Part shown: positions 1 through 64,000 of the stretch, one piece after another
How positions within the stretch are numbered: position 1 is the stretch's first letter
How the letters are laid out: the number at the start of each line of letters is the position of its first letter
DNA from: Candidatus Liptonbacteria bacterium
GTDB taxonomy: Bacteria; Patescibacteriota; Minisyncoccia; UBA6257; 2-01-FULL-56-20
DNA length: 64,000 bases
Assembly (NCBI GenBank): GCA_016867315.1
Contig: VGJV01000003.1
Location: 27,429-91,428 of the forward strand
Direction: 5' to 3'
Notes under the pieces: model-generated
Database searches by the model: none
What the model was told of the DNA's origin: nothing
The model's input: the letters and a program-made list of their open reading frames with translations, nothing else
Position numbers and translations under genes: made by a program

Positions 1-1
1 G

Positions 2-94
2 GCTGAGTTTCTCGGAGAAATGCCAACTGTTGAAGACATCGCGGCTCACCGCAAACCTGGCGACCCGGGATGGCAGGGCTCGCTGACCCACTAA
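2..94 (+). CDS. 3' end of an unidentified CDS entering the window (…AEFLGEMPTVEDIAAHRKPGDPGWQGSLTH*)
   Basis: Open frame from the window edge to a TAA at 92-94. Too short to assign. Confidence 0.25.
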   Translation, partial: AEFLGEMPTVEDIAAHRKPGDPGWQGSLTH

Positions 95-263
95 TTCCAA
101 TCGGGAGTAAGGATTCTCCTTCATAAATAAAAATCCAAAAAACAATTTGTGCGGGCAATTGGGAAAACTGATTGCCCCGCTCAATTGAGTCCGAGAGTGA
201 AAATTCGCCGATTGGCGAACTCGTGGATTCAACAGAGTGAATGTTTTTTAACAATCTAACAGA

Positions 264-737
264 ATGCAAATTCCAGAAGTGAAATTCAAGGAAATCGGTG
301 AAGTTACGCCATCGGGCACAGCGATTATGGAATGTCTTAAGAATCCAAATCTTGTGGACATGTTCAACACTCATGTGCCGGAGCTGTTACAAATTGCGGA
401 TTACGAAGTGCCTCGTGCGGTCATTGGAATGGGAGAATTTACAGTAGAAGAGCCGTTAGGTTTCGTATCCATCGTGGAGTCGTTGCTCCAGGGGCATCCG
501 GAATGGCTTTTCGCTCCGCCGTCACTCTTTCTTTGCGGAACTGAAACTGAAGACGGTGGATGGGTTTTGCCAAAATTGGGCAGTATTGTGGTGCTCCACA
601 CTCCGAAAATCTTCCGAGGTGGCCAGATTTTCTACCCACGGCTTCACGAGATCCACGGCGTCAAAGCATTTGGACTTGCGCCGTGGAAGGAACTCAAAGG
701 CACAATTCGTTTTCCGGTGATAGCAACAAAAGGATAA
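264..737 (+). CDS. hypothetical protein (157 aa)
   Basis: Clean ORF with no recognisable motifs. Two small hairpins lie in its 5' region (151-180 and 204-219). Confidence 0.45.
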   Translation: MQIPEVKFKEIGEVTPSGTAIMECLKNPNLVDMFNTHVPELLQIADYEVPRAVIGMGEFTVEEPLGFVSIVESLLQGHPEWLFAPPSLFLCGTETEDGGWVLPKLGSIVVLHTPKIFRGGQIFYPRLHEIHGVKAFGLAPWKELKGTIRFPVIATKG

Positions 738-740
738 TCC

Positions 741-935
741 ATGACAATTGAGGAATTTTTGAAAGATCCCAATCGGAGAAAGCCAGTTGTCGTCATCCGC
801 GATGATGCGCCGAATGGCAGGTCATATGTAGATCCACTGTTCCTCCGGTACATTGCAGCGGATCGTGTAGAAATCACTTTGCCTGGCTATGAAGGCACAG
901 GTCGGGTTGTCCCGATCGATGAGCAGGCCAATTAA
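741..935 (+). CDS. small hypothetical protein (64 aa), possibly co-transcribed with 264..737
   Basis: It starts 4 nt after the previous stop. No motif recognised. Confidence 0.3.
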   Translation: MTIEEFLKDPNRRKPVVVIRDDAPNGRSYVDPLFLRYIAADRVEITLPGYEGTGRVVPIDEQAN

Positions 936-1014
936 ACAAACTATAATCTTAACCAATCGGAGAGGCGCGACAAACGCTCCTCTTCTTTTGCTTTTATGCT
1001 ATATTCGATTCGCA

Positions 1015-2289
1015 ATGTCAGATTTTGAAATATTAAAACAAAAAGTAACAAAAGAGCTCCCCGATTCTGCGGGCGTGTATTGTATGCGCGGATCAAAAGG
1101 GGATATTCTCTATATCGGCAAAGCTGGTAATCTTCGTCGGCGCGTCTCAAGCTATTTCCTTCGCGCACATGATGCTCGGATCGAGCGCCTTATGCAGGAG
1201 GTGCGGGAGATCGGCTATGAAATCACTGAAACTGCACTTGAAGCTCTCATTTTAGAGGCGAAGCGCATCAAAGAACATCACCCCGTCTACAATATCCGCG
1301 AGCAGGATGATAAAAGTTTTTTACATGTCGTAATCACCAAAGAAGAATTCCCCAGAGTACTTCTCATCCGCGGTAAGGAAAAATATGGAATAAAAGGAAA
1401 ATCGTTTGGGCCTTTTACTTCAGCTTCCAGCTTAAGGGAAGCACTCCGCATTTTGCGGCGCATTTTCCCATGGAGCCTGCACGAACCGGAAAAAATCGGA
1501 AAATACTCCCGCCCTTGTTTTGATTATGAAGTGGGACTTTGCCCAGGTACGTGCATAGGGGCTATAGATAAAAAAGAATACCGGAAGAATATAAAGCGTC
1601 TCACGGGAATTTTTGAAGGAGGAAAGAAGCGTGTGATTCGAGAACTCGAAAGAGAAATGGAAAGGGCAAGCAAAGCCCTGGAATATGAAAAAGCAGCCAA
1701 GCTCCGCAAGCAGATATTTGCGCTACGTCATATTCATGATATCGCCCTCATCAGGGATGAGAATGATCCTGCTACTCGCGACTCGCTATCTGCTACTCGC
1801 TATCGTATTGAAGGCTATGACATCTCGAATATCTCCGGCACGGCGGCAGTGGGGTCCATGGTGGTATTTGAAGACGATCAGCCTGCAAAGCGTGAATATC
1901 GCAAATTCAAGATTCGCACGATCGCACAGTCGGATGATGTGGGAATGCTTAAAGAAGTACTTCGGCGGAGATTTACGAGATACCAGTCGAGGTTGAACCT
2001 TAAGAATGTCCAAGGTTCAACCTCGGTGCCCGCGTGGCCGCTCCCGCACCTCATCCTGATTGATGGGGGAAAGGGACAAGTGAATGCGGCGGAAGAGATA
2101 TTGAATGAAACCGGGCTGGCGATTCCGCTTATCGGAATGGCGAAAGGCCCCAAGCGGAAAAAGACGGAAATTATCGGCACTATTCCCGCAGGAATAAAAC
2201 TCAGCACCTTGATTCAGGTTCGTGACGAAGCGCATAGATTTGCGATTACCTATCACAAACGGGTGAGGGGAAGGGAATTCTTGCAGTAA
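1015..2289 (+). CDS. uvrC: excinuclease ABC subunit C (UvrC), short form lacking the C-terminal HhH region
   Basis: GIY-YIG motif (GVYCMRGSKGDILYIGKAGNLRRR), UVR motif (EYEKAAKLRKQIFAL) and UvrC endonuclease-domain motif (RDEAHRFAITYH). The ORF track begins at 889, but the conserved N-terminus starts at M 1015 (MSDFEILKQKV…). Confidence 0.85.
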   Translation: MSDFEILKQKVTKELPDSAGVYCMRGSKGDILYIGKAGNLRRRVSSYFLRAHDARIERLMQEVREIGYEITETALEALILEAKRIKEHHPVYNIREQDDKSFLHVVITKEEFPRVLLIRGKEKYGIKGKSFGPFTSASSLREALRILRRIFPWSLHEPEKIGKYSRPCFDYEVGLCPGTCIGAIDKKEYRKNIKRLTGIFEGGKKRVIRELEREMERASKALEYEKAAKLRKQIFALRHIHDIALIRDENDPATRDSLSATRYRIEGYDISNISGTAAVGSMVVFEDDQPAKREYRKFKIRTIAQSDDVGMLKEVLRRRFTRYQSRLNLKNVQGSTSVPAWPLPHLILIDGGKGQVNAAEEILNETGLAIPLIGMAKGPKRKKTEIIGTIPAGIKLSTLIQVRDEAHRFAITYHKRVRGREFLQ

Positions 2290-2532
2290 ATCCTTTAACG
2301 TCCCCTTCACTTTTTAGGCGTAGGGTTAAGTTTAGCGGCTTAAGCCTTGCTTAAGATTAGCTTGTCAAACAAAAATTGCGGATCCCCGAATATTATGAAA
2401 AAAATCGGTCTCTCTCTATCCTCTCTCGTTCTTACTTTATCGGCGCCGGAGAACTACTGATCACTGATAAGGAGGCTTGATAACAAAAACTAGGGGGCTC
2501 ACTACGGGCTCCCTCGTTTTTGTTTCGATAAG

Positions 2533-3132
2533 TTGCCTATATGGTCGCGTCAATTTATCCTGAAGCATATGGCAAAAGAAAAAAATATTGAATTATTAAA
2601 CGTCCTTAAAAAAGGCGGGGTGGCGGTGATACCTACCGACACAATCTACGGAATTGTGGGCTCCGCGCTTCGCAAGGAAACAGTAGCGCGCATTTACAAC
2701 CTCCGTAAAAGGAATTTGAAAAAACCTTTCATCGTGATTATTTCTTCCCTGGACGCCCTCGCTCAATTTGGAATCAAATTATCCCTCCTTCACCGTCCCG
2801 TAATGCGGTTTTTAAAGGGAGTGTGGCCGGGAAGAGTAAGCGTGGCATTGCCGGTAAAAAGCAAAAAATTCGAATACATTCATCGGGGTACGAACTACAT
2901 CGCTTTCCGGATACCCGCGAAAAAATCCCTGCGAGAGTTACTTGAAAAAACCGGGCCGCTCGTGGCGCCGAGTGCGAATTTGGAGGGGGAGCCGCCCGCG
3001 ACCACCCTACGAGAAGCACAAAGATACTTTGGCGCACGGGTAGATTATTACGTAGATGGAGGAAAAATACAGAAAAAAGCTTCCACCATCGTAAAAATAT
3101 TGGGAAGCAAGCCGGTCACACTGCGAAAATAA
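2533..3132 (+). CDS. L-threonylcarbamoyladenylate synthase, YrdC/TsaC family
   Basis: YrdC-domain signature GGVAVIPTDTIYGIVGSAL. The likely true start is M at 2569 (MAKEKNIELL…). Confidence 0.8.
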   Translation: MPIWSRQFILKHMAKEKNIELLNVLKKGGVAVIPTDTIYGIVGSALRKETVARIYNLRKRNLKKPFIVIISSLDALAQFGIKLSLLHRPVMRFLKGVWPGRVSVALPVKSKKFEYIHRGTNYIAFRIPAKKSLRELLEKTGPLVAPSANLEGEPPATTLREAQRYFGARVDYYVDGGKIQKKASTIVKILGSKPVTLRK

Positions 3133-3241
3133 ATGTTCTAGTTGATCTAAATGGTCTAGCTGAAGGATCCCAACGTCTACAACGTTTAGAACAATTATAA
3201 CGAGCTTCGCGATAGAACGAGCTTGGGATATAATCTTCGGG

Positions 3242-4912
3242 ATGCTTACGGACGAACTTCGCCCAATTATAAAAGGAGAAGTAGAGGACGATGAGAAGAC
3301 GCTTGAGGCGCACAGCCGGGACTATTCGATTTTTCGCGTGAAGCCGGAAGTGGTGGTTTTCCCAAAAGACGCTGAAGATGTGAAGAGTTTAGTGAAATTT
3401 GTAAGTAAAGAGAAGAAAAAAGGCAGACAGATTTCTCTCACGGGACGCGCGGCGGGGACCGACATGACCGGCGGGCCTCTTTCCGGCTCGATCGTGGTCA
3501 ATTTCACGCGTCATATGAACCGAATCAAAAAAATAGAGGGGGATTCCTTCTCCGGTTCCGGCCAAGCGTACGCCATCGTGGAACCCGGAGTATATTTCCG
3601 GGACTTTGAGCGGGAAATTGCGAAGCGGGGATTGATGTATCCCTCGTATCCCGCCTCGAAAGAACTGTGTGCGATCGGCGGGATAGTGATGAATAATTCC
3701 GGTGGAGAGAAGACGCTTCGGTACGGAAAAACCGAGGAATATGTAGAAAGTATCAATATGGTCCTTGCGGACGGAGAGGAGCATCATATAACTCCTCTTT
3801 CGAGCGGCGCACTCAAAGAAAAACTCAAAAAAAGAGATTTGGAGGCAACCTTATGGAGAAAACTCAAAGCGCTCCTTGAAAAAAACGGAGCCCTTATTGC
3901 GGGCGCAAGGCCTGAAGTTTCCAAAAATTCTTCCGGCTATCCGCTTTGGAATATATGGGATGGGAATACCTTCGATCCCGTGAAATTATGTGTGGGTTCG
4001 CAAGGTACGTTGGGGCTTATGACCGAGGTACGTGTGCGCCTCTTACCGCAGCCGAAGCACAGTCGCCTGGTAGTGATATTCTTGCGCAACCTCTCTCCGC
4101 TTGCGGCCTTAGTGAATACTCTCTTGGACTTTAAACCCGAAAGCATCGAATCCTACGACGACAAAACGCTGGGAGTAGTGCTTCGATATTTGCCGAGTTT
4201 TATTCGGTCAATGAAGGGGAGTTTCTTCAAGCTTTTGTGGGAATTCTTGCCCGAAGCCGGGATGGCGCTTCGAGGGGGAATTCCAAAGATGGTCCTCTTG
4301 GTGGAACTTACTGCGGAGAGTGAAGGAGAGCTCCGGGCGAAGACAATGAGGTTGGTGCAAGTAGTGCGTCGGAATTTCCGAATTCCTGTACGTGCAATTC
4401 GCGATAAAGCCGAAGAAGAAAAATATTGGACGATCCGAAGACAAAGCTTCGCCTTGCTGCATGGGCATATTAAAGACCGAGATACCGCCCCGTTTATCGA
4501 TGATATTGCAGTGCGTCCAGAGCATCTTCCCGAATTTCTTCCCAAATTGAACGCAATTCTCGAGCCATATAAAAAATCGCTCATATACACCATCGCGGGG
4601 CATCCCGGGGACGGGAATTTTCATATAATCCCGCTGATGGACTTGAAAAACCCCGAAGTGAGAAATCTGATCCCGACTATTTCAGAGAAGGTATATAATC
4701 TTGTGTTGGAATATCATGGCACGATTACGGGGGAGCACAACGATGGCCTCATTCGTACGCCGTATGTAGAAAAAATGTATGGCAAAGAAATGGCGGATCT
4801 TTTCGAGGCAGTGAAGACTCTTTTCGATCCGCAAGATATTTTTAATCCAGGAAAAAAAGTAAGAGGCACGCTCGCGTATGCTCTGGATCACATCTCGAGT
4901 GCTAGGCAGTAA
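3242..4912 (+). CDS. FAD-binding oxidoreductase (FAD-linked oxidase/GlcD-like dehydrogenase family)
   Basis: 556 aa. An N-terminal FAD-binding PCMH-type region (VVFPKDAEDVKSLVKF…RAAGTDMTGG) is followed by a C-terminal FAD-oxidase-like region. Confidence 0.7.
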   Translation: MLTDELRPIIKGEVEDDEKTLEAHSRDYSIFRVKPEVVVFPKDAEDVKSLVKFVSKEKKKGRQISLTGRAAGTDMTGGPLSGSIVVNFTRHMNRIKKIEGDSFSGSGQAYAIVEPGVYFRDFEREIAKRGLMYPSYPASKELCAIGGIVMNNSGGEKTLRYGKTEEYVESINMVLADGEEHHITPLSSGALKEKLKKRDLEATLWRKLKALLEKNGALIAGARPEVSKNSSGYPLWNIWDGNTFDPVKLCVGSQGTLGLMTEVRVRLLPQPKHSRLVVIFLRNLSPLAALVNTLLDFKPESIESYDDKTLGVVLRYLPSFIRSMKGSFFKLLWEFLPEAGMALRGGIPKMVLLVELTAESEGELRAKTMRLVQVVRRNFRIPVRAIRDKAEEEKYWTIRRQSFALLHGHIKDRDTAPFIDDIAVRPEHLPEFLPKLNAILEPYKKSLIYTIAGHPGDGNFHIIPLMDLKNPEVRNLIPTISEKVYNLVLEYHGTITGEHNDGLIRTPYVEKMYGKEMADLFEAVKTLFDPQDIFNPGKKVRGTLAYALDHISSARQ

Positions 4913-4968
4913 CTACGAAGATACGAAACAATACGAAAATACGAAATTCGTACTTTCGTAACTATTCG
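4904..4968. repeat. symmetric heptamer array: 4 x TACGAA(A/G) then 4 x (T)TTCGTA, forming a long imperfect palindrome
   Basis: Read directly: …ctacgaagatacgaaacaatacgaaaatacgaaattcgtactttcgtaactattcgtaatttcgtag…, between the FAD oxidase stop and the pgeF start. Confidence 0.7.
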
Positions 4969-4992
4969 TAATTTCGTAGATAATAATTTGTC

Positions 4993-5733
4993 ATGTACCA
5001 AATCCCAGAATTAAATAAATTTCCAAAGCTTCTCCATAATATTTCTCATAAAGAAGAGGGGAATATGTCCTTCCGATGGGGAGGACAGGTTCTCTCGAAT
5101 CGAGAGAGGTTTTTAATAAAAGTAGGAGTGGGGCTTGAGATGTGTGTGGGTGCGAGTCTTGAACATGAAACAAAAGTAACGCGCGTCGAGACGAAACACC
5201 GGGGAATGGGCATGCGAGACCCGGAGACTGCAGTGCCCGGAGACGCGTTTCTTACGAATGCTCCGGGGACATTTCTATTTCTTCTCACGGGGGATTGCTT
5301 GCCTATTGCTGTGTATGACCCCATGGAGAAGGTGGTGGGGTTAGTACATGCGAGCCGGAAAAATTCTCCTCTCGGCCTCATGAGAAAAGTAATCGATCGT
5401 ATGGAAGAATGGTACGGCTCAAAAGCTAAAAATATAGTAGTGAGTATCGGGCCGGGAGTACGAAAAGAAAGTTATATATTCCCCCCAGTTATGAAAGAAG
5501 AACTTATGCCAATATGGAAGAAATTCCTTATAAAGATAGATGAGGAAAAATTTGCATTAGACGTAGTGGGCATGAATAGTGCAGAACTTAGAAATTCGGG
5601 AGTGCGGGAAGAAAATATCCACGTTGCTCCTCAGGACACCATCGCCGATCCGGCTTTTTTCTCCCATTATCGCAGCCGCCTCACGGGGGAAGCCGAGGGG
5701 AGAATGGCCACGGTTTTAGGAATTAAGTCTTGA
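4993..5733 (+). CDS. purine nucleoside phosphorylase/polyphenol oxidase YfiH/PgeF (DUF152) family
   Basis: Conserved LTGDCLPIAVYDP…GLVHASRKNS…SIGPG core of the YfiH family. The true start is probably downstream of the 4993 ATG. Confidence 0.65.
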   Translation: MYQIPELNKFPKLLHNISHKEEGNMSFRWGGQVLSNRERFLIKVGVGLEMCVGASLEHETKVTRVETKHRGMGMRDPETAVPGDAFLTNAPGTFLFLLTGDCLPIAVYDPMEKVVGLVHASRKNSPLGLMRKVIDRMEEWYGSKAKNIVVSIGPGVRKESYIFPPVMKEELMPIWKKFLIKIDEEKFALDVVGMNSAELRNSGVREENIHVAPQDTIADPAFFSHYRSRLTGEAEGRMATVLGIKS

Positions 5734-6011
5734 GCATGGCAAAACATTTAGAGATAAAAATATTTGGAAGAGTGCAAGGGGTATTTTTTAGAGAGGAATC
5801 CAAGAAGATGGCAAAAGAGCTGGATATCGTGGGATTTGCGCGAAACGAGGCAGAGGGAGCAGTATATATGGAAGTGGAAGGCGAAGAGAAAAATCTATCT
5901 GCTTTTCTCGATTGGTGCAAGAAAGGTCCCGCGGGGGCTTCCGTGACCAATATAGAGGTAAGAGAAGGAGCGGCGCAGGGATTTAAAAGTTTTACGATTC
6001 AATGGCGATAA
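5730..6011 (+). CDS. acyP: acylphosphatase
   Basis: 93 aa with the acylphosphatase signature (IFGRVQGVFFRE…GFARN). Confidence 0.8.
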   Translation: MSMAKHLEIKIFGRVQGVFFREESKKMAKELDIVGFARNEAEGAVYMEVEGEEKNLSAFLDWCKKGPAGASVTNIEVREGAAQGFKSFTIQWR

Positions 6012-6631
6012 AAATTATAGATATCTCGAGACCTATATCAGCGAAGGAGCCTATATATCCCGGGAATATGCCGGTGGAACTGATGGCGCTTAAAAAGTTT
6101 TCTAAAGACAAATCTAATCTTTCTGGCATCAAGATGGGATTGCATAGCGGGAGTCATATAGATGCGCCGCTCCATTATATAAAAATGGGAACATCAGTAG
6201 ACAAATTGCCGCTCGACGAGACAATAGGCTGGTGCCGCGTAGTGGATGTGAGCAAGCTCAAATCCGAAATCGGAGAAAAGGAGATAAAAAAGTTCCGGCC
6301 TCAGAGCGGAGAAATCCTGCTTTTCAAAACCCGAAACTCTCGACTGAAAGATAAACGTTTTAATCCTTCGTTTATCCATATAAATCAATCCGGCGCAGAA
6401 GTATTAGCGAAAGCCCGTGTGAAGGCGGTGGGAGTAGACGGGCCATCAGTACGTAAATTCCGATTGAAACCAGACACGGTTCACCCGCTCCTTTTGAAGC
6501 GAGGAATTTTGATCTACGAAGGCCTGGATTTAAGCAAGGCTAAGCCAGGGCGATACTTTTTTGTAGGCGCGCCCTTAAAAATCACCGGCGCCGAAGCCTC
6601 GCCTGTTCGCGCGATCTTAATCAAGAGTTGA
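6002..6631 (+). CDS. cyclase family protein (kynurenine formamidase-like)
   Basis: HSGSHIDAPLHY motif typical of the putative cyclase/arylformamidase family. Confidence 0.65.
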   Translation: MAIKIIDISRPISAKEPIYPGNMPVELMALKKFSKDKSNLSGIKMGLHSGSHIDAPLHYIKMGTSVDKLPLDETIGWCRVVDVSKLKSEIGEKEIKKFRPQSGEILLFKTRNSRLKDKRFNPSFIHINQSGAEVLAKARVKAVGVDGPSVRKFRLKPDTVHPLLLKRGILIYEGLDLSKAKPGRYFFVGAPLKITGAEASPVRAILIKS

Positions 6632-6668
6632 CGCTACGTGCTACTCGCTACATGCTACTTGCTATCCC

Positions 6669-9095
6669 ATGAACGCAATTTATCAGGAAAAAAACCCGAC
6701 GATTCTCGTGCTATTCGGAGCGACGGGAGATCTCACTCGGGAAAAGATAATCCCCGCACTCTTTCGGTTGCATCGAAAAAAACTCTTACCATCGCTGTTT
6801 CAGGTGGTGGGATTTTCACGCCGGGAACTTTCGCCGGAAGTGTTCAAAGAGAAGGTGAGGGAGGTAGTGACAAAGCTTCCCGAAGGAAAAACGCCTCTCG
6901 CGGATTCTTTCGTCTCTCTGTTCACCTACGTTCCGGGGTATTTCGAAAAACGGAGCGGCTATAAAAAGCTCGCTGAGTTTTTAGGATTCCGCGATAACGA
7001 ATGGAGAGTGTGTTCCAATAAACTTTTCTACTTCGCGGTGCCGCCGGAATATTACAAAAATATCATGCAGCATCTCGCCGCGTCGAGACTCACGGAGCCT
7101 TGCAGTCCGGAAGAAGGGTGGACCCGCGTGGTCGTGGAAAAGCCCTTCGGAAAAAATGCGAAAACTGCCGAGGAACTTGATGCGCTCCTGGGGAAGCTTT
7201 TCCGGGAAGAGCAGATTTATCGAATCGATCACTACTTAGGAAAAGAAACCGTCCAGAATATTCTTGCGTTTAGGTTCTCGAATTCCTTCTTTGAGCCTGC
7301 CTGGAATAATCAAACGATCGAATCCATTCGCGTGAGCATCTTCGAATCGAAAGGAGTAGAAGAGCGAGGAGATTTTTATGACGGAGTGGGCGCGCTGCGA
7401 GATGTGGGGCAAAATCATTTACTTCAGCTCTTAGCTCTTTTTACGATGGAGAATCCCGGAATATTCAATGCGGATTCCATCCGCGGAAAGCGTGCGGCAC
7501 TTTTGAAGACCCTTCGCATTTTGACGCAAAAAGAAATAGAAGAAAAAACAGTACGAGGGCAGTATCAGGGCTATCTCAAAGAAGCAGGAGTGCGGCGGGG
7601 TTCCTCCACGGAAACCTATTTTCAAATCGAAGCCGAAGTCAACTCTCCGCGCTGGGCGGGAGTGCCCATATACCTCGAAGCGGGAAAAAAATTAAAGGAA
7701 TCCAAAGTAGAGGCAGTAGTAAAATTCCGCCACCCCGCCCCATGCCTGTGCCCCATCGACCGCAAAAAACATTTTCATAATATTCTCCGATATCAAATTC
7801 AGCCGGAAGAATGCATCACTTCTTCATTCCTAGTAAAAAAGCCAGGAGAAAAACTTGTGCTCGAAGAAAAAGATTTTGTGCTGGATTATGGAAGCGAGAA
7901 AGATCACGACTTGTTTTTAGATGCATACGAAAGGTTGCTTCTGGGAGTAGTCCGAGGAGACCAAACACTTTTTGTAAGCACCGAAGAAATTCTTACGAGC
8001 TGGAAATTCATAGATCCGATCATAGGGAGGTGGAAGCGGGGCGCTCCTGAAATAGTGAGTTACATGCCAAAGAGTGATCCGATGAAAATTATACCCGAGG
8101 CGGTGCCTCACGCATTTCATGATAAAAGGGAAATCTTTCTTGCGGGATTAGGAAAGATGGGGAGAAATATGGCGGTTCGCCTCAGGGAGCATGGATGGAA
8201 AGTAAAAGCATTCGATGTAAGTCCGGACGCAAGAAAAGAAATTGAGAAGGAGGGTATAAAAGCGACGAGCAATCTCGCGACAGTGAAGGCTCTCCATGCT
8301 CCGCGACTCATTTGGCTTATGGTGCCTTCGCGCGCAGCCTCGCCTTCTGAAAAAAACCCAATTGACGAAATTCTTTTCGGAAAAGGTGGTCTCGCTGAGC
8401 TTTTGGAAAAAGGGGACGTAATTATCGATGGAGGAAACTCACTCTATACGGAAACAATGAGACGAAGCCGAATACTGGCTCGTTCCGGAATTACATTGAT
8501 AGATGCAGGGGTCTCCGGGGGTCCCAGTGGAGCCCGGCATGGAGCGGCGCTCATGGTGGGAGGAAAAACCGAAGTCATAAAAGAATTAGAGCCTCTATTT
8601 GGGGTGCTCGCGGTGCCGGGGGGGTACGCGCACGTGGGAAAATCCGGGGCAGGGCATTTCGTGAAAATGGTGCATAACGGAATCGAGTACGGCATGATGC
8701 AGGCCATAGCCGAAGGTTTTTCCATTTTGAAGAAGACGGATTTAAAATTAGATGTGAAACAAATTGCCGCCCTTTATAATCGCGGCACGGTAATCGAATC
8801 TAAGTTGCTCGATTGGCTCTATAAAGCGCTCGAAGCCTACGGGGAAGAATTAGAAGCCGTGAGTGGGACAGTTGGGCACCTTGGGGAAGGGGAATGGACG
8901 GCCAAAACAGCCAAACAATTGAATATTCCGGTCCCTATAATCGAAGGCGCGTTTCATTTTCGGGTGCGATCCGCAAAAAAACCTAGCTACACGGGGAAAA
9001 TTTTGAGCGCTTTAAGAAATCAATTCGGAGGGCATGCGATAGCAAAGGGCAAAGAGCAAATAACAAAGAGAAAGAGTAAGATACAAAGAAAATAA
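6669..9095 (+). CDS. zwf: fusion protein: glucose-6-phosphate 1-dehydrogenase (N-terminal, about 470 aa) plus short-form 6-phosphogluconate dehydrogenase (C-terminal, about 300 aa)
   Basis: N-terminal half: ILVLFGATGDLTREKIIPALF, RIDHYLGKE and the G6PD C-domain. From about aa 500: IFLAGLGKMGRNMAVRL Rossmann motif, then GGNSLYTETMRRSRILARSGITLIDAGVSGGPSGARHGAALMVGG (Gnd/YqeC-like). It is one uninterrupted 808-aa frame. Confidence 0.85.
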   Translation: MNAIYQEKNPTILVLFGATGDLTREKIIPALFRLHRKKLLPSLFQVVGFSRRELSPEVFKEKVREVVTKLPEGKTPLADSFVSLFTYVPGYFEKRSGYKKLAEFLGFRDNEWRVCSNKLFYFAVPPEYYKNIMQHLAASRLTEPCSPEEGWTRVVVEKPFGKNAKTAEELDALLGKLFREEQIYRIDHYLGKETVQNILAFRFSNSFFEPAWNNQTIESIRVSIFESKGVEERGDFYDGVGALRDVGQNHLLQLLALFTMENPGIFNADSIRGKRAALLKTLRILTQKEIEEKTVRGQYQGYLKEAGVRRGSSTETYFQIEAEVNSPRWAGVPIYLEAGKKLKESKVEAVVKFRHPAPCLCPIDRKKHFHNILRYQIQPEECITSSFLVKKPGEKLVLEEKDFVLDYGSEKDHDLFLDAYERLLLGVVRGDQTLFVSTEEILTSWKFIDPIIGRWKRGAPEIVSYMPKSDPMKIIPEAVPHAFHDKREIFLAGLGKMGRNMAVRLREHGWKVKAFDVSPDARKEIEKEGIKATSNLATVKALHAPRLIWLMVPSRAASPSEKNPIDEILFGKGGLAELLEKGDVIIDGGNSLYTETMRRSRILARSGITLIDAGVSGGPSGARHGAALMVGGKTEVIKELEPLFGVLAVPGGYAHVGKSGAGHFVKMVHNGIEYGMMQAIAEGFSILKKTDLKLDVKQIAALYNRGTVIESKLLDWLYKALEAYGEELEAVSGTVGHLGEGEWTAKTAKQLNIPVPIIEGAFHFRVRSAKKPSYTGKILSALRNQFGGHAIAKGKEQITKRKSKIQRK

Positions 9096-9123
9096 TCCTA
9101 AATTCATCGAATAACTTATTCAA

Positions 9124-10101
9124 TTGGCTATGAATATGTACAACGCAATAAAGACGTTCAATACCCAGTTTGGATTTGAACCCAAAATCGAGAACTTGAA
9201 TAATCTTCAGAGGCGAGAGAAATTTGTAGTGGCCGGCATGGGAGGTTCGCATCTCGCTGCGGATCTTTTCTCGATTATCAACCCCGAGCTTGATATTGAG
9301 ATTCATAAGGATTATGGCTTGCCCGCCCTTCCTGATCTGAAGAACAGGTTTCTCATTGCAAGTTCTTATTCTGGAAATACTGAAGAAACCGTGAGCGCAT
9401 TCCTTGAGGCTCGGAAACATAAGATTCCTGTAGCCGCAATTGCGGTGGGAGGAAAACTCATGGAATTAGCGAAAAAATTCAAAGTTCCTTACGTACAGCT
9501 TCCCGATTTGCAAATCCAACCCCGTTCGGCCCTGGGGGTGAGTATTATGGCCATGTTTGCATTGATGAATGACCGTCGTTTGCTTAAAGAAGCTTCACAC
9601 TTAAAATCGCGGCTTCGACCCGACAAAATCGAGGCAGTGGGGAAAGCGCTCGCATATAGAATCAAAGGAAAGGTTCCGGTAGTATATTCGTCTTCAGAGA
9701 ACGCTCCTATCGCGTACAACTGGAAAATAAAGTTGAACGAAACCGGCAAAATCCCGGCTTTTATGAATGTCCTTCCGGAGTTGAATCACAACGAAATGAA
9801 TGGTTTTGATGTGCATCCCTCTACCCGTCCGCTTTCTAGGGTATTTCATTTCCTTCTGCTCAAAGATAAAAATGACAATGAACATGTGCAAAAGCGCATG
9901 GAAGTACTCGCCTCCCTTTATGAAGCCCGTAAGTTGCCCGTCATGACCCTTGAGCTTAAAGGCAAGACGGTACTCGAAAAGATATTCTCCTCGCTCCTTC
10001 TTGCGGATTGGCTGGCATATCACACCGCGACACTTTATAAAGTGGATCCGGAGCAGGTCCCGCTCGTGGAAGAATTCAAAAAGTTGATAGCCAAGAGATA
10101 G
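9124..10101 (+). CDS. bifunctional phosphoglucose/phosphomannose isomerase (SIS-domain, archaeal-type PGI/PMI)
   Basis: GMGGSHLAADL and SSYSGNTEET signatures of the PGI/PMI family. Pathway context next to zwf-gnd. Confidence 0.7.
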   Translation: MAMNMYNAIKTFNTQFGFEPKIENLNNLQRREKFVVAGMGGSHLAADLFSIINPELDIEIHKDYGLPALPDLKNRFLIASSYSGNTEETVSAFLEARKHKIPVAAIAVGGKLMELAKKFKVPYVQLPDLQIQPRSALGVSIMAMFALMNDRRLLKEASHLKSRLRPDKIEAVGKALAYRIKGKVPVVYSSSENAPIAYNWKIKLNETGKIPAFMNVLPELNHNEMNGFDVHPSTRPLSRVFHFLLLKDKNDNEHVQKRMEVLASLYEARKLPVMTLELKGKTVLEKIFSSLLLADWLAYHTATLYKVDPEQVPLVEEFKKLIAKR

Positions 10102-10113
10102 ATTGTTGGTATA

Positions 10114-10941
10114 ATGGGAGAGATGAAAAAACTCTCCCGTTCGAAACTCGAGCTTTTTTTGGAATGTCCTCGGTGTTTTTGGCTAGATCAAGTAAAAGGC
10201 GTGAAGCGTCCTCCGCCTGCGCCTTATACGATAAACAGCGCCATCGATCATCTCTTAAAACAAGAATTTGATTCATACCGGGAGAAAGGTGAGCCTCACC
10301 CGATTATGACCAAGCACGGAGTGGAAGCCATTCCCTTTGCCCATCCTCAGCTCGACAAATGGCGACACAACTTCACGGGAGTCTCTCACCTGCATACACC
10401 GACTGGTATCCATATTTATGGAGCAGTGGATGATATTTGGGTAAACCCCAATGGGGAAGTCATGGTAGTGGACTACAAAGCAACGGGAGCAAATCAGCAT
10501 CAAATTTACGATTCCTACGGCCGACAAATGGAAGTATATCAGTGGCTCTTGCGCCGGAATGATCTGGAAGTTTCTCCTACGGGATACTTTGTATTCGCGA
10601 GGGTGAATAAAGGAAATGGTTTTGCTTCGCCCTCCGACTTGGCCGCCGAAGCTTCAGCGGAGAAGGCAGCGATGAAGCGAAACGGAAAAACAGGACTTTT
10701 ACCCTTCGACATTTTTGTTGAATCGCACACCGGGGATGATGCGTGGGTGGAAGAAACGATTATCGGAGCGGCAAAGCTTTTAGAGCAAACGAAAGCTCCT
10801 GTCGCCGCCGGGGATTGTGAATATTGTAAATATAGAGAAGCGGGACATATAGAAGACCTTCCGAAAGAATCAGCTGTTCCGATGGTTAAAAAGATTCTTA
10901 TTCCCGCTAAGAAATCTCGAGTTTCGAATCTGGGGATTTAG
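10114..10941 (+). CDS. PD-(D/E)XK nuclease, Cas4/RecB-like with a 4-Cys cluster
   Basis: N-terminal CPRCFWLD, a central V(V)DYKATG motif and C-terminal CEYCKY. No CRISPR or cas genes nearby. Confidence 0.5.
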   Translation: MGEMKKLSRSKLELFLECPRCFWLDQVKGVKRPPPAPYTINSAIDHLLKQEFDSYREKGEPHPIMTKHGVEAIPFAHPQLDKWRHNFTGVSHLHTPTGIHIYGAVDDIWVNPNGEVMVVDYKATGANQHQIYDSYGRQMEVYQWLLRRNDLEVSPTGYFVFARVNKGNGFASPSDLAAEASAEKAAMKRNGKTGLLPFDIFVESHTGDDAWVEETIIGAAKLLEQTKAPVAAGDCEYCKYREAGHIEDLPKESAVPMVKKILIPAKKSRVSNLGI

Positions 10942-10945
10942 CGGT

Positions 10946-11383
10946 ATGTTTCTCGCTAAAAAGTCCAAAGTATTCCACTGGACCCATCATGCGCGTGGGA
11001 AAATGCGCTTTTATCGTCTCTCCGAAGCGAGAGTTCGGCGGGTTGTTCATTCTCCTAAGCGAATTGAAGAAGGAGTAGCGCCTAAAACGGTGGCAATGAT
11101 GCAACCTTTGTCAGTAACAAGTAACAAGGAACAAGGGACATGGAAGGAGAAATGGAATCAGGAGCTTTGGGTAATGATTCAGGATAAAGGGAGTATCCGA
11201 AAAGTAATCAGTGCGTGGCGATACCCGGGGATGACGAAACCGGGTATTCCGCTGCCGGAGGAAATTCTGCGGGAGATTCGCGCCGGCGTGACAATTTCCA
11301 AAAATTCTGCGGAAGATAAAGAAAAGGTAAAAACTCGAATGCGGGGGATGCTCAGCAAATGGCGCCGCACCTTGCGCGGATGA
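10946..11383 (+). CDS. hypothetical protein (145 aa, basic)
   Basis: ORF only. Confidence 0.35.
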   Translation: MFLAKKSKVFHWTHHARGKMRFYRLSEARVRRVVHSPKRIEEGVAPKTVAMMQPLSVTSNKEQGTWKEKWNQELWVMIQDKGSIRKVISAWRYPGMTKPGIPLPEEILREIRAGVTISKNSAEDKEKVKTRMRGMLSKWRRTLRG

Positions 11384-11517
11384 GCCGCGACTAATGACCT
11401 ATGACCAATGACATATGACAAAATTCCATACAAGTTTACTCTCGACTGCTATAATAATTTTATTAAGCGGCGTTAATAAGTTATACGTCATCAGTTATTA
11501 GTCATAAGTCAAATTCC

Positions 11518-11961
11518 ATGCTCATCACCACTCCTGCATTTAAGAATGGCGAAAAGATTCCCAGAAAATTTACCTGCGAGGGAGGGGATATGAACCCCGA
11601 GTTCCAAATTCAAAATCTTCCTCAAGGAACAAAGAGCTTGGCATTTCTCATGGAGGATCCCGATGCTCCCGGAGGGACTTTTGTGCATTGGCTGGTGTGG
11701 AACATCGATCCTGGTGCCGCTTTCATTAAAGAAGAAAGCAAACCTTCAAAAAGCGTGGAGGGCACTAATTCCGGAGGGGCGATGGGGTACATGGGACCAT
11801 GCCCCCCTCGAGGTTCCCCTCATCGTTATTTTTTTCGCGCCTACGCATTAGACGCCTTTCTTTCGCTGATGCCGGGAGCAAAACGTCCGGAATTCGATGC
11901 GGAAATTGCCGGGCATGTACTCGCCGAAGCCGAACTTATGGGAACCTATGAACGCCATTAG
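11518..11961 (+). CDS. YbhB/YbcL family Raf-kinase-inhibitor-like (PEBP) protein
   Basis: PEBP signatures DPDAPGGTFVHWLVWNI and HRYFFRAYALD. Confidence 0.8.
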   Translation: MLITTPAFKNGEKIPRKFTCEGGDMNPEFQIQNLPQGTKSLAFLMEDPDAPGGTFVHWLVWNIDPGAAFIKEESKPSKSVEGTNSGGAMGYMGPCPPRGSPHRYFFRAYALDAFLSLMPGAKRPEFDAEIAGHVLAEAELMGTYERH

Positions 11962-12112
11962 GCGTAATTTCTAATTCCTAATATCAAAATCCTAAATAAG
12001 CCCCAACCTCCAATTTTCCAAATTGAAATTTCGTGCTTGGTATTCTAAAATTATTTAGAAATTAGTAATTAAATATTAGAAGTTTTGCTTTTTAATCTTT
12101 TATTCATAATTC

Positions 12113-12460
12113 ATGATTCACAATTCACAAGCATTGCTCATACGCTGGGGGTTGGCATTCGTATTTTTGTATGCGGGATTAGCCAGTTTGCTCCGACCTC
12201 TGGATTGGATAGGGTATTTTCCCCCGTTTCTCCTAGCGCTCATACCTCAAGGCTTTTTACTTCCTGCGTTTGCAGTAATAGAAATTGTGCTGGCGGTATG
12301 GCTTTTCTCGGGGAGACGGGTAAAAGCGGCAGGATGGGTGGCATTTTGCCTGCTCCTTGGCATTACAATATTTAACTTCGGCATATTCGACGTGGTGTTT
12401 CGGGATGTGGGGTTGGCGCTCGGCGCTCTCGCTTTAACGGCTGCGCATAGAGAAGCTTAG
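12113..12460 (+). CDS. DoxX-like small membrane protein
   Basis: 115 aa with 3-4 predicted TM helices. Confidence 0.45.
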   Translation: MIHNSQALLIRWGLAFVFLYAGLASLLRPLDWIGYFPPFLLALIPQGFLLPAFAVIEIVLAVWLFSGRRVKAAGWVAFCLLLGITIFNFGIFDVVFRDVGLALGALALTAAHREA

Positions 12461-12546
12461 ACCATACCGCATCATGTCGCTTGTGGATAACCCCCTTGAC
12501 AGCAGGATAGGGGAGGAATACGCTAAAAATAATCTAACTTAAAGCA

Positions 12547-12663
12547 ATGCAACATCTCTCGGCTTATCTCGGCACCCTTATGCTTACGCTTACGCTTTTT
12601 GCGTGGGTGTTTTGCTTTAGCTTTATTATTAAAACCGAGGGGGTCATGAGAACCAAGAGATAA
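12547..12663 (+). CDS. possible small hydrophobic peptide (38 aa: MQHLSAYLGTLMLTLTLFAWVFCFSFIIKTEGVMRTKR)
   Basis: Short ORF followed 25 nt later by a strong terminator. It falls below the ORF-track cutoff. Confidence 0.2.
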   Translation: MQHLSAYLGTLMLTLTLFAWVFCFSFIIKTEGVMRTKR

Positions 12664-12688
12664 CAGCTTCACGAACATAGATTCTCAC

Positions 12689-12724
12689 AGACCTCCTCGA
12701 AACCCGAGGAGGTCTTTCTTTTAC
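12689..12724 (+). terminator. rho-independent terminator (agacctcctcg-aaac-ccgaggaggtct + ttcttttac)
   Basis: Perfect 11-bp GC-rich stem, 4-nt loop and a T-rich tail, read directly from the sequence. Confidence 0.7.
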
Positions 12725-12902
12725 AAAATCAGACTCTCATCCCATTTGCACTTAGAGAAATAAAGGGCAAATGAGATGAGCGTCCACTTGGGGAAGCGGC
12801 GCTCAAAGAATTTCGGTTTTTATTGCACATGATTGTGGGCCAATCTGGTGCTAACTCTGGAATTCAAAAGGTCAAGAGGTCAATTAATTATTTTCAACGA
12901 AC

Positions 12903-13583
12903 ATGAAAATAGGAGTGTTAGGGAGCACGAGTCCGCTAGTAAGCATTCACCTCCAGAGGCTTATTGCGGAATCTACTCCGGCGAGGAAAGATCAGGATCA
13001 TCTGGAGGTAGTAAGTTACACCAACCCAAAGGTTGCCGATTACGAAAATGGGGTGGAAAAGGTGGAAGACCGCGAATATCACGAAACGCTCGTGACCTCG
13101 GCTCAACTCCTGGTGCGCGCAGGAGTCTCTATGATCGCAATTCCCTGTAACAAGGCCCATACAAGGATTTCAGACATTCAAGGCAGAGTACCGGTGCCGG
13201 TCACCAACATGGTGGAGCTCACCGTGCGCCGCGTTCTTGAAGATCATGGGAAAACCACAGTAGGACTTATTGCCCCTGCCCCTACTTCGAAAATCTACGA
13301 AGAAACCGTTCCAGGTTCTGGCATACATTGGATTGCCCCCACGGTGGCCGGCCAGGAATCGGTGATAAAAGTAATCAATGCGATCAAAGCCGGTGGTGAA
13401 GCCGATACTGCGGCAATCACCAAAGTGGCCAAAGAGCTAATCGAGAAAGGCGCCAAAGTGTTAGTGTTGGGATGCGCAAAGCTCTCGGTGGTAGCCGACG
13501 AAGTGGAAAAGCTAGGGAAACCAGTGGTCGATCCCATGCGAGTGCTCGCAGAGCACTTAGTGGACCAAGCTCGAGTAATATGA
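12903..13583 (+). CDS. aspartate/glutamate racemase family protein
   Basis: 226 aa with MKIGVLG… and IAIPCNKAH (the Asp racemase CNTAH-type motif). Confidence 0.65.
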   Translation: MKIGVLGSTSPLVSIHLQRLIAESTPARKDQDHLEVVSYTNPKVADYENGVEKVEDREYHETLVTSAQLLVRAGVSMIAIPCNKAHTRISDIQGRVPVPVTNMVELTVRRVLEDHGKTTVGLIAPAPTSKIYEETVPGSGIHWIAPTVAGQESVIKVINAIKAGGEADTAAITKVAKELIEKGAKVLVLGCAKLSVVADEVEKLGKPVVDPMRVLAEHLVDQARVI

Positions 13584-13599
13584 GAGGTTAGTAAAAACT

Positions 13600-13632
13600 C
13601 CCAGGGAATGTCTAGATGAGACATTCCCTGGA
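13600..13632. repeat. perfect 13-bp-stem palindrome (cccagggaatgtct-agatg-agacattccctgg) just after the racemase stop
   Basis: Read directly. There is no T-run after it. Confidence 0.6.
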
Positions 13633-13913
13633 ACTCGGGTGCGGATTTCAGGGAAAATCCTTGAAATCCCCATCGGAGCTAGGTATGCCGGTGTGGGAAA
13701 GAAGGCTCTTTGACGTCTAAAAATAAGGTAGATGTGAAAGAGGTAAAACGGTAGTACAACCTGGAGGTGTTTCCTCAACATCTCCGAGCAGCGGTAATGC
13801 ACTATGATACGTAACGAAGCAACGGGTATTCGGACCACTGTAGGGAATGGGAGGACCATTTCCTCCCCAGTGGTGCAAATGAGCTTAGCTCAATCAGAAA
13901 CGGGGGTGGCCAA

Positions 13914-15743
13914 ATGAAGGTTGCCTTTGCAGTGCAGGATGGTGATATTGCGGCAGAAGCTGCGGCAAGTGTCCTGGAAAGGAGAAATTATTCTGTCCGC
14001 CGACTCCAAAATGGCGACAGATGCACCTCTCAGGAAATTGCACTCTTCTCGCTTCACAATTGCCAGACGAACAGTCCAAATCGATGGCTGCGAGTTTCTC
14101 CTTGGAGGATCGAGAATCCTCCGGAATGGGCGACTACAACGCCATTCTGGATTGGAGTAAGACAAACTCCGGCATCGGCTCACAAAGCTCAAGATGGCGC
14201 GCATCGGTTTGAAGCCGCCTTATTGGGAATCGCAGACGCGTACACCGCCTGGCAACCGCAGGAAGGGGAAACTCTACCCCCATGGTTTTCAAGAAGCCAT
14301 AATGGTAAGGTGACCCGCGGACACGAGCAGGATTATCAGGGATGGCTCGCACGCGCAAAGGACGCAGCACAGGAATTGCTGACGGTCACCACTCCACAGG
14401 AGCCGAGTCTTCCTCCGGAGCACATCGAAGTGAAAGTGAGGATTCCTTTAGGGGAAATTAAGGAAAAAAAGGACATCCAATCTACGGAGGGGCCTTTTCG
14501 AATGCTCTTCGGATACAAGACCCACTACACTTCGAGAGTGATTCGGGCGCTCGGGACATTGTATCGGGAATACAATACACACTTCGCAAGGCTGGTAGAA
14601 GCAAATCGGGAATGGAATACCGACTATCAGTACTGCCAAGTGGCGGGAGCGATTACAAACTTCGCTGTTCAAATTGACATGAAGGGTTTGTCGCAAGGGT
14701 TTTTGGATGCGGCAGCACACATGTCCGAGAAAGAGATACTTACCGCATTGAGGAGCTCGATTTATGAGTTCGAAAACTCTCTCGCGATGTATCAATTACT
14801 CGAACGCTCGTTTCCGGATGAACAGGGAAATTCGTTCTTCAGGCAGGGCTTCCGCGCTACGCTCGACGAAGTGCGGCAGCGATTCCAGAGACCAATCGCG
14901 CTCTTGGCAGTCACTGCTCAAAAGTACCAGGCTATGCGTCAAGCAGAGTTTGGGAAAGCGCTCGCACAACCGCTCACCGATGCCGAAGTTCGAGAACTTT
15001 CGGGATTTGATACATTCTGGGGTCCTGAGGAATTCCGAAAGCATATAGAGGAGAATAAGGGAATATGTCGGTATCTTCTCTATGCTCGAACCAGCGATCC
15101 AATTGCGAAGCTCAAAGATTCAACGGTGATAGTGGATCATCCGCTTTTGGGCGACCCTCAAATGCGGCGGATCATTAAAGCCAATACAGTCACGATGAAC
15201 ATTGATGCACCAGGCATGCCTCATGAACGGCGTATCAATGACACGAAGGCTTACATGGCGCCGATGAACATGGGATTCGGAATTCAAACCGAGTCAGATC
15301 TTTACACCGGCTCTGAAAAAGTGGAGCTTTCCGAGGGGTTTAGGCAGCATTTAACTCTTCAAGGGATCGACCCTTCCGAGGTTGAATCTGGGAAAGTATG
15401 GCTGCGCATGAAACCCACATACGGCCATTACGGCTGTTACGGTCACGTGCGAGGCCCTCTTAATCGAAGTCGGGTGCGGTCTGAATTACGGACAAACCTC
15501 AACTCACGCGGGCCATATGTGGTTCAGCCGGAGATGAAGGTGATGGTCGTGGTGGACCAAGACACAGGGCGGGAATATACGGTCATTGATCGGAATTTCA
15601 TGTCTCTGATTAACGGGCAACCTTATTTCCTAGGCGGTTTTAGATCGCTGATGCCTCTGGATTCTACCGAAGCTCGCGAGGGTAGAAATCATGGGAACAG
15701 CTCGACTGTTTGGGCGGAAGTGTTGCAAACCTCTGAAAAATAA
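13914..15743 (+). CDS. hypothetical protein, 609 aa; the C-terminal region may be ATP-grasp-like
   Basis: Long ORF with locally higher GC than its neighbours. The C-terminal PYVVQPEMKVMVVVDQDTGREYTVIDRNF resembles ATP-grasp strands, but this is unconfirmed. Confidence 0.45.
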   Translation: MKVAFAVQDGDIAAEAAASVLERRNYSVRRLQNGDRCTSQEIALFSLHNCQTNSPNRWLRVSPWRIENPPEWATTTPFWIGVRQTPASAHKAQDGAHRFEAALLGIADAYTAWQPQEGETLPPWFSRSHNGKVTRGHEQDYQGWLARAKDAAQELLTVTTPQEPSLPPEHIEVKVRIPLGEIKEKKDIQSTEGPFRMLFGYKTHYTSRVIRALGTLYREYNTHFARLVEANREWNTDYQYCQVAGAITNFAVQIDMKGLSQGFLDAAAHMSEKEILTALRSSIYEFENSLAMYQLLERSFPDEQGNSFFRQGFRATLDEVRQRFQRPIALLAVTAQKYQAMRQAEFGKALAQPLTDAEVRELSGFDTFWGPEEFRKHIEENKGICRYLLYARTSDPIAKLKDSTVIVDHPLLGDPQMRRIIKANTVTMNIDAPGMPHERRINDTKAYMAPMNMGFGIQTESDLYTGSEKVELSEGFRQHLTLQGIDPSEVESGKVWLRMKPTYGHYGCYGHVRGPLNRSRVRSELRTNLNSRGPYVVQPEMKVMVVVDQDTGREYTVIDRNFMSLINGQPYFLGGFRSLMPLDSTEAREGRNHGNSSTVWAEVLQTSEK

Positions 15744-16898
15744 TTGAGTGAAGTTAATAAAAATGGTAATTTGAAGCCAGGTTCCGAAATTGGACCCTGG
15801 CTTCGCTCATTTAAGAATATGGAACAGATTATATCTCTCAGTAAAAAGTTAATTTCAATAAAGTCTGTCGAGGGAAATCCCAAAGCCCTGGGAGAGGCTT
15901 TAGAGCTCGTACTGCCGTCCCTCAAGGATTACACAATCGAGCGATTTTCTAAGAATGGAGTGCAAAGTGCGCTTGTATATAACACCAAAGCACGCCCTTC
16001 GCGCTTCAAAATAATTTTAAACGGTCACTTAGACGTAATTCCCGGGAAAGAGTCTCAATACATCCCTCGCGTAAAAGGAAATAAATTATTCGGAGCGGGT
16101 TCTATGGATATGAAGGCCAATGTGGCCTGTCTTATTGAGGCGTTTAAGACCGTGGCGAATAAAGTAAAGTACCCGCTGGCGTTGCAGCTTACGACTGACG
16201 AAGAGATAGGGGGATTCGATGGAACAAAATACCAAATCGAAAAAGGAGTGAGAGCTGATTTTGTCCTTGCCGGAGAACCTACGAACTTCGATATCGTGAA
16301 TAAAGCCAAAGGCGTGCTCTGGTTAAAAGTTTCTGCCTTAGGAAAAACCGCGCACGGAGCGTATCCATGGAGAGGAGAAAGCGCAGTTTGGAAAATGCAA
16401 AATTTTTTGGAAGTTCTAAAAAAGAAATTTCCACTTCCCAAGCAGCAGGTGTGGGCCACTACGATAAATGTGAGTCGTATCGAAACGAAGAATCAGGCAA
16501 TCAACAAAATCCCGGATGAGTGTTCGGTGTGGCTTGATATCCGTTTTATTCCTGAAGAAGCTCAAACTATACTAAAAAAGATCCGAGCGTTAGTCCCGAG
16601 AGGTTTCAAAATGGAAGTCCTCGCGAATGAACCGGCACTCTTCACTCCCCAAAATAATACATACGTAAAAACCCTCGAAAAATTAGGGAAAGATCTTCTT
16701 CATAAAAAAATTTTACTACGCGGGGCGCAGGGTACCTCCGATGCCCGACATTTCCGCCGAGTAAACTGTCCTGGGATTGAGTTTGGACCCATAGGCGGAG
16801 GAATCGGGAGCGATGGAGAATGGGTGGATATTCCAAGTCTTGGAAAATACTCTCAAATTCTTCAGAATTTTTTGCTAAAAATACAGGAAGAAATTTGA
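15744..16898 (+). CDS. M20 family metallopeptidase (ArgE/DapE-like deacylase)
   Basis: HLDVIP…G(A)GSMDMK motifs, GEPT and the M20 dimerisation region. Confidence 0.75.
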   Translation: MSEVNKNGNLKPGSEIGPWLRSFKNMEQIISLSKKLISIKSVEGNPKALGEALELVLPSLKDYTIERFSKNGVQSALVYNTKARPSRFKIILNGHLDVIPGKESQYIPRVKGNKLFGAGSMDMKANVACLIEAFKTVANKVKYPLALQLTTDEEIGGFDGTKYQIEKGVRADFVLAGEPTNFDIVNKAKGVLWLKVSALGKTAHGAYPWRGESAVWKMQNFLEVLKKKFPLPKQQVWATTINVSRIETKNQAINKIPDECSVWLDIRFIPEEAQTILKKIRALVPRGFKMEVLANEPALFTPQNNTYVKTLEKLGKDLLHKKILLRGAQGTSDARHFRRVNCPGIEFGPIGGGIGSDGEWVDIPSLGKYSQILQNFLLKIQEEI

Positions 16899-16932
16899 TG
16901 GAATTTCTTTAAAAAGGCATAATAAACACATA

Positions 16933-17322
16933 ATGCGACGGCATTCACATGCCTCAATATGTGCAGGTTTAGCAGGCGTCCTGGCTCTAGGAGTAGCACT
17001 TATTTTTTATCTCCCGGCTCACGGAGCCGCAACGGTAACCTCGGCTACGGGTGGTACGTCGATTTCGGTGGACACCGTAGGCGGAAGTTATACGACGCTT
17101 ACCGGCCCCGTTGTAAGTGAGGGAGATGTAGGAGAAATAGAAGAAGGGAATATTATTTTGAATGCACCTGTAGGATTTGAATTTCGCACCACCGCGAATA
17201 GTGTGACCGCCACGCGTACTAACATCAATGGGGGCTCATGTACGGGTTCCGGCAATAAAGTATTAAAAATTGATAATGGCACCTCAGACACAGTTACTCC
17301 TACGACAATCCGAAGGGAATGA
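16933..17322 (+). pseudogene. N-terminal part (signal/anchor plus first domain) of a Thr/Ser-rich Ig-like surface protein; frame breaks near 17270-17322
   Basis: 129-aa ORF with a signal-anchor. The next ORF continues the same compositional theme in another frame, overlapping by about 50 nt. Confidence 0.45.
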
Positions 17323-18937
17323 GACGCTCTGCAGCGGCATAATCACTTGGAGCGGCATTGTGGTGCGTCCCACAACGGGGGCGCTTCCAAGCGGAAATCT
17401 GACGGTGGCCGGCGATATCCAAGGGGTAACCAGTTCCACAAACTTCGGGACCCTCACGACCACCGCGGGAGCCGCCACTCAGCTTGCTTTCAGCGTGCAG
17501 CCTGCGAGTACTACGCGAACTTCTACAATTAATCCTGCAGTGCAAGTAGAAATCCGGGATCAGTATGGCAATCGAACGACAAGCAGCGCTTCGGTGAGTC
17601 TTGCAATCGGAACAAATCCCGCGAGTGGAACATTGAGTAATGGCGGCTCTACTTCAGCGGTTTCCGGCACGGCAAGCTTTGCCAGTTTGAATATCGATAG
17701 TGCAGGAGATAGTTATACGCTCATAGCGTCGAGTGCGGGACTCGCTTCGGCAACCAGTAATTCGTTTAATATCGGGAAATCTAGTCAATCAATCACGTTT
17801 AATGCCTTAAGTGATAAGACCTATGGCGATGCGGACTTCGAGGTAAGTGCAACCGCTTCCTCGGGACTTACTCCCACTTTTAGCGCGTCGGGAGTATGTA
17901 CGGTCTCTACAAGCACCGTGCATATCACGGAAACTGGTACCTGCACGATCACTGCGTCACAGGTCGGCAGCAATAATTATGCCGCCTCCTCGAATGTTTC
18001 CCGCTCTTTTACGATCTACGCCGATCTTTCCACTCTCAATTCGAATATCTCCACGGTAAGCAGTACTCTTTCCTCCGCAACAGTCGGTACTTCTTCTGGG
18101 AGTTATCCGCAGGCGGCGGTAGATACGCTCACCGCAGCCCTTACTACTGCTCGAGCGGTAACAAATACTCAATCTCAGTCCTCGGTAAGTACCGCCGCTT
18201 CGACTCTCGCTGCGGCTCTCGCGACATTTAATAATTCAGTTATCACTTTAAACTTTTCTACCGTCACGACCGGGGATGGATCACGCACGGCGAGCGTCTC
18301 ATATACTACCGAAGCCGCTGCCACTGCGAATGGTATTAGGGTAACGTTAGCCATTCCGGGAGGTACCACCATTTCCGCCCCTTCAGAGTGGGATGGTTCG
18401 ATTGCTCCTCCTGCCTCCGCGCTTTCATATAATAAACCCAATCCTGAAACGGGATTTACCGTAAGAGTGGATACTGCAGTATCGATTGGGGCAGGAGATA
18501 CGTCGCTCACGTTCGATAAGGGAGTCCGATTGTTCTTTGCTGGCCAAGCGGGGAAACGAGCCGGCTATTCCCGCGGCAGCGCGTTCAATGAAATCACTGA
18601 TTCTTGCAGTGAGGATTCCCAAGCGGCCGGGGATGCGCTGGTTGAGGGAGGAGACTGTAAAATAAATTCCGGGGAAGATTTGATTATTTGGACCAAGCAT
18701 TTCACTACGTTTCTTACATATGTGCAGGCACCGCCTACGGTTGGAGTTGGGCATTCGGGGGGAAATAATGTTCCGGCTTCCTCAGCTCCCGTTTCTTCCG
18801 GACAAGTGTTAGGTGCAGTAGCCTTCAATCCCGAAGAAGTCGAAACCGAAGAAACAACAATAACCGCGCTCCGAATACGATTGGTAGCGCTGCTCACGCA
18901 ACTCGTCGGCCTCCTAGAGCAATTATTGTGCAAATAA
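17270..18937 (+). CDS. cell-surface protein with Big/Ig-like repeats (TQLAFSVQPASTTRTSTINPAVQVEIRDQYGN…), likely a continuation of 16933..17322
   Basis: 555 aa, very Thr/Ser/Ala-rich, with repeated Ig-like adhesin motifs. Confidence 0.55.
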   Translation: MIMAPQTQLLLRQSEGNETLCSGIITWSGIVVRPTTGALPSGNLTVAGDIQGVTSSTNFGTLTTTAGAATQLAFSVQPASTTRTSTINPAVQVEIRDQYGNRTTSSASVSLAIGTNPASGTLSNGGSTSAVSGTASFASLNIDSAGDSYTLIASSAGLASATSNSFNIGKSSQSITFNALSDKTYGDADFEVSATASSGLTPTFSASGVCTVSTSTVHITETGTCTITASQVGSNNYAASSNVSRSFTIYADLSTLNSNISTVSSTLSSATVGTSSGSYPQAAVDTLTAALTTARAVTNTQSQSSVSTAASTLAAALATFNNSVITLNFSTVTTGDGSRTASVSYTTEAAATANGIRVTLAIPGGTTISAPSEWDGSIAPPASALSYNKPNPETGFTVRVDTAVSIGAGDTSLTFDKGVRLFFAGQAGKRAGYSRGSAFNEITDSCSEDSQAAGDALVEGGDCKINSGEDLIIWTKHFTTFLTYVQAPPTVGVGHSGGNNVPASSAPVSSGQVLGAVAFNPEEVETEETTITALRIRLVALLTQLVGLLEQLLCK

Positions 18938-18938
18938 A

Positions 18939-19865
18939 ATGCTTTCTCGACTAAAAAAATATTTTATTCCTCAAAGGGAAAATGATCATGCCCCCCATAT
19001 TTTGAGAGGAAAAGCCGTAGTAATCACGATAGCGGCAATCCTTATAGGAGAAGTGATATTTCTCTCCGGGGCTAAGTATGTGGCTCCGCAATCCGAGCTT
19101 TTTGCAGTGATATTTTCGAATGCATTGGTAGATGGAACGAATCAAAACCGCCTTGCAAATAACCTCCCGGAACTCCGGGTAAATCCCTTACTTGAAGCGG
19201 CGGCACGGGCGAAAGCCCTCCACATGGCGCAGAATGGCTATTTTGCCCACACAAGCCCCACTGGGGTTACGCCCTGGTATTGGTTTGAAATGGTGGGATA
19301 TGACTTTAGCTATGCCGGGGAGAATCTCGCAGTAAACTTCCTTGATTCGGAAGATGTAACAAACGCCTGGATGGAATCTCCGACCCATCGGGCAAATATT
19401 CTTCGAGGGAATTTTACTGAAATAGGAATAGCCACCGCGCAAGGAGAATATGAGGGGAAACCCGCTACGTTTGTAGTGCAGCTTTTCGGATCACCGGCGA
19501 AGAAAAAAGTAGCTGCTGCTCCGAACAGGCAAAAAGTATCTTCCCCGATCCTAGAAAGTTCTTCTACCCCGCTTTTCGTAGCCGTAAGAGGGGCAGAAAT
19601 AGCCGCTGAATCGTTGAATCCGAAATCAATAGAGCCTCAAAACAATCCGGTGCAAGGGGCCCTCGCTGCTCCGCGAAAACTCGCGAACGGAGTCTATATA
19701 TTCTTTATAGGGTTGTTTGCACTGGCATTACTGATTATGATATGGAACATGTCTCTTACGCGGCACCCCAGATTGATATTCGGAGGGGCCCTGGTGATTG
19801 TGGTCGCGGGAGCAGGAATCCTTATAAATCAGCACGTGTCGCTTCTCTCCGCCTCGATTCTTTAG
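18939..19865 (+). CDS. CAP (SCP/PR1-like) domain protein, membrane anchored at both ends
   Basis: CAP motifs GYFAHTSPTG, GENLA and W(M)ESPTHRANIL. Hydrophobic segments at the N- and C-termini. Confidence 0.7.
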   Translation: MLSRLKKYFIPQRENDHAPHILRGKAVVITIAAILIGEVIFLSGAKYVAPQSELFAVIFSNALVDGTNQNRLANNLPELRVNPLLEAAARAKALHMAQNGYFAHTSPTGVTPWYWFEMVGYDFSYAGENLAVNFLDSEDVTNAWMESPTHRANILRGNFTEIGIATAQGEYEGKPATFVVQLFGSPAKKKVAAAPNRQKVSSPILESSSTPLFVAVRGAEIAAESLNPKSIEPQNNPVQGALAAPRKLANGVYIFFIGLFALALLIMIWNMSLTRHPRLIFGGALVIVVAGAGILINQHVSLLSASIL

Positions 19866-19992
19866 GAATGAATCCCGTTAGAGACAAAAACGGGATATCT
19901 GAAGTATCCACTATCATGCGTTACCTAAAAATTTCAATGCAGAATAATTTAGTTTTCTACGGTTCCATAAAATGGAACCTGTCTCTAACGGG

Positions 19993-20985
19993 ATGAAACT
20001 ATCCATCGGCATTGTAGGCTTGCCGAACGTAGGCAAGTCCACTCTTTTTAAACTGCTCACGAAGCAGGATATTTTGGTTGCCAATTACCCATTCGCCACA
20101 ATCGATCCAAATGTGGGAATTGTACCTGTTCCAGATGAACGGCTGGGGGTGCTTACCACGTTGAGTCAATCTAAAAAAACAATTCCGGCGGTCGTGGAAT
20201 TTTACGATATCGCGGGATTGGTAAAGGGAGCGAATCAAGGGGAAGGCCTGGGGAACCAATTTCTCTCGCACATTCGGGAAACGCAAGCGATCGTGGTAGT
20301 ACTTCGGGTGTTTGGAGATCCAAGCGTTATCCACGTCGAAAACTCCGTAGATGCGATTCGGGATTTTGATATCATCCACACCGAACTTGCTTTAAAGGAT
20401 TTAGAAACCGTGGAAAAACGATGGAAAAAACTGGAAGCGGAAGCTCGGGGTGACAAAAAGGCGGCAAAAAACTTTGAAATATTAAAACAGGTAAAAGCCG
20501 CGCTCGAAGCCGGAAAATCGCTTAGACAGTTCCGTGACGAAGAGATTGTGAAAGAACTGGCGCTTTTAAGTGCCAAAAAAGAGCTCATTCTTTTAAATGG
20601 TGATCCGGAAGAAGTAACCCCGGCACTCGTCGAAAAGATCAAAGCGCGGGGTGCGGATTATCTTGTCGCAAACGTCGCACTTGCGGATGAAATTCCGGAA
20701 CTCATCCGGAAAGCCTACGAGATTCTCGATCTCATCAGTTTTTTCACGACGGGGGAAGATGAGACTCGGGCGTGGACAATCACGAAAGGAGACAAAGCGC
20801 CGCAGGCTGCAGGAGTAATTCACACTGACTTCGAAAAGAATTTCATTCGGGCAGAAGTAGTTTCATGCAGTAAGCTTGTCGAGGCCGGAAGCTGGAATAA
20901 AGCGAAGGAAAAAGGCTCATTGCGGGTAGAAGGAAAGGACTACGTTGTTCAAGATGGTGATGTTATCGTGGTGAGGCACGGCTAG
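19993..20985 (+). CDS. ychF: ribosome-binding ATPase YchF (Obg-family GTPase)
   Basis: MKLSIGIVGLPNVGKSTLF P-loop and a TGS-like C-terminus (GKDYVVQDGDVIVV). The ORF track starts at 19972, and M 19993 matches canonical YchF. Confidence 0.85.
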   Translation: MKLSIGIVGLPNVGKSTLFKLLTKQDILVANYPFATIDPNVGIVPVPDERLGVLTTLSQSKKTIPAVVEFYDIAGLVKGANQGEGLGNQFLSHIRETQAIVVVLRVFGDPSVIHVENSVDAIRDFDIIHTELALKDLETVEKRWKKLEAEARGDKKAAKNFEILKQVKAALEAGKSLRQFRDEEIVKELALLSAKKELILLNGDPEEVTPALVEKIKARGADYLVANVALADEIPELIRKAYEILDLISFFTTGEDETRAWTITKGDKAPQAAGVIHTDFEKNFIRAEVVSCSKLVEAGSWNKAKEKGSLRVEGKDYVVQDGDVIVVRHG

Positions 20986-21081
20986 TGTAAAATAGGGGAT
21001 GCCTGCCCCGTAGAATCGCGCAGTGGTTTATACGGGGTAATGGTCATCAGACATTCATAACGATTCCGTATAACGAAACCA

Positions 21082-21834
21082 ATGGCAAAGCCCATTATCG
21101 AGGTTAAGAATCTCATTAAAAAGTTTGGCGATTTCACCGCCGTAGACGGAATTTCTTTCGATATTGAAGAAGGGAAAATTACGGGACTTTTAGGTCCGAA
21201 CGGCGCAGGTAAGACGACTACGATTCAAATGCTGCTCGACATCATCACTCCCACCTCGGGAGAAATTCGCATTTTTGGAATGGACATGAGGCATTCGCGC
21301 GAAGCGATCTTGAGTCAGACGAACTTCTCTTCTCCCTACGTAACTCTGCCGCAGAATTTAAAGGTTTGGGAAAATTTGAAGACTTTCGCCAGGCTGTATG
21401 GTGTGCCTGATATCAATTTAAAAATCAAAGAACTCGCAGAATTTTTTGGAATAGAGAATCTACTTCCGAAACTTACTGCTACGCTCTCTACCGGGCAGCT
21501 TGCACGCCTGAATCTCACCAAATCTCTCCTCAATGATCCGAAACTCTTACTCTTAGACGAGCCCACTTCTTCTTTGGATCCCGATATCGCCGATCGAGTG
21601 CGCAAGCTCTTACTCCAAATCCGAAAGGAGAGGGGAGTGACGATGCTTTATACCTCGCACAACATGGCGGAAATCGAAGAACTTTGCGATCGAGTCATTT
21701 TCATTAATCATGGCAAAGTGGTGGACGATGGGACTCCCGCAGAGCTCGTAAAAAAATATGGCCATGAAGATTTGAACGACGTTTTCCTACATATTGCAAG
21801 AGAAGGAGAAATGAAAGCGTCGCAAAATTCCTAA
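21082..21834 (+). CDS. ABC transporter ATP-binding protein
   Basis: Walker A GPNGAGKTT, ABC signature LSTGQ and Walker B LLLLDEPTS. Confidence 0.85.
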   Translation: MAKPIIEVKNLIKKFGDFTAVDGISFDIEEGKITGLLGPNGAGKTTTIQMLLDIITPTSGEIRIFGMDMRHSREAILSQTNFSSPYVTLPQNLKVWENLKTFARLYGVPDINLKIKELAEFFGIENLLPKLTATLSTGQLARLNLTKSLLNDPKLLLLDEPTSSLDPDIADRVRKLLLQIRKERGVTMLYTSHNMAEIEELCDRVIFINHGKVVDDGTPAELVKKYGHEDLNDVFLHIAREGEMKASQNS

Positions 21835-21915
21835 TTTCTAATGTCGAATTTCTAACGAAATCCCGATGCTCAAATCCCAATTAGAAATTAGGTTAATTAG
21901 AAATTAGAAATTTCC

Positions 21916-22704
21916 ATGCGTTTCCATCGTGTCAGTGCACTTCTTCTGCGCCACTTGTATCTCTACAAGCGGAGCTTTCCCCGCCTCATGGATATCTTCT
22001 ATTGGCCCGTTATGGAACTTTTAGTATGGGGATTCTTGAGTGTCTATCTTGAAAAAACTCAAGCTGCGGGAGTAAACATTGCCACAATTCTTTTGGGAGG
22101 AATCATTTTCTGGGATCTCTTAAGCAGATCTCAGCAGGCGGTTTCGATTTCTTTTTTAGAGGATGTATGGGAACGAAATTTCTTGAATCTTTTCGTTTCT
22201 CCGCTCTCGATTACGGAATTTCTGGCCTCGACGTTCTTTGTAGGGGTTATTCGGATTATTCTCGTAGGAATAGTAGCAAGTATCCTCGCTGTACTGCTCT
22301 ATCAGTTCAATATTTTCATATTTGGACTATACCTCGTCCCTTTTGTGATAAATCTTTTCTTTTTTGGATGGACGCTGGGACTTTTTACTACCGGCATCAT
22401 TTTGCGCTATGGCACCTCCGCGCAGATTCTTGCCTTCGGCTTTATATTTCTCATTCAGCCGTTTAGCGCCGTATTTTATCCGATCTCTGCTATGCCCGGT
22501 TGGGCACAGTGGATCGCATATATAATTCCTTCGTCGTATGTATTTGAAGGCATGAGAGAAGTGATCGCGACCGGCACGCTGGGAGTAGCGAATCTCTCCG
22601 CCGCCTTCCTCACCAATTTCTTCTATTTAGCCCTGGTGCTGTGGTTCTTCTATCGAATGTTTGCGCGCGTAAAAGTGAAAGGATTGCTTCTCAAATTGGA
22701 TTAA
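21916..22704 (+). CDS. ABC-2 type transporter permease
   Basis: 262 aa with 6 TM helices, directly downstream of the ABC ATPase. Confidence 0.7.
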   Translation: MRFHRVSALLLRHLYLYKRSFPRLMDIFYWPVMELLVWGFLSVYLEKTQAAGVNIATILLGGIIFWDLLSRSQQAVSISFLEDVWERNFLNLFVSPLSITEFLASTFFVGVIRIILVGIVASILAVLLYQFNIFIFGLYLVPFVINLFFFGWTLGLFTTGIILRYGTSAQILAFGFIFLIQPFSAVFYPISAMPGWAQWIAYIIPSSYVFEGMREVIATGTLGVANLSAAFLTNFFYLALVLWFFYRMFARVKVKGLLLKLD

Positions 22705-23303
22705 GACCTCCGTTCCAGCGCCGATCCTAACGTTTCATCATCCGCAAACTCAATCTCGCCGCCCGTGGGAAGTCCTCTTCCTAGGCGGCTGATTTTTTTG
22801 GCGAATGATTCCAGCTCTCGGCCAAGTGTTGCGGCATTAAAATCTCCCACTGAAGTGGGGTTCAGTGCTACGATTATTTCTTCCGCTCGCCCGTTCATTT
22901 CTTTTTGAATAAGCGACTTCAAATTCTGGAGCCGTAACTTTTGCCACCCTTCGAGCACGCCGGTTTTTGGAATCTCTCCCAGGATTAAATATTTCCCTTT
23001 GAATTTCGCCGTACTTTCCAAAGACATCAAATCTGTTTCTTTTTCCACAAGCATAATAATATTCGAAACTCTCCGAGGATCGCGGCAAATTTCACATAGT
23101 CCATCCTCATTTTGATGCACAAAAAAACAGCGGGCGCAGGTCCGAATCTTTCTCATTCCATGAATCGCATCCCCAAGCTCTTTAATGTTGTTTTCCCCCG
23201 TCCGCAGTAAATAAAATGCCACCCGAGTAGCTTGACGCGGGCCCAAGGAGGGAAGTTCGGATAGCTTTTCAATAAAAAGGCGAATCGATTCCGGAAGACG
23301 CAT
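22701..23303 (-). CDS. recR: recombination protein RecR
   Basis: HhH N-terminus, C4 zinc finger (CARCFFVHQNEDGLCEIC) and Toprim domain. Confidence 0.85.
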   Translation of the reverse strand: MRLPESIRLFIEKLSELPSLGPRQATRVAFYLLRTGENNIKELGDAIHGMRKIRTCARCFFVHQNEDGLCEICRDPRRVSNIIMLVEKETDLMSLESTAKFKGKYLILGEIPKTGVLEGWQKLRLQNLKSLIQKEMNGRAEEIIVALNPTSVGDFNAATLGRELESFAKKISRLGRGLPTGGEIEFADDETLGSALERRS

Positions 23304-23414
23304 GATGGAAAAAATTTCTAATATCTAATTACTAATTTCTAAATAATGTCTCAATTCTAATATCCAATCTCCAAATTGGGAAATGGGATTTCGTTAGAAA
23401 TTCGATACTAGAAA

Positions 23415-24836
23415 TTAGGAATTCGCAGGCAAAAATTCTCCGAACCGAGCTTCAAGTTGCCGAAAAGAAGTACGCTCCGCATCGAAATAAAGATCCACGG
23501 AACCTAAGGGGCCGTTGCGGTGTTTGGCAATATTGATTTGCGCAATATTCTGTTCTTCGGGGGGCGCATCGAGCTTGTCTCTATCCTTGCGATAAATGAA
23601 CATCACCACATCGGCATCCTGCTCAATTGCGCCTGATTCCCGAAGGTCTGACAGCCGGGGAGCTCCTCCGCGCTGTTCGACGGTACGGGAAAGCTGAGAA
23701 AGCGCGAGTACAGGAGCTTGAATCTCACGAGCCAGCGCTTTAAGGCCTCGAGAAATTTCCGTAACCTGTTGCACGACGTTGTCGCTAGAGGTTCGGGGAG
23801 TAATAAGCTGGAGATAATCTACGACAATGAGTCCCAGGCCATGCTCCACTTGGAGTCTCCGCGCCATTGAGCGCATCTGCATGATATTCAAAGAAGGAGT
23901 ATCGTCGATATAGATAGTAGCTTGCGAGAGGCGATCCAGCGCCTCCTGAATCATCCGAAATTCGCCGTCATTCGAAATTTTTCCGGTAAGAATTTTCCAA
24001 AGCGACACTTGAGACTCTGCGGCTACTAAACGGTCAATGACTTGCTCCCGAGACATTTCAAGTGAAAAGAAACCCACGGGAATCTTCTCTCGCGTGGCGG
24101 CATGTCGGGCAATGTCCAATGCCAATGAAGTTTTTCCAAGCGAAGGTCGAGCTCCTATTACTACCAGATCAGACTTCTGAAGCCCAGAGAGCAGGTTGTC
24201 GAGTCCTTCAAAGCCCGTGGGCACGCCGCGATGCTTCCCTCCGCCTTGATGTAGTTTTTCAATGCGCTCATAGGCGTTTTTTAATTCTTCCTTGAGAGGC
24301 ACAAAATTCTTAGGTAAAGATTGCTGAGAAATCGCGAGAATCTTTTGCTCAATAGCATCAAGCAGATCTTCAATATCCTGCGAGGCATCGAACGCCGCTT
24401 CGCTTACTTCTCCGGAAACGCGGATTAGGTCTCGAAGCACTCGTTTTTCTTTCACGAGCTGCGCGTAATGAGCAATATGAGAGGAAGTGGCTACTCGGTT
24501 GGTAAGATCGGCGAGATAACTCGATCCCCCTACATCTTTAAGGGTGCCGTTCTCCTTGAGGCGATTACCGACACTTACGATATCGATGGGCTGATGCTTT
24601 TCATACAGTTCGATAACCGCCGAATAAATCCGTTCATGTCCGGGAGAGTAAAAGTCCGTGGGACCGAGAACGTCTGCCACTTTAAAAATGGCATTTTTGT
24701 CGATCAAAATACCGCCTAATACTGCCTGTTCCGCCTCTATATTTTGGGGCGGGAGTTTTAATTTATCCGTTCTTCCTTTCGTGGACATGCTTAATAAAAT
24801 TCCAAATCCCAGCACCAAATTCCAAACAATATTCAA
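23415..24836 (-). CDS. dnaB: replicative DNA helicase DnaB
   Basis: NIEAEQAVLGGILID N-terminal motif, Walker A GARPSLGKTSLAL, and RecA-like H2-H4 motifs. The probable true start is at 24788 (MSTKGRT…). Confidence 0.9.
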   Translation of the reverse strand: MNIVWNLVLGFGILLSMSTKGRTDKLKLPPQNIEAEQAVLGGILIDKNAIFKVADVLGPTDFYSPGHERIYSAVIELYEKHQPIDIVSVGNRLKENGTLKDVGGSSYLADLTNRVATSSHIAHYAQLVKEKRVLRDLIRVSGEVSEAAFDASQDIEDLLDAIEQKILAISQQSLPKNFVPLKEELKNAYERIEKLHQGGGKHRGVPTGFEGLDNLLSGLQKSDLVVIGARPSLGKTSLALDIARHAATREKIPVGFFSLEMSREQVIDRLVAAESQVSLWKILTGKISNDGEFRMIQEALDRLSQATIYIDDTPSLNIMQMRSMARRLQVEHGLGLIVVDYLQLITPRTSSDNVVQQVTEISRGLKALAREIQAPVLALSQLSRTVEQRGGAPRLSDLRESGAIEQDADVVMFIYRKDRDKLDAPPEEQNIAQINIAKHRNGPLGSVDLYFDAERTSFRQLEARFGEFLPANS

Positions 24837-24860
24837 CTTCCAAAACTCAAACTCGAAGAG

Positions 24861-26279
24861 TTATTTGGAATTTGGATTTTGATGCTTGGGATTTGCGGGC
24901 CATACAAATGGCCCGATAGGGGTGTCTTCTATCGTGTATCCTAGCTCCTCAATTTGCTTTCGCAAAGCATCTGACTGGATAAACTGTTGATTCCGCCTCA
25001 TTTCTTCTCTTTTTTTAGCCAAAGAAGATATTTTAGACGGCCGAGAAGGCAAAGAAATAGGAATTCCAAGCAGCGCAAAGCGGGAAGTTATAAAGGCATG
25101 CAAGCTGCGAATGGAACGGGAGTTGAGCTGCCAAAGGAAGGGATTTACCGTCCGCATCACTTCGAAAAGCACTCCCAACGCCTGCGGGGTATTTATGTCA
25201 TCCGCGAGCGTAGCTTCCCATTTGCGAGCATAGGAAAGCAGCGAAAATTTTTTTAATGGCTTCTTTGCTCCTTCAGTTTCTACGAATTTCAGCTTTCCTA
25301 AAAAAAGACGTACCCCTTCGAGAGTCTCTTCCGCTGCGAGAGCTAGTTTCTCGTCGTAATCAATAGGTGATCGATAATGATGGTTCAAGACTATAAATCG
25401 AAATATAGCAGGGGAATGGGCAGCAAGAAATTGCTGGGCGGTAATGAAATTTCCCAAACTCTTACTCATCTTTTCTCCGCCGACCGTGAGCATTCCGGTG
25501 TGCATCCAGATTTTCACGAAGGGCACTTTTCCGGAAGCAGCTTCCTGCTGGGCAATCTCGGCCTCATGATGTGGAAACTTAAGATCCAATCCACCTCCAT
25601 GAATATCATATTGCGGGCCGAAGAAATGTTCCGAAATCGCAGTGTCTTCAATGTGCCATCCTGGCCGGCCTGCACCAAGCGGAGAATTCCAGACTGGCTC
25701 GCCCGGTTTAGAAAACTTCCAGAGACAAAAGTCTCCTTTATTTCGTTTCTCCACCGATTCATCAATTCGCGACACTGCATCTTCTGCTGCAAGAGCGGTG
25801 CGGCGGCTTAACTTTCCATATGCCGGGAATCGAGCAATATCGAAATAATACCCATCGCCTTCGATCTTATATGCCACACCTCTGCGAACGAGACGCTGTA
25901 CTTGATCGATGATTTCGGAAATGAATTTGGTGGCAGGGGCATAGGTGGTAACTGCATCCACGCCGAATCGCTTCATGTCCGCGAAGTAGCTCTTAGTATG
26001 CCCTTTAGAAAAAATAAGCGGATCTGTTCCTTCCTGGGCCGCGCGTTTGATTATCTTGTCATCGATGTCCGTAATATTTTGGATGTAGCGCACCTCACAA
26101 CCAAGGCTTCTTAAGTATTTAGTAAAGAAATCGAAAAAGACGTAGGTCCTTACATGTCCGATATGAGTGGAGTCATACACGGTAGGTCCGCATACGAAAA
26201 GACGGAGCGGCTGCCCCTTGGGGGAAGGAAGCTTCTCTTTTTTTTGAGTAAGAGTGTTCCAGATCCGGATTGGCCGCAT
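24861..26279 (-). CDS. cysS: cysteine--tRNA ligase
   Basis: HIGH (THIGHVRTY), KMSKS and the C-terminal anticodon-binding region. Confidence 0.9.
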   Translation of the reverse strand: MRPIRIWNTLTQKKEKLPSPKGQPLRLFVCGPTVYDSTHIGHVRTYVFFDFFTKYLRSLGCEVRYIQNITDIDDKIIKRAAQEGTDPLIFSKGHTKSYFADMKRFGVDAVTTYAPATKFISEIIDQVQRLVRRGVAYKIEGDGYYFDIARFPAYGKLSRRTALAAEDAVSRIDESVEKRNKGDFCLWKFSKPGEPVWNSPLGAGRPGWHIEDTAISEHFFGPQYDIHGGGLDLKFPHHEAEIAQQEAASGKVPFVKIWMHTGMLTVGGEKMSKSLGNFITAQQFLAAHSPAIFRFIVLNHHYRSPIDYDEKLALAAEETLEGVRLFLGKLKFVETEGAKKPLKKFSLLSYARKWEATLADDINTPQALGVLFEVMRTVNPFLWQLNSRSIRSLHAFITSRFALLGIPISLPSRPSKISSLAKKREEMRRNQQFIQSDALRKQIEELGYTIEDTPIGPFVWPANPKHQNPNSK

Positions 26280-26315
26280 CTAAGTGATTTATATAACTAG
26301 TCCTAATCAGTAATT

Positions 26316-27215
26316 CTAGAACCAGCCTTTTCGCTTGAAGTAAAGCGCAAGACCCCCCATTCCTGCAAGGATAATGAATGCCAAAATCCAGAAAGCTCCA
26401 GGCATATCGATAATAGGCGTTCCACGCGCCGGGATGGTAAAAAGAGCAGCAATAAGCATGAACGGAAAGGTAAGAAAAGAAAGCATCGTAAATGTTTTCA
26501 TCACTGTGTTGATCTTCAAGTTCATAATCTGGTTATTCGTATCCCCGAAGTCATTAATAGCTTCCCGGTAATTTTCCACCTGGTTCACGATGCGAAGATG
26601 ATCCCCAATAAGATCATCCAAATAAATTTCCACTTCTTTATTCCAAAATTTCACTCCGCGAGACAAAAGGGACTGCAGAATAGTTTGTTGCAGTCGGACA
26701 ATAATTCTATATTCGGAAACATCCCGCTTGAGGTAGGAAACGCGCTCAAGCACTTCTTTCTCCTTATTTCTAAAAAGTTCTTTTCCCACCCCTTCCACTT
26801 TTTCACGTACGTGGCGCAACTGACGCTCCTGAAATTCGAGGAGAGCCTGGAGCACTCGATAGAGAAGTTTCAAAGAATTCTCCGCAGTGGTTTCTCCAAG
26901 CGTATCGAGAATCTCGATTTTTTCATTGTGGACCACGACTACGGTATCGCGGGTAATGATGAAATCCAGTTCGGTGCGGAGCGTGGTGGCTGTTTTCGGA
27001 TCGTAGAGAGGAAAATAATATACAAAGAAAAGATAATTGTCGTAATGCTCCACGCGAGCGCGGGCAGTAGCGGTTTTAAGTTCGTGGAGAATAACCGGAT
27101 GAATACCAAACTTGGCCTTGAGGAATTCGAGGTCTCTGTCCGTAGGCTTAAAGATGCGCAGGAGAGAAGCACTCTTTTGTTTGGTCATAAATCCATTATA
27201 CAGAAAAGCCAGCAA
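26316..27215 (-). CDS. CorA-like divalent cation transporter (divergent, no canonical GMN motif)
   Basis: CorA-like size and topology: a soluble N-domain plus two C-terminal TM helices. GMN is absent, so the assignment is tentative. Confidence 0.4.
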   Translation of the reverse strand: MLAFLYNGFMTKQKSASLLRIFKPTDRDLEFLKAKFGIHPVILHELKTATARARVEHYDNYLFFVYYFPLYDPKTATTLRTELDFIITRDTVVVVHNEKIEILDTLGETTAENSLKLLYRVLQALLEFQERQLRHVREKVEGVGKELFRNKEKEVLERVSYLKRDVSEYRIIVRLQQTILQSLLSRGVKFWNKEVEIYLDDLIGDHLRIVNQVENYREAINDFGDTNNQIMNLKINTVMKTFTMLSFLTFPFMLIAALFTIPARGTPIIDMPGAFWILAFIILAGMGGLALYFKRKGWF

Positions 27216-27245
27216 GTAAAAAACAAATGTTAGTAAATAGAAGCA

Positions 27246-27282
27246 TTAGCACTGTTGACACTAGATTGCTAAGGACTATAAT
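27246..27282 (+). promoter_or_regulatory. CIRCE-like operator (TTAGCACTG-N9-GATTGCTAA) overlapping a sigma70-like promoter (TTGACA 27255-27260, TATAAT 27277-27282)
   Basis: 16 of 18 positions match the CIRCE consensus TTAGCACTC-N9-GAGTGCTAA. It lies immediately upstream of hrcA-grpE-dnaK. Confidence 0.6.
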
Positions 27283-27294
27283 TTTCGAAGACCC

Positions 27295-27987
27295 ATGATT
27301 CTCGAGGACCGAAAAGCCAAAATATTAAATGCGGCAATAGAATCCTTCATTACCCGCGGAGAGCCGGTAAGTTCTCAATGGCTCTATGACCACTATCGGT
27401 TTGGCATCAAGCCGGCCATGATCCGGCACGAGCTCGAAGCCCTTACCGAGGAAGGATATCTTATGCAACCCTATCACTCCGCAGGGAGAATCCCGGCAGA
27501 TAAAGGCTTTGAGCTCTTTGCGCATTGGACCCTGGAAGCCGAGTCGCCGCCTCAAATAGATAAAGAATTACACACACTCCTTGAGGACAAAGCCTGGGAG
27601 CCTTTCCTCAAAGAACTCGCGGATGAACTTGGAGTACTCGGAGTATTGGGGAATGAGCGAGGAGAAGTGGCCAAGAAGGGTTTGGAATGTTTAGTAGAAC
27701 ATTTTGCTTGGGAAACTCCCGAAGAAATTCAGAGATTAGTACGAGATTTTGTGGAATTGGATGAGCGGGTAGGTGCAATAATAGAAGAGTGGACCGGAGA
27801 TCCGTTGCAAATCTTTATCGGGCGAAGGAGTCCGGTAACGCGCAGTGAAGGTTTGGCAGTCGTGATGGGTAAATATCAGATTCCAGACGGGGAAGTGGTA
27901 GTGTGTACTATCGGGCCGAAGCGGATGAATTATCGTCGAGTCATCCAGGTTATGAAAAGCATAGGTGAAATTCACAACGATGACTGA
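27295..27987 (+). CDS. hrcA: heat-inducible transcription repressor HrcA (short, 230 aa)
   Basis: N-terminal winged-helix region RKAKILNAAIESFITRGEPVSS and the hrcA-grpE-dnaK-dnaJ gene order. It is shorter than the usual 340 aa or so. Confidence 0.65.
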   Translation: MILEDRKAKILNAAIESFITRGEPVSSQWLYDHYRFGIKPAMIRHELEALTEEGYLMQPYHSAGRIPADKGFELFAHWTLEAESPPQIDKELHTLLEDKAWEPFLKELADELGVLGVLGNERGEVAKKGLECLVEHFAWETPEEIQRLVRDFVELDERVGAIIEEWTGDPLQIFIGRRSPVTRSEGLAVVMGKYQIPDGEVVVCTIGPKRMNYRRVIQVMKSIGEIHNDD

Positions 27988-28462
27988 AGAAATAAAAAAA
28001 GAAATTCCGAATGGAGAAAGTGAATTAGATAAGTGCAAGAAAGAAAAAGAAGAATATTTAGCGGGGTGGCAGCGGGCAAAAGCGGACTTTATCAACTATA
28101 AAAAAGAAGAAGCCAAAAGATTTGAGGACATCGCGAAGTACGCGAGCGCCACGCTTTTGGAGGAACTTATTACGGTACTCGATAACTTTGATCTTGCCAT
28201 TCAGGCTTTGAAGAAGGCGGGAGGAGTAGATAAGGGAATTTATATGATACGTGCGCATCTCGAGGATATCCTCCGAAAGAGAGGATTAACTCGAATCGAA
28301 TTGACCCCTCCGGCTCAATTTGATGCAAGCACAATGGAAGCCATCGAAGAAACATCTTCTGCCGAATCCCCCGGTACTGTACTCGAGGAGATAGCTCCTG
28401 GATACCGGCTGCATGACAAAGTAATAAGGCCGGCGCGAGTAAGAATAAGTAAAGGAAAATAA
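27965..28462 (+). CDS. grpE: nucleotide exchange factor GrpE
   Basis: GrpE coiled-coil and C-terminal beta domain; operon context. Confidence 0.85.
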
Positions 28463-28479
28463 TATTAAACATAATTATC

Positions 28480-30354
28480 ATGCCTAAAATAATTGGAATC
28501 GATCTTGGAACCACAAATTCCGCGGTAGCGGTAATGGAGGGGGGAGAACCTCGGATACTCGAGAATGCCGAAGGCAACCGCACCACCCCCTCAGTTGTAG
28601 CGTTAAACAAAGCAGGCGAACGTTTGGTGGGATTGCTTGCCAAGCTTCAGTCGGTTACGAATCCTAAAAACACCATCTTTTCGGTAAAACGCCTTATGGG
28701 ACGTAAGTTTAGTGATGAGCATGTTACGGGAGATCGCAAATGGCTCCCGTACGACGTTCAAAATTCCCAAACGGGAGGAGTAGAAGTAAAGATGGGAGAT
28801 AAATGGTATTCCCCGGAAGAAATTTCTGCATTTATCTTGGCAAAAATAAAAGCGGATGCCGAATCCAAACTTGGCGAGAAGGTGGAGGAAGCCGTCATTA
28901 CGGTACCGGCATATTTCGACGATTCGCAGCGGCAAGCGACCAAAAATGCAGGAGAAATTGCAGGCCTTAAAGTGCGTCGGATTTTAAACGAACCCACGGC
29001 GGCTGCGCTCGCCTATGGGATGAATAAACAAAAAAATGAAAAAATCGTCGTCTATGATTTCGGGGGTGGAACTTTTGATATTTCAGTGCTCGAAGTGGGA
29101 GATGACACTGTAGAAGTTCGGGCCACCGGAGGAGATACGCACCTGGGAGGAGATGATTTTGATAAGCGGCTCATCGAATATCTCGTAAATGAATACAAGA
29201 AAGCCGAAGGCATCGATATCTCGAAAGACCCACTTGCCCTGCAGCGCTTAAAAGAGGCCGCAGAGCGGGCGAAGCACGAACTTTCAACTGCCGCCGCCAC
29301 GGAGGTAAATCTGCCCTACATTACTTCGGATGCTTCGGGCCCCAAACACTTCCTGGTCCAAGTGACCCGGGCGAAACTTGAAGAGCTCGTACGCGATTAT
29401 ATCGAGCGCTCGATTGAGCTTACTCGGGAAACAGTGACGGCGCCTGCTCCCCGCGGTGCAGGCTTTGCCCTCACGGATATCAATGAAGTGATCTTGGTGG
29501 GAGGACAAACGCGTATGCCGGCCATGGTAGAAGCCGTAAAAAAACTCTTTAATAAAGAACCGCACAAAGGAATCAACCCAGACGAAGTAGTAGCGGTAGG
29601 GGCAGCGGTACAAGCCGGGATTCTCCAAGGAGATGTAAAGGATATCCTTCTACTGGACGTAACTCCGCTCACGCTTTCAATCGAAACACTGGGAAGCGTA
29701 GCTACTCCGATGATCCCGAAGAATACCACGGTGCCCACCGCAAAAACCCAAGTATTCTCGACCGCAAGCGACAACCAAACCTCTGTGGAGGTGCATGTGC
29801 TCCAAGGGGAACGGCCGATGGCAGCGGATAATAAAACGCTCGCACGATTTATGCTCGACGGTATTCCTCCGGCTCCCCGGGGAGTGCCGCAAGTGGAAGT
29901 AGTCTTCGACATCGATGCGAATGGGATATTGAATGTGAGTGCGAAAGATAAGGCGAGTGGTAAATCTCAGTCAGTGAAAATCCAGGCTTCCACGAATCTT
30001 TCTCGGGAAGAAATAGAAAAACTGAAGCAAGAGGCTGCCTCGCATGCTGCAGAAGACGCAAAACGTAAAGAATTAGCCGAAGTTAAAAATCAGGCCGAAA
30101 GTACGGTGTATCTCGCCGAGAAGGCTCTGAAGGATGGAGGAGAAAAAGTACCGGCAGACGTGAAAAAAACCGTGGAAGAAAAAGTTGAAGCTTTAAAGAA
30201 GGTAAAAGATGGAGAAGACGCGCAGGCAATAAAGGTGGCGCTAGAAGCCCTTTCTGCCGAAATTCAAAAAATCGGCCAGGCGTTCTATAATAATCCAGGG
30301 AATCAGACTCCTCCTAACCAACAAACTAATGATCCGGGACCTCAGCAGTCCTAA
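28480..30354 (+). CDS. dnaK: molecular chaperone DnaK (Hsp70)
   Basis: [18 protein letters not shown] and [15 protein letters not shown] Hsp70 signatures. Confidence 0.95.
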
Positions 30355-31351
30355 ACCAAATGATGCCGGGAACCTGGTGGCACAAGTGCCGCTGGAAACC
30401 GAGGAGCGCTCGAGCGGATTTTACTTCTCCCTCGTATTAGACGTCTTGACCGTAGCCTTCGCATTCTGGACGGGGCTCATGTACCAGAGTTTCCTAACCG
30501 GCGAGGCCTCGCTTGGAGGAGTAGCTGCGGTGGCAACGCTTTTCGGCACATTTTTGGCCGTGGGACTATATCTCACGAGGCACGCAGGGAGGCGAATACT
30601 TGTGATTGTGGGAGTAATCGTAGGACTGTTCCTTTTTACGCTTACGCCGGGAAACGCAGCGTACGTAGGTCTCTCGGCAATACTCACGTTTCTGCTTCTC
30701 CTTTGGGGGGAAGCACTGGCCCGCGCGAGGATCGCGAATTCTTTGGAGGTCCGTTTCACCCATGGAGTACAGCCTCTGCTGTCGAAAGCTACGACTGCGC
30801 TGGTTTTTTCCGGATTAATCCTCTTTATTCCGATATGGACTCCGGCGAAAGCGTTCCTGTCTCCCGCGGAATTCAATTCTTATTATGAAGTTATTGGGGG
30901 CACGCTCCATCGCTTCTACGGAGAAATAAATTTTTCCGGCACATTTGATCAATTCGCAAGCAGTTTGGCTCGTTACGAACTCTTAGGGAATGCGGATTTC
31001 AAGCGTCTCCCGCCGAGCAGGCAAGCGGCAGTAACAGAAGAAGTAACTGTGAAAGTAAAAGAAAATCTTGGAAAAACATTGGAAGTCAAAGTTGAAGAGG
31101 GCAAGAAATCTATGGGCGCAATATTCTATAAACTTTCTATGCGTACCCTCGGAGATCTGCAAGGGAAATTCGGAACTTGGTTTCTTGTAGGCTGGGCTAT
31201 TCTTTTATTTGCCATAATCCGCGGAGTAGGAGTGTTCCTATATTGGATTGCCGGTTTGCTAGGCCTTCTTATGTTTCACATTCTCCTTTTGTTAGGAATA
31301 ACGCGACTAAGAGGGGAAACGCGCACGCAGCAAGTGGCAGAATATATTTAA
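30329..31351 (+). CDS. hypothetical polytopic membrane protein inserted between dnaK and dnaJ
   Basis: 340 aa with multiple TM helices and no recognised domain. Confidence 0.5.
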
Positions 31352-31421
31352 TCAAAATCTAATAACTAATGACAGAGACCACATCTTGTTATACGTTATA
31401 AGTCATTAGTTAAGTATTCTT

Positions 31422-32492
31422 ATGAAGGATTACTACAAAATATTAGGAGTGGAACGCGGAGCGACGGAGGAAGAAATTAAAAAGGCATATAGAAAATTAG
31501 CGCACCAGCATCACCCTGACAAAAGCGGTGGAAATGAAACCAAATTCAAAGAAATAAACGAGGCGTATCAAGTGCTCTCGGACAAGAAAAAGAGAGAGAC
31601 GTATGATCGTTTTGGTACCGCGGAGCCCGGAGGATTCGGTGCCGGCGGTTTTTCATGGGATGGATTTGGTTTCGATTCGCAGGGAATGGGAGATATGGGG
31701 AATTTAGGTGATATTTTCGAAGATCTTTTTGAAAATCTTGGAGTACGTCCTCGTCGACGTTCCTATGCTCATGGATCTGATTTGGAAGTCAAAGAAGAAA
31801 TCACGTTAGAAGAAGCGCTTCGAGGAAAAGCGAAACACATAGAATTTAAAACGCTCGGGAAATGTGAAACCTGCAAAGGCCAAGGGGCGGATGCGGAAGC
31901 CGGATTTTCTCAGTGTGCGGCATGCGGAGGCCAAGGAGAAATTCGAATGGATAGAAGGACGTTCTTCGGAAGTTTTTCGCAGGTAAAGGCCTGCGAGAAG
32001 TGTCACGGCATGGGCCAAATCCCCAAAAAAGTTTGCAAAGTATGCAATGGCAATGGACGAATCTCCATTACAAGAGAAGTAGATGTAGAAATTCTTCCGG
32101 GCATCGAAGATAATCAGCTCATTCAGGTAAAAGGCATGGGGGAAGCGGGAGAGCGCGGAAGTGCCGCGGGAGACCTTTATGTACGCGTGCGCATTAAGCC
32201 GCACTCGGCGTTTGAACGCCGCGGCGACGACTTGATCGTAAAAAAAGAGTTGAAACTCAAAGATGTCCTTCTCGGTAATAAAGTGGAAGTGAAAACATTA
32301 GCGGGCGGGACCCTTCATGTGGAAATTCCACCGCACTTTAATTTAAAAGATCTTTTGAGGATTCCGGGAGAAGGAATGCCCCGGTTCGGCTCTTCGAGAA
32401 GGGGAGACCTCCTTGTGGATTTCATATTAAAAGCTCCGGCCCGCCTGAACCCTAAAGATAAAAAGGCGTTCGAGGATCTGCTTAAGGATTAA
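31422..32492 (+). CDS. dnaJ: molecular chaperone DnaJ
   Basis: J-domain HPD motif (HHPDKS), a G/F region, four CxxCxGxG zinc-finger repeats and the C-terminal domain. Confidence 0.9.
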
Positions 32493-32495
32493 AAT

Positions 32496-32569
32496 TGGTG
32501 CCCCCACTTGGAATCGGACCAAGGTCAACTGCTTAAAAGGCAGCTGCTTTACCACTAAGCTATGGGGGC
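32496..32569 (-). tRNA. tRNA-Lys (anticodon UUU), CCA encoded
   Basis: Reverse complement GCCCCCATAGCTTAGTGGTAAAGCAGCTGCCTTTTAAGCAGTTGACCTTGGTCCGATTCCAAGTGGGGGCACCA folds as a cloverleaf with a 7-bp acceptor stem, T-loop TCCGATT and anticodon loop CTTTTAA. Confidence 0.8.
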
Positions 32570-32576
32570 ATTCCCC

Positions 32577-32612
32577 GTCCACCCACCAGGACTTGAACCT
32601 GGAACCATCTCC
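32577..32612 (-). repeat. 36-bp exact copy of the 3' half (T-arm plus acceptor 3' strand) of tRNA-Lys(CUU), followed by a GC hairpin (32614-32632)
   Basis: 32577-32612 is identical to 32737-32772. The copy diverges exactly where the anticodon arm would begin. Confidence 0.7.
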
Positions 32613-32738
32613 TGGCGAAACGATGTTTCGCCAATTGGTTCGTTCGGCAAAAATAATTTTTGTACTTTCGCCTCACTATCAATTGTAAGAGGATAGTTGC
32701 TCCTTGTCCCGTAGATATCTTATGTTGGATTCCCTTTG

Positions 32739-32811
32739 TCCACCCACCAGGACTTGAACCTGGAACCATCTCCTTAAGAGGGAGTTGCTCTGCCAATTGA
32801 GCTATGGGTGG
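32739..32811 (-). tRNA. tRNA-Lys (anticodon CUU), CCA not encoded
   Basis: Reverse complement CCACCCATAGCTCAATTGGCAGAGCAACTCCCTCTTAAGGAGATGGTTCCAGGTTCAAGTCCTGGTGGGTGGA. Acceptor stem CCACCCA/TGGGTGG, T-loop TTCAAGT, anticodon loop CTCTTAA. Confidence 0.75.
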
Positions 32812-32839
32812 ACAAAGGGAATCAAGATATTGTACGGGA

Positions 32840-32861
32840 TGCCAATTGAGCTATGGGTGGA
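32840..32861 (-). repeat. 22-bp copy of the 5' portion (acceptor plus D-arm) of tRNA-Lys(CUU)
   Basis: tgccaattgagctatgggtgga at 32840-32861 is identical to 32791-32812. Confidence 0.6.
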
Positions 32862-32979
32862 AACTGAGCGAAAAAATAATAACAAAATTATAGATTTTGT
32901 AAAAGGCATTTTGAGATAAGGAGGGCTTTTTAAAGCCTTCCCATTTGAAAATATATTTGCTAAACTCTCCCTTAATCAC

Positions 32980-34209
32980 ATGCGACGTCCAGGACTGACT
33001 CTTTCTCTGATTGTCCTTCTCGCAATTATTGCGGGAATCTTCGTATATCCCAAAGGCTTGGGCGAAAAATGGCGCCCATGGAGGTTGGGACTCGACCTCG
33101 TGGGGGGCAGCCATCTTATTTATGGGATTGATTTGAAGGATGTGCAGCAAAAAGACCGCGAAACAGTCGTAAATGGACTTCGAGATGTTATCGAGCGGCG
33201 TGTAAACCTTTTTGGTGTGGGTGAACCGCAAGTATTTGTAGCTTCCGAAGGCGGCCAGAGTCAACTTATCGTAGAACTCGCCGGAGTAAAGGAAATTAGC
33301 GAAGCCATCAAGCAAATCGGGGAAACGCCCTTTTTGGATTTCCGAGAGGTGGAACAGAATGGCACAAGTACCGAATTTATAATGACAAACCTCACGGGCC
33401 GGTACGTGAGGGGTGCCGAACTCACGCTCGATCCCAACATGAATGCGCCGCAGGTAGCTATCACTTTCAATGACGAGGGCGCGCAAATTTTTGAGAAGCT
33501 CACCGAAGCCAATGTGGGGAAGCCGGTGGCAATATTTTTGGATAATACTTTGATCGAAATGCCTACCGTGCAACAAAAGATTTCCGGAGGCAACGCAGTG
33601 ATCACTGGCCGATTCACCATTCAGGAAGCGCAGAAACTTGTCGAAAGATTCAATGCGGGAGCATTGCCTGCGCCGATTACGCTTATCAATCAACAAACAA
33701 TCAGCCCGAATCTCGGAAGCGATTCTTTAAAAAAGGTTATTTTCGCCGGGGCCATAGGCACATTCCTCGTCATGCTTTTTATGATCTTCTACTATCGCAC
33801 GCTCGGAATTTTTGCCTCGCTCTCCCTTTTGATTTACATCACACTCACGCTCGCAGTCTTCAAGTTGGTGCCAATCACGCTCACACTCGCTGGGTTGGCT
33901 GGGTTCATACTCACGATAGGAATGGCGGTAGACGCGAACATTTTAATTTTTGAGCGGATGAAAGAAGAAATACAGCGAGGACTTACAAAGGCGGCGTCGC
34001 GCACCGAAGGATTTCGCCGTGCTTGGCCTTCCATTCGGGATTCCAATACCTCGACGATTCTTACTGCGATCATTCTTTACTTCTTTACTTCGAGTTTTGT
34101 GCAGGGATTTGCGCTTACGCTCCTCATCGGAACTCTGGTAAGTATGTTCTCGGCAATCACCACCACCCGTTACTTCCTCCAAGTGTTTTTAAAAGAGCGC
34201 GCAAGATGA
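32980..34209 (+). CDS. secD: protein translocase subunit SecD
   Basis: N-terminal TM, a periplasmic domain and a C-terminal 6-TM SecD/F core (GPSLGSD…, AGLAGFILTIGMAVDANILIFERMKEE). Confidence 0.85.
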   Translation: MRRPGLTLSLIVLLAIIAGIFVYPKGLGEKWRPWRLGLDLVGGSHLIYGIDLKDVQQKDRETVVNGLRDVIERRVNLFGVGEPQVFVASEGGQSQLIVELAGVKEISEAIKQIGETPFLDFREVEQNGTSTEFIMTNLTGRYVRGAELTLDPNMNAPQVAITFNDEGAQIFEKLTEANVGKPVAIFLDNTLIEMPTVQQKISGGNAVITGRFTIQEAQKLVERFNAGALPAPITLINQQTISPNLGSDSLKKVIFAGAIGTFLVMLFMIFYYRTLGIFASLSLLIYITLTLAVFKLVPITLTLAGLAGFILTIGMAVDANILIFERMKEEIQRGLTKAASRTEGFRRAWPSIRDSNTSTILTAIILYFFTSSFVQGFALTLLIGTLVSMFSAITTTRYFLQVFLKERAR

Positions 34210-34245
34210 TTCTACTTTCTACTTTTTAATTTCTATTTTCTAAAA

Positions 34246-35136
34246 ATGTTGAACGTCATCGGCCGTAAAAATATCTACTTCGCGGTCTCCGCCATTCTCA
34301 TAGTGGCGTCAGTGGTGGCAATCGGCCTATACGGTTTCAAGCAGGGAATCGATTTTCGGGGCGGGACGCTCTGGCAGCTCGCGGTTAAAGAAAATGCCCC
34401 GACTCCCACGGCACTCCAAAACGCTATTGTAGAAATGACTTCAGCAGATGTGCGCGTAAATCAGACAGAGCAGGGAGGTTTTCTCGTGCGATTGCCTGTG
34501 TTAGACGAAACTAACCACCAATCCTATCTCGAAGCCCTGAAGAAAAAGTATCCGTCACTCGAGGAACTTAGTTTTTCTTCGATTGGTCCATCTGTGGGAG
34601 CAGAACTTCGTCGCAAAGCGATAATGGCTATTATATTGGTTCTTCTAGGCATCTCGCTCTACATCGCATACGCCTTCCGGAAAGCTTCTTATCCGGTAAG
34701 TTCTTGGAAATATGGATGGGTAACACTCGTGACTCTTTTCCATGATGTAATAATTCCAGCCGGTTTACTCGCGTATCTTGGTCACACCCAGGGAGTGGAA
34801 ATAGACGGGAACTTCGTAGTTGCCCTCCTCGTAGTGATGGGATTCTCGGTGCATGACACGATCGTAGTATTCGACCGCATTCGAGAGAATGTGGTACTCC
34901 GAGGTCACAAAGAGCGCTTTGAAACAGTGGTAAACGACAGTATCAATCAAACCCTAGCTCGTTCCGTAAATACTTCGCTTACGCTTATTCTCGTGCTCAT
35001 TGCGCTCTACTTCATGGGCCCCGAAACACTCCGCTTCTTCGTTCTTACTCTGCTCATAGGGGTATCTGCAGGAATCTACTCGTCCATATTCATCGCGAGC
35101 CCCCTCCTGGTGGTTTTCAAAGGAAAAAGGGCCTAA
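34246..35136 (+). CDS. secF: protein translocase subunit SecF
   Basis: SecF motifs (IDFRGGT…, HDTIVVFDRIREN) downstream of secD. Confidence 0.85.
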   Translation: MLNVIGRKNIYFAVSAILIVASVVAIGLYGFKQGIDFRGGTLWQLAVKENAPTPTALQNAIVEMTSADVRVNQTEQGGFLVRLPVLDETNHQSYLEALKKKYPSLEELSFSSIGPSVGAELRRKAIMAIILVLLGISLYIAYAFRKASYPVSSWKYGWVTLVTLFHDVIIPAGLLAYLGHTQGVEIDGNFVVALLVVMGFSVHDTIVVFDRIRENVVLRGHKERFETVVNDSINQTLARSVNTSLTLILVLIALYFMGPETLRFFVLTLLIGVSAGIYSSIFIASPLLVVFKGKRA

Positions 35137-35165
35137 AAATGGGGTTGACTCTATAGGGGGGTATA

Positions 35166-36215
35166 TTGTATGATGGGTCCACAACTATGGAACGGAATCC
35201 CAAAGAATTAAATGAAATCTTGGCCACTCTTACGCCTCGACAGCGAGAGGTAATTGTGCGCCGATTTGGCCTTGGTAAATCTGAAGGTGAAACCCTTGCG
35301 GAAATAGGGGTGCGCTTTGGCATTACACGCGAACGAGTTCGCCAAATTGAGGCTTCTGCAATGAAACTTCTAAGGGAAAAAATCGAAGCGCATCCTACCC
35401 TGGGAAACTTCGTCGCTCAAACCTGCTCGTTCCTTAAGTCTCGCGGGGGAGTAGTGCCGGCACAAGCGTTCATTGAAGAAGCCGCTTCACGTTTTCCTGG
35501 TATTGAAGCTTCGCATGTCGCGCTTCTCGCGGATGCAACCAAAGCTTTTTCTTTTTATCCCGGGGATCGGCACTTCCATTCGCTCTACTATCTTTCGAAA
35601 AACGACTTGAAAGAAGCAAAAAGTTTTGTGGACTCGTGGGAAAAGCACTTGAGCGACAAGAAGGAATCGGTATTGGGAGGAGCTTACGACGCACACTTGG
35701 GCAAATTTGTAGAAGAAAAGAAGCTGCCTTCTGCGCACGTAGAAAGCTACCTTACCGCTTCAAAAAAGATTCATGAGAATCCTTATGGAGATGTCGGACT
35801 CGCGGCATGGGCAGAAATCAAACCTCAAACCATCCGGGATCGAATTTATCTGGTGCTAAAGAAAGAGGGGAAGCCTTCGCACTTCCGGGATATTGCCGAA
35901 AAAATTACGGCCGCTGGGTTTGATTCGCGTCCTGCGCTCGCGGCAACCGTGCACAATGAACTTATTAAGGATCCCCGTTTTGTCTTGGTGGGCCGCGGAA
36001 TGTACGCCCTGAAAGAACATGGCTATGAAACCGGTACCGCACGAGAAATAATCCGCAAAATCTTGGCAGAGCAGGGAGCTATGCACCCTAAAGAAGTAAT
36101 CCTCGCCGCCCAAAAGAATTGGTTCTTCAAACCGAATACTATCCTTGTGAATCTCCAGAATCGCTCTCACTTCGAGCGATTGCCGGACGGGCGGTATAAG
36201 GTGCTTGAAAACTAA
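35166..36215 (+). CDS. sigma-70 region-4 (HTH) domain protein with an extended C-terminal domain
   Basis: N-terminal LTPRQREVIVRRFGLGKSEGETLAEIGVRFGITRERVRQIE is a sigma-70 r4/LuxR-like HTH. The rest is unassigned; the C-terminal region is possibly HARE-HTH-like. Confidence 0.5.
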   Translation: MYDGSTTMERNPKELNEILATLTPRQREVIVRRFGLGKSEGETLAEIGVRFGITRERVRQIEASAMKLLREKIEAHPTLGNFVAQTCSFLKSRGGVVPAQAFIEEAASRFPGIEASHVALLADATKAFSFYPGDRHFHSLYYLSKNDLKEAKSFVDSWEKHLSDKKESVLGGAYDAHLGKFVEEKKLPSAHVESYLTASKKIHENPYGDVGLAAWAEIKPQTIRDRIYLVLKKEGKPSHFRDIAEKITAAGFDSRPALAATVHNELIKDPRFVLVGRGMYALKEHGYETGTAREIIRKILAEQGAMHPKEVILAAQKNWFFKPNTILVNLQNRSHFERLPDGRYKVLEN

Positions 36216-36286
36216 GACGAGAAAATAGCAAGTGCGACCCCCGCCCATGGTATACATCGGCGGGGGTTGTTCTATAATAAAGAAGC

Positions 36287-37642
36287 ATGGGTTTCGATCT
36301 CGGCGGAATTATCATTGAATTTTTAGACCTCACCAAATGGTTCTGGGTCTTTTTTATTCTATGGCCGCTCTTTAAGTCCACTTGGATCGGGTGGAGGCAG
36401 TTTGAATATGAGCATTCAAGCCAGTTCCGGCAAAATATGTTCGAGATCCGAATTCCTCGAGAAATCCGTAAGAGTCCTCGCGCGATGGAACAGGTACTTA
36501 TGGCACTTCATTCGTTGCGAAATGTAGCCGGAGACTTCGAGGAAATTTGGAAAGACGGAGAAATCACCAAATGGTTTACGCTCGAGATTTGCAGCTTCGG
36601 AGGAGAAATTCGTTTTTTTATTCGGTATTATTACAAGCAAAGGCCCCTCGTGGAGGCTGCGTTCTTCTCATATTATCCGGACGTTGAGCTTGTAGAGGTT
36701 GATGATTATATGGAAGATCTGCCGAAAGATATGGATGAGGTGTATGCCAAGGGATTGAGCATTTGGGGAGCAGAAATGGTGTTAAGAAAAGAGGAAGCAT
36801 ACCCTATTCGCACCTACCCTTTATTTGAAGCTCCAGATGAAGAACGGCAATATGATCCGATCTCTCTTACTCTTGAAGTACTAGGAAAAGCTAAAAAAGA
36901 AGAATTTATAGGCGTACAATTTTTGATTTCTCCCGCTTCAGATTGCTGGCAGGATGAATGGAAAGGACTCGTAGAACATCTCAAAGAACAAAGCGGCAAA
37001 AAACAAGGCGCCGCCGCGAAACCTAAAACCAAAACCGAATTCCCAGGAGGAATACTTCCCGCATTTCACGTGGAAAGCCCCAAAGAAGACCCGCTGGCTT
37101 CGCTTCGAGTCACACGGACTCCCGGAGAAACAAATGTTCTTGAGGCTATGGAAAATAATCTCTCCAAGCCCGCGTTTGAGACTGTAGCTCGTTTTATATA
37201 TCTTTCACCCTCGCCTCTTTTCTACGATTCCTTTGCCCGCCGTGGTATCGCAGGAATGTTCAATCAATACGCCGCGCAAGACCTGAATTCCTTCAAAAGA
37301 AATGACGAGGTAAGTACCCGTGTTCGGCCTTGGAATTGGCCTCATGTATTCTGGAATATCCGTGCGGAATATCGTAAGTCGGGATTACTATGGCAGTATA
37401 GACATCGACTAATGCCATTCCATACTTTTATGGCGAAACTCATCACTTCCCATTGGTTTTATTGGAATTTCAATTCAAAGACCATTACGCTAAATGTAGA
37501 AGCGATCGCAACACTTTTTCATCCGCCCACTTTTCTCGTGCTTACTGCGCCGCATATTAGACGCGTCGAAAGCCGCAAGACTGGCCCCCCTGCGGGACTT
37601 GCCATATACGGAAACGAAAAAGACATCGAACGATTTCAATGA
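36287..37642 (+). CDS. hypothetical membrane-anchored protein (451 aa), first gene of a 3-gene module ending in a TrwB/VirD4-like ATPase
   Basis: N-terminal TM helix (WFWVFFILWPLF), then a large soluble domain with no known motif. Confidence 0.5.
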   Translation: MGFDLGGIIIEFLDLTKWFWVFFILWPLFKSTWIGWRQFEYEHSSQFRQNMFEIRIPREIRKSPRAMEQVLMALHSLRNVAGDFEEIWKDGEITKWFTLEICSFGGEIRFFIRYYYKQRPLVEAAFFSYYPDVELVEVDDYMEDLPKDMDEVYAKGLSIWGAEMVLRKEEAYPIRTYPLFEAPDEERQYDPISLTLEVLGKAKKEEFIGVQFLISPASDCWQDEWKGLVEHLKEQSGKKQGAAAKPKTKTEFPGGILPAFHVESPKEDPLASLRVTRTPGETNVLEAMENNLSKPAFETVARFIYLSPSPLFYDSFARRGIAGMFNQYAAQDLNSFKRNDEVSTRVRPWNWPHVFWNIRAEYRKSGLLWQYRHRLMPFHTFMAKLITSHWFYWNFNSKTITLNVEAIATLFHPPTFLVLTAPHIRRVESRKTGPPAGLAIYGNEKDIERFQ

Positions 37643-37678
37643 CGTCATTAGTTATAAATCATCAGGTATAGTTTCGTT

Positions 37679-38194
37679 ATGTCTACCTCCACTCCATTAC
37701 TCACGTCTGCAGACTTTTGGCTTTCGGTGCATACCGTTTTGGCCTGGATTTTTCTTGTGCTCGATCTCGCTCTTTTAGTGGGTTTCGTATATGCATTTAG
37801 AAAAATAATCAAATTTCGCCCGCACGAACTTAAACCTGGCGAACGTCACCCCACAGGAATGGCCTCTCCTCAAATAACGGTATTCCGCGAACGCTGGGAG
37901 GCAGTCATGCGGCGTTTCGATCTAAATTCTCCCGAAGCCATGCGATTTTCCATCCTCGAAGCTGATATCCTCGTAGACGCCATTCTTAAAGATTCCGGCT
38001 TAGAGGGAGAAAATTTAGCAGACCGCTTAGCCAAAGTAACCCCGGAAAGCATTCAAAGTCTAAATCAGCTTTGGAAATCTCATCGGCTGAGAAATAAACT
38101 TGCAGAAACAAGTGAGTATGAGTTGTCTGCCGAAGAGGCGCAATCTGCCATTCAAGGGTATGAAGCCTTCCTTAAGGAAATAAAAATACTTTAA
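37679..38194 (+). CDS. hypothetical small membrane-anchored protein (171 aa)
   Basis: One N-terminal TM helix (VLAWIFLVLDLALLVGFVYAF). Tightly spaced between 36287..37642 and the ATPase. Confidence 0.45.
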   Translation: MSTSTPLLTSADFWLSVHTVLAWIFLVLDLALLVGFVYAFRKIIKFRPHELKPGERHPTGMASPQITVFRERWEAVMRRFDLNSPEAMRFSILEADILVDAILKDSGLEGENLADRLAKVTPESIQSLNQLWKSHRLRNKLAETSEYELSAEEAQSAIQGYEAFLKEIKIL

Positions 38195-38238
38195 CTAAAC
38201 CGTCATTTGTTATAAGTTATTAGTCATACGCCAATTCG

Positions 38239-39705
38239 ATGCCAAGACCCGGGAAAGTCCAAATAATTAAATATGCGCCTCCGCCCCCGGAGCTGCCCAT
38301 ATTCGGACAGGTAGACCCTAAAGAATGTTCTTTCATCGGTCGCACGAACTATGTTGCGGCTCTTGAAGAAAAGAAATTCATTTTCGGTATTAAGCGGAAA
38401 GATCGCCGTCGACACCTCTACATAGTAGGGAAGAGCGGCGTGGGCAAAACCAAGCTCTTAGAGCTCATGATCCGACAGGATATCGCCTATGGTCATGGGC
38501 TCTGCCTTATTGACCCACACGGCGACGTCGTAGACGCTACGATCGATTTCGTTCCGGAAAATCGTATCGAAGATGTGGTAATTATTGATCCGACGGACTT
38601 TGAATATCCGGCTTCCTTCAACCCGCTTTCGAACGTCGACCCTAATTTTAAGCATCAACTTACGCAGGGGCTAATTGAAGTATTGGAAAAGCAATTCGGT
38701 GCGAACTGGACGCCCCGGCTCGAGCACGTGTTCCGTTTCACCTGCTTGGCGCTTTTGGATTATCCTCATGCCACAATGCGCGGCATGATTTCAATGCTCA
38801 CCGATCGGAACTACCGGCAAAAAGTGGTGGAATACATCGAGGACGACATGGTAAAGCGCTTCTGGGCAATTGAATTCGCCGACTGGTCGGAGAAATTCGA
38901 TACAGATGCCATTATTCCACTCGTAAACAAGCTTGGGCAATTCCTTTCAGATCCCATGCTCCGAAACATTTTCGGACAGAAGGAAAATAAAATTAGTTTG
39001 GAACAGCTCATTAATAATAAAAAGATTATTCTCATCAATCTCTCGAAGGGGAGGTTGGGCGAAGAAAATTCGAGCTTCTTTGGTTCTATGTTTATTACAA
39101 AAATCAAACAAGCCGGTATGGCCCGTGCCGGAATGCCCGAAAAAGACCGGCACGATTTCTATCTTTATGTGGACGAGTTCCAAAACGTAGTTACGGAAAC
39201 ATTCGAAAACATCCTCTCCGAGGCTCGCAAATACGGGCTGAACCTCACGGTGGCGCACCAATATATGGGTCAACTCATTCCTAAGGTGCAAGCCGCCGTG
39301 CTGGGAAATGTCGGGAGCATTGTAATTTTCCGGGTGGGCGGTGATGATGCAGTCGCCTTAAAACCTGAAATGGCACCGGTATTCGACGTGAAAGATATGA
39401 TCAACTTAGGAGTTCGAGAGTTTTACATCAAAATGACGATAGATGGAGAGTCGTACGATCCCTTCTCTGCCGAAACGCTCGCGGTGCTTCCCGCTCCGCA
39501 TCGCTCTTTCCGAAAAGAAATAATCGCGGCCTCTCGCCGCAAGTTCGCAATCTCCGCAGATGCTGCGAAGAAACTCATCGCTGAAGAAGAATCCACTATT
39601 CTCCGCAGCGCACAAGAAAAAGCCATCATCGAAGGCAAATCCAAAGGCTCGGGAGGGGGTGCCCCCGCAGCTGAAAGCGAGAAAGTAGCCGAGCCCCTCA
39701 TTTGA
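38239..39705 (+). CDS. soluble P-loop ATPase of the TrwB/TraD/VirD4 (type IV coupling protein, FtsK-HerA superfamily) type, copy 1
   Basis: Walker A GKSGVGKT (38428-38451) is followed about 20 aa later by LIDPHGD, the T4CP DPxGD/E motif. Walker B FYLYVDEF, then LTVAHQYMGQL. No N-terminal TM helices. Confidence 0.7.
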   Translation: MPRPGKVQIIKYAPPPPELPIFGQVDPKECSFIGRTNYVAALEEKKFIFGIKRKDRRRHLYIVGKSGVGKTKLLELMIRQDIAYGHGLCLIDPHGDVVDATIDFVPENRIEDVVIIDPTDFEYPASFNPLSNVDPNFKHQLTQGLIEVLEKQFGANWTPRLEHVFRFTCLALLDYPHATMRGMISMLTDRNYRQKVVEYIEDDMVKRFWAIEFADWSEKFDTDAIIPLVNKLGQFLSDPMLRNIFGQKENKISLEQLINNKKIILINLSKGRLGEENSSFFGSMFITKIKQAGMARAGMPEKDRHDFYLYVDEFQNVVTETFENILSEARKYGLNLTVAHQYMGQLIPKVQAAVLGNVGSIVIFRVGGDDAVALKPEMAPVFDVKDMINLGVREFYIKMTIDGESYDPFSAETLAVLPAPHRSFRKEIIAASRRKFAISADAAKKLIAEEESTILRSAQEKAIIEGKSKGSGGGAPAAESEKVAEPLI

Positions 39706-39766
39706 AACCGGGATAGAATTGCGAATTATTCACAATTCCAAATTCCATATTCTAAATTCCTGAGTG

Positions 39767-40285
39767 CTAGTGGTGTCCTCCTCCATGCCCGAGTTGGATC
39801 TCAGACTTCACGGCAGGATACACAATGTGGTGCACAAATAATCCAAGCGCTACTCCAAGCACTACGGAAAGAAGAAACTCGTTATAAGTTCGGATAAAGA
39901 AATAGTGGAAGGTTGCATAAAACACCAAGAAGCTCGCGCTAAAAATACTCCAACCCTTGAGTCGCGGGGGAATTACTTTTTTACCCCCGGAGAAGAGGAG
40001 AAAGGTGAGTATAGCGCCGGAGAACGCAAGCCAAAGGTCGAAGCCCCGGTAAATATCTCCGGCGGGAAATGCAGTTTTGAAAAAGCCGCTTACCTGATAA
40101 ATAAGTACGATAATGAAAAGGAAAAAACCTGCCCAAAACCCTCCTCGACTCGAAGCGCTCGCCCGTTTATCCGCAGTTTCAGCAGTGTGTTTATACACCT
40201 CCCATAGCGCCATTCCGAGGAGTGTAGGCACCAACCCCCAAATCACGAGATCAAATATGAACTTGAGCATCCCTTCCATGGCCAT
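39767..40285 (-). CDS. hypothetical 4-5 TM membrane protein with a His-rich C-terminus (…LGHGGGHH)
   Basis: 172-aa ORF on the minus strand. Hydrophobic helices. Confidence 0.45.
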   Translation of the reverse strand: MAMEGMLKFIFDLVIWGLVPTLLGMALWEVYKHTAETADKRASASSRGGFWAGFFLFIIVLIYQVSGFFKTAFPAGDIYRGFDLWLAFSGAILTFLLFSGGKKVIPPRLKGWSIFSASFLVFYATFHYFFIRTYNEFLLSVVLGVALGLFVHHIVYPAVKSEIQLGHGGGHH

Positions 40286-40386
40286 TATTTAATCACGTAG
40301 AGCTCGAATCCGCAATACACATGGGAATCCTGTACGAATCAGAAATAAACCTTTAGAGTAAATATAATCTCACCGCGATTCATACA

Positions 40387-40560
40387 TGAATCCAGAAACT
40401 CGTCAGTGCCAAAATTGTCCCGTAAAATCGCGAGCGAAAAGCGAGCTTATTTTACGCGATCCCGTGATTTTTCGCGAAAGCGAAGAATTCTACGAGACAA
40501 AAGAGCTCGCGACCACGGCGTATAGCCGCGTGGCGGCCACGCCGCTTTACGCGGGATAAA
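40387..40560 (+). pseudogene. degenerate N-terminal remnant of a Cys-rich array paralog (MNPETRQCQNCPVKSRAKSELILRDPVIFRESEEFYETKEL…, 57 codons)
   Basis: Its start MNPET+QCQNC matches the N-terminus of the 61104 paralog (MNPETKNCQACKNPF…) and the CxNC…F…E.E.FY.K pattern. It ends just before the intact paralog at 40566. Confidence 0.4.
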
Positions 40561-40565
40561 CAAAC

Positions 40566-42320
40566 ATGAAAAATGAAGTGAGAAATTGTCAGAATTGTAA
40601 GTCTGATTTCACGATCGAAACGGAAGACTTCAACTTTTATCAGAAAATGCAGGTTCCGCCGCCCACATGGTGCCCAGATTGTCGGCTGGAGCGACGATTG
40701 GCATGGCGGAACGAAAGGGTGCTTTTTAGAAGAACGGACAGCATAACCGGCAAAACACTGCTCGCAGGGTTCCCGCAAGATGTGCCGTTTCCTATCTACG
40801 AACGAAACTATTGGTGGTCAGACGAGTGGGATCCGTTGCAATACGGAAGAGATTTCGATCCCTCAAGACCCTTCCTCGAACAACTGAAAGAACTAATGCA
40901 CACGGTGCCCTGGCCGAGCCGCAGTGTGATGTTCGAGACAAATTCGGAATATACGGATCAAGCCGGACATCTCAAAAATTGCTATCTTTGCTTCAACGCC
41001 GATTACTGCGAGAATTGTCTATATCTGGTCCGAGCGAATACCACCAAAGACACGCTGGATTCGCTGCAAGTTCAAAACTCCGAGCTTTGCTACGATTCGG
41101 TGCTCATCAACAAAAGTTTCCGCATGTTTTATTCATTCGACTGCGATGGCTCGAGTGATATGCATTTCTCAAAGCAGTGCGTGGGCTGTAATCACTGCTT
41201 CGGCTGCGTAGGGCTCCGAAAGAAAAGTTATCACATCTGGAATCAGCCTTATTCGAAGGAGGAATACGAAAAGAAATTGAAAGAAATGAACTTGGGCTCC
41301 CGCGCCTCGATCGAGGCCCTCAAAGCCGAAGCGCGTCGCTTTTGGCTCAAGTTCCCGTGCAAATACTACCGCGGGATTCGAAATATAGATTCGAGCGGAG
41401 ATATGCTTATCGATACAAAGAATGCCAAACAGTGTTACTGGGTAACGAATGCAAAAGACGTGCGCTACTGCCAAGATTTATACATCCAATCTGAAGACTG
41501 TTATGACTACACAGTCTGGGCAAATCATGGTACGCGGATTTATGAATGTCTCACCTGCGGCGAGGAAGTGCAGAACCTGAAATTTTGCTTCGATTGTTGG
41601 CCTGCCTGCCGAGATCTCGAATATTCCGTAGGCTGCCATTCGACTTCGGATTGCTTCGGCTGTGTCGGTTTGAAGAAAAAGCAATATTGCATACTGAATA
41701 AACAATATTCCAAAGAAGAATACGAAAAAATTCGCGAGCAGATTATCGCGCAGATGAAAGAAATTCCTTATGTGAATGAGAAGGGAATCGAATATAGGTA
41801 CGGAGAATTCTTGCCGACTGAATTTTCTCCTTTTGCGTATAACGAGACAATGCTTCTCGATGCGTTCCCACTCACTAAGGAAGAGGCGATAAAGAAGGGA
41901 TATCGCTGGCGGGATCCCGATCGCAAAGAGTATCAAACGACCCTTAAAGCTGCGGAGCTGCCGGATGCTATCAATGAAACAAAAGAAGAGATTACAAAGG
42001 AAATCCTCGAATGTGCAAAGTGCAAAAAAGCCTATCGAATTGTGGCGCCTGAACTCGCATTTCATAAGCGGCTCGAAATCCCATTGTCTGATATATGCCA
42101 AGATTGCAGGCATGCGGAACGGTTCACATTATTGAATTCTCCTCGATATTTCTCCAGGGCTTGCATGTGCGCCGGAGAAGCAGATGCCACGGGAGTGTAT
42201 AAAAATACCGCGACGCACTCACATGCAGGGCAGTGTCCCAGCAAATTTGAAACCGCGTATACTCCCGACCGCCCCGAGATTATCTATTGCGAAGAGTGTT
42301 ATCAAAAAGAAACCACTTAA
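40566..42320 (+). CDS. Cys-rich paralog family member 1 (584 aa), unknown function
   Basis: N-terminal C-x2-C-x21-C-x2-C-R (NCQNCKSDF…FYQKMQVPPPTWCPDCRLERR) and the WDP…YGRDFDPSRPF block. Two internal modules end C.GC.GL(R/K)KK.Y.I.N.QYSKEEYEK, followed by GEFLP…SPFAYNET. The C-terminus has C..C…YRI…FH…IP.S.IC.DCRH and a terminal C.C…NTATHSH…CP..FET.YTPDRPEIIYCEECYQ. Confidence 0.8.
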   Translation: MKNEVRNCQNCKSDFTIETEDFNFYQKMQVPPPTWCPDCRLERRLAWRNERVLFRRTDSITGKTLLAGFPQDVPFPIYERNYWWSDEWDPLQYGRDFDPSRPFLEQLKELMHTVPWPSRSVMFETNSEYTDQAGHLKNCYLCFNADYCENCLYLVRANTTKDTLDSLQVQNSELCYDSVLINKSFRMFYSFDCDGSSDMHFSKQCVGCNHCFGCVGLRKKSYHIWNQPYSKEEYEKKLKEMNLGSRASIEALKAEARRFWLKFPCKYYRGIRNIDSSGDMLIDTKNAKQCYWVTNAKDVRYCQDLYIQSEDCYDYTVWANHGTRIYECLTCGEEVQNLKFCFDCWPACRDLEYSVGCHSTSDCFGCVGLKKKQYCILNKQYSKEEYEKIREQIIAQMKEIPYVNEKGIEYRYGEFLPTEFSPFAYNETMLLDAFPLTKEEAIKKGYRWRDPDRKEYQTTLKAAELPDAINETKEEITKEILECAKCKKAYRIVAPELAFHKRLEIPLSDICQDCRHAERFTLLNSPRYFSRACMCAGEADATGVYKNTATHSHAGQCPSKFETAYTPDRPEIIYCEECYQKETT

Positions 42321-42321
42321 A

Positions 42322-44034
42322 ATGCAGAATATGAACTGCAAACACTGCAAAAAAGATTTTGCAGTCACTGCAGATGATCTACGGTGGTATGAAAAATTCG
42401 GAGTATGTATCCCAAAGCTTTGCCCACAGTGTCGGGCGCAGCGGCGGTTAGTCTTTCGAAACGAACGAAGCTTCTACAAGCGTCCCTGCGATAAGTGCAA
42501 AAAGGACGTGGTTTCGATGTATAGCCCCAACAAACCGTATACCGTGTACTGCCACGATTGTTGGTTTAGGGATGACTGGAATCCGCTTGATTTCGGTAGA
42601 GATTATGACTCCTCGCGGCCCTTTTTCGACCAGTTCAAAGAATTATGGGAAAAGGTGCCAAAAATTTCGCTTATCCATGTCCGGAGCGTGAATTCGGAAT
42701 ATCTGAATATCTGCGCCGATAATAAAAACTGCTACATGATTGTGGAATCTTCTAATAATGAAGATTCTATTCATTGCTATTGGATTCAAAAAACAAGGAA
42801 TTGTGTGGACACTTCTTTTTCCCATGAGTGCGAGCGCTGTTACGAATCGGACGACATTTACAATTGTTATCAAACACACTACAGCAAGGGGTGCCACGAC
42901 TGCCGGGATAGTTATTTTCTGTTCGATTGCAGAAATTGTTCTAATTGCATTGGCTGCGTGAATCTGCGCAACAAACAATATTGCGTGTTTAATGAACAAC
43001 TCTCCAAAGAGGAGTATCAAAAAATTTTGAAGGAAGCTCGACTCGACACTGCATCGGGCATAGAAAAATTGCGTGGCCAATTTGAAGAGTTTAAGAAAAA
43101 ACAGCCTCGCAAATTTGCGGAAGCGGTAAATGTAGTGAATTGCTCGGGGAATTATTTGAAGGATGCGAAAAACTGCAGCGACTGCTTCCATACATATGAA
43201 GCCGAAGACTGTAAATATGCGGTACACGCCTGGCGTGATGCGAAAGACTGCGTGGATACGGACACCACGGGCAGAGGAGTGCAGATGGTCTATAACTCGC
43301 ATAACACTGGCATCAATGCCTCGAATTGTATTTGCTGTGCGCTCTGCTGGGGAAACAACTTTCTTACTTACTGCGCGTATTGTTATGACTCACAAGACTG
43401 CTTTGCCTCCACCGGCCTCCGTAAAAAACAGCACTGCATTTTGAATAAACAATATTCCAAAGAAGACTACGAAAAACTCAAAACTCAAATTATTGCAGAT
43501 ATGAAACGCGAGGGCATATATGGGGAATATTTCCCGCCCTCCTTAAGCACGTTTGGATACAATGAGGCCTGTGTGCTCGAGCAAATACCGCTTATGAAAG
43601 AAGAAGCGCTCTCACAAGGTTTCAAATGGGAAGACCACCCTCGTGGCGCGTTCGGGAAAGAAACGGCAGGTTGGGAAAAAATTCCGGATTCTATCCTCGA
43701 GCTTCAATGCGATGCCTCCAAAGAAATTTTTGCATGTACTGCGTGTAGAAAAAATTATCGAATTATCTCTGACGAGCTTACGTTCTATAAATCGTTGGAA
43801 ATTCCCTCGCCGCGATTGTGTCCCGATTGCCGGCACGTGCGTCGCTTTACCGCGCGGGGTCCCAATCATGTAAAGGAAAAAAAATGTAGCTGCGAAGGTA
43901 TTAGAGCAGGGGGTTATCTGAATACTGCCAACACTTTCACGGAGAACATCCATGTCCTAACCGCTTTAAAACTGCCCATTATGAGGATTCCAATGCAATC
44001 CTTTACTGCGAAGAGTGTTATAACTCCGAAGTAG
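42322..44034 (+). CDS. Cys-rich paralog family member 2 (about 570 aa)
   Basis: Same architecture as member 1. The N-terminus has two complete CxxC…CxxC ribbons (NCKHCKKDF…CPQCR, CDKCKKDV…CHDC). The ORF track starts at 42184, overlapping member 1; the start is more likely at 42322 (MQNMNCKHC…). Confidence 0.8.
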   Translation: MQNMNCKHCKKDFAVTADDLRWYEKFGVCIPKLCPQCRAQRRLVFRNERSFYKRPCDKCKKDVVSMYSPNKPYTVYCHDCWFRDDWNPLDFGRDYDSSRPFFDQFKELWEKVPKISLIHVRSVNSEYLNICADNKNCYMIVESSNNEDSIHCYWIQKTRNCVDTSFSHECERCYESDDIYNCYQTHYSKGCHDCRDSYFLFDCRNCSNCIGCVNLRNKQYCVFNEQLSKEEYQKILKEARLDTASGIEKLRGQFEEFKKKQPRKFAEAVNVVNCSGNYLKDAKNCSDCFHTYEAEDCKYAVHAWRDAKDCVDTDTTGRGVQMVYNSHNTGINASNCICCALCWGNNFLTYCAYCYDSQDCFASTGLRKKQHCILNKQYSKEDYEKLKTQIIADMKREGIYGEYFPPSLSTFGYNEACVLEQIPLMKEEALSQGFKWEDHPRGAFGKETAGWEKIPDSILELQCDASKEIFACTACRKNYRIISDELTFYKSLEIPSPRLCPDCRHVRRFTARGPNHVKEKKCSCEGIRAGGYLNTANTFTENIHVLTALKLPIMRIPMQSFTAKSVITPK

Positions 44035-44118
44035 CATAGCCCTTCCCAAAACGTAAAACCTGTGGTAATGTAAAGACAGAAACCGTTCCTTTTAAAGGCC
44101 GAAAAACCATACTATCAA

Positions 44119-44427
44119 ATGGTTATTATCTATACTACGTGTAAGGATACGGCCGAAGCGACAAAGATCGGCAAGGTGATTTTGGACAGCAAATTGGCCT
44201 CTTGCGTGAACATCTGGCCCATCCAGAGCATGTTTCATTGGGAGGGAAAACTCGCTAATCAGCTCGAAGCCGGAATGCTGGTAAAAACCGTAGAACATCA
44301 CACTGCCGAGATCGAAGAATTGATCACGAAAAACCATTCCTATTCCGTACCTTTTATTGGCGTGATGCAGGTGCATCGCCATAATAGAGCGTACCGTGAA
44401 TGGATGAGTTCGGTGGTCAAACCATAA
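44119..44427 (+). CDS. cutA: divalent-cation tolerance protein CutA
   Basis: MVIIYTTCKDTAEA…SCVNIWPIQSMFHWEGK matches the CutA1 family. Confidence 0.8.
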   Translation: MVIIYTTCKDTAEATKIGKVILDSKLASCVNIWPIQSMFHWEGKLANQLEAGMLVKTVEHHTAEIEELITKNHSYSVPFIGVMQVHRHNRAYREWMSSVVKP

Positions 44428-45920
44428 TTTTTCAAATGAAGCTCGAGCTTATAAAAAAGCTCCCCACCGAAGGAGCAATAGTGTTTGTGATAAAAGAAGG
44501 AGTCTCTCTAAAGACACATCCATTTTTGAAGTTTCTCGGAGAGGAGGACAAAAAATATATCGAAACCGTCACGAATGCATCAGGTGCAAGTGGAATTTCT
44601 AATAAATTCTTGATTCTTCCCTCGGGAAGAAAAACTTTAATTATAAGTGTTCCTGCAAAAGATAAATTTACCGGCCGCAAAGCGATTCTCTCCGCCCGGC
44701 GGGTGATCGTGGCCGCTCGAAGTGAAAAACTGGCACAGATTGTCGTATTGCTCGAAGACTTTCAAGCCCGAACATCCCCGCAAGAAACCGCGACGATGCT
44801 TGGTACTCAACTGGAGATCGCCAATTTTGAATTTGTAGCATATAAAACTGCCCCTAAGGAAGGATGGAATTTTGTAGAAGAAGTCGGAGTATTCTCAAAG
44901 TACAGCCTAGAATCCTTACGCAAAGCGCTCGAAGCGGGAAAGGTAGTTGGAGAAGAAGTAAATGCGGCGCGAGTCCTCTCAAATACTCCTGGGGGAGATA
45001 TGACTCCTGCTGGCCTCGCTGAAGCAGCGCTCCAAGCCGGTAAAAAATCCGGGTTTAAAGTGACAATTTTGGATGAAAAAGAAATTACCAAACTCGGCAT
45101 GGGCGGCGTCTTGGGAGTCTCTAAAGGTTCCGTGGAAAAACCCCGCTTCATCGTCATAGAATACCTTCGCGGCAAAAAATCCGAAAAGCCGGTAGTGATA
45201 GTGGGAAAAGGAGTTACTTTCGATACTGGAGGATTGAACCTAAAACCCACGCAAGCGATCTATGAAATGCATATGGATATGTCCGGTGGAGCCGCCACAA
45301 TCCATATTCTCGGAGCACTCGCCCGGCTCAATGTAAAGAAAAACGTGATTGGGTTGGTACCTGCAGTAGAAAACATGCCCTCCGGTTCAAGTTTCCGCCC
45401 CGGAGACCTCTTAAAATCCATGTCGGGCAAAACCATTGAGGTAACGAATACTGATGCGGAAGGCCGAGTGATCCTCGCGGATGCCTTGGAATATGCCAAG
45501 CGTTACAATCCTCGTTTAGTAGTAGACATAGCTACGCTCACGGGCGCTGCGCTCGTAGCGCTGGGTCAACGAGCTTCTGCCATATTTTCGACCAGTGCTC
45601 CGGTAGAGCGTTCTCTTCGCGCAATTGGAGAAGAAACTGGAGATTTCGTCTGGCCGCTGCCCTTGTGGGAAGAATACGAAGAAGATATTAAAGGAATGTT
45701 CGGAGATTTTGCGAACTCCGGCAAGAGCCGCTGGGGAGGCGCGATTGAAGGCGCCGTATTCCTTCGCCAATTTATTCGCGACAAAGAAGGGAATGATGCA
45801 TATCCGTGGGTGCACCTCGATATTGCTCCCCGTATGACCTCGGTAGACGGAGAATTTCTGGCCAAGGGCGCCGCGGCTCCTTCCGTCGCCCTCCTCACGC
45901 AATTTTTGCGTGAATACTAA
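44400..45920 (+). CDS. pepA: leucyl aminopeptidase (M17 family)
   Basis: M17 signature NTDAEGRVILADAL, plus VGKGVTFDTGG and MDMSGGAA. The likely start is the M near 44430. Confidence 0.85.
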   Translation: MDEFGGQTIIFQMKLELIKKLPTEGAIVFVIKEGVSLKTHPFLKFLGEEDKKYIETVTNASGASGISNKFLILPSGRKTLIISVPAKDKFTGRKAILSARRVIVAARSEKLAQIVVLLEDFQARTSPQETATMLGTQLEIANFEFVAYKTAPKEGWNFVEEVGVFSKYSLESLRKALEAGKVVGEEVNAARVLSNTPGGDMTPAGLAEAALQAGKKSGFKVTILDEKEITKLGMGGVLGVSKGSVEKPRFIVIEYLRGKKSEKPVVIVGKGVTFDTGGLNLKPTQAIYEMHMDMSGGAATIHILGALARLNVKKNVIGLVPAVENMPSGSSFRPGDLLKSMSGKTIEVTNTDAEGRVILADALEYAKRYNPRLVVDIATLTGAALVALGQRASAIFSTSAPVERSLRAIGEETGDFVWPLPLWEEYEEDIKGMFGDFANSGKSRWGGAIEGAVFLRQFIRDKEGNDAYPWVHLDIAPRMTSVDGEFLAKGAAAPSVALLTQFLREY

Positions 45921-45941
45921 AATTAGGCTATTCTTAAAGGA

Positions 45942-47609
45942 ATGAGCTCGACTCGTTCCTGCAGGCAATGCAGGAACGCATTCTCTGTGGATGCTTCAGA
46001 CCTCTCATTTTATGAAAAAATGGGAGTTCCCGTGCCGGCACTCTGCCCCGAGTGCCGATTTCGACGTCGTGCCGGGTTTCGAAATGAACGCACGCTCTAC
46101 AAGCAAAACTGCAAACTTTGCGCCAAGTCGGTAATCACCATGTACAACCCAAAATCACCGCTTGTTGTGTACTGTAATGACTGCTGGGCTTCAGATAAAT
46201 GGGATCCGAGCGCATATGCGATGGAGTATGATCCTTCCCGCCCTTTCTTCGATCAGTTAAAAGAACTCTCTCAAAAAGTTCCTAAATCCGGAACGTATTC
46301 GAGTGCATGGGCAGGTCCGAATGTAAGAAGTGAATACACTAACTTCGCGGGGAGTAATAAAGACTGTTATCTTTGCTTTAATTCAGGCCCGGAAAATGAA
46401 AATTGCGCCTATTCCAGAGGCATCATGCGTTCGCGGGATACATTCGATACCTACTACGGTTATGAAACCGAAAGGGGATATGAGGGAATAAATATGCAAA
46501 AAAGCTCAGGTGTTGCCTGGGGACAAAATATCCTCGAATGTCTCGATTCCTGGTTTCTTTTGAACTGTGCGAGCGTCCAAAATTGCTTTGGATGTGTGAA
46601 TCTGCGTCATAAATCGAATGCCTTCCTAAATGAGCCTCTTGAAAAAGAAGAGTGGAAACGAAAAATTTTAGAAATTACCGGTAGCTATCAAAGAATTGAA
46701 GAATTTAAAAAACAATTTCAGGAACATGCACTCAAATTTCCGCGGCGAGAAAATAATAATTTGAAATCAGTTGATTGCACGGGGGATTACATATTCGAAT
46801 CCAAAAACTGTCATGACTCATTTGAGGTGGGTAATGGAGAAAATTTGAAATATGTGTTCTCTGTAAAGTTCACCAAAGACAGTTATGACTTAATTGGACA
46901 CGGGCGGAATTCTGAACTGCTGCTTGAGGGAGTGGGAGCCGGAGCAAGTCAGCGCATCATAGCCGGTTGGTGGATAGAAAATGCCCATGATGTGGAATAT
47001 TCTTTTGCGACGCGCGCGAGCGAATATTGTTTCGGCTGCGACGGAATAAAAGGAGGGAAGTATCGGATATTAAATAAGCAGTATTCAGAGGAAGAATATA
47101 AGAAACTTCGCGCGCATATTATAGAAGAATTGAAAAACATCGGAGAATATGGGCTCTTTTTTCCGCCCTCGCTCTCGTTTTTCGCATATAACGAAACCAT
47201 CGGACAGGACAATCTGCCGCTCTCCAAAGAAGAAGCTATCCGACAAGGCTTCCGCTGGGAGGAAAATCTTCCCGCCACGAAGGGTCAGGAAACACTAAAA
47301 GCGGAACAACTCCCGGATCACATTAAGGATGTGCAGGATTCGATTTTGAGCGAAATTCTCGCTTGTATTTCCTGCGGTCGGAATTATCGGCTTATCAAGC
47401 CGGAGCTAGAAGCATATCGACGAGCACTAATTCCCATTCCAAGAAAGTGCTTCAATTGTCGGCACCTAGATAGACTGACTCGCCGGGGCCCGTTTAAATT
47501 ATTCGACCGCACCTGCGCAAAGTGTAATAAAGCAATCCGAACCAACTACGCTCCAGAACGACCCGAAATTGTGTATTGCGAGACTTGTTACCAAAATGAA
47601 GTTATATAG
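45942..47609 (+). CDS. Cys-rich paralog family member 3 (555 aa)
   Basis: SCRQCRNAFSVDASDLSFYEKMGVPVPALCPECRFRRR, a second ribbon CKLCAKSV…CNDC, the KWDPSAY..EYDPSRPFFDQLKEL block, CFGCVNLRHK, ILNKQYSEEEYKK, FFPPSLSFFAYNETI and C-terminal CISCGRNYRL…CFNCRH…IVYCETCYQNE. Confidence 0.8.
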   Translation: MSSTRSCRQCRNAFSVDASDLSFYEKMGVPVPALCPECRFRRRAGFRNERTLYKQNCKLCAKSVITMYNPKSPLVVYCNDCWASDKWDPSAYAMEYDPSRPFFDQLKELSQKVPKSGTYSSAWAGPNVRSEYTNFAGSNKDCYLCFNSGPENENCAYSRGIMRSRDTFDTYYGYETERGYEGINMQKSSGVAWGQNILECLDSWFLLNCASVQNCFGCVNLRHKSNAFLNEPLEKEEWKRKILEITGSYQRIEEFKKQFQEHALKFPRRENNNLKSVDCTGDYIFESKNCHDSFEVGNGENLKYVFSVKFTKDSYDLIGHGRNSELLLEGVGAGASQRIIAGWWIENAHDVEYSFATRASEYCFGCDGIKGGKYRILNKQYSEEEYKKLRAHIIEELKNIGEYGLFFPPSLSFFAYNETIGQDNLPLSKEEAIRQGFRWEENLPATKGQETLKAEQLPDHIKDVQDSILSEILACISCGRNYRLIKPELEAYRRALIPIPRKCFNCRHLDRLTRRGPFKLFDRTCAKCNKAIRTNYAPERPEIVYCETCYQNEVI

Positions 47610-47622
47610 AGACCGAATAAGT

Positions 47623-47657
47623 CGAAGTCCCGCCATAGCTTTAGCGAAGGAGGATGA
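47623..47657 (+). promoter_or_regulatory. conserved 35-nt intergenic element, copy A (cgaagtcccgccAtagctttagcgaaggaggatga)
   Basis: 34 of 35 positions identical to 53318-53352. It lies downstream of paralog member 3. Confidence 0.5.
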
Positions 47658-47681
47658 AAGCTGCTACCAGCAGGAAGTGGT

Positions 47682-49361
47682 ATGGGACAGAAAATAGAAA
47701 TGAATGCTGAGATAAGAAATTGCAGAAGCTGCAAGCAAGACTTCACGATTGAACCGGACGATTTCACGTTTTATTCAAAAGTTGGAGTGCCCGCGCCGCA
47801 CGATTGTCCGGTGTGTCGTCAGCGTCGGAGGATGATTTTTCGAAATTTCAAGACGCTCTACAAGCGAAACTCCGATCGTTCTTCAAAGCCGATGATCTCG
47901 ATGTATGCTCCGCACGCATCATACAAGGTTTTCACCCACGATGAATGGTGGGCGGACAATTGGGATGCTCGGCAATATGGCCGAGACTTTGATTTTTCGA
48001 GACCATTTTTTGATCAATTTAAAGAACTTCTCCTTGCGGTGCCAAAGATGAATTTGGTAAGTGTTCAAAGTGAAAATTGTGAATACTCTAATTTTGCGTG
48101 GAAGAGCAAAAGCTGCTATCTCGTCTTCGGCTGCGTAGATAACGACACGTGCGCATACGGTCACATTGTTTGGGAATCGAAAGATTCTGTAGATAATCTC
48201 TATCTTTATAAATCTGAGCTTTGTTTTGAATGTGTGGATTGTTTATGGAGCTACGGCTTACTCTGGTCTCAAGAATGCGAGAGTTGCAGCGAGAGTATTG
48301 GGCTTTTCGACTGCCGGAGCTGTACCAACTGCATAGGTTGCGTAGGTCTAAAACAAAAGTCCTACCACATATTCAATCAGCCGGTAAGTAAAGAAGAATA
48401 TGTAAAGTTTTTAGCCGAGCATCCGCTTACCGATCCAAAAACACTTCCATATATTCTGGAAAAACAGCGTGAATTGAGGCGTCAAATACCTCAACGTCAT
48501 TTTTTTGGCTCACATAATAATGCGGTATCAGGAAATCACATATACCATGCAAAAAATGTGCGCTATTCCTTCGACGTAAAGGGAGGAGAAAACTCTAAAT
48601 TTGCATATACGACCCGCAAAGTAGTAGATGGCTATGATGTCGCGTTCTCACCAGACATAGAACTCGCATATCAAGCGCTCACCTCGCGCGGGAACGGGAT
48701 CTACTTCGCGCATATGAATTACGAATGCAGTGATATCTATTATTCGGATAGCTGCCAAAATGTGCATAACGCGTTTGGCTGCGCGGGGCTCAAGGGCGGA
48801 GAATATTTGATTTTGAATAAACAGTATTCAAAAGAAGAATACGAAACACTAGAAGAGAAGATCGTCGAGCATATGAAGAAAACAGGGGAGTGGGGAGAGT
48901 TCTTCCCGGCGACTCTTTCACCGTTCGCATATAACGAGTCCATCGCGCAGGAATATTTTCCACTAAGAAAGGAAGAAGTCCTCGCGTCGGGCTTTCGGTG
49001 GGAAGAAAATATTCCCCGCACTTCCGGACAGGAAACCATCTCTCATGATGCGCTTCCGAAAAATCCTGCCGAATTCGACGCAGATTCACTTTTAAAACAG
49101 GTTTTGAAGTGTGACAGTTGTGGTTACAATTTCCGTTTCACCGCCCAAGAAATTCCATTTTATAAACGATTAAATCTCCCCTTGCCCCGCAATTGTTTTA
49201 ACTGCCGTCACGAACGTCGCATGAAACAGCGAAATATACGTAAGCTATGGGATGGAAGCTGCGCGAAGTGCAATACAAAGTTTCAAACCTCCTACTCTCC
49301 GGAGCAGCAAAAGGAATTTAAAGTTTACTGCGACTCCTGCTATCTTCAAGAAATGGGTTAG
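47682..49361 (+). CDS. Cys-rich paralog family member 4 (559 aa)
   Basis: NCRSCKQDFTIEPDDFTFYSKVGVPAPHDCPVCRQRRR. The second N-terminal ribbon is degenerate (Cys lost). CIGCVGLKQKSYHIFNQPVSKEEY, LILNKQYSKEEYE, SPFAYNESIAQEYFPL and C-terminal CDSCGYNF…CFNCRH…KVYCDSCYLQE. Confidence 0.8.
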   Translation: MGQKIEMNAEIRNCRSCKQDFTIEPDDFTFYSKVGVPAPHDCPVCRQRRRMIFRNFKTLYKRNSDRSSKPMISMYAPHASYKVFTHDEWWADNWDARQYGRDFDFSRPFFDQFKELLLAVPKMNLVSVQSENCEYSNFAWKSKSCYLVFGCVDNDTCAYGHIVWESKDSVDNLYLYKSELCFECVDCLWSYGLLWSQECESCSESIGLFDCRSCTNCIGCVGLKQKSYHIFNQPVSKEEYVKFLAEHPLTDPKTLPYILEKQRELRRQIPQRHFFGSHNNAVSGNHIYHAKNVRYSFDVKGGENSKFAYTTRKVVDGYDVAFSPDIELAYQALTSRGNGIYFAHMNYECSDIYYSDSCQNVHNAFGCAGLKGGEYLILNKQYSKEEYETLEEKIVEHMKKTGEWGEFFPATLSPFAYNESIAQEYFPLRKEEVLASGFRWEENIPRTSGQETISHDALPKNPAEFDADSLLKQVLKCDSCGYNFRFTAQEIPFYKRLNLPLPRNCFNCRHERRMKQRNIRKLWDGSCAKCNTKFQTSYSPEQQKEFKVYCDSCYLQEMG

Positions 49362-49405
49362 AAGCAGTAACTCATCTACTAAGTATGCGATCGCTTAAGT
49401 AGTAG

Positions 49406-51160
49406 ATGAATCTCATAATGAACAATCAAATAAAAAGCTGTCAAAACTGCAAAAAAGACTTTGTGATTGCCCCGGAGGACTTTCAATTTTACGAACGTAT
49501 AAAAGTTCCGGCGCCGACGTTCTGTCCCGATTGTCGTCTCCAAAGACGCATGGCTTTCAGGAACGAACGAAGTTTATATAAAAACATTTGCGCACTTTGC
49601 AAAAAACAGTTTGTTTCGATGTATTCGCCAGACAAACCCTTTATAGTCTACTGCAAAGAATGTTGGTATTCGGATAACTGGGATCCGCTGCAATATGGTC
49701 AGGATTATGATTGGGATAAACCTTTCTTCGAACAGTTTCGGGAATTGATGCTTAAAGTTCCCAGAATCGGGATCATGCACATTCGCAACAATATCAATGC
49801 CGATTATGCGAACTATATCTCCGCAAGCAAGAATATTTATCTTTCTCAGTCCGTTATAGAAGGCTCAGAAAATATTTACTACTCTCGAAGTATAGATCGA
49901 AGCAAAGAAATCTTTGATTGTTTTAATGTCAAAGATTCCGAACGATGCTATGAAAATGTGGATGGTGGGAGAAATTATCGCTCGAAATTTCTGGTACGAT
50001 CGCGGGATTGCATTGATTCCGCATTTCTTTTCGACTGCGTGAACTGTCAGAACTGCATAATGAGCGCGAATCTGCGCAATCGGCAATATGTAATCCGCGG
50101 GAAACAATATTCAAAAGAGGAATATGCCACAGCCTTGGAGAAAATCGAATTCGGTAAACAAAGCGAAATTGAAAAATTAAAACAGGAATTCGAAAATGTG
50201 ATGGAAAAAGCCCTGCATAAATTCGCTAATATCACCAAATCAGTAACCTCAACGGGAGATAATATCGATAATTCTAAAAATGCGGCTTACCTCTTTGACG
50301 CATATAACTGCGAGAATGTGCGGTACGCGGCTAGGGCAATAGGATGTAAAGACTCCTACGATATCATGGGAGGGGCAAATCTCGAACTTGTATATGAACA
50401 GATGGCTGGTGGTTACGGAAGCAGAAACTCCTTAGCGTTAAGTCATGGGGAAGTGACGCTTGAGAGTAACTACACAGACTGGTGTCAAAGTTCCTCAAAT
50501 CTTTTCGGTTGCATATCACTTCGAAAGAAACAGTATTGTATTTTGAATAAGCAATATTCAGAGAAGGAATATAAGGAGTTCTATCCAAAGATTATCGAGC
50601 ATATGAATACAATGCCTTTCGAAGATAGAATGGGAAGAATGTACCGTTACGGAGAATTTTTCCCAATTGAGATTAGCCCATTCGCTTATAACGAGACGAT
50701 CGCAGAAGAATATTTCCTCCTCGCGAAGGAAGAAATTATGAAAAAAGGTTATACGTGGAGAGAACTCGATCCACTTCCGTACGTGCCCACTGTAAAGGGA
50801 AAAGATTTACCCGACGATATTGCGAATGTGGAAAATTCAGCAACCAAAGAATTGATAGAATGCGAAAATTGCAAACGAGTGTATCGAATAGTACAGCCGG
50901 AACTTGAATTTCTTCGGCGCGAACAAATTCCCTTACCGAGAACTTGCCAAGAATGCCGACACGCAAAAAGATTGACTCTCCGCAATCCCCTTAAATTATG
51001 GTCTCGAAAATGTATGTGTGACTATAAGGTATGGAAGAACACTGCGAAGCATGTCCATCATCCGGAAGATCGATGTTCAAACGAATTCGAAACGAGTTAT
51101 TCTCCAGAAAGGCCGGAGGTAATATATTGTGAGCAATGCTATCAAGCAGAAATTAGCTAG
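49406..51160 (+). CDS. Cys-rich paralog family member 5 (584 aa)
   Basis: SCQNCKKDFVIAPEDFQFYERIKVPAPTFCPDCRLQRR, CALCKKQF…CKECW, CQNCIMSANLRNRQYVIRGKQYSKEEY, CILNKQYSEKEYKE, SPFAYNETIAEEYF and C-terminal CENCKRVYRI…CQECRH…VIYCEQCYQAE. Confidence 0.8.
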   Translation: MNLIMNNQIKSCQNCKKDFVIAPEDFQFYERIKVPAPTFCPDCRLQRRMAFRNERSLYKNICALCKKQFVSMYSPDKPFIVYCKECWYSDNWDPLQYGQDYDWDKPFFEQFRELMLKVPRIGIMHIRNNINADYANYISASKNIYLSQSVIEGSENIYYSRSIDRSKEIFDCFNVKDSERCYENVDGGRNYRSKFLVRSRDCIDSAFLFDCVNCQNCIMSANLRNRQYVIRGKQYSKEEYATALEKIEFGKQSEIEKLKQEFENVMEKALHKFANITKSVTSTGDNIDNSKNAAYLFDAYNCENVRYAARAIGCKDSYDIMGGANLELVYEQMAGGYGSRNSLALSHGEVTLESNYTDWCQSSSNLFGCISLRKKQYCILNKQYSEKEYKEFYPKIIEHMNTMPFEDRMGRMYRYGEFFPIEISPFAYNETIAEEYFLLAKEEIMKKGYTWRELDPLPYVPTVKGKDLPDDIANVENSATKELIECENCKRVYRIVQPELEFLRREQIPLPRTCQECRHAKRLTLRNPLKLWSRKCMCDYKVWKNTAKHVHHPEDRCSNEFETSYSPERPEVIYCEQCYQAEIS

Positions 51161-51221
51161 CGATTTATGAAATAAGATTTATGATTTAAGAATCATACAT
51201 AAATCCTGAATCGTAAAATCA

Positions 51222-51518
51222 ATGCATTTCCGAATCGACAACGTAGGCGATAATATGAACACCGTCATGCGCCGGATAGGGTACACGCCCATCCGGTGGA
51301 CGGAAAAAGGGGAGTTGAACTGCGTCCGGCCGCTTCAAGGGCAGGACTACCCTCGTTTTCATGCGTATGTAAAAGAAGAACGCTTCACGCTAATTTTCAG
51401 CCTTCACCTGGATCAAAAGCGTCCTTCCTACGGCAATGAAACCGCACACAGTGGCGAGTATGAAGGAGAAATAATTCAAGAAGAAGCACGGAGGATTCAA
51501 AAGATCTTGAGCTTCTAG
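51222..51518 (+). CDS. hypothetical protein (98 aa) embedded in the paralog array
   Basis: ORF only. It sits between members 5 and 6 and ends 3 nt before member 6 starts. Confidence 0.35.
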   Translation: MHFRIDNVGDNMNTVMRRIGYTPIRWTEKGELNCVRPLQGQDYPRFHAYVKEERFTLIFSLHLDQKRPSYGNETAHSGEYEGEIIQEEARRIQKILSF

Positions 51519-51521
51519 AAA

Positions 51522-53309
51522 ATGGAGAACAGAATTTCAGAAAATCGGGATTGCCAAAATTGCAAACAGCAATTCACGATCGCTCCGGAAGATTTCGCAT
51601 TCTACGAAAAAATCCAGGTTCCACCGCCCACGTGGTGTCCGCGCTGCCGCAACATCCGACGGATGGCTTGGAGAGAAGAGGGCCATGCACTCTATCGGGA
51701 CACGTGCAAGCTTTGCGGCAAAAATATTATCACCATTCATGCGCCGGGACCGTTTACGATATATTGCCGAGAATGTTACAGGTCGGATAAATGGGACCCG
51801 TTGAGTTATGGGAAAGAATACGATTTTAGCATGCCCTTTTTCGCTCAATACCGGAAACTCATGGAAGAAGTGCCTCGACCGGCCCTCACCGGAATAAATA
51901 TCGTAAACAGCGAATTTACGCACGGCTGCAAGGGCGTAAAAAACTGTTATTTCTGTTTCATGAGCTATTTTTCCGAAGACTCGCAGCATAGTTATTTACT
52001 TCTTCTCTCTCGCCACGCGTATGATTCATACGTAACTGATAACTCAGACCAAGTGTACGAAACTCTCCATTCGAACCGGCTTTATAAGGTCGCGTTTGGA
52101 TACTTTGCAGATGACTGCTTAGAGTCCACATTTTTATATGATTGCATAGGCTGTTCGGATTGCTTCGGTTGTGTAAATCTCCGCAAACAAAAATATTGCC
52201 TTTGGAATAAACAACTTTCAAAGGAGGAGTATCGAAAACAAAAAGAATATTGGGATCTTGGGAGTTTTACTCGGTTAGAGGAAGCAAAGAAGAAGTTTCG
52301 GGAATTATATCTCTCGCTTCCGCATAAATATGCGCATGTAGTAAGCAGCCAAAATGCCACCGGAGATATTATCAGAGATACAAAAGACTGTGAGAAATGT
52401 TTTTCCGCCCTTGATGGCGTGCAAAATTGCAAATATGTCTATGTGGGGGGATTGAATTTAAAAGATAGCTACGATGTGAGCGGAGGAGGGGATACTGCCT
52501 CTCTTCTCTACGAGATTCTTGGTACAACGGAAGCACAGCGCTGCTTTTTTGCGAACGGCAGTTCCGGTTCGCAGGATATTATGTATTGCGATTGGGTAAA
52601 TGATTCCTCTCACGTTCTTGGAAGTATTGCCTTGAAACATAAAAAGTATTGCATCTTGAATAAGCAATATGAGAAGGAGGAGTATGCCCAAATGAAGGCC
52701 AAAATAATCGAGCATATGCACTCGATGCCATATGTGGACAAAAAAGGACGAGTCTATAAATTTGGAGAATATTTTCCCACCGAGCTTTCCGCATATGGAT
52801 ATAATGAAACATTCGGATTCTTCTGGTACCCCAAAACCAAAGAAGAAGTTCTAGAAGAAGGATGGAACTGGCATGATCCTCAGAAAAAGTCTTATGAGGT
52901 GACATTGAGACTCGAGGACATCCCTGACCATATTAGAGACATTCCCGATTCCATACTCAAAGAAACCATTGAGTGCGCACATGGAGGAGCGTGCAACGAA
53001 CAATGTACCACCGCGTTTCGGATCACTCCCGAGGAACTCGCCTTTTATAGAGACATGCGGATTGCCCTGCCTAGACTTTGCCCCAATTGCAGAAACTTCC
53101 AAAGAATTCACTGGCGAAATGGCTATGATTTATTTAAACGGAAATGCATGTGCGTCGGCATGCAGAATAAGGATGAGAATAAGTATAAAAATACTGCATC
53201 TCACTTTCATGGAGATGGCTTTTGCCCCAACGAATTCGAAACCACCTTCTCTCCTAAGCAACCGGAAATAATATATTGCGAAGCATGCTACCGCCAAGAA
53301 TTTATATAG
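51522..53309 (+). CDS. Cys-rich paralog family member 6 (595 aa)
   Basis: DCQNCKQQFTIAPEDFAFYEKIQVPPPTWCPRCRNIRR, CKLCGKNI…CRECY, CFGCVNLRKQKYCLWNKQLSKEEY, CILNKQYEKEEYAQ, and C-terminal ECAHGGACNEQCTTAFRITPEELAFYRDMRIALPRLCPNCRNFQR…IIYCEACYRQE. It is most similar to member 7. Confidence 0.8.
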   Translation: MENRISENRDCQNCKQQFTIAPEDFAFYEKIQVPPPTWCPRCRNIRRMAWREEGHALYRDTCKLCGKNIITIHAPGPFTIYCRECYRSDKWDPLSYGKEYDFSMPFFAQYRKLMEEVPRPALTGINIVNSEFTHGCKGVKNCYFCFMSYFSEDSQHSYLLLLSRHAYDSYVTDNSDQVYETLHSNRLYKVAFGYFADDCLESTFLYDCIGCSDCFGCVNLRKQKYCLWNKQLSKEEYRKQKEYWDLGSFTRLEEAKKKFRELYLSLPHKYAHVVSSQNATGDIIRDTKDCEKCFSALDGVQNCKYVYVGGLNLKDSYDVSGGGDTASLLYEILGTTEAQRCFFANGSSGSQDIMYCDWVNDSSHVLGSIALKHKKYCILNKQYEKEEYAQMKAKIIEHMHSMPYVDKKGRVYKFGEYFPTELSAYGYNETFGFFWYPKTKEEVLEEGWNWHDPQKKSYEVTLRLEDIPDHIRDIPDSILKETIECAHGGACNEQCTTAFRITPEELAFYRDMRIALPRLCPNCRNFQRIHWRNGYDLFKRKCMCVGMQNKDENKYKNTASHFHGDGFCPNEFETTFSPKQPEIIYCEACYRQEFI

Positions 53310-53317
53310 CAAGCATG

Positions 53318-53352
53318 CGAAGTCCCGCCGTAGCTTTAGCGAAGGAGGATGA
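53318..53352 (+). promoter_or_regulatory. conserved 35-nt intergenic element, copy B (cgaagtcccgccGtagctttagcgaaggaggatga)
   Basis: It lies downstream of paralog member 6 and upstream of ATPase copy 2. Confidence 0.5.
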
Positions 53353-53494
53353 TGCCTGTTATAAAGCCGAATTTCTATAGATGAATAATTTTTTCTGGCG
53401 TCTTAGGAAATATAAATATCTTCTGCGAATCCTCTGGCAACAGGTAATGTTCAGACTAAAGATAGTTATTCGGAAACTATTTAAATAGGCGTCT

Positions 53495-55477
53495 GTGGCG
53501 ATACATAACATCAAACATCCCTACAAAAAGGTGGCTCCAACTGCCCCGTTGTGGCATAATTTGGAAAGCGCAGACGCGCAACCCAAAAAAATGGGCTTCG
53601 AACCAGAGAAAGACGTCATCTATTTCGGCCGTACCGATTTCCGGAACACCAACCGGCTTTTTGGCATCAAAAGGAATGATCGCCGTCAACATGTCTACGT
53701 TGTCGGTAAAACCGGTACCGGTAAAAGTGTTCTTTTGAATAATATGATTGTGCAGGATATGGCGAACGGCGAAGGACTTGCCGTCGTCGATCCGCACGGA
53801 GAATTGGTGGAAGGGATCTTGGAAAAAGTCCCCGAGGATCGCATTGATGATGTAATTTATTTCAACCCGGCGGATATCGACTCTCATATTGGTTTTAATG
53901 TACTCGAACTTCCCGATCCGAAATACAAACACCTGGTGGCTTCGGGACTCATGGGCATTTTCACTAAGATTTGGGAGAATGTCTGGTCTGCAAGAATGGA
54001 ATATATCATGAATAACGCCATATTGGCGTTGTTGGATACTCCCGGTTCCACACTTTTAGGAATCACGAGAATTCTCGTAGACAAAGATTACCGACAGCAG
54101 ATCATTGCAAACATCAAAGACCCGGTGGTAAAGGCGTTCTGGGTTCATGAATATGAAACATGGCGTGACCAGTTCCGAAACGAAGCTATTGCTCCGATTC
54201 AAAACAAAGTAGGGCAGTTCCTTTCGACCGCACTCGTACGAAATATTGTGGGGCAGCAGCGGAGCACGATCGATATTTTCAATCTCATGAACGAAGGGAA
54301 AATATTTCTCATAAACGTCTCTAAGGGAAGAATCGGGGAAGATAACTCTGCGCTTTTGGGAGCCATGCTCATCACAAAGATGCAGCTTTCTGCAATGGAA
54401 CGTATCCGCGTACCCGAAGAAGAACGCGTGGATTTCTTCCTTTATGTCGACGAGTTTCAGAATTTTGCGACTGATTCATTTGCTGGGATATTGTCCGAAG
54501 CCAGAAAATATCGCTTGGATCTTATCCTCGCACATCAATACATAGGACAATTAGTAACTGATGTCTCGACTAAAGTGCGGGATGCGATCTTCGGAAACGT
54601 AGGAACGATGATCATCTTCCGTGTGGGCGCGACCGATGCGGAATTTTTGGAAAAAGAATTTGAGCCGGAATTCACTCCTCAAGATATAGTAAACCTCCCG
54701 AACTACGCGATTTACTTGAAGCTTATGGTGGATGGAGTAACCTCAAGACCTTTTTCAGCCTCGACACTTCCTCCTTTTAAGGTGGCGACCTCCGAAATGA
54801 CGAAGGAAATGATTATTAAAAACTCGCAAAAGCGATATGCGAGGCCCAGGGGAGTGGTAGAGGAAGAAATAAACCGATGGAGTGGCGTAATGACTACCGC
54901 AGAAGGTGCCCCCACGCTTCCCACGCAAAGTAAGGAGGGCGCATATCTCGCGACGTGCTCTTCCTGCGGTAAAACCACTACGGTTCCATTTGCTCCGGAT
55001 CCATCACGCCCAATTTACTGTAAAGACTGTCTGAATCGCGTGAAGGCCGGAGAGGTATTGCCAGTAAAACTCATGCCAAGATCGAAAAAAGTTCGGGATT
55101 CTTCGAAAGATGCGCTCGCAGCGGTAGGTATCGAATTTGCAGTAGAACCCAAGAGCGAAGAAGAGGTAGAAGAAGAAACCACTCCTGAGGCAGAAACCGA
55201 AGAGGCTGCCGCAACCACTCCTGCTGAAATTACAAAAGCCGAACAAGAAACAGAAAAATCGGAAGAAGCAGCGGAATCTACCCCCGAAGAAACCGCTCCG
55301 AAAGCCGAAGAGGCCAAACCGCAAACGAAAGGAATTTCGCTTTCTGAACTCAAACCCCCGAAGAAGACTCCAAAAATGAAAGAGCGCACTGCTCCGGAAA
55401 TAGATGTGGAGGAATTACGCAAATCCATCGCGGCTTCCCTTGATCAAATTTTAAGCAAAGACGAAGAGAAAAAATGA
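53495..55477 (+). CDS. soluble TrwB/TraD/VirD4-type P-loop ATPase, copy 2, with a C-terminal zinc ribbon and an acidic low-complexity tail
   Basis: Paralog of 38239..39705 (LFGIKRNDRRQHVYVVGKTGTGKSVLL…VVDPHGELVEG; Walker B FFLYVDEFQNF; LILAHQYIGQL). The extra C-terminus carries CSSCGKTTTVPFAPDPSRPIYCKDC, then an E/T/A/P-rich tail. Confidence 0.7.
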   Translation: MAIHNIKHPYKKVAPTAPLWHNLESADAQPKKMGFEPEKDVIYFGRTDFRNTNRLFGIKRNDRRQHVYVVGKTGTGKSVLLNNMIVQDMANGEGLAVVDPHGELVEGILEKVPEDRIDDVIYFNPADIDSHIGFNVLELPDPKYKHLVASGLMGIFTKIWENVWSARMEYIMNNAILALLDTPGSTLLGITRILVDKDYRQQIIANIKDPVVKAFWVHEYETWRDQFRNEAIAPIQNKVGQFLSTALVRNIVGQQRSTIDIFNLMNEGKIFLINVSKGRIGEDNSALLGAMLITKMQLSAMERIRVPEEERVDFFLYVDEFQNFATDSFAGILSEARKYRLDLILAHQYIGQLVTDVSTKVRDAIFGNVGTMIIFRVGATDAEFLEKEFEPEFTPQDIVNLPNYAIYLKLMVDGVTSRPFSASTLPPFKVATSEMTKEMIIKNSQKRYARPRGVVEEEINRWSGVMTTAEGAPTLPTQSKEGAYLATCSSCGKTTTVPFAPDPSRPIYCKDCLNRVKAGEVLPVKLMPRSKKVRDSSKDALAAVGIEFAVEPKSEEEVEEETTPEAETEEAAATTPAEITKAEQETEKSEEAAESTPEETAPKAEEAKPQTKGISLSELKPPKKTPKMKERTAPEIDVEELRKSIAASLDQILSKDEEKK

Positions 55478-56148
55478 GATTTGATATTCTCTCGATTTTC
55501 CCCGACATATTTTCCTCGTATGTAAGCGAGTCGCTCTTTGCGCGGGCAATAAAGAAGAGTCTTCTCCAAATCAAAATTCATGACCTCCGCAAATGGAGTA
55601 GAGAGCGACATCGCAAGGTAGATGATCGTCCTTTCGGAGGCGGACCGGGAATGGTATTCCAGGTGGAACCAATACATCGAGCCGTCGAAGCGATTCAGCG
55701 CCAAACAAAAAAATTAAAGCGTCGGCGGATAATTCTTTTTTCCACTCGAGGTAAAAAGCTGGATGCAAACACTGCGAAGCGTCTTTCGAAATATGATCAG
55801 CTTACGCTCATCTGCGGCCGCTATGAGGGAGTGGACGAAAGAGTGGCCGACCACATTGCCGATGAAGAAATCTCAATAGGGGATTATGTACTCTCCGGAG
55901 GAGAGCTTCCTGCGCTGGTACTCATGGAGGCGATAAGCCGTTTCAAAAAAGGATTTCTTGGCACCCGCGAGTCTCTCGAAGAAATAAAAGGTTTCTATCC
56001 CGTATACACCCGTCCCGCCTCATTTACTCCTAAATCCGGCAAGCGCTCCTGGAAAGTACCCGAGGTGCTCCTCCGTGGTAACCATGCCGCAATCGATGTC
56101 TGGCGCCGAAAATACGGCGAAGATGCAAGTAGGAGAATACACGCTTAA
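55474..56148 (+). CDS. trmD: tRNA (guanine37-N1)-methyltransferase TrmD
   Basis: MRFDILSIFPDIF…, GGGPGMV and the SPOUT knot region. Confidence 0.85.
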   Translation: MRFDILSIFPDIFSSYVSESLFARAIKKSLLQIKIHDLRKWSRERHRKVDDRPFGGGPGMVFQVEPIHRAVEAIQRQTKKLKRRRIILFSTRGKKLDANTAKRLSKYDQLTLICGRYEGVDERVADHIADEEISIGDYVLSGGELPALVLMEAISRFKKGFLGTRESLEEIKGFYPVYTRPASFTPKSGKRSWKVPEVLLRGNHAAIDVWRRKYGEDASRRIHA

Positions 56149-57553
56149 GCTTCTGCTTGGTTTTCTGACTGGAGCTGCGGTGGCTGCTTTTGGCATACCC
56201 ACCGAAGGAATAGTAATCGGAGGACTTCTTGCGATAATCTGGGTTCAGTATTTCAAACAAATAAAATTAGTGATGCTCTGCCTCGCCGGCGGAGCTTTTA
56301 TTTTTGGGATTCTTTATTTCCATCTCTACGCGCAGGGGAGTGTAACATTCTTGCGCCTCCCTCAAGATTCTCCGGCAACTTTCGAAGGATTGGTGGTTGA
56401 AGAGCCGAGAAACGCGAATCGCTTTGCTAGATTTACCATAGAGCTTCAGGAACCTTATCGAGGAAAAATAGGAGTCATAGATGAAGCTTCGGGAATTCAA
56501 TACGGAGATGTACTTCGTCTAGAAGGCAGAATCCGGATTGAAAATGGAGAGATTATAGCTAAATTTCCCAAAACAGAACGTCTCGCGCGCAATAAAGGAC
56601 ATTGGCTGAAGGAACAGCTTCTCGCAGTAAAGAGGGGAGTAATCCAAAGTTTTGAGCGCGCGCTTCCGCCCGACGAGGCCGCTCTTCTCTCCGGCATCAC
56701 GCTCGGCGCCCGAAGCTCCTTTTCTCCAAAACTTAAAGAGGATATGGCAATTTCAGGGACTATTCACATTGTCGCAGTCTCAGGCTACAACATAAGCATT
56801 CTCGCGATTGTATTGGGGAGCGCTGCGGCCCTTTTTATGAGAAGGCGCATCGCAATTTGGGTCGCAGTGATAGGAATATTGCTCTTCGTGGGAATCGTAG
56901 GAAGCGAAGCTTCGGTGGTGCGAGCAGCCATTATGGGAATACTCGGCCTCCTCGCGGAAGGCACGGGGCGACCGAACAATCAGGCCTATGCCATTGCGCT
57001 TGCCGCTTCACTCATGGTGGCATGGGACCCCACTATCATCCGCAACGACCTGGGTTTTATGCTTTCCTTTTTAAGCCTCTTAGGAGTGACATACCTCTCT
57101 CCCGCGCTTCAATCGCTTTGGAGAAATGCAAAAGATAAAGGTTTTTTCGCCTGGAAGGAAAACTTGGATACCACGCTCGGAGCGCAACTGGGCGTCTTGC
57201 CGGTGCTCCTCCTCACCTTCGGGAGCGTCTCCGCCACTTCGCTCCTCGCGAATATTCTAATAATTCCCTTAATTCCCATTACTATGGGAGTGGGATTTCT
57301 TTTAGGAATTATCCAATGGCTTTCTCCCTTGCTTGCGTTCCCGGTTACAGAAATAGCAAGATTGCTTACCGGCTATGAAATATGGGTAATTCAATTTTTT
57401 GCGGATACGGCGATCCCAATCGGAAATTTCTTTGCCTACCCGGTAGTCATAATCGCATATTATCTCTTCTTCGCTGCGTTTATCGCATATCGGAATAAAA
57501 AAGGTGAAATAAAACTCACCGAACCCTCTGCAATAAAAAATCTATGGTCCTAA
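56123..57553 (+). CDS. comEC: ComEC/Rec2 family competence membrane protein (membrane channel portion)
   Basis: DUF4131-like N-terminus plus the ComEC core (LLSGITLGARS…, ISGTIHIVAVSGYNISIL) and multiple TM helices. The ORF track starts at 56075, and M 56123 (MQVGEY…) is the likelier start. Confidence 0.7.
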   Translation: MQVGEYTLKLLLGFLTGAAVAAFGIPTEGIVIGGLLAIIWVQYFKQIKLVMLCLAGGAFIFGILYFHLYAQGSVTFLRLPQDSPATFEGLVVEEPRNANRFARFTIELQEPYRGKIGVIDEASGIQYGDVLRLEGRIRIENGEIIAKFPKTERLARNKGHWLKEQLLAVKRGVIQSFERALPPDEAALLSGITLGARSSFSPKLKEDMAISGTIHIVAVSGYNISILAIVLGSAAALFMRRRIAIWVAVIGILLFVGIVGSEASVVRAAIMGILGLLAEGTGRPNNQAYAIALAASLMVAWDPTIIRNDLGFMLSFLSLLGVTYLSPALQSLWRNAKDKGFFAWKENLDTTLGAQLGVLPVLLLTFGSVSATSLLANILIIPLIPITMGVGFLLGIIQWLSPLLAFPVTEIARLLTGYEIWVIQFFADTAIPIGNFFAYPVVIIAYYLFFAAFIAYRNKKGEIKLTEPSAIKNLWS

Positions 57554-58431
57554 AAACCAATCTCCAAAAATTTCTGCTCCCGAGTATCGCCTCACTCCTT
57601 ATACTGAATGTGTTCGTATGGCACTCCGTATGGAAGGGGCTCCCGGATCAAAATCCTTCGCTCCATTTCCTGGATGTAGGTCAGGGAGATGCCACCCTCC
57701 TCAAGCTTCCGGGCAATATATCAATTTTGACAGATGCAGGTCCAGACCGAAAGGTAGTGCAGGCAGTAAATGAACTATTGGGTCTAGATCGGCGCTATAT
57801 TGATATAGGAATCATCACTCATCCACAGCGAGACCATTATGGAGGATTTATCGATCTACTCAAGCACTTCAAATTTGGAGCAATAATTACGAATGGGCGC
57901 AATGCGGATACGGGAAAAGAAGCGTGGCGGGAATTTTTAGCCACCATACAGTCTGAAAATATCCCGCATATCGTACTGCGGGCAGGAGATCGAATTCGCT
58001 ATGCGAATAATAAAATAGATTTTTTATCTCCCGGACCCAATCTTTTGAAAAGCAAGGAGTTAAATGACACCAGCTTTGTAAATCGAATCCAAACTCCGGC
58101 TTTTTCCGCGCTCCTCACGGGAGATATAGGCATAAAAGTGGAACAATTTCTCTTAAAATCGGGGATCTCTCTCAAAACCGACATCTTAAAAGTCGCGCAC
58201 CATGGGTCTAAGTTTTCTTCAAACAAAGTGTTTTTAAATGCGGCGAATCCACAGATTGCACTGATTGGAGTGGGCAAAAATTCATACGGCCATCCCACAA
58301 ATGAAGTACTGAGCAGACTGAGAGCTGCCTCAGTAGGGGCGGTTCTCCGAACCGATGAGCGAGGCACAGTGAGCATTATCCCGCAAGGCGAGAAGCTTCT
58401 CATTTTCACACACCGCGCCAAAGGAGAGTAG
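57544..58431 (+). CDS. MBL-fold metallo-hydrolase corresponding to the ComEC C-terminal beta-lactamase-like domain, encoded as a separate overlapping ORF
   Basis: HxHxDH-like motif (THPQRDHYGG) and VAHHGSKFSS typical of ComEC's lactamase domain. It overlaps the ComEC membrane ORF by 10 nt in another frame. Confidence 0.65.
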   Translation: MVLKTNLQKFLLPSIASLLILNVFVWHSVWKGLPDQNPSLHFLDVGQGDATLLKLPGNISILTDAGPDRKVVQAVNELLGLDRRYIDIGIITHPQRDHYGGFIDLLKHFKFGAIITNGRNADTGKEAWREFLATIQSENIPHIVLRAGDRIRYANNKIDFLSPGPNLLKSKELNDTSFVNRIQTPAFSALLTGDIGIKVEQFLLKSGISLKTDILKVAHHGSKFSSNKVFLNAANPQIALIGVGKNSYGHPTNEVLSRLRAASVGAVLRTDERGTVSIIPQGEKLLIFTHRAKGE

Positions 58432-58446
58432 GGTATAATAAAGAAC

Positions 58447-59976
58447 ATGACACTCCTCATTCGAAACGTTCGCATCGTGGGAGAAGCTCGCGCATCTGAA
58501 GAGCGGAGCGATATATTCGTGCAAAACGATATTATTTCCGCTATTGGCAGCCTGGGAAATAAAAAAGCAGATGAAGTGATTGATGGCCAGGGAACATATC
58601 TCGCTCCAGGTTTTATCGATGTAAATACCGACTCCGATCACTATCTTACGCTCTTCGACAACCCGGCACAGGAAGATTTCTTGAAGCAGGGAGTAACTAC
58701 CATATTCGGCGGAATGTGCGGAGCCTCCTTGGCCCCGCTTCTCTATGGCAGCTTAGAATCCATTCGAAAATGGGGGGATATTCATTGTGTAAATGTAGGC
58801 TGGCAATCCTTAGGGGAACTTCTCGACATTCTAAGCTCGCGGGGTTTAGGAGTGAATTTCGGCACATTGATCGGCCATTCCACTATTCGGCGCGCATTAG
58901 CAGGAGAAAACTTTAGAAATCTCACCAAAAATGAGCTTAAGGTATTTATATCCACACTAGAACGAGGAATGTCGGAAGGGGGGTTCGGGCTTTCCTCCGG
59001 CTTGAGTTATGTCCACGCTCGAGAAACTTCATACGCTGAATTGAAAGCTCTAGGAGAGGTGGTGCAGAAACGTAATGGCGTATACGCCACGCATCTTCGA
59101 AAGTCCGGAGAAGACCTTTTAAATTCTCTCGAAGAAACGGTAAAACTACGCAAAGAAACCGGAGTAAAAACTATCATAAGTCACTTCCAGCCCTTCATGG
59201 GTACGGAAGAACTGTACGACACGGCCTTAAAAAATCTCGAAGAACTTTCTACAGACCGCGCGGTGTATTTCGACACCTATCCTTTCGATGCAAGTGTGGT
59301 ACCGCTCTATACGCTTTTGCCCCTGTGGGCACAAGAAACTAATTTGGAAACCATGGCCGCAAATTTGAAAGATGCATGGAAGCGAAAGAAAATTATTAAA
59401 GAATTGCCGGAACTCTCTGGGGACGGGCTCATCGTGGCAAGCGCCCCAGGCCACGAACCTTTGATAGGGAAAAACATCGAGACCTTAAAAGAAATGTACG
59501 GCGTCTCTCTAGGCGCAGAAGCTCTGCTGCAACTCATGCGCGCCACAGATCTCCGAGCAATCGTGTTTTATAAGAATATTGCTGCCAATCTTTTGACACA
59601 AGCCCTTGCACATCCGCGTTCTCTCATCGCGACGAATGCCGCGAGTATTAAAGAGGGCAGACAGATTGGGATGCTCAAACCCGAGCGCGCCACGAACACC
59701 TTCCCAAAGTTTCTCGATATAGTAAGCCTCAAGCGGCTCATGCCCCTCGAAAGCGCCATCCAAAAAATCACAAAAACTCCTGCCGAACTCTTGGGAATTA
59801 AGGGCAGGGGAGAAATTAAGGAAGGCAACTACGCTGATCTGGTAGGGTTTTCCTGGAAAGAAGGGGGAGCCTCGGCCACCGAAATTAAATTCGTGGTAGT
59901 GAACGGAACGATAGCCGTCCAAAATGGAATTTCTAAAGAAACGCTCAGGGGGAGAATATTAAAACACCAATCATAA
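58447..59976 (+). CDS. amidohydrolase family protein (N-acyl-D-amino-acid deacylase/D-aminoacylase-like)
   Basis: N-terminal beta-sandwich plus metal-binding region (IRNVRIVGE…GQGTYLAPGFIDVNTDSDHY) and amidohydrolase fold length. Confidence 0.65.
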   Translation: MTLLIRNVRIVGEARASEERSDIFVQNDIISAIGSLGNKKADEVIDGQGTYLAPGFIDVNTDSDHYLTLFDNPAQEDFLKQGVTTIFGGMCGASLAPLLYGSLESIRKWGDIHCVNVGWQSLGELLDILSSRGLGVNFGTLIGHSTIRRALAGENFRNLTKNELKVFISTLERGMSEGGFGLSSGLSYVHARETSYAELKALGEVVQKRNGVYATHLRKSGEDLLNSLEETVKLRKETGVKTIISHFQPFMGTEELYDTALKNLEELSTDRAVYFDTYPFDASVVPLYTLLPLWAQETNLETMAANLKDAWKRKKIIKELPELSGDGLIVASAPGHEPLIGKNIETLKEMYGVSLGAEALLQLMRATDLRAIVFYKNIAANLLTQALAHPRSLIATNAASIKEGRQIGMLKPERATNTFPKFLDIVSLKRLMPLESAIQKITKTPAELLGIKGRGEIKEGNYADLVGFSWKEGGASATEIKFVVVNGTIAVQNGISKETLRGRILKHQS

Positions 59977-61074
59977 ATGTTTGGAGCTCGGGGCCACCGT
60001 CCAGATTATTTCCTCATGGCCTTGGTGCTTGTATTGGTTGCTTTTGGATTAGTGATGCTCGTGAGTGCCTCCTCAGACCTTGGAAAGATTAAATTTAACG
60101 ACAGCTATTACTATCTGAAGCATCAGCTGATATATGGATTTTCGCTGGGCCTCCTCGGCTTTTTTCTTGCGGCAAATATTCGCTACACGATCTATAGAAC
60201 ATGGGCCTTTCCGCTGCTCCTCCTCACCATCGCACTCCTTATTCTTATTTTTACCCCATTGGGAGTAGAAGCGAACGCCGCCACTCGCTGGCTAAAGATC
60301 GGGCCATTTCGATTCCAACCAGCGGAGCTTCTGAAAATCACCTTCATAATCTACATTGCCGCCTGGCTCAGCCGGCCCAATGCAAAGCGTTCCGCCTCCT
60401 TTTTAAAAGGCCTTTTGCCATTTCTAATAATCTCGGGCGCCATATGTGCGCTCCTCATCATGCAGCCCGCAACGAGCACCGTGGCTATCCTTCTCGGAGC
60501 GGCCCTCGTGGTGTACTTCTTAAGCGGAGCTTCGCTTAAATATATTTTTGGCACAATTCTTGTCGCGGCGATTTGTGTGGGGTTGATTATTTACGCCACA
60601 CCATACCGCCGCGATCGAATTCTGGGATTTTTGAATCAAGACCAGCACCAAGAAACCAAAAATTATCAGGTGCGTCAGGCGCTTACCGCGATCGGAGCGG
60701 GTGGGCTCACCGGAGCAGGATACGGCCGCTCAGTGATCAAAAACAGCTTGCCCGCCTCAGTAGATGACTCTATATTTGCCATAGTAGGCGAAGAATTCGG
60801 CTTCTTAGGCAGTGGAGCCCTCGTAGCCCTTTTTGGAGCTCTCGTATTACGCCTTTTCTGGCTAGCCCGCCGCGCTCCCGATCTTTTTGGGCGGCTCATG
60901 CTCGTAGGTTTTGGCACGGTTATCGCGTTCCAGTCGCTCGTGAACATGGGTTCCATTTCGGGAATTTTGCCCCTTACCGGCGTCCCTCTGCCGTTTGTGA
61001 GTTATGGAGGAACCGCCCTCGCGGTATTCATGACCATGGCCGGAATTGCAACAAATGTGTCGAAATACACATAG
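59977..61074 (+). CDS. ftsW: SEDS family peptidoglycan glycosyltransferase FtsW/RodA
   Basis: 10 TM helices with conserved SEDS motifs (…IGPFRFQPAELLKI…, SDSIFAIVGEEFGFLG, PLPFVSYGGTA). Confidence 0.8.
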   Translation: MFGARGHRPDYFLMALVLVLVAFGLVMLVSASSDLGKIKFNDSYYYLKHQLIYGFSLGLLGFFLAANIRYTIYRTWAFPLLLLTIALLILIFTPLGVEANAATRWLKIGPFRFQPAELLKITFIIYIAAWLSRPNAKRSASFLKGLLPFLIISGAICALLIMQPATSTVAILLGAALVVYFLSGASLKYIFGTILVAAICVGLIIYATPYRRDRILGFLNQDQHQETKNYQVRQALTAIGAGGLTGAGYGRSVIKNSLPASVDDSIFAIVGEEFGFLGSGALVALFGALVLRLFWLARRAPDLFGRLMLVGFGTVIAFQSLVNMGSISGILPLTGVPLPFVSYGGTALAVFMTMAGIATNVSKYT

Positions 61075-61103
61075 AATCTAGGAGTTAGAAAATAGAATCT
61101 AGA

Positions 61104-62882
61104 ATGAACCCAGAAACAAAAAATTGTCAGGCCTGCAAAAATCCGTTCACGATCGAGCCGGAAGATTTGATATTTTACGAGAAAATCAAAGTACCACCTC
61201 CCACATTCTGTTGGCGATGCCGCATGCAAAGACGAGATAACTGGAGAAATGAGCGTTTGCTCTATAAGAGAAAATGTAATGTCCCAGGACATAGTGAAGA
61301 TATTATTTCCACGTTTGCTCCGGATGTGCCATGGGTGGTGTATGACCAAAAGGAATGGTGGAGCGATTCATGGAATTCGCTTGCGTATGGAAGAGAATAT
61401 AACTTCTCTAAACCATTTTTCTCCCAATTTAACGAGCTACTCCATAAAGTGCCGATTCCTGCTGTAGAGAATGAGAATCCGGTAAACAGCGAATACTGTA
61501 ATGCGGCCGCGGGCAACAAAAACTGCTATCTGTGCTTCGCTGCCGGATGGAACGAAAATGTAGCTTACTCAAACAAAATCGGGACAAGTAAGGATTCTCT
61601 TGATTGCTACATGGCTTCAAAAGTTGAACTTGGTTATGAGAATGTAAACTGCCACGATTCGTATCGGTTACTGTGGAGCGTGAACTCCAAAAACTGCCGC
61701 GATTCGCACTTTCTTTATAACTGCCGGAATTGTTCGAATTGCTTCGGGTGTGCAAATCTCGTCTCAAAGTCCTACCACATTTGGAACCAACCGTATTCTA
61801 AAGACGAGTACTTCGTGAAACTCACTGCACTCGACCTCTCCACACGAGAGAGAATTGAGGGACTCAAAGAAAAATTTTATAAAGAGATTGTTGCGAATAT
61901 GGTTCATAAATACGCGAGTATTCTCAACTCTTCAAACTGCACAGGCGACAACATTAATAATTCAAAAAATGTGGAAGTTTCATTTGATGTACTGACAGGA
62001 AGTGAAGATTCAAAGTTTCTCCAGCATTGCATGGAACTAAAAGACGCTTACGACAACATGGGGGCTTATAGATACAACCTTTCGTATGAAAATGTAAACG
62101 TGAATGTAGGCAATAATAATATTGCCACGATTGCGACCTATAACGCTCGCGCCAATCAATATTCGTATCACTGTCACGGTTGCAGCAATATTTTCGGGTG
62201 TATCGGCCTTCGCAGTAAAGAACATTGCATTCTGAACCGCCAGTATTCCAAAGAGGAATATGAACAACTGGTACCCCAGATCATAAAACACATGAACGAA
62301 ATGCCGTATGTAGATGCCGCCGGAAGGAAATACGGTTATGGAGAATTTTTTCCTGCGGAGATTTCTCCGTGGGCATATAACGAAACAATCGCGCAGGAAT
62401 ATTTTCCACTAAGCGAATCCGAAGCTCAAGCTAAAGGATTCCGCTGGAAAAAATCCGAAGGAAAGCATTACAACGTCACCATCGCTGCAGATAAAATTCC
62501 CGACCGAATCGCGGATGCACAGGATTCAATAGTAAATGAGGTAATCGAATGTGCGCATAAAGGTATCTGCAATGAACAATGCACCACCGCTTTTAAACTC
62601 ATCGACGCAGAGCTTCAATTTTATCGAAAGCTGAATCTTCCCATCCCGAATCTTTGTCCGAATTGCCGCCACTATGCACGTCTCAAGCAAAGAAATCCGC
62701 TCATGCTATGGAAAAGAAAATGTCGCTGCGCAGGCACTGCTTCCGATAACGAAGTCTATCACAATACCACCAAACACTTCCACGAAGCAGGGGAATGTCC
62801 CAATGAATTTGAGTCGAGCTACGCCCCCGAAAGACCAGAACTTATCTACTGCGAACAATGCTATCAAGCAGAAGTGAATTAA
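61104..62882 (+). CDS. Cys-rich paralog family member 7 (592 aa), located between ftsW and murG
   Basis: MNPETKNCQACKNPFTIEPEDLIFYEKIKVPPPTFCWRCRMQRR, CSNCFGCANLVSKSYHIWNQPYSKDEY, CILNRQYSKEEYEQ, SPWAYNETIAQEYFPL and C-terminal ECAHKGICNEQCTTAFKLIDAELQFYRKLNLPIPNLCPNCRH…LIYCEQCYQAE. Confidence 0.8.
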   Translation: MNPETKNCQACKNPFTIEPEDLIFYEKIKVPPPTFCWRCRMQRRDNWRNERLLYKRKCNVPGHSEDIISTFAPDVPWVVYDQKEWWSDSWNSLAYGREYNFSKPFFSQFNELLHKVPIPAVENENPVNSEYCNAAAGNKNCYLCFAAGWNENVAYSNKIGTSKDSLDCYMASKVELGYENVNCHDSYRLLWSVNSKNCRDSHFLYNCRNCSNCFGCANLVSKSYHIWNQPYSKDEYFVKLTALDLSTRERIEGLKEKFYKEIVANMVHKYASILNSSNCTGDNINNSKNVEVSFDVLTGSEDSKFLQHCMELKDAYDNMGAYRYNLSYENVNVNVGNNNIATIATYNARANQYSYHCHGCSNIFGCIGLRSKEHCILNRQYSKEEYEQLVPQIIKHMNEMPYVDAAGRKYGYGEFFPAEISPWAYNETIAQEYFPLSESEAQAKGFRWKKSEGKHYNVTIAADKIPDRIADAQDSIVNEVIECAHKGICNEQCTTAFKLIDAELQFYRKLNLPIPNLCPNCRHYARLKQRNPLMLWKRKCRCAGTASDNEVYHNTTKHFHEAGECPNEFESSYAPERPELIYCEQCYQAEVN

Positions 62883-62984
62883 AAGAATGCTACAATTCTG
62901 AAGTAGCCTAGCATTTAAGAATCACGGAGTGTTAATTGAAAATTGGGAGTAATTCGCAATTCACAATTCTAAATTCTCAATTCC

Positions 62985-64000
62985 ATGAATAAAATTCGAA
63001 TCGCACTCACGGGCGGCGGGAGCGGGGGACACGTATACCCCCTGCTTGCAATTGCGGAAGAGCTCCAGCGGATCGGCACGGCACAAAAAGCGAATCTGGA
63101 AATAGTACACTTTGGCCCGAAAGACGCATTTGCGCCGTTATTTACTAACGCGGGAATAAAGCGCCGCTCAATAATGGGCGCGAAGCTTCGCAGCTATTCC
63201 ACGCTTCAAAATATCCTCGACGTTCCAAAGTTTTTCATAGGAATCTTTCAGGCCTTTTTAAAGATTTTTTGGTATATGCCCGACGTGATTTTTTCGAAAG
63301 GTGGTCCCGGCGCCTTCCCCGTAGTACTTGCAGGCTGGTTTTATAAAATTCCGATACTCATCCACGAATCCGATGCCATCCCCGGAGCCACGAATATCCT
63401 ATCGTCCCATTTTGCCACGCGAATCGCAATTACATTCGAGGAAGCCAAACGTTATTTTGACCCGACCAGAACCGCTACGGTAGGCAATCCCGTACGGCCC
63501 TGGCTTATTAAAGACAAACCCGAACCGAAAGTTGCGAAACAACTCCTCGGATTCAACCCCGAAGCTCCGCTCACGGTAATACTAGGAGGTTCACAAGGCT
63601 CTCAAAGAATCAACGAATTTATAGTCGCAAATCTTCCCACAATCCTTAAAGAAACACAACTTTTTCATCAAACAGGTACGAACAATTTTTCTGAGATTGA
63701 AGCCCTCTCCAAGGCGGCGTTCCCAAGTGCCACGTCTTATAAAGTGGTGGCGTATATAACTGAAGAGCTCAAAAATGTACTGGCAGCTGCTGATTGCATA
63801 GTGGGACGCGCAGGAAATGGCACGATCTCAGAAGCTGCTGCATTTGGAAAACCCATGATCCTCATCCCTCTGCCGGAATCCGCGAATGATCATCAACGGG
63901 CAAACGCGCGAGAGTTTAAAAAAGTAGGTGGGGGAATAATCATCGAAGAAGCGAATCTTCTCCAGGAAATTTTCGTGAGTGCCTTGAAAAAAATACTCAC
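62985..64000 (+). CDS. murG: undecaprenyldiphospho-muramoylpentapeptide beta-N-acetylglucosaminyltransferase MurG (5' part; runs off the window)
   Basis: MNKIRIALTGGGSGGHVYPLLAIAEEL glycine-rich N-terminus and a C-terminal GT-B domain with a conserved G.G…E motif. Not in the ORF track because it is truncated by the window end. Confidence 0.8.
   Translation, partial: MNKIRIALTGGGSGGHVYPLLAIAEELQRIGTAQKANLEIVHFGPKDAFAPLFTNAGIKRRSIMGAKLRSYSTLQNILDVPKFFIGIFQAFLKIFWYMPDVIFSKGGPGAFPVVLAGWFYKIPILIHESDAIPGATNILSSHFATRIAITFEEAKRYFDPTRTATVGNPVRPWLIKDKPEPKVAKQLLGFNPEAPLTVILGGSQGSQRINEFIVANLPTILKETQLFHQTGTNNFSEIEALSKAAFPSATSYKVVAYITEELKNVLAAADCIVGRAGNGTISEAAAFGKPMILIPLPESANDHQRANAREFKKVGGGIIIEEANLLQEIFVSALKKIL

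What the first reader, a model, noticed from the sequence alone, without database searches (positions are those of the whole stretch)
6669..9095. Single-polypeptide fusion of glucose-6-phosphate dehydrogenase and short-form 6-phosphogluconate dehydrogenase, with no lactonase in between
An 808-aa uninterrupted frame has a full G6PD (GATGDLTREK…, RIDHYLGKE) fused to a Gnd/YqeC-like 6PGDH of about 300 aa (GLGKMGRNMA…, GGNSLYTETMRR…DAGVSGGPSGA). The well-known fusions of oxidative-PPP enzymes join G6PD with 6-phosphogluconolactonase. A G6PD-6PGDH fusion that skips the lactonase step is unusual, and no pgl gene is seen in this window. The next gene is a PGI/PMI isomerase, so the fusion heads a compact sugar-phosphate module.
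Basis: partly seen in the sequence, partly recalled or inferred. Interest (0 to 1): 0.55.

Follow-up and report, generated by a model that had tools for sequence, protein, structure and literature searches.

The report
Bacterial fused G6PD–6PGDH pentose-phosphate enzyme

Summary
The 808-aa ORF at 6669-9095 (+) is real. It is a full glucose-6-phosphate dehydrogenase joined by a ~20-residue flexible linker to a full short-chain 6-phosphogluconate dehydrogenase. Both halves exceed curated family cut-offs and keep every catalytic motif. It is not an artefact: four independent assemblies carry the gene with zero base differences, and >=120 diverged fused homologues (51-73% identity) exist in Patescibacteria. 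Unfused relatives have a zwf-gnd-pgl operon. The fused linker ends in the old gnd N-terminus without its Met, so the fusion arose by loss of the stop codon. The literature I could search describes this domain combination only in the diatom Phaeodactylum, and databases name the bacterial proteins simply 'G6PD'. Verdict: a new (bacterial, independent) member of a known kind, of moderate interest. The more novel lead is the lactonase step. pgl lies within 4 kb of 15/20 unfused operons but 1/29 fused genes. A KynB-like PF04199 metal hydrolase (6002-6631 here) recurs next to zwf/gnd in at least six arrangements, never together with pgl and sometimes in pgl's slot, including in a non-Patescibacteria genome. 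It is a candidate non-orthologous 6-phosphogluconolactonase, but this is untested.

The parts
6002..6631 (+). PF04199 'cyclase'-family binuclear-metal hydrolase (KynB/arylformamidase-like, 209 aa). It is recurrently linked to zwf/gnd and is a candidate replacement 6-phosphogluconolactonase (hypothesis).
   Evidence: It matches Pfam PF04199 at 2.2e-22. It scores 139 bits on TIGR03035 arylformamidase, below the 223 cut-off. Its closest solved structures are 1R61, 8HMO and KynB 4CO9/4CZ1. H48, H52, D54, H58, H161 and E173 are invariant in 16 zwf/gnd-linked homologues.
6633..6665 (+). Five tandem heptads (GCTACNN) that fill the 37-nt spacer between the hydrolase stop and the fusion ATG. Their role is unknown.
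   Evidence: The sequence was read directly. The pattern occurs only here in the 64 kb window, with 0 matches in 100 shuffles.
6669..9095 (+). The complete fused gene, Zwf-Gnd, 808 aa.
6708..8075 (+). G6PD half (residues 14-469), carrying GATGDL, EKPFG, RIDHYLGK and the GQNH catalytic His.
   Evidence: TIGR00871 scores above its cut-off. The motifs are invariant in 33 fused proteins. Foldseek gives TM 0.86-0.90 to human and L. mesenteroides G6PD. R51 in GFSRR is the Arg that is compatible with NADP+.
8076..8132 (+). Interdomain linker (residues 470-488), derived from the old zwf tail plus the intergenic spacer. It ends in ..KREI, the former gnd N-terminus.
   Evidence: Linker length is 15-29 aa and its sequence is variable across 32 fused clusters, while unfused relatives start gnd with MKK[EQ]IG. 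The AF2 model has pLDDT <50 at residues 477-484.
8133..9047 (+). Short-chain 6PGDH half (residues 489-793), carrying GLGKMG, GVSGGP and KMVHNGIEYG (K666, H669, N670, E673).
   Evidence: TIGR00872 and NF007161 score above their cut-offs. The residues are invariant in alignment A2. Its closest solved structures are the short-chain tetrameric 6PGDHs 8IHE, 10GW/6XEQ, 6VPB and 4E21.
8199..8210 (+). End of beta2 of the 6PGDH Rossmann fold, F511-D512-V513-S514. Asp here replaces the NADP-type N-R-[ST] motif, which predicts a preference for NAD+.
   Evidence: The fused family splits into 'Dxx' and 'NR[ST]' forms. 8IHE, named NAD(+)-dependent by its depositors, aligns with Asp at this position. The prediction is an inference and has not been assayed.
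9015..9035 (+). C-terminal RX2FGXH motif (R783-N-Q-F-G-G-H789), which in short-chain 6PGDH tetramers completes the active site of a neighbouring subunit.
   Evidence: The motif is invariant in alignment A2. Its role is described in PMC12871650. In the fusion it remains at the free C-terminus.
9124..10101 (+). Bifunctional phosphoglucose/phosphomannose isomerase, which supplies G6P from F6P.
   Evidence: TIGR02128 scores 228.7 bits against a cut-off of 213.9, and PF10432 matches at 9.5e-41. A PGI/PMI gene lies next to the fusion in 9 of 33 fused clusters, on either side.

Best explanation
[quoted passage not shown] The N-terminal half oxidises glucose-6-phosphate to 6-phosphoglucono-delta-lactone. 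After the lactone is hydrolysed, the C-terminal half oxidatively decarboxylates 6-phosphogluconate to ribulose-5-phosphate. The fusion arose when the stop codon between adjacent zwf and gnd genes of an ancestral Patescibacteria zwf-gnd(-pgl) operon was lost, so the zwf tail and the intergenic spacer became a flexible 15-29-residue linker. The zwf-then-gnd order leaves free the 6PGDH C-terminal RX2FGXH tail, which must reach into a neighbouring subunit. This is probably why only this gene order is found fused. The expected assembly is a homo-oligomer, most simply a tetramer, held together by the native G6PD and 6PGDH interfaces. The fusion guarantees 1:1 stoichiometry, co-expression and proximity of the two reducing-equivalent-producing steps. 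Motifs predict that the G6PD half can use NADP+ and that this window's 6PGDH half prefers NAD+. The lactone is hydrolysed in trans, either by the adjacent PF04199 hydrolase (see the novel case), by a pgl elsewhere in the genome, or spontaneously. With the downstream PGI/PMI the cluster converts F6P to Ru5P. Shown here: the domain identities, intact active sites, conservation, origin by stop loss, and the neighbourhood statistics. Inferred: catalytic activity, oligomeric state, cofactor use and any kinetic benefit.
For: The domain identities score above curated cut-offs, and the catalytic and substrate-binding residues of both halves are invariant in 33 fused proteins of 51-74% identity. At least 120 fused clusters at 90% identity carry all four Pfam domains, and about 25 representatives of 50%-identity clusters span the junction. 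The DNA is identical in four independent assemblies. Unfused relatives in Moraniibacteriota, Saccharibacteria and about 30 metagenomic clusters have zwf then gnd with gaps of -23 to +157 nt. Fused linkers end in [KR][KR]EIG, which corresponds to the MKK[EQ]IG start of unfused gnd. Non-Patescibacteria bacteria have the opposite order (short gnd, then zwf), and none of about 45 such loci is fused. The AF2 model shows two confident domains and a low-confidence linker, and the G6PD fold is confirmed. The 6PGDH half is closest to the short-chain tetrameric enzymes, whose RX2FGXH tail works in trans (PMC12871650). The genes from 4993 to 10941 form a co-directional array with overlaps or spacers of at most 37 nt, and promoter or terminator matches do not exceed chance.
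Against: No biochemical data exist for any bacterial member. The oligomeric state is not modelled. The cofactor assignment rests on one motif position and on depositor naming of 8IHE. My NJ tree places fused and unfused genes interleaved, so a single origin is not established and repeated fusion or fission cannot be excluded (no support values). A kinetic advantage of fusing steps 1 and 3 is not obvious if step 2 happens off the enzyme.
Confidence: 0.9

Rival explanations
1. The ORF is an artefactual read-through, in which a sequencing or assembly indel removed the stop codon between two separate genes.
For: Unfused zwf-gnd pairs separated by only a few bases do exist in related bacteria (L011 has a gap of 12 nt and L022 a gap of 24 nt), so a single error could in principle mimic a fusion.
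Against: There are zero nucleotide differences over 2,427 nt in four independent assemblies from different sequencing runs. At least 120 diverged homologues have the same architecture. No Met or start codon sits at the 6PGDH N-terminus; the sequence is DKREIF where unfused genes have MKKEIG.
Confidence: 0.01
2. The lactone step is not enzyme-catalysed by anything in the cluster. Either the organism relies on spontaneous hydrolysis of 6-phosphogluconolactone or it carries an ordinary pgl elsewhere in the genome, and the upstream PF04199 hydrolase is just a syntenic neighbour with an unrelated (formamidase-like) role.
For: Of 33 fused clusters, 22 have neither pgl nor the hydrolase within 4 kb. 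One 59%-identical hydrolase homologue has no zwf or gnd within 5 kb (L178). The hydrolase is a clear sequence relative of kynurenine formamidases. The window clade shares wider synteny (Sua5, Cu-oxidase_4, acylphosphatase), which could carry the gene along passively. Only 64 kb of the genome is visible. Stover et al. (PMC3148214, Introduction) note that the delta-lactone can hydrolyse spontaneously.
Against: The hydrolase keeps its linkage through at least six different gene orders, in both fused and unfused loci. In L151 and L181 it occupies exactly pgl's slot, and it never co-occurs with pgl (0 both, 19 pgl only, 12 hydrolase only; p=0.013). A preprint reports that intracellular spontaneous hydrolysis does not compensate for loss of Pgl in E. 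coli (10.1101/2023.11.29.569206). A complete tryptophan-to-kynurenine pathway is not expected in these reduced genomes (my own knowledge, not tested).
Confidence: 0.5
3. One half of the fusion is a catalytically dead or regulatory domain (a pseudoenzyme), so the protein is monofunctional.
For: Nothing specific supports this. Databases name the protein only 'glucose-6-phosphate dehydrogenase', and TIGR00872 is passed by only about 20 bits.
Against: All known catalytic and substrate-binding residues of both halves are invariant across 33 proteins that are only 51-74% identical overall. The RX2FGXH tail is intact. Both halves fold confidently in the model.
Confidence: 0.03
4. The polypeptide is not the functional unit. 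It is either cleaved after translation (as suggested for some diatom fusion proteins), or the 6PGDH is also made separately from an internal start (in-frame Met466 and Met472 lie in the linker).
For: Kroth et al. mention possible post-translational cleavage of some diatom fusion proteins (PMC2173943). The window has two in-frame ATG codons in the linker region.
Against: The linker Met codons are not conserved in the homologues. No conserved cleavage motif is present, since linkers vary in sequence and length. No promoter-like signal stands out.
Confidence: 0.05

Closest known systems
G6PDH/6PGDH fusion protein of the diatom Phaeodactylum tricornutum (protein 54663; Kroth et al. 2008, PMC2173943; Stover et al. 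2011, PMC3148214)
   Same: It has the same two enzymes in the same order (G6PD at the N-terminus, 6PGDH at the C-terminus), a short spacer, and no lactonase domain. It also arose from adjacent genes that lost the stop codon (a 39-nt spacer in frame).
   Different: It is eukaryotic, restricted to one species or its close relatives, and its gene model has been disputed. Stover et al. found no other such fusion in nr in 2011. The bacterial family is large, clearly of independent origin (from a Patescibacteria zwf-gnd operon), and uses the short-chain tetramer-type 6PGDH. I could not retrieve the diatom sequence, so I could not compare its 6PGDH type.
G6PD::6PGL fusions (Plasmodium GluPho, Giardia and Trichomonas G6PD::6PGL, metazoan H6PD)
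   Same: These are also bifunctional oxidative-PPP polypeptides built on a G6PD core. They were likewise overlooked in annotation because the G6PD half dominates.
   Different: They join consecutive steps 1 and 2, whereas this protein joins steps 1 and 3 and leaves the lactone hydrolysis to another agent.
Unfused zwf-gnd-pgl operons of other Patescibacteria (e.g. L011 Moraniibacteriota, L094, L145) and gnd-zwf-pgl operons of other bacteria
   Same: The enzymes are orthologous (45-60% identity to the halves), the genes are tightly packed, and the pathway is the same.
   Different: Stop and start codons are retained, and pgl is usually adjacent (15 of 20 loci against 1 of 29 for fused genes). 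Outside Patescibacteria the gene order is reversed, and a fusion in that order would tether the essential 6PGDH C-terminal tail.
Short-chain tetrameric 6PGDHs (Gluconobacter oxydans 6XEQ/10GW, Gluconacetobacter diazotrophicus, M. tuberculosis Gnd2 8IHE, Geobacter 4E21)
   Same: The 6PGDH half has the same length class (~300 aa), a single helical hemi-domain, the C-terminal RX2FGXH motif, and Asp at the end of beta2 as in the enzyme named NAD+-dependent.
   Different: Those enzymes are stand-alone proteins, whereas here the N-terminus is tethered to a G6PD.
Kynurenine formamidase KynB / arylformamidase (PF04199; 4CO9, 4COB, 1R61), compared with the upstream hydrolase
   Same: The upstream hydrolase has the same fold family, the HxGxHxDxPxH motif, and the full set of binuclear-metal ligands.
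   Different: It scores 114-157 bits against a 223-bit equivalog cut-off. Its genomic context is zwf/gnd/PGI rather than tryptophan catabolism, and no lactonase activity has been reported for this family in the literature I could search.

Membership tests
Glucose-6-phosphate dehydrogenase (Zwf; TIGR00871 / PF00479+PF02781) | The whole-domain profile score must exceed the curated equivalog cut-off. | tested here: met
   TIGR00871 scores 477.5 bits against a 400.6 cut-off, covering residues 10-465 and profile positions 2-462 of 486.
Glucose-6-phosphate dehydrogenase (Zwf; TIGR00871 / PF00479+PF02781) | The protein must carry the dinucleotide-binding GxxGDLx motif, the EKPxG motif, the RIDHYLGK substrate motif and the catalytic His (the GQNH equivalent of L. 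mesenteroides His240). | tested here: met
   All of these motifs are present in the window protein and invariant in 33 fused homologues. The residue roles come from established knowledge of L. mesenteroides and human G6PD.
Glucose-6-phosphate dehydrogenase (Zwf; TIGR00871 / PF00479+PF02781) | The protein must have the G6PD fold, a Rossmann domain plus a beta+alpha domain. | tested here: met
   Foldseek on the AF2 model gives TM-scores of 0.86-0.90 (normalised by target) to 2BH9, 1DPG and related structures, with E about 1e-45.
Glucose-6-phosphate dehydrogenase (Zwf; TIGR00871 / PF00479+PF02781) | The protein must catalyse NAD(P)+-dependent oxidation of G6P. | not testable with these tools
   This requires an enzyme assay.
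Short-chain (tetrameric) 6-phosphogluconate dehydrogenase (TIGR00872 gnd_rel / NF007161) | The profile score must exceed the curated cut-off, and the domain must be ~300 aa with a single C-terminal hemi-domain. | tested here: met
   TIGR00872 scores 317.2 bits (cut-off 297.2) and NF007161 scores 333.3 (271) over residues 489-793. The long-form models fail, with TIGR00873 at 189.6 bits against 426.7.
Short-chain (tetrameric) 6-phosphogluconate dehydrogenase (TIGR00872 gnd_rel / NF007161) | The catalytic Lys and Glu with the His/Asn of KMVHNGIEYG, the GVSGG Ser loop and the C-terminal RX2FGXH motif must be present. | tested here: met
   K666, H669, N670, E673, S616-P619, R783 and F786-H789 are invariant in alignment A2. 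The role of the motif is taken from PMC12871650.
Short-chain (tetrameric) 6-phosphogluconate dehydrogenase (TIGR00872 gnd_rel / NF007161) | The enzyme must assemble as a homotetramer. | not tested
   Only a monomer was modelled, so this needs SEC-MALS or cryo-EM.
Short-chain (tetrameric) 6-phosphogluconate dehydrogenase (TIGR00872 gnd_rel / NF007161) | Cofactor preference should be NAD+ rather than NADP+. | tested here: inconclusive
   The window has F-D512-V-S where NADP-type enzymes have N-R-[ST], and 8IHE (named NAD+-dependent) aligns with Asp at this position. This is a motif-based inference only.
G6PD-6PGDH bifunctional fusion (diatom type) | Both complete enzymes must lie in one uninterrupted reading frame, with G6PD at the N-terminus. 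| tested here: met
G6PD-6PGDH bifunctional fusion (diatom type) | Membership would require common descent with the diatom fusion. | tested here: not met
   The bacterial fusion nests among unfused Patescibacteria zwf-gnd operons and derives from them, so it has the same architecture by convergence. The diatom sequence itself was not compared.
6-phosphogluconolactonase, DevB/Pgl type (PF01182, TIGR01198) | A member of the family must be present in the fusion or in the window. | tested here: not met
   The fusion contains no PF01182 domain. The best window hit to a Pgl profile built from 71 operon-linked Pgl sequences has E=0.67.
Kynurenine formamidase / arylformamidase (TIGR03035), tested on the upstream hydrolase 6002-6631 | The score must reach the equivalog cut-off. 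| tested here: not met
   The window protein scores 139.3 bits against 223.05, and zwf/gnd-linked homologues score 113-157 bits.
PF04199 'cyclase' metal-hydrolase superfamily, tested on the upstream hydrolase | The HxGxHxDxPxH motif and the binuclear-metal ligands must be present. | tested here: met
   H48, H52, D54, H58, H161 and E173 are invariant in 16 homologues, and all 16 match PF04199.
Bifunctional PGI/PMI (TIGR02128), tested on the downstream gene 9124-10101 | The score must exceed the equivalog cut-off. | tested here: met
   The gene scores 228.7 bits against a 213.9 cut-off.

The most novel reading that the evidence does not exclude
The KynB-like PF04199 binuclear-metal hydrolase encoded immediately upstream (6002-6631) is a previously unrecognised, non-orthologous 6-phosphogluconolactonase. 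In many Patescibacteria, and in at least one non-Patescibacteria genome (L181: gnd-zwf-hydrolase), it has displaced the DevB-type Pgl. On this reading the cluster hydrolase / Zwf-Gnd fusion / PGI-PMI is a complete F6P-to-Ru5P module. A related member lying two genes from a glucose-dehydrogenase-type gene on an archaeal-looking contig (L180) hints at a wider role as a sugar lactonase.
Probability: 0.35. Interest if true: 0.7.

Novelty: new member of a known kind. Interest (0 to 1): 0.42.

Why it matters
**Annotation.** Hundreds of Patescibacteria proteins are named only 'glucose-6-phosphate dehydrogenase'. Pathway reconstructions that look for a separate gnd will therefore wrongly score the oxidative pentose-phosphate branch as incomplete in these reduced genomes.

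**Evolution.** The family offers a clean natural series: an unfused zwf-gnd-pgl operon, then stop loss, then the fused gene. There is also a structural rationale for why only one gene order can fuse, namely the free 6PGDH C-terminal tail.

**Biochemistry.** A protein joining steps 1 and 3 raises the question of how step 2 is handled. A recent preprint argues that Pgl is not dispensable in E. coli. The recurrent, pgl-exclusive hydrolase neighbour gives a directly testable candidate for a new lactonase family.

**Applications.** A compact NAD(P)H-generating two-step enzyme could be of use in cell-free cofactor regeneration.

Tried and rejected
**Pfam scan of all window ORFs.** I ran a Pfam scan of all 55 window ORFs through an alignment id. 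The output lists only 25 of 76 families, so it could not exclude a lactonase. I replaced it with direct scans and a home-built Pgl profile.

**GTDB genome scan with the full-length alignment.** It was still useful for showing the reversed, unfused gene order elsewhere, but it cannot be used to count fused genomes or to search whole genomes for pgl.

**Junction-spanning query against the 50%-identity representatives.** The built-in thresholds are too coarse: only 1 hit reached E<=1e-30. I counted about 25 junction-spanning representatives by eye, and many of them are fragments.

**Promoter and terminator scan.** Matches did not exceed chance, so it gives no information on operon boundaries.

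**NJ tree of the G6PD domain.** It is poorly resolved and has no support values, so I do not claim a number of fusion events.

**Close relatives with pgl and hydrolase in the same slot.** I looked for close relatives in which pgl and the hydrolase occupy the same slot. The nearest pgl-bearing relative of any hydrolase-bearing locus is only 49-66% identical, so in-situ replacement is suggested by position only.

**Synteny as the sole explanation for the hydrolase.** I considered that the hydrolase adjacency is pure synteny within the window's clade. I rejected this as the sole explanation because of the varied gene orders and the L181 locus, but I kept it as a rival.

**Literature searches.** Searches for a described bacterial G6PD-6PGDH fusion or for PF04199 lactonase activity found nothing. 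The library lacks most subscription-journal papers, so absence there is not proof.
Full report
**Observation.** The window contains an uninterrupted 808-codon ORF at 6669-9095 on the + strand. ATG 6669 is the first possible start after the upstream in-frame stop, as read. Pfam finds G6PD_N (residues 14-197), G6PD_C (199-469), NAD_binding_2 (489-648) and 6PGD (662-773). The curated NCBIfam equivalogs are both passed: zwf TIGR00871 scores 477.5 bits (cut-off 400.6) and the short 'gnd_rel' TIGR00872 scores 317.2 (297.2). The long-form gnd models fail. The downstream gene, 9124-10101, is a bifunctional PGI/PMI scoring above its cut-off.

**Not an artefact.** The upstream 209-aa protein has a 100% match named as coming from a Candidatus Liptonbacteria MAG (lineage Patescibacteria / Parcubacteria group). 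Contigs carrying it come from JGI 3300020193 and from Logan assemblies of SRR7052762, SRR16108667 and SRR16108668, and all call the same 808-aa four-domain gene. The 2,427 nt are identical to the window, with no internal stop. Independently, a protein search returned at least 120 clusters of 766-843 aa carrying all four domains at 51-73% identity. Where a source names the organism, these come from Patescibacteria MAGs (Parcubacteria, Wildermuthbacteria, Andersenbacteria, Sungbacteria, Roizmanbacteria), and they are named only 'glucose-6-phosphate dehydrogenase'. A junction-spanning query found about 25 representatives of 50%-identity clusters that cross the junction.

**Anatomy.** In an alignment of 33 fused proteins, all the hallmark residues are invariant:
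- **G6PD half:** GATGDL, EKPFG, RIDHYLGK and the GQNH histidine.
- **6PGDH half:** GLGKMG, GVSGGP, KMVHNGIEYG, and the C-terminal R-x-x-F-G-x-H motif.

The segment between the halves is variable in length and sequence. An AlphaFold2 model (mean pLDDT 84) shows two confident domains joined by a low-confidence linker at residues 477-484, and the G6PD fold is confirmed against the PDB (TM 0.86-0.90). The 6PGDH half is closest to the solved short-chain enzymes 8IHE, 10GW/6XEQ, 6VPB and 4E21. According to PMC12871650, such enzymes are tetramers whose RX2FGXH tail completes the active site of a neighbouring subunit.

**Origin.** Loci from GTDB genomes and metagenomes were analysed with profiles of each half.
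- **Outside Patescibacteria:** the short gnd lies upstream of zwf, and the pair is never fused in about 45 loci.
- **Patescibacteria-type loci:** the order is zwf then gnd. In about 32 non-redundant clusters the genes are separate, with gaps of -23 to +157 nt and gnd starting MKK[EQ]IGxIGLGKMG. In about 33 clusters they are fused, with a 15-29-residue linker that ends [KR][KR]EIGxIGLGKMG.

This is the signature of stop-codon loss with read-through of the spacer. My inference is that only the zwf-then-gnd order leaves the essential 6PGDH C-terminal tail free, which would explain why the reversed operons of other bacteria are not fused. A rough NJ tree interleaves fused and unfused genes, so I do not claim a single fusion event.

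**Cofactors (inference).** The G6PD half keeps the Arg of GFSRR, which accommodates the 2'-phosphate of NADP+. At the end of beta2 of the 6PGDH half the family splits into 'NR[ST]', the classical NADP signature, and 'Dxx'. The window has F-D-V-S, like 8IHE, which its depositors call NAD+-dependent. The protein may therefore yield one NADPH and one NADH per G6P, but this is untested.

**The lactonase question.** No PF01182 Pgl is detectable in the window. Across loci de-duplicated at 95% identity:
- pgl lies within 4 kb of 15 of 20 unfused zwf-gnd operons, typically as zwf-gnd-pgl, but of only 1 of 29 fused genes (Fisher p=1.4e-7, not corrected for phylogeny).
- PGI/PMI is adjacent in 9 of 33 fused clusters and 0 of 32 unfused.
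- A PF04199 'cyclase'-family gene, the gene that ends 37 nt upstream of the fusion in this window, lies within 4 kb in 12 clusters, plus L014 and L031.
- That gene never co-occurs with pgl (0 both, 19 pgl only, 12 hydrolase only, 34 neither; p=0.013).

The PF04199 gene appears in several different gene orders:
- immediately upstream of the fusion;
- 1.1-1.6 kb upstream;
- immediately downstream;
- after PGI/PMI;
- after pgi in a Saccharibacteria zwf-gnd-pgi-hydrolase operon (L022);
- directly after gnd in unfused L151/L153, the slot that pgl occupies elsewhere.

My family assignments were validated. All 16 hydrolases match PF04199 and all 17 lactonases match PF01182. The hydrolases keep all the KynB-type metal ligands and resemble 1R61 and KynB, but they score far below the arylformamidase equivalog cut-off.

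A reverse test started from four hydrolase homologues:
- The 37%-identical protein lies in a gnd-zwf-hydrolase operon of a non-Patescibacteria-type genome (L181), with its start overlapping the zwf stop.
- One lies near the fusion, in the same population as L093.
- One lies two genes from a glucose-dehydrogenase-type gene on an archaeal-looking contig (L180).
- One has no zwf or gnd within 5 kb (L178).

Phegnon et al. (10.1101/2023.11.29.569206) report that spontaneous intracellular hydrolysis does not replace Pgl in E. coli. Together with that report, the pattern makes the hydrolase a reasonable candidate for a non-orthologous 6-phosphogluconolactonase. I put this at about 0.35. Most fused loci have neither gene nearby, only local context could be examined, and no biochemistry exists.

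**Comparison with what is known.** The literature I could search describes G6PD::6PGL fusions (Plasmodium, Giardia, Trichomonas, H6PD). It describes a single G6PDH/6PGDH fusion, in Phaeodactylum tricornutum (PMC2173943), which Stover et al. found to be unique in nr in 2011 (PMC3148214). I found no description of the bacterial family. The bacterial fusion has the same architecture as the diatom protein but an independent origin, so I file it as a new member of a known kind and not as a new kind.

**Verdict.** Interest in the fusion itself is moderate. The most valuable outputs are three:
- an annotation correction for Patescibacteria metabolism;
- the fused/unfused natural series, with a structural rationale for the gene order;
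- the testable hypothesis that a KynB-like hydrolase supplies the missing lactonase step.

Noticed in passing
window 6633-6665: Five tandem heptads, GCTACGT GCTACTC GCTACAT GCTACTT GCTATCC, occupy the whole spacer between the hydrolase stop and the fusion ATG. The pattern occurs nowhere else in the 64 kb window (0 matches in 100 shuffles). No obvious Shine-Dalgarno sequence precedes the ATG. This could be a regulatory or protein-binding element.
   Followed up: partly
window 6669-9095, residues C115, C145, C359, C361 (nt about 7011, 7101, 7743, 7749): A four-cysteine cluster, including the HPxPCLCP motif, is conserved in both fused and unfused Patescibacteria G6PDs but absent from eight outgroup G6PDs. 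It could be a metal site or a redox switch. Spatial proximity in the model was not checked.
   Followed up: partly
alignment A2 (window residues 511-514); loci L001, L008, L010 and others: Within the fused family the 6PGDH cofactor motif switches between Dxx (NAD-type, as in the window) and NR[ST] (NADP-type). This suggests repeated retuning of which reduced cofactor the second step yields.
   Followed up: no
L003 5170-13530; L181 6764-8284: In some relatives the fusion or the zwf operon is embedded among thiol-redox and peroxide-defence genes: glutaredoxin, AhpC/Redoxin, DsbD, a thioredoxin-reductase-like flavoprotein and DsbA. This is consistent with the pathway supplying reductant for oxidative-stress defence.
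   Followed up: no
L180 5001-6722: On a contig that carries archaeal-type ribosomal protein genes (S27e, S24e), a 44%-identical PF04199 hydrolase lies two genes upstream of an ADH_N + Glu_dehyd_C (glucose-dehydrogenase-type) gene, which encodes another enzyme that produces a sugar lactone.
   Followed up: no
L012 1-2427: A fused gene (45% identity to the window protein) sits on a contig of a MAG labelled 'uncultured Gammaproteobacteria'. This could be a binning error or a horizontal transfer, and it was not resolved.
   Followed up: no
window 40566-55477: This stretch holds a run of large co-directional ORFs (about 555-660 aa), most with no Pfam family and two with C-terminal treble-clef zinc fingers. 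The run ends in a VirD4/TrwB-type coupling-protein-like ATPase (53495-55477), followed by TrmD and ComEC (56075-57553). It may be a DNA-uptake or type-IV-like apparatus typical of Patescibacteria.
   Followed up: partly
window 4993-10941 and L005, L007, L178: A conserved gene order is shared by several Parcubacteria contigs: Sua5/YrdC, (FAD-linked oxidase), Cu-oxidase_4 (YfiH-like), acylphosphatase, PF04199 hydrolase, fusion, (PGI/PMI), PD-(D/E)XK nuclease, PEBP. In L178 the same upstream genes are present but the fusion is not within 5 kb.
   Followed up: partly
one search compared: The exact 808-aa protein is called on public contigs, yet it did not appear among the hits of the protein-database search, where the best hit was 73% identical. 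The exact upstream hydrolase did appear. This looks like a quirk of the search index and not of the biology.
   Followed up: no

Follow-up and report, generated by a model that had tools for sequence, protein, structure and literature searches.

A disrupted tRNA-Lys(CUU) gene enclosing an intact copy in a Candidatus Liptonbacteria genome, and a small hairpin element recurring at tRNA genes of related Paceibacteria

The 64-kb window analyzed here (the whole 64,000-nucleotide stretch from a Candidatus Liptonbacteria bacterium) contains a disrupted tRNA-Lys(CUU) gene, present in three pieces, which is wrapped around a second, presumably functional tRNA-Lys(CUU) gene. The minus-strand interval 32577-32861 is probably an old tRNA-Lys(CUU) gene that was split in three by two insertions, namely a 72-nt member of a hairpin element family (family E; insertion B) and a 137-nt block that itself bears a tRNA (insertion A).

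The first-pass annotation of this DNA described a tRNA-Lys(UUU)/tRNA-Lys(CUU) pair with exact duplicated tRNA fragments, and both genes were recovered on the minus strand by ARAGORN and Rfam. The downstream member of the pair, tRNA-Lys(UUU) (32496-32569, anticodon ttt; RF00005, 72.9 bits), is intact with its CCA encoded, while tRNA-Lys(CUU) (32738-32811, anticodon ctt; 66.2 bits) is intact with a C1-G72 pair and no encoded CCA. The latter is presumably functional, and its identical sequence was found in three loci of related genomes (L001, L002, and L004). ARAGORN identified no third tRNA anywhere in the 64-kb window. The neighbours of the locus are dnaK, dnaJ, secD, and secF, and no open reading frame was found in the gaps between the tRNA pieces.

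Exact copies of both ends of the intact tRNA-Lys(CUU) gene are present around it on the same strand. Upstream, the 22-bp perfect 5′ copy noted earlier holds as described, with 32840-32861 repeating 32791-32812, i.e., the preceding base plus tRNA positions 1-21 (piece 1; BLAST E=8e-7). Downstream, the first-pass annotation had placed a 36-bp copy of the 3′ half at 32577-32612, 126 bp from the intact gene; the copy is indeed nearby and exact, though it measures 37 nt (32577-32613, repeating 32738-32774; positions 38-74; piece 3) and the gap is 124 nt. With a BLAST E-value of 1.2e-15 for the 37-mer against the 64-kb window, both the 22-nt and 37-nt fragments are far beyond chance. The 124 nt separating the intact tRNA from the 3′ fragment comprise the right arm of insertion A, a further tRNA fragment (piece 2; 32686-32702, minus strand, GAGCAACTATCCTCTTA), and the 72-nt family E member. 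Piece 2 corresponds to tRNA positions 22-37 with one substitution and one inserted base; when the tRNA is aligned locally to the 124-nt spacer, this is the top-scoring segment (a score reached by 15 of 5000 shuffles), and it sits precisely between pieces 1 and 3, at the predicted place. The presence of this third fragment, which the first-pass annotation had overlooked, changes the interpretation of the locus as an att scar.

As positions 1-21, 22-37, and 38-74 are colinear, without overlap or gap, and exactly complementary as parts of one gene, the three pieces together amount to a complete second gene enclosing the intact one. Removal of both intervening blocks in silico gave a rejoined gene 74/76 identical to the intact tRNA-Lys(CUU), which ARAGORN reported as tRNA-like (tRNA-???) with a malformed anticodon loop and a 4-base anticodon. 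As it stands, the outer gene receives no call by ARAGORN or Rfam, and, as the first-pass annotation had parsed them, the fragments are not parts of further complete tRNA genes (none detected by ARAGORN or Infernal). The outer copy, interrupted twice and carrying one substitution and one insertion in its anticodon stem piece, is a tRNA pseudogene.

Comparison with relatives places the outer pieces at the ancestral position of the gene. A promoter-like site (TTTACA, 16 nt, TG-TATTAT; 32876-32903, minus strand), predicted by consensus match alone (10 of 12 consensus matches, with an extended -10), lies upstream of the outer 5′ piece, and a stretch near it (ATTATTTTTT(T)CG) can be aligned to the sequence that precedes tRNA-Lys(CUU) in L001 and L004, indicating that the outer 5′ piece occupies the ancestral promoter-proximal position. 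At the other end, the spacer ggggaat (tRNA strand; 32570-32576, minus strand) that connects the outer 3′ piece to tRNA-Lys(UUU) is similar to the ancestral CUU-UUU spacer, caaagggaat(t), of L001 and L002. These two relatives carry a plain CUU-UUU tRNA pair, and L004 carries the pair plus 3′-half fragments of its own. The promoter-proximal alignment, the likeness of the spacers, and a shared leader/trailer helix (see below) all point to the same placement. DnaJ-anchored scans of 185,579 species genomes and JGI metagenomes returned a best DnaJ identity of 82% and no close relative with the dnaJ-tRNA-secD arrangement; in that best relative the locus has other neighbours and an inverted tRNA pair. 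The pair is inverted in L001-L004, and downstream synteny is not conserved (a HAD-like gene in L001; radC and no tRNA in L081).

Insertion A (32703-32839, minus strand) lies between outer positions 21 and 22 and forms a 137-nt imperfect hairpin with the intact tRNA-Lys(CUU) at its apex. It is built from an outer inverted repeat (TCCCGTACAATATCTT / AAGATATCTACGGGA) and an inner leader/trailer helix (GATTCCCTTTG / CAAAGGGAATC), with an inverted repeat around the tRNA (I1) of 19 nt that is 100% complementary, and its predicted RNA fold (-66.6 kcal/mol, z=-8.2) presents the tRNA cloverleaf at the tip. The leader/trailer helix is also found in L001, L002, and L004. The arms of insertion A have no second copy in the 64-kb window, and the insertion contains no family E motifs; a mobile cassette, a repair product, and fold-back synthesis are the candidates for its origin.

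Insertion B (32614-32685, plus strand, antisense to the tRNAs) separates positions 37 and 38 in the anticodon loop of the outer gene. The GC hairpin pointed out in the first-pass annotation (32614-32632; GGCGAAAC-GAT-GTTTCGCC) is its terminal hairpin, H1, which on the tRNA strand lies 5′ of the 3′ fragment and does not follow it. The remainder consists of the two strands of the P helix (32633-32638 and 32679-32685), the conserved loop (TTCGTTC, 32639-32645; TCACTA, 32673-32678), and the H2 hairpin (32646-32672). A covariance model (R1) built from seven family E copies in other genomes, with the window left out, matched 32613-32689 (plus strand) over its full length (model positions 1-93 of 93; 43.6 bits, E=6.5e-8), and block B therefore belongs to family E. 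There was no other significant R1 match in the 64-kb window; a second match at 62909-62987 (E=0.69) was treated as noise.

Members of family E are about 75-90 nt long (72 nt in the window), form a long hairpin, and have no coding capacity. Each comprises the terminal hairpin H1, a 7-8-bp covarying basal helix, a variable long hairpin H2, and a conserved internal loop (GGTTCGYTC / TCRCTGCC, or more loosely TCRCTRYC; at 32637-32645 and 32673-32685 in the window). The structure is base-paired, with 94.6% of cells in the alignment paired and 10 of 17 pairs changing on both sides, a covariation score reached by none of 500 shuffles (slid controls, 30-55% paired). In the window, block B folds more stably on the tRNA strand (-26.1 vs -18.7 kcal/mol for the other strand); for the copies elsewhere, both strands fold equally well. 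A junction of the form T | element ... G | TAA was seen in 9 of 11 copies, including the window (...ctccT|GGCG...CAATTG|TAAGagg), and the CUU anticodon loop contains CTTAAG and so offers the target site on either strand. The junctions show no target-site duplication and no long terminal inverted repeats. A preferred short target without target duplication resembles IS200/IS605-type insertion. No candidate transposase or integrase for moving the element came to light in the DNA covered, 64 kb of this genome and fragments of up to ~9 kb of its relatives. A search of Rfam 15 (E<=1; the window region and seven related loci) returned only tRNAs, with no intron, ribozyme, or known motif; sub-threshold matches merely overlapped tRNA sequence (antisense tRNA to Plastid-ycf2, YrlA at 28.5 vs 69 bits, and similar). 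Family E (~80 nt, conserved, covarying) is newly defined here and absent from Rfam.

In related genomes the element occurs both within tRNA genes and away from them. Within the dnaK-dnaJ operon, L019, L021, and L093 carry it at a shared, orthologous intergenic position, and the same site is empty in L018 (gggATT|AAAtttttctaaaa), giving one filled-versus-empty site. In L092 (4840-4920) it lies inside the T-loop of an outer pseudo-tRNA, and in L021 (6284-6365) between tRNA-Met and a tRNA-Met 3′ fragment, both times antisense to the tRNA. Closest to the layout in the window are L006, L009, L092, and L125, where the element holds an intact tRNA-Lys(UUU) in H2 and is enclosed by outer tRNA halves split at 35/36, in sense orientation, the 5′ part ending in U and the element in G; the insert is about 190 nt long in L006 and its relatives. 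An element with a tRNA at the H2 apex and no clear outer halves is present in L084, and only the right end of the element, joined to a 3′ half and adjoining an intact tRNA, is carried by L004, L058, and L123. An intact tRNA at a hairpin apex inside its own split copy is thus a layout that recurs in several related Paceibacteria, including complete chromosome-level genomes (L006, OY970382.1; L009, OY970175.1), and in every case of a family E copy in a tRNA gene an intact tRNA copy lies within or beside the element.

The outer halves track lineage-specific changes in the inner tRNA (71/74 in L092, 72/73 in L125), and the arms of the element differ by 35-45% between these two loci, a pattern from which the outer and inner tRNA copies appear to evolve in concert in related Paceibacteria. 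Decay of the outer halves is evident in L006 and L009. In L125 they are perfect and the inner tRNA has an odd G33, so that outer copies may be functional in some genomes. Copies of the element within one genome (L021; L092) are no more alike than copies across genomes, and this divergence, along with the single copy in 64 kb, is unlike an active MITE; the copy pattern fits a selected RNA/DNA motif or a very old relic equally well.

Family E shares with MITEs, REPINs, IS200/IS605-derived elements, and Rickettsia palindromic elements a small size, a long hairpin, the lack of coding capacity, a location in intergenic DNA and dispensable genes with one filled-versus-empty site, and a preference for a short target (T|TAA) without target duplication. 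It differs from them in its very low copy number (one significant copy in 64 kb) and divergent copies, in being most conserved in the internal loop rather than at the termini, and in having, in some copies, an entire tRNA gene within the apical loop.

The explanation that we favour would run as follows. Insertion B would have entered the anticodon loop, and insertion A the D-loop, of an old gene that still lies between the promoter-like region and tRNA-Lys(UUU), as in relatives. The family E copy would have been inserted there, either as a small mobile hairpin of non-autonomous type or as an ancient remnant of such an element. The host could have tolerated breakage of the tRNA gene only with an intact copy inside or next to it, and the copy at the apex of insertion A, with the lineage's native leader/trailer helix, would now supply the function, leaving the outer copy as a pseudogene. 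The identity of the 22-nt and 37-nt pieces to the inner gene would be kept by gene conversion and would not reflect a recent origin. The outer gene is without a native 5′ leader, which would call for an extra deletion, a speculative step.

The first-pass annotation had read the fragments as an attL/attR footprint and, possibly, as the scar of an excised or decayed element. In this rival account, a site-specific integrative element or prophage entered tRNA-Lys(CUU) and was later stripped of nearly all its DNA, with att-type repeats left behind; a stronger version holds that the host tRNA was not rebuilt, that the element carried its own tRNA-Lys, and that genome reduction spared only this essential element-borne tRNA. 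In its favour, integrating genetic elements are known to leave partial tRNA genes behind, and such fragments are common in prokaryotes (10.1101/2022.07.05.498093; PMC3293823). As at att scars, exact copies of tRNA parts lie beside an intact tRNA on the same strand and bound short foreign DNA as direct repeats, and the 37-nt exact repeat reaches the tRNA 3′ end, 124 nt downstream of the intact gene. The stronger form follows the same logic as tRNA-dependent lysogeny, described for mycobacteriophages such as Fionnbharth (tRNA-Lys-TTT; PMC10865867): a host tRNA split at 21/22 and not rebuilt, with the intact tRNA-Lys(CUU) inside the 137-nt insert, gives the order of host 5′ part, remnant, same-anticodon tRNA, remnant, and host 3′ part expected of a decayed tRNA-dependent prophage. 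In that system, however, the inserted DNA is a complete temperate phage, with a tyrosine integrase and a common core of ~10 bp (PMC10865867), whereas the insert here is 137 nt long and gene-less, its junctions show no common core, and the leader/trailer helix around the inner tRNA is that of the host lineage itself. Further, an att model predicts an intact tRNA and a displaced copy of one end only, whereas here all three parts are present and sum to a whole second gene enclosing the intact one. The outer gene is broken twice (at 21/22 and at 37/38), with one break holding a discrete 72-nt hairpin element that is known outside tRNAs too; the intervening DNA is only 27-124 nt, and no integrase, phage gene, or cargo lies nearby, among dnaK, dnaJ, secD, and secF. 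None of 160 related loci had the occupied site with an integrase that the annotation had proposed looking for, and the 29-nt tRNA 3′ part and the left end of the element had 0 matches in 2.9 million viral contigs. Matches of a degenerate family E pattern in viral contigs were attributed to chance, since among the matches listed the covariance model rejected 80 of the 80 fetched loci. We therefore regard a decayed integrative element, in either form, as rather unlikely; what stands of the earlier reading is a disruption or insertion at a tRNA gene with no integrative element there now, and what falls is the decayed cargo. The annotation's other suggestion, a partial tRNA duplication, comes closer. 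A purely local process of duplication and deletion (replication slippage or template switching at a structured tRNA gene), with no mobile element and an incidental hairpin, could by tandem duplication from position 22 produce an intact gene followed by a 22-74 copy and a second trailer, and two trailer-like sequences do exist (caaagggaatc and cggggaat). The tRNA is flanked by long inverted repeats, which might favour fold-back synthesis, and tandem 84-nt repeats carrying 5′ fragments are seen in L069. Simple tandem duplication nevertheless fails to explain the locus: no repeat extends into the flanks of the 5′ fragment, and alignment shows the two 22-mers to be set in unrelated sequence. The 5′ fragment moreover ends where the downstream copy starts (21 | 22), which is unexpected for independent truncations, and the 72-nt block is not incidental, with its R1 match, conserved loop, and T|...G|TAA junctions. 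A purely local origin is accordingly unlikely.

A functional outer gene, with blocks A and B as introns and one transcript yielding two tRNA-Lys(CUU), would make the locus a bacterial counterpart of the multi-intron and split tRNAs of archaea or a derivative of the group I introns of Patescibacteria, and we consider it very unlikely. Experimentally validated group I introns interrupt tRNA-Asn and tRNA-Asp of Patescibacteria, the same phylum, at 35/36 in the anticodon loop (PMC13011429), the site shared by the sense-oriented elements of L006, L009, L092, and L125, which also have the U before the insert and the G at its end. The perfect outer halves and inner G33 of L125 agree with such a reading, as does the fact that in the window the exon-like pieces are exact, whereas the blocks between them are unrelated. 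Family E, on the other hand, is too small (72-90 nt) for a group I core, and neither a match to RF00028 nor a small ribozyme was returned by the Rfam search above. The element runs antisense to the tRNA in the window, in the L092 T-loop, and in L021, is found in intergenic DNA as well, and comes with an intact tRNA copy every time, no interrupted gene having been found standing alone without one; the substitution and extra base in the 22-37 piece damage the anticodon stem, and the outer halves of L006 and L009 are decaying. With the disrupted tRNA genes of archaea (multi-intron, split, and permuted; PMC4390854, PMC4090602), the locus shares interruption at the D-loop and anticodon loop by hairpin-forming inserts and long complementary sequences that would keep the outer halves together after any excision of the inner tRNA. 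It differs in lying in a bacterium, in the damaging changes of its outer copy, and in that no bulge-helix-bulge motif was seen at the junctions on inspection by eye. To our knowledge, no tRNA splicing endonuclease is known in bacteria, those of the present kind included. An artefact of short-read metagenome assembly, in which strain variants were collapsed or chimerised at the repeated tRNA sequence, is hardly credible. Several short contigs of the same organism do end inside the 37-nt repeat or inside tRNA-Lys(UUU), but every fragment runs into unique sequence at both ends. Two independent JGI assemblies from different samples (L161, the 111-kb contig Ga0194131_10000145, and L167) agree with the window at 100% identity over the 601 nt from 32400 to 33000, and this agreement, with the nested architecture in the complete genomes of L006 and L009, led us to reject it.

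Beyond the splitting of an old gene by insertions A and B at this one locus, it is possible, though we hold it doubtful, that Paceibacteria harbour undescribed small hairpin elements whose insertion sites are T|TAA-like sequences in tRNA loops, whose apical loop houses an entire working tRNA gene, and which act as a mobile element or as a processing scaffold, with the outer and inner copies kept identical. If true, the mobile form would be a cargo-carrying miniature element that makes its host depend on the element's tRNA copy, and the scaffold form would have a second tRNA assembled from the outer halves, as a bacterial counterpart of split and multi-intron tRNAs. The nested loci may relate to the unusually frequent tRNA introns known in the phylum. 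Family E turns up repeatedly in ultra-small bacteria, both in tRNA loops and in the dnaK-dnaJ operon. The finding, in several genomes, of an intact tRNA at a hairpin tip inside its own broken copy, with both copies apparently evolving together, raises the question of how a ~1 Mb genome tolerates, repairs, or exploits hits to its tRNA genes. More generally, exact tRNA fragments next to a tRNA gene need not be integrase scars, the fragments here being a whole second gene split by tiny inserts; where tRNA fragments serve as att markers, island-finding tools and annotators would misread loci of this kind. Short-read assemblies also break off there: three Logan contigs end 30 nt into the 37-nt repeat, the pattern expected when a repeat makes an assembly graph branch.

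The whole 64-kb window contains two tRNA genes by ARAGORN, tRNA-Lys(UUU) (32496-32569; 72.9 bits with the Rfam tRNA model) and tRNA-Lys(CUU) (32738-32811; 66.2 bits), which share the minus strand. As the first-pass annotation had noted, the intact tRNA-Lys(CUU) has exact copies of its own parts on both sides, which a repeat finder and BLAST delimit as a 37-nt copy of the 3′ part (32577-32613, identical to 32738-32774; E-value 1.2e-15) and a 22-nt copy of the 5′ part (32840-32861, identical to 32791-32812; E-value 8e-7). Since ARAGORN calls no further tRNA gene, these fragments are not parts of additional called genes, the alternative that the annotation itself had raised. The intact tRNA-Lys(CUU) starts with a C1-G72 pair and has no encoded CCA, while the adjoining tRNA-Lys(UUU) has its CCA encoded.

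When the intact tRNA was aligned with the 124 nt that separate it from the 3′ fragment, a third piece emerged (GAGCAACTATCCTCTTA, 32686-32702), which matches tRNA positions 22-37 apart from a substitution and an additional base; only 15 of 5000 shuffles reach its alignment score. The pieces, covering positions 1-21 (with the preceding T), 22-37, and 38-74, lie colinearly on one strand with no gap or overlap; rejoined in silico, they share 74/76 identity with the intact tRNA-Lys(CUU) and are called by ARAGORN as a tRNA-like gene with a malformed anticodon of four bases. Thus, the intact gene is enclosed by a full outer copy of tRNA-Lys(CUU) that has two interruptions. Block A (32703-32839, 137 nt) interrupts the outer gene at 21/22 and carries the intact gene inside, and block B (32614-32685, 72 nt) interrupts it at 37/38 and belongs to a hairpin element family defined here, E. 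The window DnaJ protein has exact matches on 13 contigs, and the locus is spanned by two independent JGI assemblies that are 100% identical to the window over 32400-33000; given these, the structure is real. Three Logan contigs end 30 nt inside the 37-nt repeat, as assembly graphs do at repeats.

When folded, block A forms a long stem with the cloverleaf on top (-66.6 kcal/mol, z = -8.2). Its inner stem (GATTCCCTTTG / CAAAGGGAATC) is the same leader/trailer helix as that found around tRNA-Lys(CUU) in three related loci from other genomes (L001, L002, and L004), and its outer stem (TCCCGTACAATATCTT / AAGATATCTACGGGA) has no other copy within the window. The leader/trailer helix (32728-32746 / 32805-32823) lengthens the acceptor stem by 9-11 bp and is kept in the window and these three loci with some changes, e.g., GTTCCCTTG / CAAGGGAAC in L004. 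The outer 5′ piece is preceded by a promoter-like site and a ATTATTTTTTCG stretch, which align with sequence preceding the tRNA in L001 and L004, and the short spacer between the outer 3′ piece and tRNA-Lys(UUU) is similar to the one separating the CUU and UUU genes in L001 and L002. The outer pieces are therefore in the ancestral place, and block A acts like inserted DNA.

Synteny breaks, or an inversion ends, at the tRNA-Lys(CUU)-(UUU) pair (32496-32811). The pair is directed away from dnaJ in the window, but in L001-L004 (around 5130-5360), the four closest relatives, it shares the orientation of dnaJ. The next gene is secD in the window; a HAD-like gene takes this place in L001, and L081 lacks the tRNA and has radC. 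Elsewhere in the window, a 451-aa ORF without a Pfam match (36287-37642) follows a gene with sigma-70 region 4 and HARE-HTH domains.

The motifs of block B also surround tRNA-Lys fragments in related loci. A covariance model (R1), built from seven copies from other genomes with the window left out and the tRNA-bearing tips trimmed, matches the window over its full length at 32613-32689 (plus strand, 43.6 bits, E-value 6.5e-8), the sole significant match across the 64 kb. A second full-length match at 62909-62987 (plus strand) is weak (14.3 bits, E-value 0.69), has several broken pairs, and is probably due to chance. The window copy comprises hairpin H1 (32614-32632), which is the GC hairpin previously annotated beside the 3′ fragment, hairpin H2 (32646-32672) with the loops TTCGTTC before and TCACTA after it, and a basal helix with the strands AATTGG and TCAATTG, directly followed by TAAG. 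Over 10 copies, the basal helix and H2 foot are 94.6% paired, with changes on both sides in 10 of 17 pairs, a covariation score reached by 0/500 shuffles; when partner columns are slid, pairing falls to 30-55%. The Rfam scan of the window region and related loci returned no family matching E.

Several copies of E carry no tRNA. One lies within the T-loop of an outer pseudo-tRNA (L092), another separates tRNA-Met from a 3′ fragment of tRNA-Met (L021), and three occupy one orthologous intergenic site in the dnaK-dnaJ operon (L019 3604-3691, L021 3600-3684, L093 2625-2706), flanked by a membrane-protein gene and a 66-aa ORF on the same strand and antisense to the operon. This site is empty in L018 (near 3745). 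The helices of the operon copies vary through compensatory changes, and E may act there as an RNA processing or stability element. Wherever E carries no tRNA (four independent sites), it is oriented against local transcription, a pattern that is at most suggestive. The window has a 340-aa ORF between dnaK and dnaJ (30329-31351) with no Pfam match, the L019 counterpart of which is a 375-aa protein of hydrophobic appearance.

The nearest relatives by DnaJ-anchored search are Patescibacteria (Paceibacteria/Parcubacteria-type MAGs; best identity 82%). A partial-copy scan of every tRNA in 160 related loci found same-strand fragments at ~20 tRNA genes, with 5′ pieces upstream and 3′ pieces downstream (apparent exception, L048). 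An apparent duplication in L010 (4634-4736) was left out of this count as an assembly or scaffolding artefact, a run of Ns (scaffold gap) separating the 52-nt tRNA 5′ copy from the gene. The nested layout recurs in L006, L009, L092, and L125, where sense E divides an outer tRNA-Lys(UUU) at 35/36 and holds an intact tRNA-Lys(UUU) within H2; L084 has E and the tRNA without clear outer halves, and L004, L058, and L123 retain just the E right end with the 3′ half. Every E-interrupted tRNA has an intact copy inside or adjacent. Where the inner tRNA has changed in one lineage, the outer halves have changed with it (71/74 in L092, 72/73 in L125), the E arms of these two loci differ by 35-45%, and the outer halves of L006 and L009 are in decay. 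Outer and inner copies in the relatives undergo concerted evolution, most simply through gene conversion, and the exactness of the window pieces is therefore no proof of a recent event. The inner 'intact' tRNA of L125 (3487-3560) has G33 against the near-universal U, and its outer halves, if joined, would yield a canonical U33 tRNA; a sequencing error would explain the G33, or else it hints at a role for the outer copy in L125.

The fragments had been suggested to be a possible attL/attR scar of site-specific integration. While they are real, this origin is not supported. Such a scar predicts a single duplicated tRNA end, remnants of a recombinase or of cargo and, in other genomes or phages, an occupied site or an attP that matches; instead, the whole gene is present once more, with two break points. 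The neighbours are housekeeping genes, the suggested comparison of homologous loci found an integrative element occupying the site in none of the related loci fetched, and neither the tRNA 3′ part nor the E left end had a match among viral contigs. The defining tests of integrase scars, group I introns, and high-copy MITEs all set the locus apart from these systems. The main rival is a decayed prophage with tRNA-dependent lysogeny, which would leave a nested layout (PMC10865867) and of which the locus resembles a miniature version; however, the inner tRNA has its native leader/trailer helix and E is a discrete element.

We rate the locus as tRNA gene disruption by small inserted elements, a known kind, working in a similar way to palindromic miniature elements; it is distinctive in that one tRNA is nested in another ('tRNA in tRNA') and that the element belongs to a family not in Rfam. 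The junctions read T / element...G / TAA in 9/11 copies, and E would have inserted into the anticodon loop at T/TAA. As the CUU loop holds the palindrome CTTAAG, E is antisense at 37/38 in the window versus sense at 35/36 in tRNA-Lys(UUU). The intact tRNA-Lys(CUU) at the block A tip presumably supplies function, leaving the outer copy a putative pseudogene; breakage would be survivable only with an intact copy inside or adjacent, and gene conversion may maintain the identity of the longer pieces. For the intact copy in the hairpin, three origins are conceivable: carriage as cargo by a mobile hairpin, repair after the hairpin broke, and fold-back synthesis. E itself could be an old mobile relic, as favoured by the empty site in L018 and the insertions into pseudo-tRNA loops, or a selected RNA/DNA motif, as favoured by its low copy number and conserved internal loop.

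Other tRNA-fragment structures were observed in the relatives. In one type, an intact tRNA-Lys, Val, or Leu gene is followed, ~110-210 nt downstream, by a 16-21-nt exact copy of its T-loop to 3′ end (L048 3400-3592 (=L119 4201-4393), L049 7420-7649, L059 5058-5222, L090 2785-2966, L112 2376-2526, L120 4152-4325, L144 1841-1970, L153 4168-4312), and the repeat in L153 extends 7 nt beyond the tRNA end. The spacers are G+C-rich and structured in appearance, had no Rfam match in the loci scanned, and share motifs between loci: GGGGTCGGGGAA...TTCCCCGTCGG in L021 and L048, TAGGGCTCGAA in L048 and L059, and ...AATGCCTTCGGGCAACTC/TTCGATTCC in L144 and L153. A further insert type consists of one or two short GC hairpins (TCCGCC-NNN-GGCGGA) in the T-loop of a pseudo-tRNA-Lys or in place of an anticodon-stem strand (L004 5242-5271; L109 near 3270-3290; L050 5130-5145). 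Finally, L069 (5215-5382) has two 84-nt tandem repeats, each starting with exact positions 1-25 of the following tRNA-Lys(UUU).

Follow-up and report, generated by a model that had tools for sequence, protein, structure and literature searches.

Patescibacteria carry about two VirD4-like genes per genome, only 148 of 5,713 of them near virB4 (PMC12102498), which leaves the question of what such orphan coupling-protein-like ATPases work with and what they do. In the locus described here, an ATPase gene of this type follows the genes of two membrane-anchored proteins. It lies in a window (the whole stretch of DNA analysed) of 64,000 nucleotides from Candidatus Liptonbacteria. We consider it likely (probability about 0.7) that the three genes constitute one operon-like unit specifying a membrane-tethered, split coupling-protein-like translocase, chromosomal and vertically inherited (Table 1).

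The 36- and 44-nt gaps given for the three genes in the first-pass annotation are exact as read from the DNA, and its ORF coordinates and the N-terminal hydrophobic helices of the 451- and 171-aa proteins were likewise recovered. In related genomes the module genes are mostly 0 to 20 nt apart or overlap. The spacer that separates the sigma-like gene from the DUF8128 gene contains a GC-rich inverted repeat followed by a T-rich stretch, i.e., a putative terminator, and a sigma-70-type promoter-like site ends 9 nt 5' of the DUF8128 start codon.

Table 1. Features of the locus and its surroundings, numbered along the window
Feature	Position	Strand	Description
Sigma-70 region 4 + HARE-HTH protein gene	35166..36215	+	349 aa; Pfam/NCBIfam
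Inverted repeat, GC-rich, then T-rich stretch	36238..36266	+	CCCCCGCC-13 nt-GGCGGGGG, read from sequence; terminator-like
Sigma-70-type promoter-like site	36251..36278	+	TATACA-16-TATAAT; 10/12 consensus match only
DUF8128 gene	36287-37642	+	ORF, 451 aa
Two tandem heptamers	37644..37657	+	GTCATTA GTTATAA; within 36-nt spacer
HEPN-fold protein gene	37679-38194	+	ORF, 171 aa
Four tandem heptamers	38202..38229	+	GTCATTT GTTATAA GTTATTA GTCATAC; within 44-nt spacer
ATPase gene	38239-39705	+	ORF, 488 aa
Paralogous coupling-protein-like ATPase gene	53495..55477	+	660 aa; 45% identity over 415 aa

The 488-aa protein is a P-loop ATPase (Walker A GKSGVGKT, Walker B LYVDEF) that scored above the Pfam cut-offs for TrwB_AAD_bind (33.9 bits; cut-off, 20.5), T4SS-DNA_transf (31.7; cut-off, 20.1), TraG-D_C (24.6; cut-off, 22), and also DUF87, and far under the NCBIfam equivalog cut-offs for SXT_TraD (55.9 versus 366 bits) and CD1115 (51.3 versus 250). 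No match to AAA_10 or CagE_TrbE_VirB was found in Pfam. With TrwB as the query, phmmer detected 109 related ATPases, up to an E value of 2e-10; TrwK, the Bacillus VirB4-like protein, and gp155 matched none of them, and TrsE gave only 2 marginal matches. A PDB sequence search returned only a marginal match to the TrwB P-loop, and hydrophobic segments were absent from both the ATPase and its distant orthologues. Judged from its sequence, the protein is thus a soluble motor of the VirD4/TrwB coupling-protein type within the FtsK/HerA superfamily. Its median identity across genomes is 80.9%, versus 57.3% for SecF, and few proteins at the locus are as conserved as the motor, which is under very strong purifying selection. 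The 660-aa paralogue encoded further along the window has a C-terminal treble-clef zinc finger and no adjoining DUF8128 gene; in other lineages, it is the zinc-finger-type ATPase that adjoins DUF8128.

A motor of this kind might instead be a housekeeping DNA pump unrelated to type IV secretion systems (T4SSs), such as an FtsK-like septal segregation motor or a ComEC uptake motor. This fairly unlikely reading draws on its membership of the FtsK/HerA superfamily and the DNA-translocating coupling-protein type (PMC12857230), the core-gene behavior of the ATPase, the DNA-binding type of its sigma-r4/HARE-HTH neighbor, and the presence of comEC near such motors, 2 to 3 genes from the ATPase gene in one distant contig and, in the window itself, 2 genes away from the paralogue. 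However, neither an FtsK_SpoIIIE nor a gamma domain was detected in the 488-aa protein with Pfam and NCBIfam, the proximity of comEC is seen in a few loci only and may be coincidence, and ComEC is dispensable for the viability of Saccharibacteria (PMC12857230). The literature found on FtsK in Patescibacteria consisted of transcriptome studies of Saccharibacteria, which have no bearing on Paceibacteria.

The two upstream proteins had been described as lacking recognizable domains, a description that has to be abandoned for both, the 171-aa protein having a predicted HEPN fold (see below) and the 451-aa protein belonging to Pfam PF26449 (DUF8128). The latter assignment comes from a precomputed Pfam match on the identical protein and extends to nearly all of the 120 homologues listed; our own Pfam and NCBIfam scans, with a Pfam copy without the PF26449 model, gave no match. 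UniRef names the relatives “DUF8128 domain-containing protein,” and the domain comprises at least 1,386 sequence clusters. The N-terminal hydrophobic helix of the 451-aa protein (aa 7 to 26; Kyte-Doolittle score, 1.63) is weaker than that of the 171-aa protein, its orthologues scoring 1.8 to 2.5, and the AF2 model places a long helix at residues 5 to 42. The body of the protein is alpha/beta, predicted to be cytoplasmic, with a VirB4-like fold which, on structural similarity only, with 265 residues aligned to TrwK, we infer to be the counterpart of the VirB4 N-terminal domain. Its C-terminal tail, at about aa 405 to 445, is unstructured yet highly conserved (VLTAPHxxRVESRKxGPPAGLxIYG).

At the sequence level, two possible identities of DUF8128 were ruled out: detectable homology to TrwK, for which hhalign found nothing, and identity with TrsD, where hhalign against pSK41 TrsD gave a probability of 0.1, a single-sequence target that limits sensitivity. 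No relatives emerged from a PDB sequence search, from tblastn against phage records, or when the DUF8128 alignment was run against the viral contigs of IMG/VR. A literature search found no papers on DUF8128 and none on Parcubacteria in combination with DUF87.

The gene order of the trio is kept in 76 of the 76 related genomes that have all three genes. Among more divergent Patescibacteria, the ATPase gene lies directly 3' of the DUF8128 gene in 63 of 76 loci, 11 of the 76 having no ATPase next to DUF8128, and the HEPN gene occurs in 1 of 80 loci. Since the pair is kept where the HEPN gene is nearly always missing, the deep core of the module is the DUF8128-ATPase pair, and the 171-aa gene is ruled out as a universal member. 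The conserved trio of membrane anchor, adaptor, and ATPase proposed in the first-pass annotation therefore survives as to gene order among close relatives and the anchor, which is on DUF8128, and finds support in the protein fusions described below, but as a trio it is limited to one sub-lineage. In every case, distant relatives included, it is DUF8128 that carries the transmembrane helix, the ATPase having none.

Throughout the Parcubacteria-type relatives sampled, the module occupies the same fixed place on the chromosome, in the order secDF–sigma-r4/HARE-HTH–DUF8128–ATPase. The sigma-r4/HARE-HTH gene, which the earlier trio did not include, is directly upstream in most of the first set of loci (set 1) and in 58 of 64 divergent loci, and it is kept upstream also at one locus with otherwise different flanks; its product is a possible fourth, DNA-binding partner. 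In two set 1 loci, the ATPase gene does not adjoin, and the small protein is followed instead by an unrelated 510- to 532-aa protein with a weak GlxA beta-barrel match.

Set 1 comes entirely from one class of related genomes, in which the flanking secDF and dnaKJ genes are syntenic too, and common descent within that class could account for much of the conserved order. That inherited order is the whole explanation, the three genes being functionally unconnected neighbors, is nevertheless exceedingly improbable: the adjacency outlasts a change of flanks, the transmembrane anchor and the motor are complementary, the genes are separated by 0 to 20 nt or overlap in relatives, and the two domains are fused in phage G and Bacillus plasmids. 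In five distant contigs inspected that have differing flanks, the ATPase gene adjoins DUF8128 in four and lies a few genes downstream in the fifth. As to the fusions, phrog_5156 spans the DUF8128 and ATPase proteins colinearly, and its member gp156 of Bacillus phage G (825 aa) joins a DUF8128-like part to the ATPase. DUF8128 aligned to gp156 with an hhalign probability of 89.7 and to an 885-aa Bacillus licheniformis plasmid protein (WP_128472464.1, “DUF87 domain-containing protein,” plasmid NZ_CP035190.1) with a probability of 95.5 (E value, 1.6e-8), the sequence homology to the fused proteins covering about 120 to 140 residues of DUF8128 only. The ATPase matches the C-terminal half of WP_128472464.1, whose gene is the first in a plasmid conjugation operon. 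These fusions, together with the loci with different flanks, are the strongest independent support for the unit.

A single, strongly hydrophobic N-terminal segment marks the 171-aa protein (about aa 13 to 44; Kyte-Doolittle score, 2.52), giving a transmembrane helix at about aa 11 to 45, which is followed by a predicted cytoplasmic helical domain with the four-helix HEPN fold. Pfam and NCBIfam scans gave no match for it, nor did a PDB sequence search with its profile; across the family, 14 of 80 members match Pfam HEPN_Swt1 weakly. The family motif is AHRxRNxLVH, its RNxLVH consensus (RNxxxH) being kept in 67 of 80 orthologues. In this genome, the final His is replaced by Glu at position 143, so that the catalytic Rx4-6H motif is absent and the segment reads RNKLAE. 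Because the motif His is Glu, the protein is probably not a nuclease here; it is probably a lineage-specific, membrane-anchored HEPN-fold subunit with a regulatory or nucleic-acid-binding role.

A HEPN protein beside a HerA-related ATPase also calls to mind antiphage defense, in which the ATPase would sense infection and a membrane HEPN RNase would kill or arrest the cell. The HEPN fold, the RNxxxH motif of most family members, and PADLOC matches of the ATPase to mad8 (E value, 2e-12) and, weakly, to HerA models are consistent with such a system. Defense systems are patchy and fast-evolving, whereas this locus is chromosomal and fixed in essentially every sampled relative, looks vertically inherited, and encodes an ATPase that is 81% identical. 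In addition, the HEPN gene is all but missing from the divergent loci that keep the pair and its product has lost the His in this genome, PADLOC reported no complete system, and the 451- and 171-aa proteins had no PADLOC match at all. We thus regard a defense role as very improbable.

The recurring motif pointed out upstream of the HEPN and ATPase genes, GTCATTAGTTATAA, is present in the window as an exact copy at 37644-37657 and a 1-mismatch copy at 38202-38215, with 13 matches in all (up to 3 mismatches) versus 4.2 expected. It resolves into a tandem heptamer array, (GTYATNN)2-4, that occurs at 6 intergenic places compared to 0.8 in shuffles. No conserved feature of the module is involved, however, as 77 of the 79 related genomes lack the motif in their orthologous spacers, an absence that rules out a conserved operon or regulon signal. 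On this comparison of spacers, it appears to be a repeat specific to the genome rather than an operon signal.

No VirB4 homologue was found in the window or within ±5 to 6 kb in 165 related loci, and a Pfam scan of 26 window ORFs showed no relaxase, VirB6, or other T4SS family. This bears on a doubtful but credible alternative, namely, that the module is the coupling protein of a Patescibacteria T4SS encoded elsewhere (near dnaA), with DUF8128 docking the motor on a VirB4/VirB6 channel through which DNA or effector proteins are delivered to a host cell. In its favor, the motor belongs to the coupling-protein type, the fused relatives stand where a Bacillus conjugation operon has its coupling protein, beside a Replic_Relax gene, and partners of the VirB3/VirB8 type are plausible contacts for a VirB4-like N-terminal domain. 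T4SS genes are, moreover, widespread in Patescibacteria, with coupling-protein genes often away from virB4 (PMC12102498, PMC12857230). Against this stand the missing T4SS genes nearby and the observation that in Saccharibacteria the T4SS is essential and the T4CP homologue is not, which is weak evidence from a different class (PMC12102498). That the module feeds a distantly encoded T4SS is a speculative alternative.

The fixed chromosomal locus, its spread across relatives, the lack of a nearby VirB4, and the strong purifying selection make a housekeeping job most likely. In the split translocase that we propose, the 488-aa protein would be the motor, having lost the usual N-terminal transmembrane domain, and DUF8128 would supply a membrane helix and a cytoplasmic VirB4-like scaffold for it; the pair is colinear with the fused proteins of phage G and Bacillus conjugative-type plasmids. 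The VirB4 N-terminal domain dimerises. DUF8128 and the ATPase would form a physical complex tethered to the membrane via DUF8128, with the 171-aa protein as an accessory HEPN-fold membrane subunit. Speculatively, the most likely substrate is a nucleic acid, DNA or another, that the neighboring HTH protein passes to the module. A more far-reaching version, tentative and on balance unlikely, is that a monoderm conjugative coupling protein has been domesticated into an essential, T4SS-independent, HTH-guided nucleic-acid translocase of Paceibacteria and probably other Patescibacteria. It might serve, e.g., in imported-DNA scavenging or in chromosome segregation with a minimal division machinery, the membrane HEPN subunit modulating it in one sub-lineage. 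If that were true, the family would be a living intermediate indicating that the VirB4 and VirD4 ATPases once had a common N-terminal domain.

We regard the module as a good lead, short of a discovery, and its translocase function as a proposal. Orphan VirD4-like genes gain candidate partners, i.e., DUF8128, the sigma-r4/HARE-HTH protein and, in one clade, a transmembrane HEPN protein, and DUF8128 gains a fold and a likely role. The conservation of the motor suggests that it serves a core function of the cell in organisms almost entirely uncultured, and a VirB4-type N-terminal domain on a VirD4-type motor, fused or split, bears on the divergence of the two T4SS ATPases.

Among known systems, HEPN proteins (HepT/HEPN toxins, e.g., SO_3166, PDB 5yep, and Swt1-like HEPN proteins) have RNxxxH in common with the 171-aa family. 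The present protein differs from them in its membrane anchorage through an N-terminal transmembrane helix, the location of its gene within an ATPase operon, the His-to-Glu change in this genome, and the lack of an MNT-type antitoxin partner.

The VirD4/TrwB coupling proteins (e.g., TrwB of plasmid R388) have the P-loop core and signature domains in common with the 488-aa ATPase, which would form a hexameric ring, and both are expected to work at the membrane. They have their own N-terminal transmembrane domain, whereas here the anchor is on the neighboring DUF8128. The module is also chromosomal and lacks a nearby VirB4, and the scanned ORFs of the window include neither a relaxase nor another T4SS family; the motor falls short of the equivalog thresholds (TraD, CD1115 family), is paired with a VirB4-NTD-like protein, and is conserved like a core gene.

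In size and domain order, DUF8128 plus the ATPase roughly match the VirB4 ATPases (TrwK of R388, PDB 7o42/7o41/8rtb), in which the N-terminal domain is the membrane-embedded part, to which the ATPase ring is anchored (PMC12857230). Unlike VirB4, the module is split over two genes with a third between them, its motor half is VirD4-like, DUF8128 has no hhalign-detectable sequence similarity to TrwK, and no VirB3, VirB6, or VirB8 neighbors were found near it. A precedent for a separately encoded VirB4 N-terminal part is TrsD/TrsE of the staphylococcal plasmids pSK41/pGO1, where that portion is specified by a separate gene immediately 5' of the one for the motor (PMC12102498). TrsE, in contrast, is a true VirB4 within a T4SS operon, and DUF8128 has no profile similarity to TrsD.

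The fused proteins gp156 and WP_128472464.1 are each one polypeptide rather than separate genes, and their motor identity to the 488-aa ATPase is only about 25 to 27%. By the same criterion that detects the N-terminal helix of DUF8128, WP_128472464.1 has no hydrophobic segment at all and gp156 has only internal ones (aa 182 to 207 and 392 to 410), none N-terminal. Their genes are on mobile elements beside a VirB4-like ATPase, the plasmid neighbors in Bacillus licheniformis also including Replic_Relax, TcpC, TcpE, and a CwlT-like gene, whereas the module here is chromosomal. Both proteins nevertheless follow the order DUF8128, then ATPase, along their length and are the closest detectable relatives of the pair outside Patescibacteria.

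The three ORFs, encoding proteins of 451, 171, and 488 aa, lie in the window where the first-pass annotation had placed them, with intergenic gaps of exactly 36 and then 44 nt. They follow, all on the plus strand, hrcA-grpE-dnaK, a 340-aa membrane protein gene, dnaJ, secD, secF, and a gene whose 349-aa product joins sigma-70 region 4 to a HARE-HTH domain; on the 3' side come a minus-strand gene for a 172-aa four-TM protein and a run of Cys-rich paralogues. A promoter-like site and a hairpin ahead of the first gene fit with independent transcription of the trio as one unit. The 172-aa protein gene, which converges on that of the ATPase, probably does not belong to the module, since tblastn matched it in just 9/80 related loci.

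Coordinates of the module genes, their neighbors, and associated sequence elements in the window
Feature	Position	Strand	Remarks
Dehydrogenase fusion, 808 aa	6669-9095	+
Heptamer array	11392-11419	-	(GTYATNN)x2-4
Heptamer array	11480-11507	+	(GTYATNN)x2-4
Heptamer array	31360-31373	-	(GTYATNN)x2-4
Heptamer array	31388-31408	+	(GTYATNN)x2-4
Sigma-r4/HARE-HTH protein, 349 aa	35166-36215	+	sigma-70 region 4 without regions 2/3
GC-rich hairpin	36238-36266		5' of DUF8128 gene
Promoter-like site	36251-36278		5' of DUF8128 gene
DUF8128 gene, 451 aa	36287-37642	+	ORF
Heptamer array	37644-37657	+	(GTYATNN)x2-4; DUF8128-HEPN spacer
HEPN-fold gene, 171 aa	37679-38194	+	ORF
Heptamer array	38202-38229	+	(GTYATNN)x2-4; HEPN-ATPase spacer
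ATPase gene, 488 aa	38239-39705	+	ORF
Four-TM protein, 172 aa	39767-40285	-
Cys-rich paralogue	40566-42320	+
Cys-rich paralogue	42184-44034	+
Cys-rich paralogue	45942-47609	+
Cys-rich paralogue	47682-49361	+
Cys-rich paralogue	49406-51160	+
Cys-rich paralogue	51522-53309	+
Second ATPase paralogue, 660 aa	53495-55477	+	coupling-protein-like
ComEC, first ORF	56075-57553	+
ComEC, second ORF	57544-58431	+
Cys-rich paralogue	61104-62882	+

Synteny was assessed in 80 species-representative genomes recovered with an alignment of the 451-aa protein family (DUF8128) and in a divergent set of 80 further metagenomic loci. In the related genomes, the ATPase gene was found downstream in 77/80, a positional orthologue of the 171-aa (HEPN-fold) gene in 79/80 (tblastn), and the same order in all 76 with the three genes. 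Among relatives, the conserved membrane-anchor/adaptor/ATPase trio of the first-pass annotation thus holds, with the upstream genes kept beside the ATPase homologues. At depth it is a pair: only 1/80 divergent loci had the HEPN gene, which is a clade-specific insertion between two core genes, while the ATPase directly followed DUF8128 in 63 of the 76 loci informative for adjacency (two more within 4 kb). Five distant contigs with about 30%-identical DUF8128, inspected singly, all carried the ATPase, directly after DUF8128 in four, with differing flanks, and a few genes downstream in the fifth. In two related loci, L021 and L071, one of them from a Wolfebacteria MAG, a gene for an unrelated 510- to 532-aa protein with a weak GlxA beta-barrel match (L021 4791-6389, L071 7742-9274) takes the place of the ATPase after the DUF8128 and TM-HEPN genes; in these genomes the ATPase has either been lost or must be encoded at another site.

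The two core proteins also occur fused. The phrog_5156 profile (824 positions) spans both colinearly, DUF8128 aa 96-250 aligning to positions 78-217 and ATPase aa 34-441 to positions 389-798. A fused protein of this type, Bacillus phage G gp156 (825 aa), matched DUF8128 with an hhalign probability of 89.7 and is 27% identical to the ATPase. Directly upstream of it lies gp155, a VirB4/TraG-P-loop-like ATPase, the two (JN638751.1, 89194-93336) forming a T4SS-type ATPase pair inside a jumbo phage genome. An 885-aa "DUF87 domain-containing protein" is encoded on Bacillus plasmids of about 27 kb; its N terminus matches DUF8128 (hhalign probability 95.5, E 1.6e-8, 30% identity over 120 columns) and its C-terminal part the ATPase. 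On the one plasmid examined, NZ_CP035190.1 of B. licheniformis, its gene heads a Gram-positive conjugation operon with Replic_Relax, TcpC, TcpE, a VirB4-like AAA_10 ATPase, a 760-aa protein, and a CwlT-like hydrolase.

Both upstream proteins, initially thought to lack recognisable domains, do have them. PF26449 (DUF8128) is annotated on nearly all close homologues of the 451-aa protein and on the identical protein of a JGI contig; the assignment comes from this annotation, the local Pfam copy lacking the model. The family comprises 1,386 clusters (50% identity, E <= 1e-3), the best 150 of which are all stand-alone proteins, about 400-550 aa when near full length. Its alignment (121 sequences) has 31 invariant columns and a conserved C-terminal tail, VLTAPHxxRVESRKxGPPAGLxIYG. 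An AlphaFold2 model built with the family alignment (pLDDT 90.5, pTM 0.85) comprises an N-terminal helix (residues 5-42) followed by alpha/beta domains; residues 433-440, part of the tail, lack confident structure (pLDDT <50), as would be expected of a docking peptide. The top Foldseek ranks were ten chains of TrwK, the VirB4 ATPase of R388. Since DUF8128 has no P-loop and TrwK was the sole P-loop ATPase matched, we infer that the likeness is to the VirB4-specific N-terminal domain, which dimerises, embeds in the membrane, binds VirB3/VirB8, and anchors the ATPase ring (PMC12857230). Nothing was detected by hhalign between the DUF8128 and TrwK sequences; the modelled likeness is structural only.

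In Kyte-Doolittle scans, the N-terminal TM helix previously noted on both upstream proteins was found on each, strong in the 171-aa protein (2.52) and weaker and aromatic-rich in the 451-aa one (1.63); the 488-aa ATPase had no hydrophobic segment. A TM helix was present on every DUF8128 examined and on no ATPase. The ATPase exceeds the Pfam thresholds for TrwB_AAD_bind, T4SS-DNA_transf, TraG-D_C, and DUF87, and matches TraD/VirD4-type NCBIfam models, albeit far under equivalog cut-offs. With phmmer, the coupling protein TrwB detected 109 related ATPases (up to 2e-10), TrsE of pSK41 gave only two marginal matches, and TrwK, a Bacillus VirB4-like protein, and phage G gp155 detected none. The motor is therefore VirD4-like, although it has no N-terminal TM domain. 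The ATPase is much more constrained than its neighbors, median identity to the window protein being 80.9%, compared to 57.3% for SecF, 51.6% for DUF8128, and 35.5% for the HEPN protein.

The 171-aa protein, 100% identical to one from a Candidatus Liptonbacteria MAG (Patescibacteria/Parcubacteria), evolves rapidly; word-based searches recovered only 6, then 25 homologues. Its orthologues (153-202 aa) almost always have a strong N-terminal TM helix, and the conserved C-terminal domain shows invariant W73 and D96 and the consensus AHRxRNxLVH, a HEPN-type RNxxxH motif. Pfam HEPN_Swt1 was matched by 14/80 members and other HEPN models by a few. By the positive-inside rule, the basic residues that follow the TM helix would place the HEPN domain in the cytoplasm. 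The motif His, present in 67/80 orthologues, is Glu in the window genome, making a nuclease role doubtful there. This degenerate motif, together with the universal, syntenic, and slowly evolving pattern of the module, makes it unlikely that the genes constitute a defence system.

The sigma-r4/HARE-HTH gene, omitted from the originally proposed module, is immediately 5' of DUF8128 in most genomes, adjacent upstream in 58/64 informative divergent loci, and retained in one locus with otherwise unrelated flanks. Its HARE-HTH domain resembles that of the RNA polymerase delta subunit, and the protein could be either a partner that binds DNA or just a conserved neighbor. The recurring upstream motif noted ahead of the HEPN and ATPase genes, GTCATTAGTTATAA, is indeed present, perfectly matched at 37644 and one mismatch off at 38202, and enriched in the window (13 matches versus 4.2 expected). 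On inspection it is a tandem heptamer array, (GTYATNN)2-4, at six intergenic sites versus 0.8 expected, mostly 10-25 nt 5' of a start codon, including that of dnaJ; several arrays form divergent or inverted pairs. The orthologous spacers of 77/79 related genomes, including a relative with 77%-identical DUF8128, lack the array, and the trio genes there mostly overlap or have gaps of 0-20 nt. The array is therefore no module signature: it is a genome-specific short repeat padding the spacers, or an operator-like element.

The second ATPase shares 45% identity with the first across 415 aa and has a C-terminal treble-clef zinc finger (zf_Tbcl_2) as well as a low-complexity acidic tail. No DUF8128 gene adjoins it, and trmD and comEC lie downstream; in other lineages, the zinc-finger form does adjoin DUF8128 (23/49 complete cases). 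Six of the seven Cys-rich paralogues (555-616 aa, 31-44% identical, 27-45 cysteines each) lie between the two ATPase genes. They have treble-clef-type CxxC...CPxC fingers at both ends and match no Pfam family except, weakly, zf_Tbcl. A Cys-rich homologue follows the ATPase in 51/80 related loci, and the zinc-finger type shared with the second ATPase makes a link to the ATPases possible. ComEC is called as two overlapping ORFs, Competence/DUF4131 domains first and the metallo-beta-lactamase domain second, as also in the distant relative L086. Elsewhere in the window, glucose-6-phosphate and 6-phosphogluconate dehydrogenase domains are fused in one gene, followed by a bacterial-type phosphoglucose isomerase gene.

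Overall, the first observation was largely correct and its interpretation right in spirit, wrong in detail. The evidence best supports a split, membrane-tethered translocase of coupling-protein-like type. In it, DUF8128 would contribute a scaffold resembling the VirB4 NTD together with the membrane helix, the VirD4-type motor, itself soluble, would dock on DUF8128, and the HEPN protein would be an accessory subunit in the window clade. DNA is the default substrate of this motor family and may be the substrate here; comEC is close by in a few loci. The module may serve a distant T4SS. No VirB4 homologue was found in the window or in 165 related loci, and the window ORFs scanned included neither a relaxase nor any other T4SS family. 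No relatives were found in viral contigs. The split translocase probably descends from a monoderm conjugative coupling protein with a VirB4-like N-terminal domain, which fits the Firmicutes-type origin proposed for Patescibacteria T4SS (PMC12102498), and is now a vertically inherited chromosomal gene set. Most likely, it explains a substantial share of the VirD4 homologues described as "orphan" in that study, where only 148 of 5,713 in 2,918 genomes were near virB4 (PMC12102498).

Compared with known systems, pSK41 TrsD is a separately encoded VirB4 N-terminal portion and has no detectable similarity to DUF8128. Coupling proteins are defined by an N-terminal TM domain, which the 488-aa ATPase lacks. 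In the Bacillus 885-aa protein and gp156, both halves are in one chain, whereas in the window module they are separate genes.
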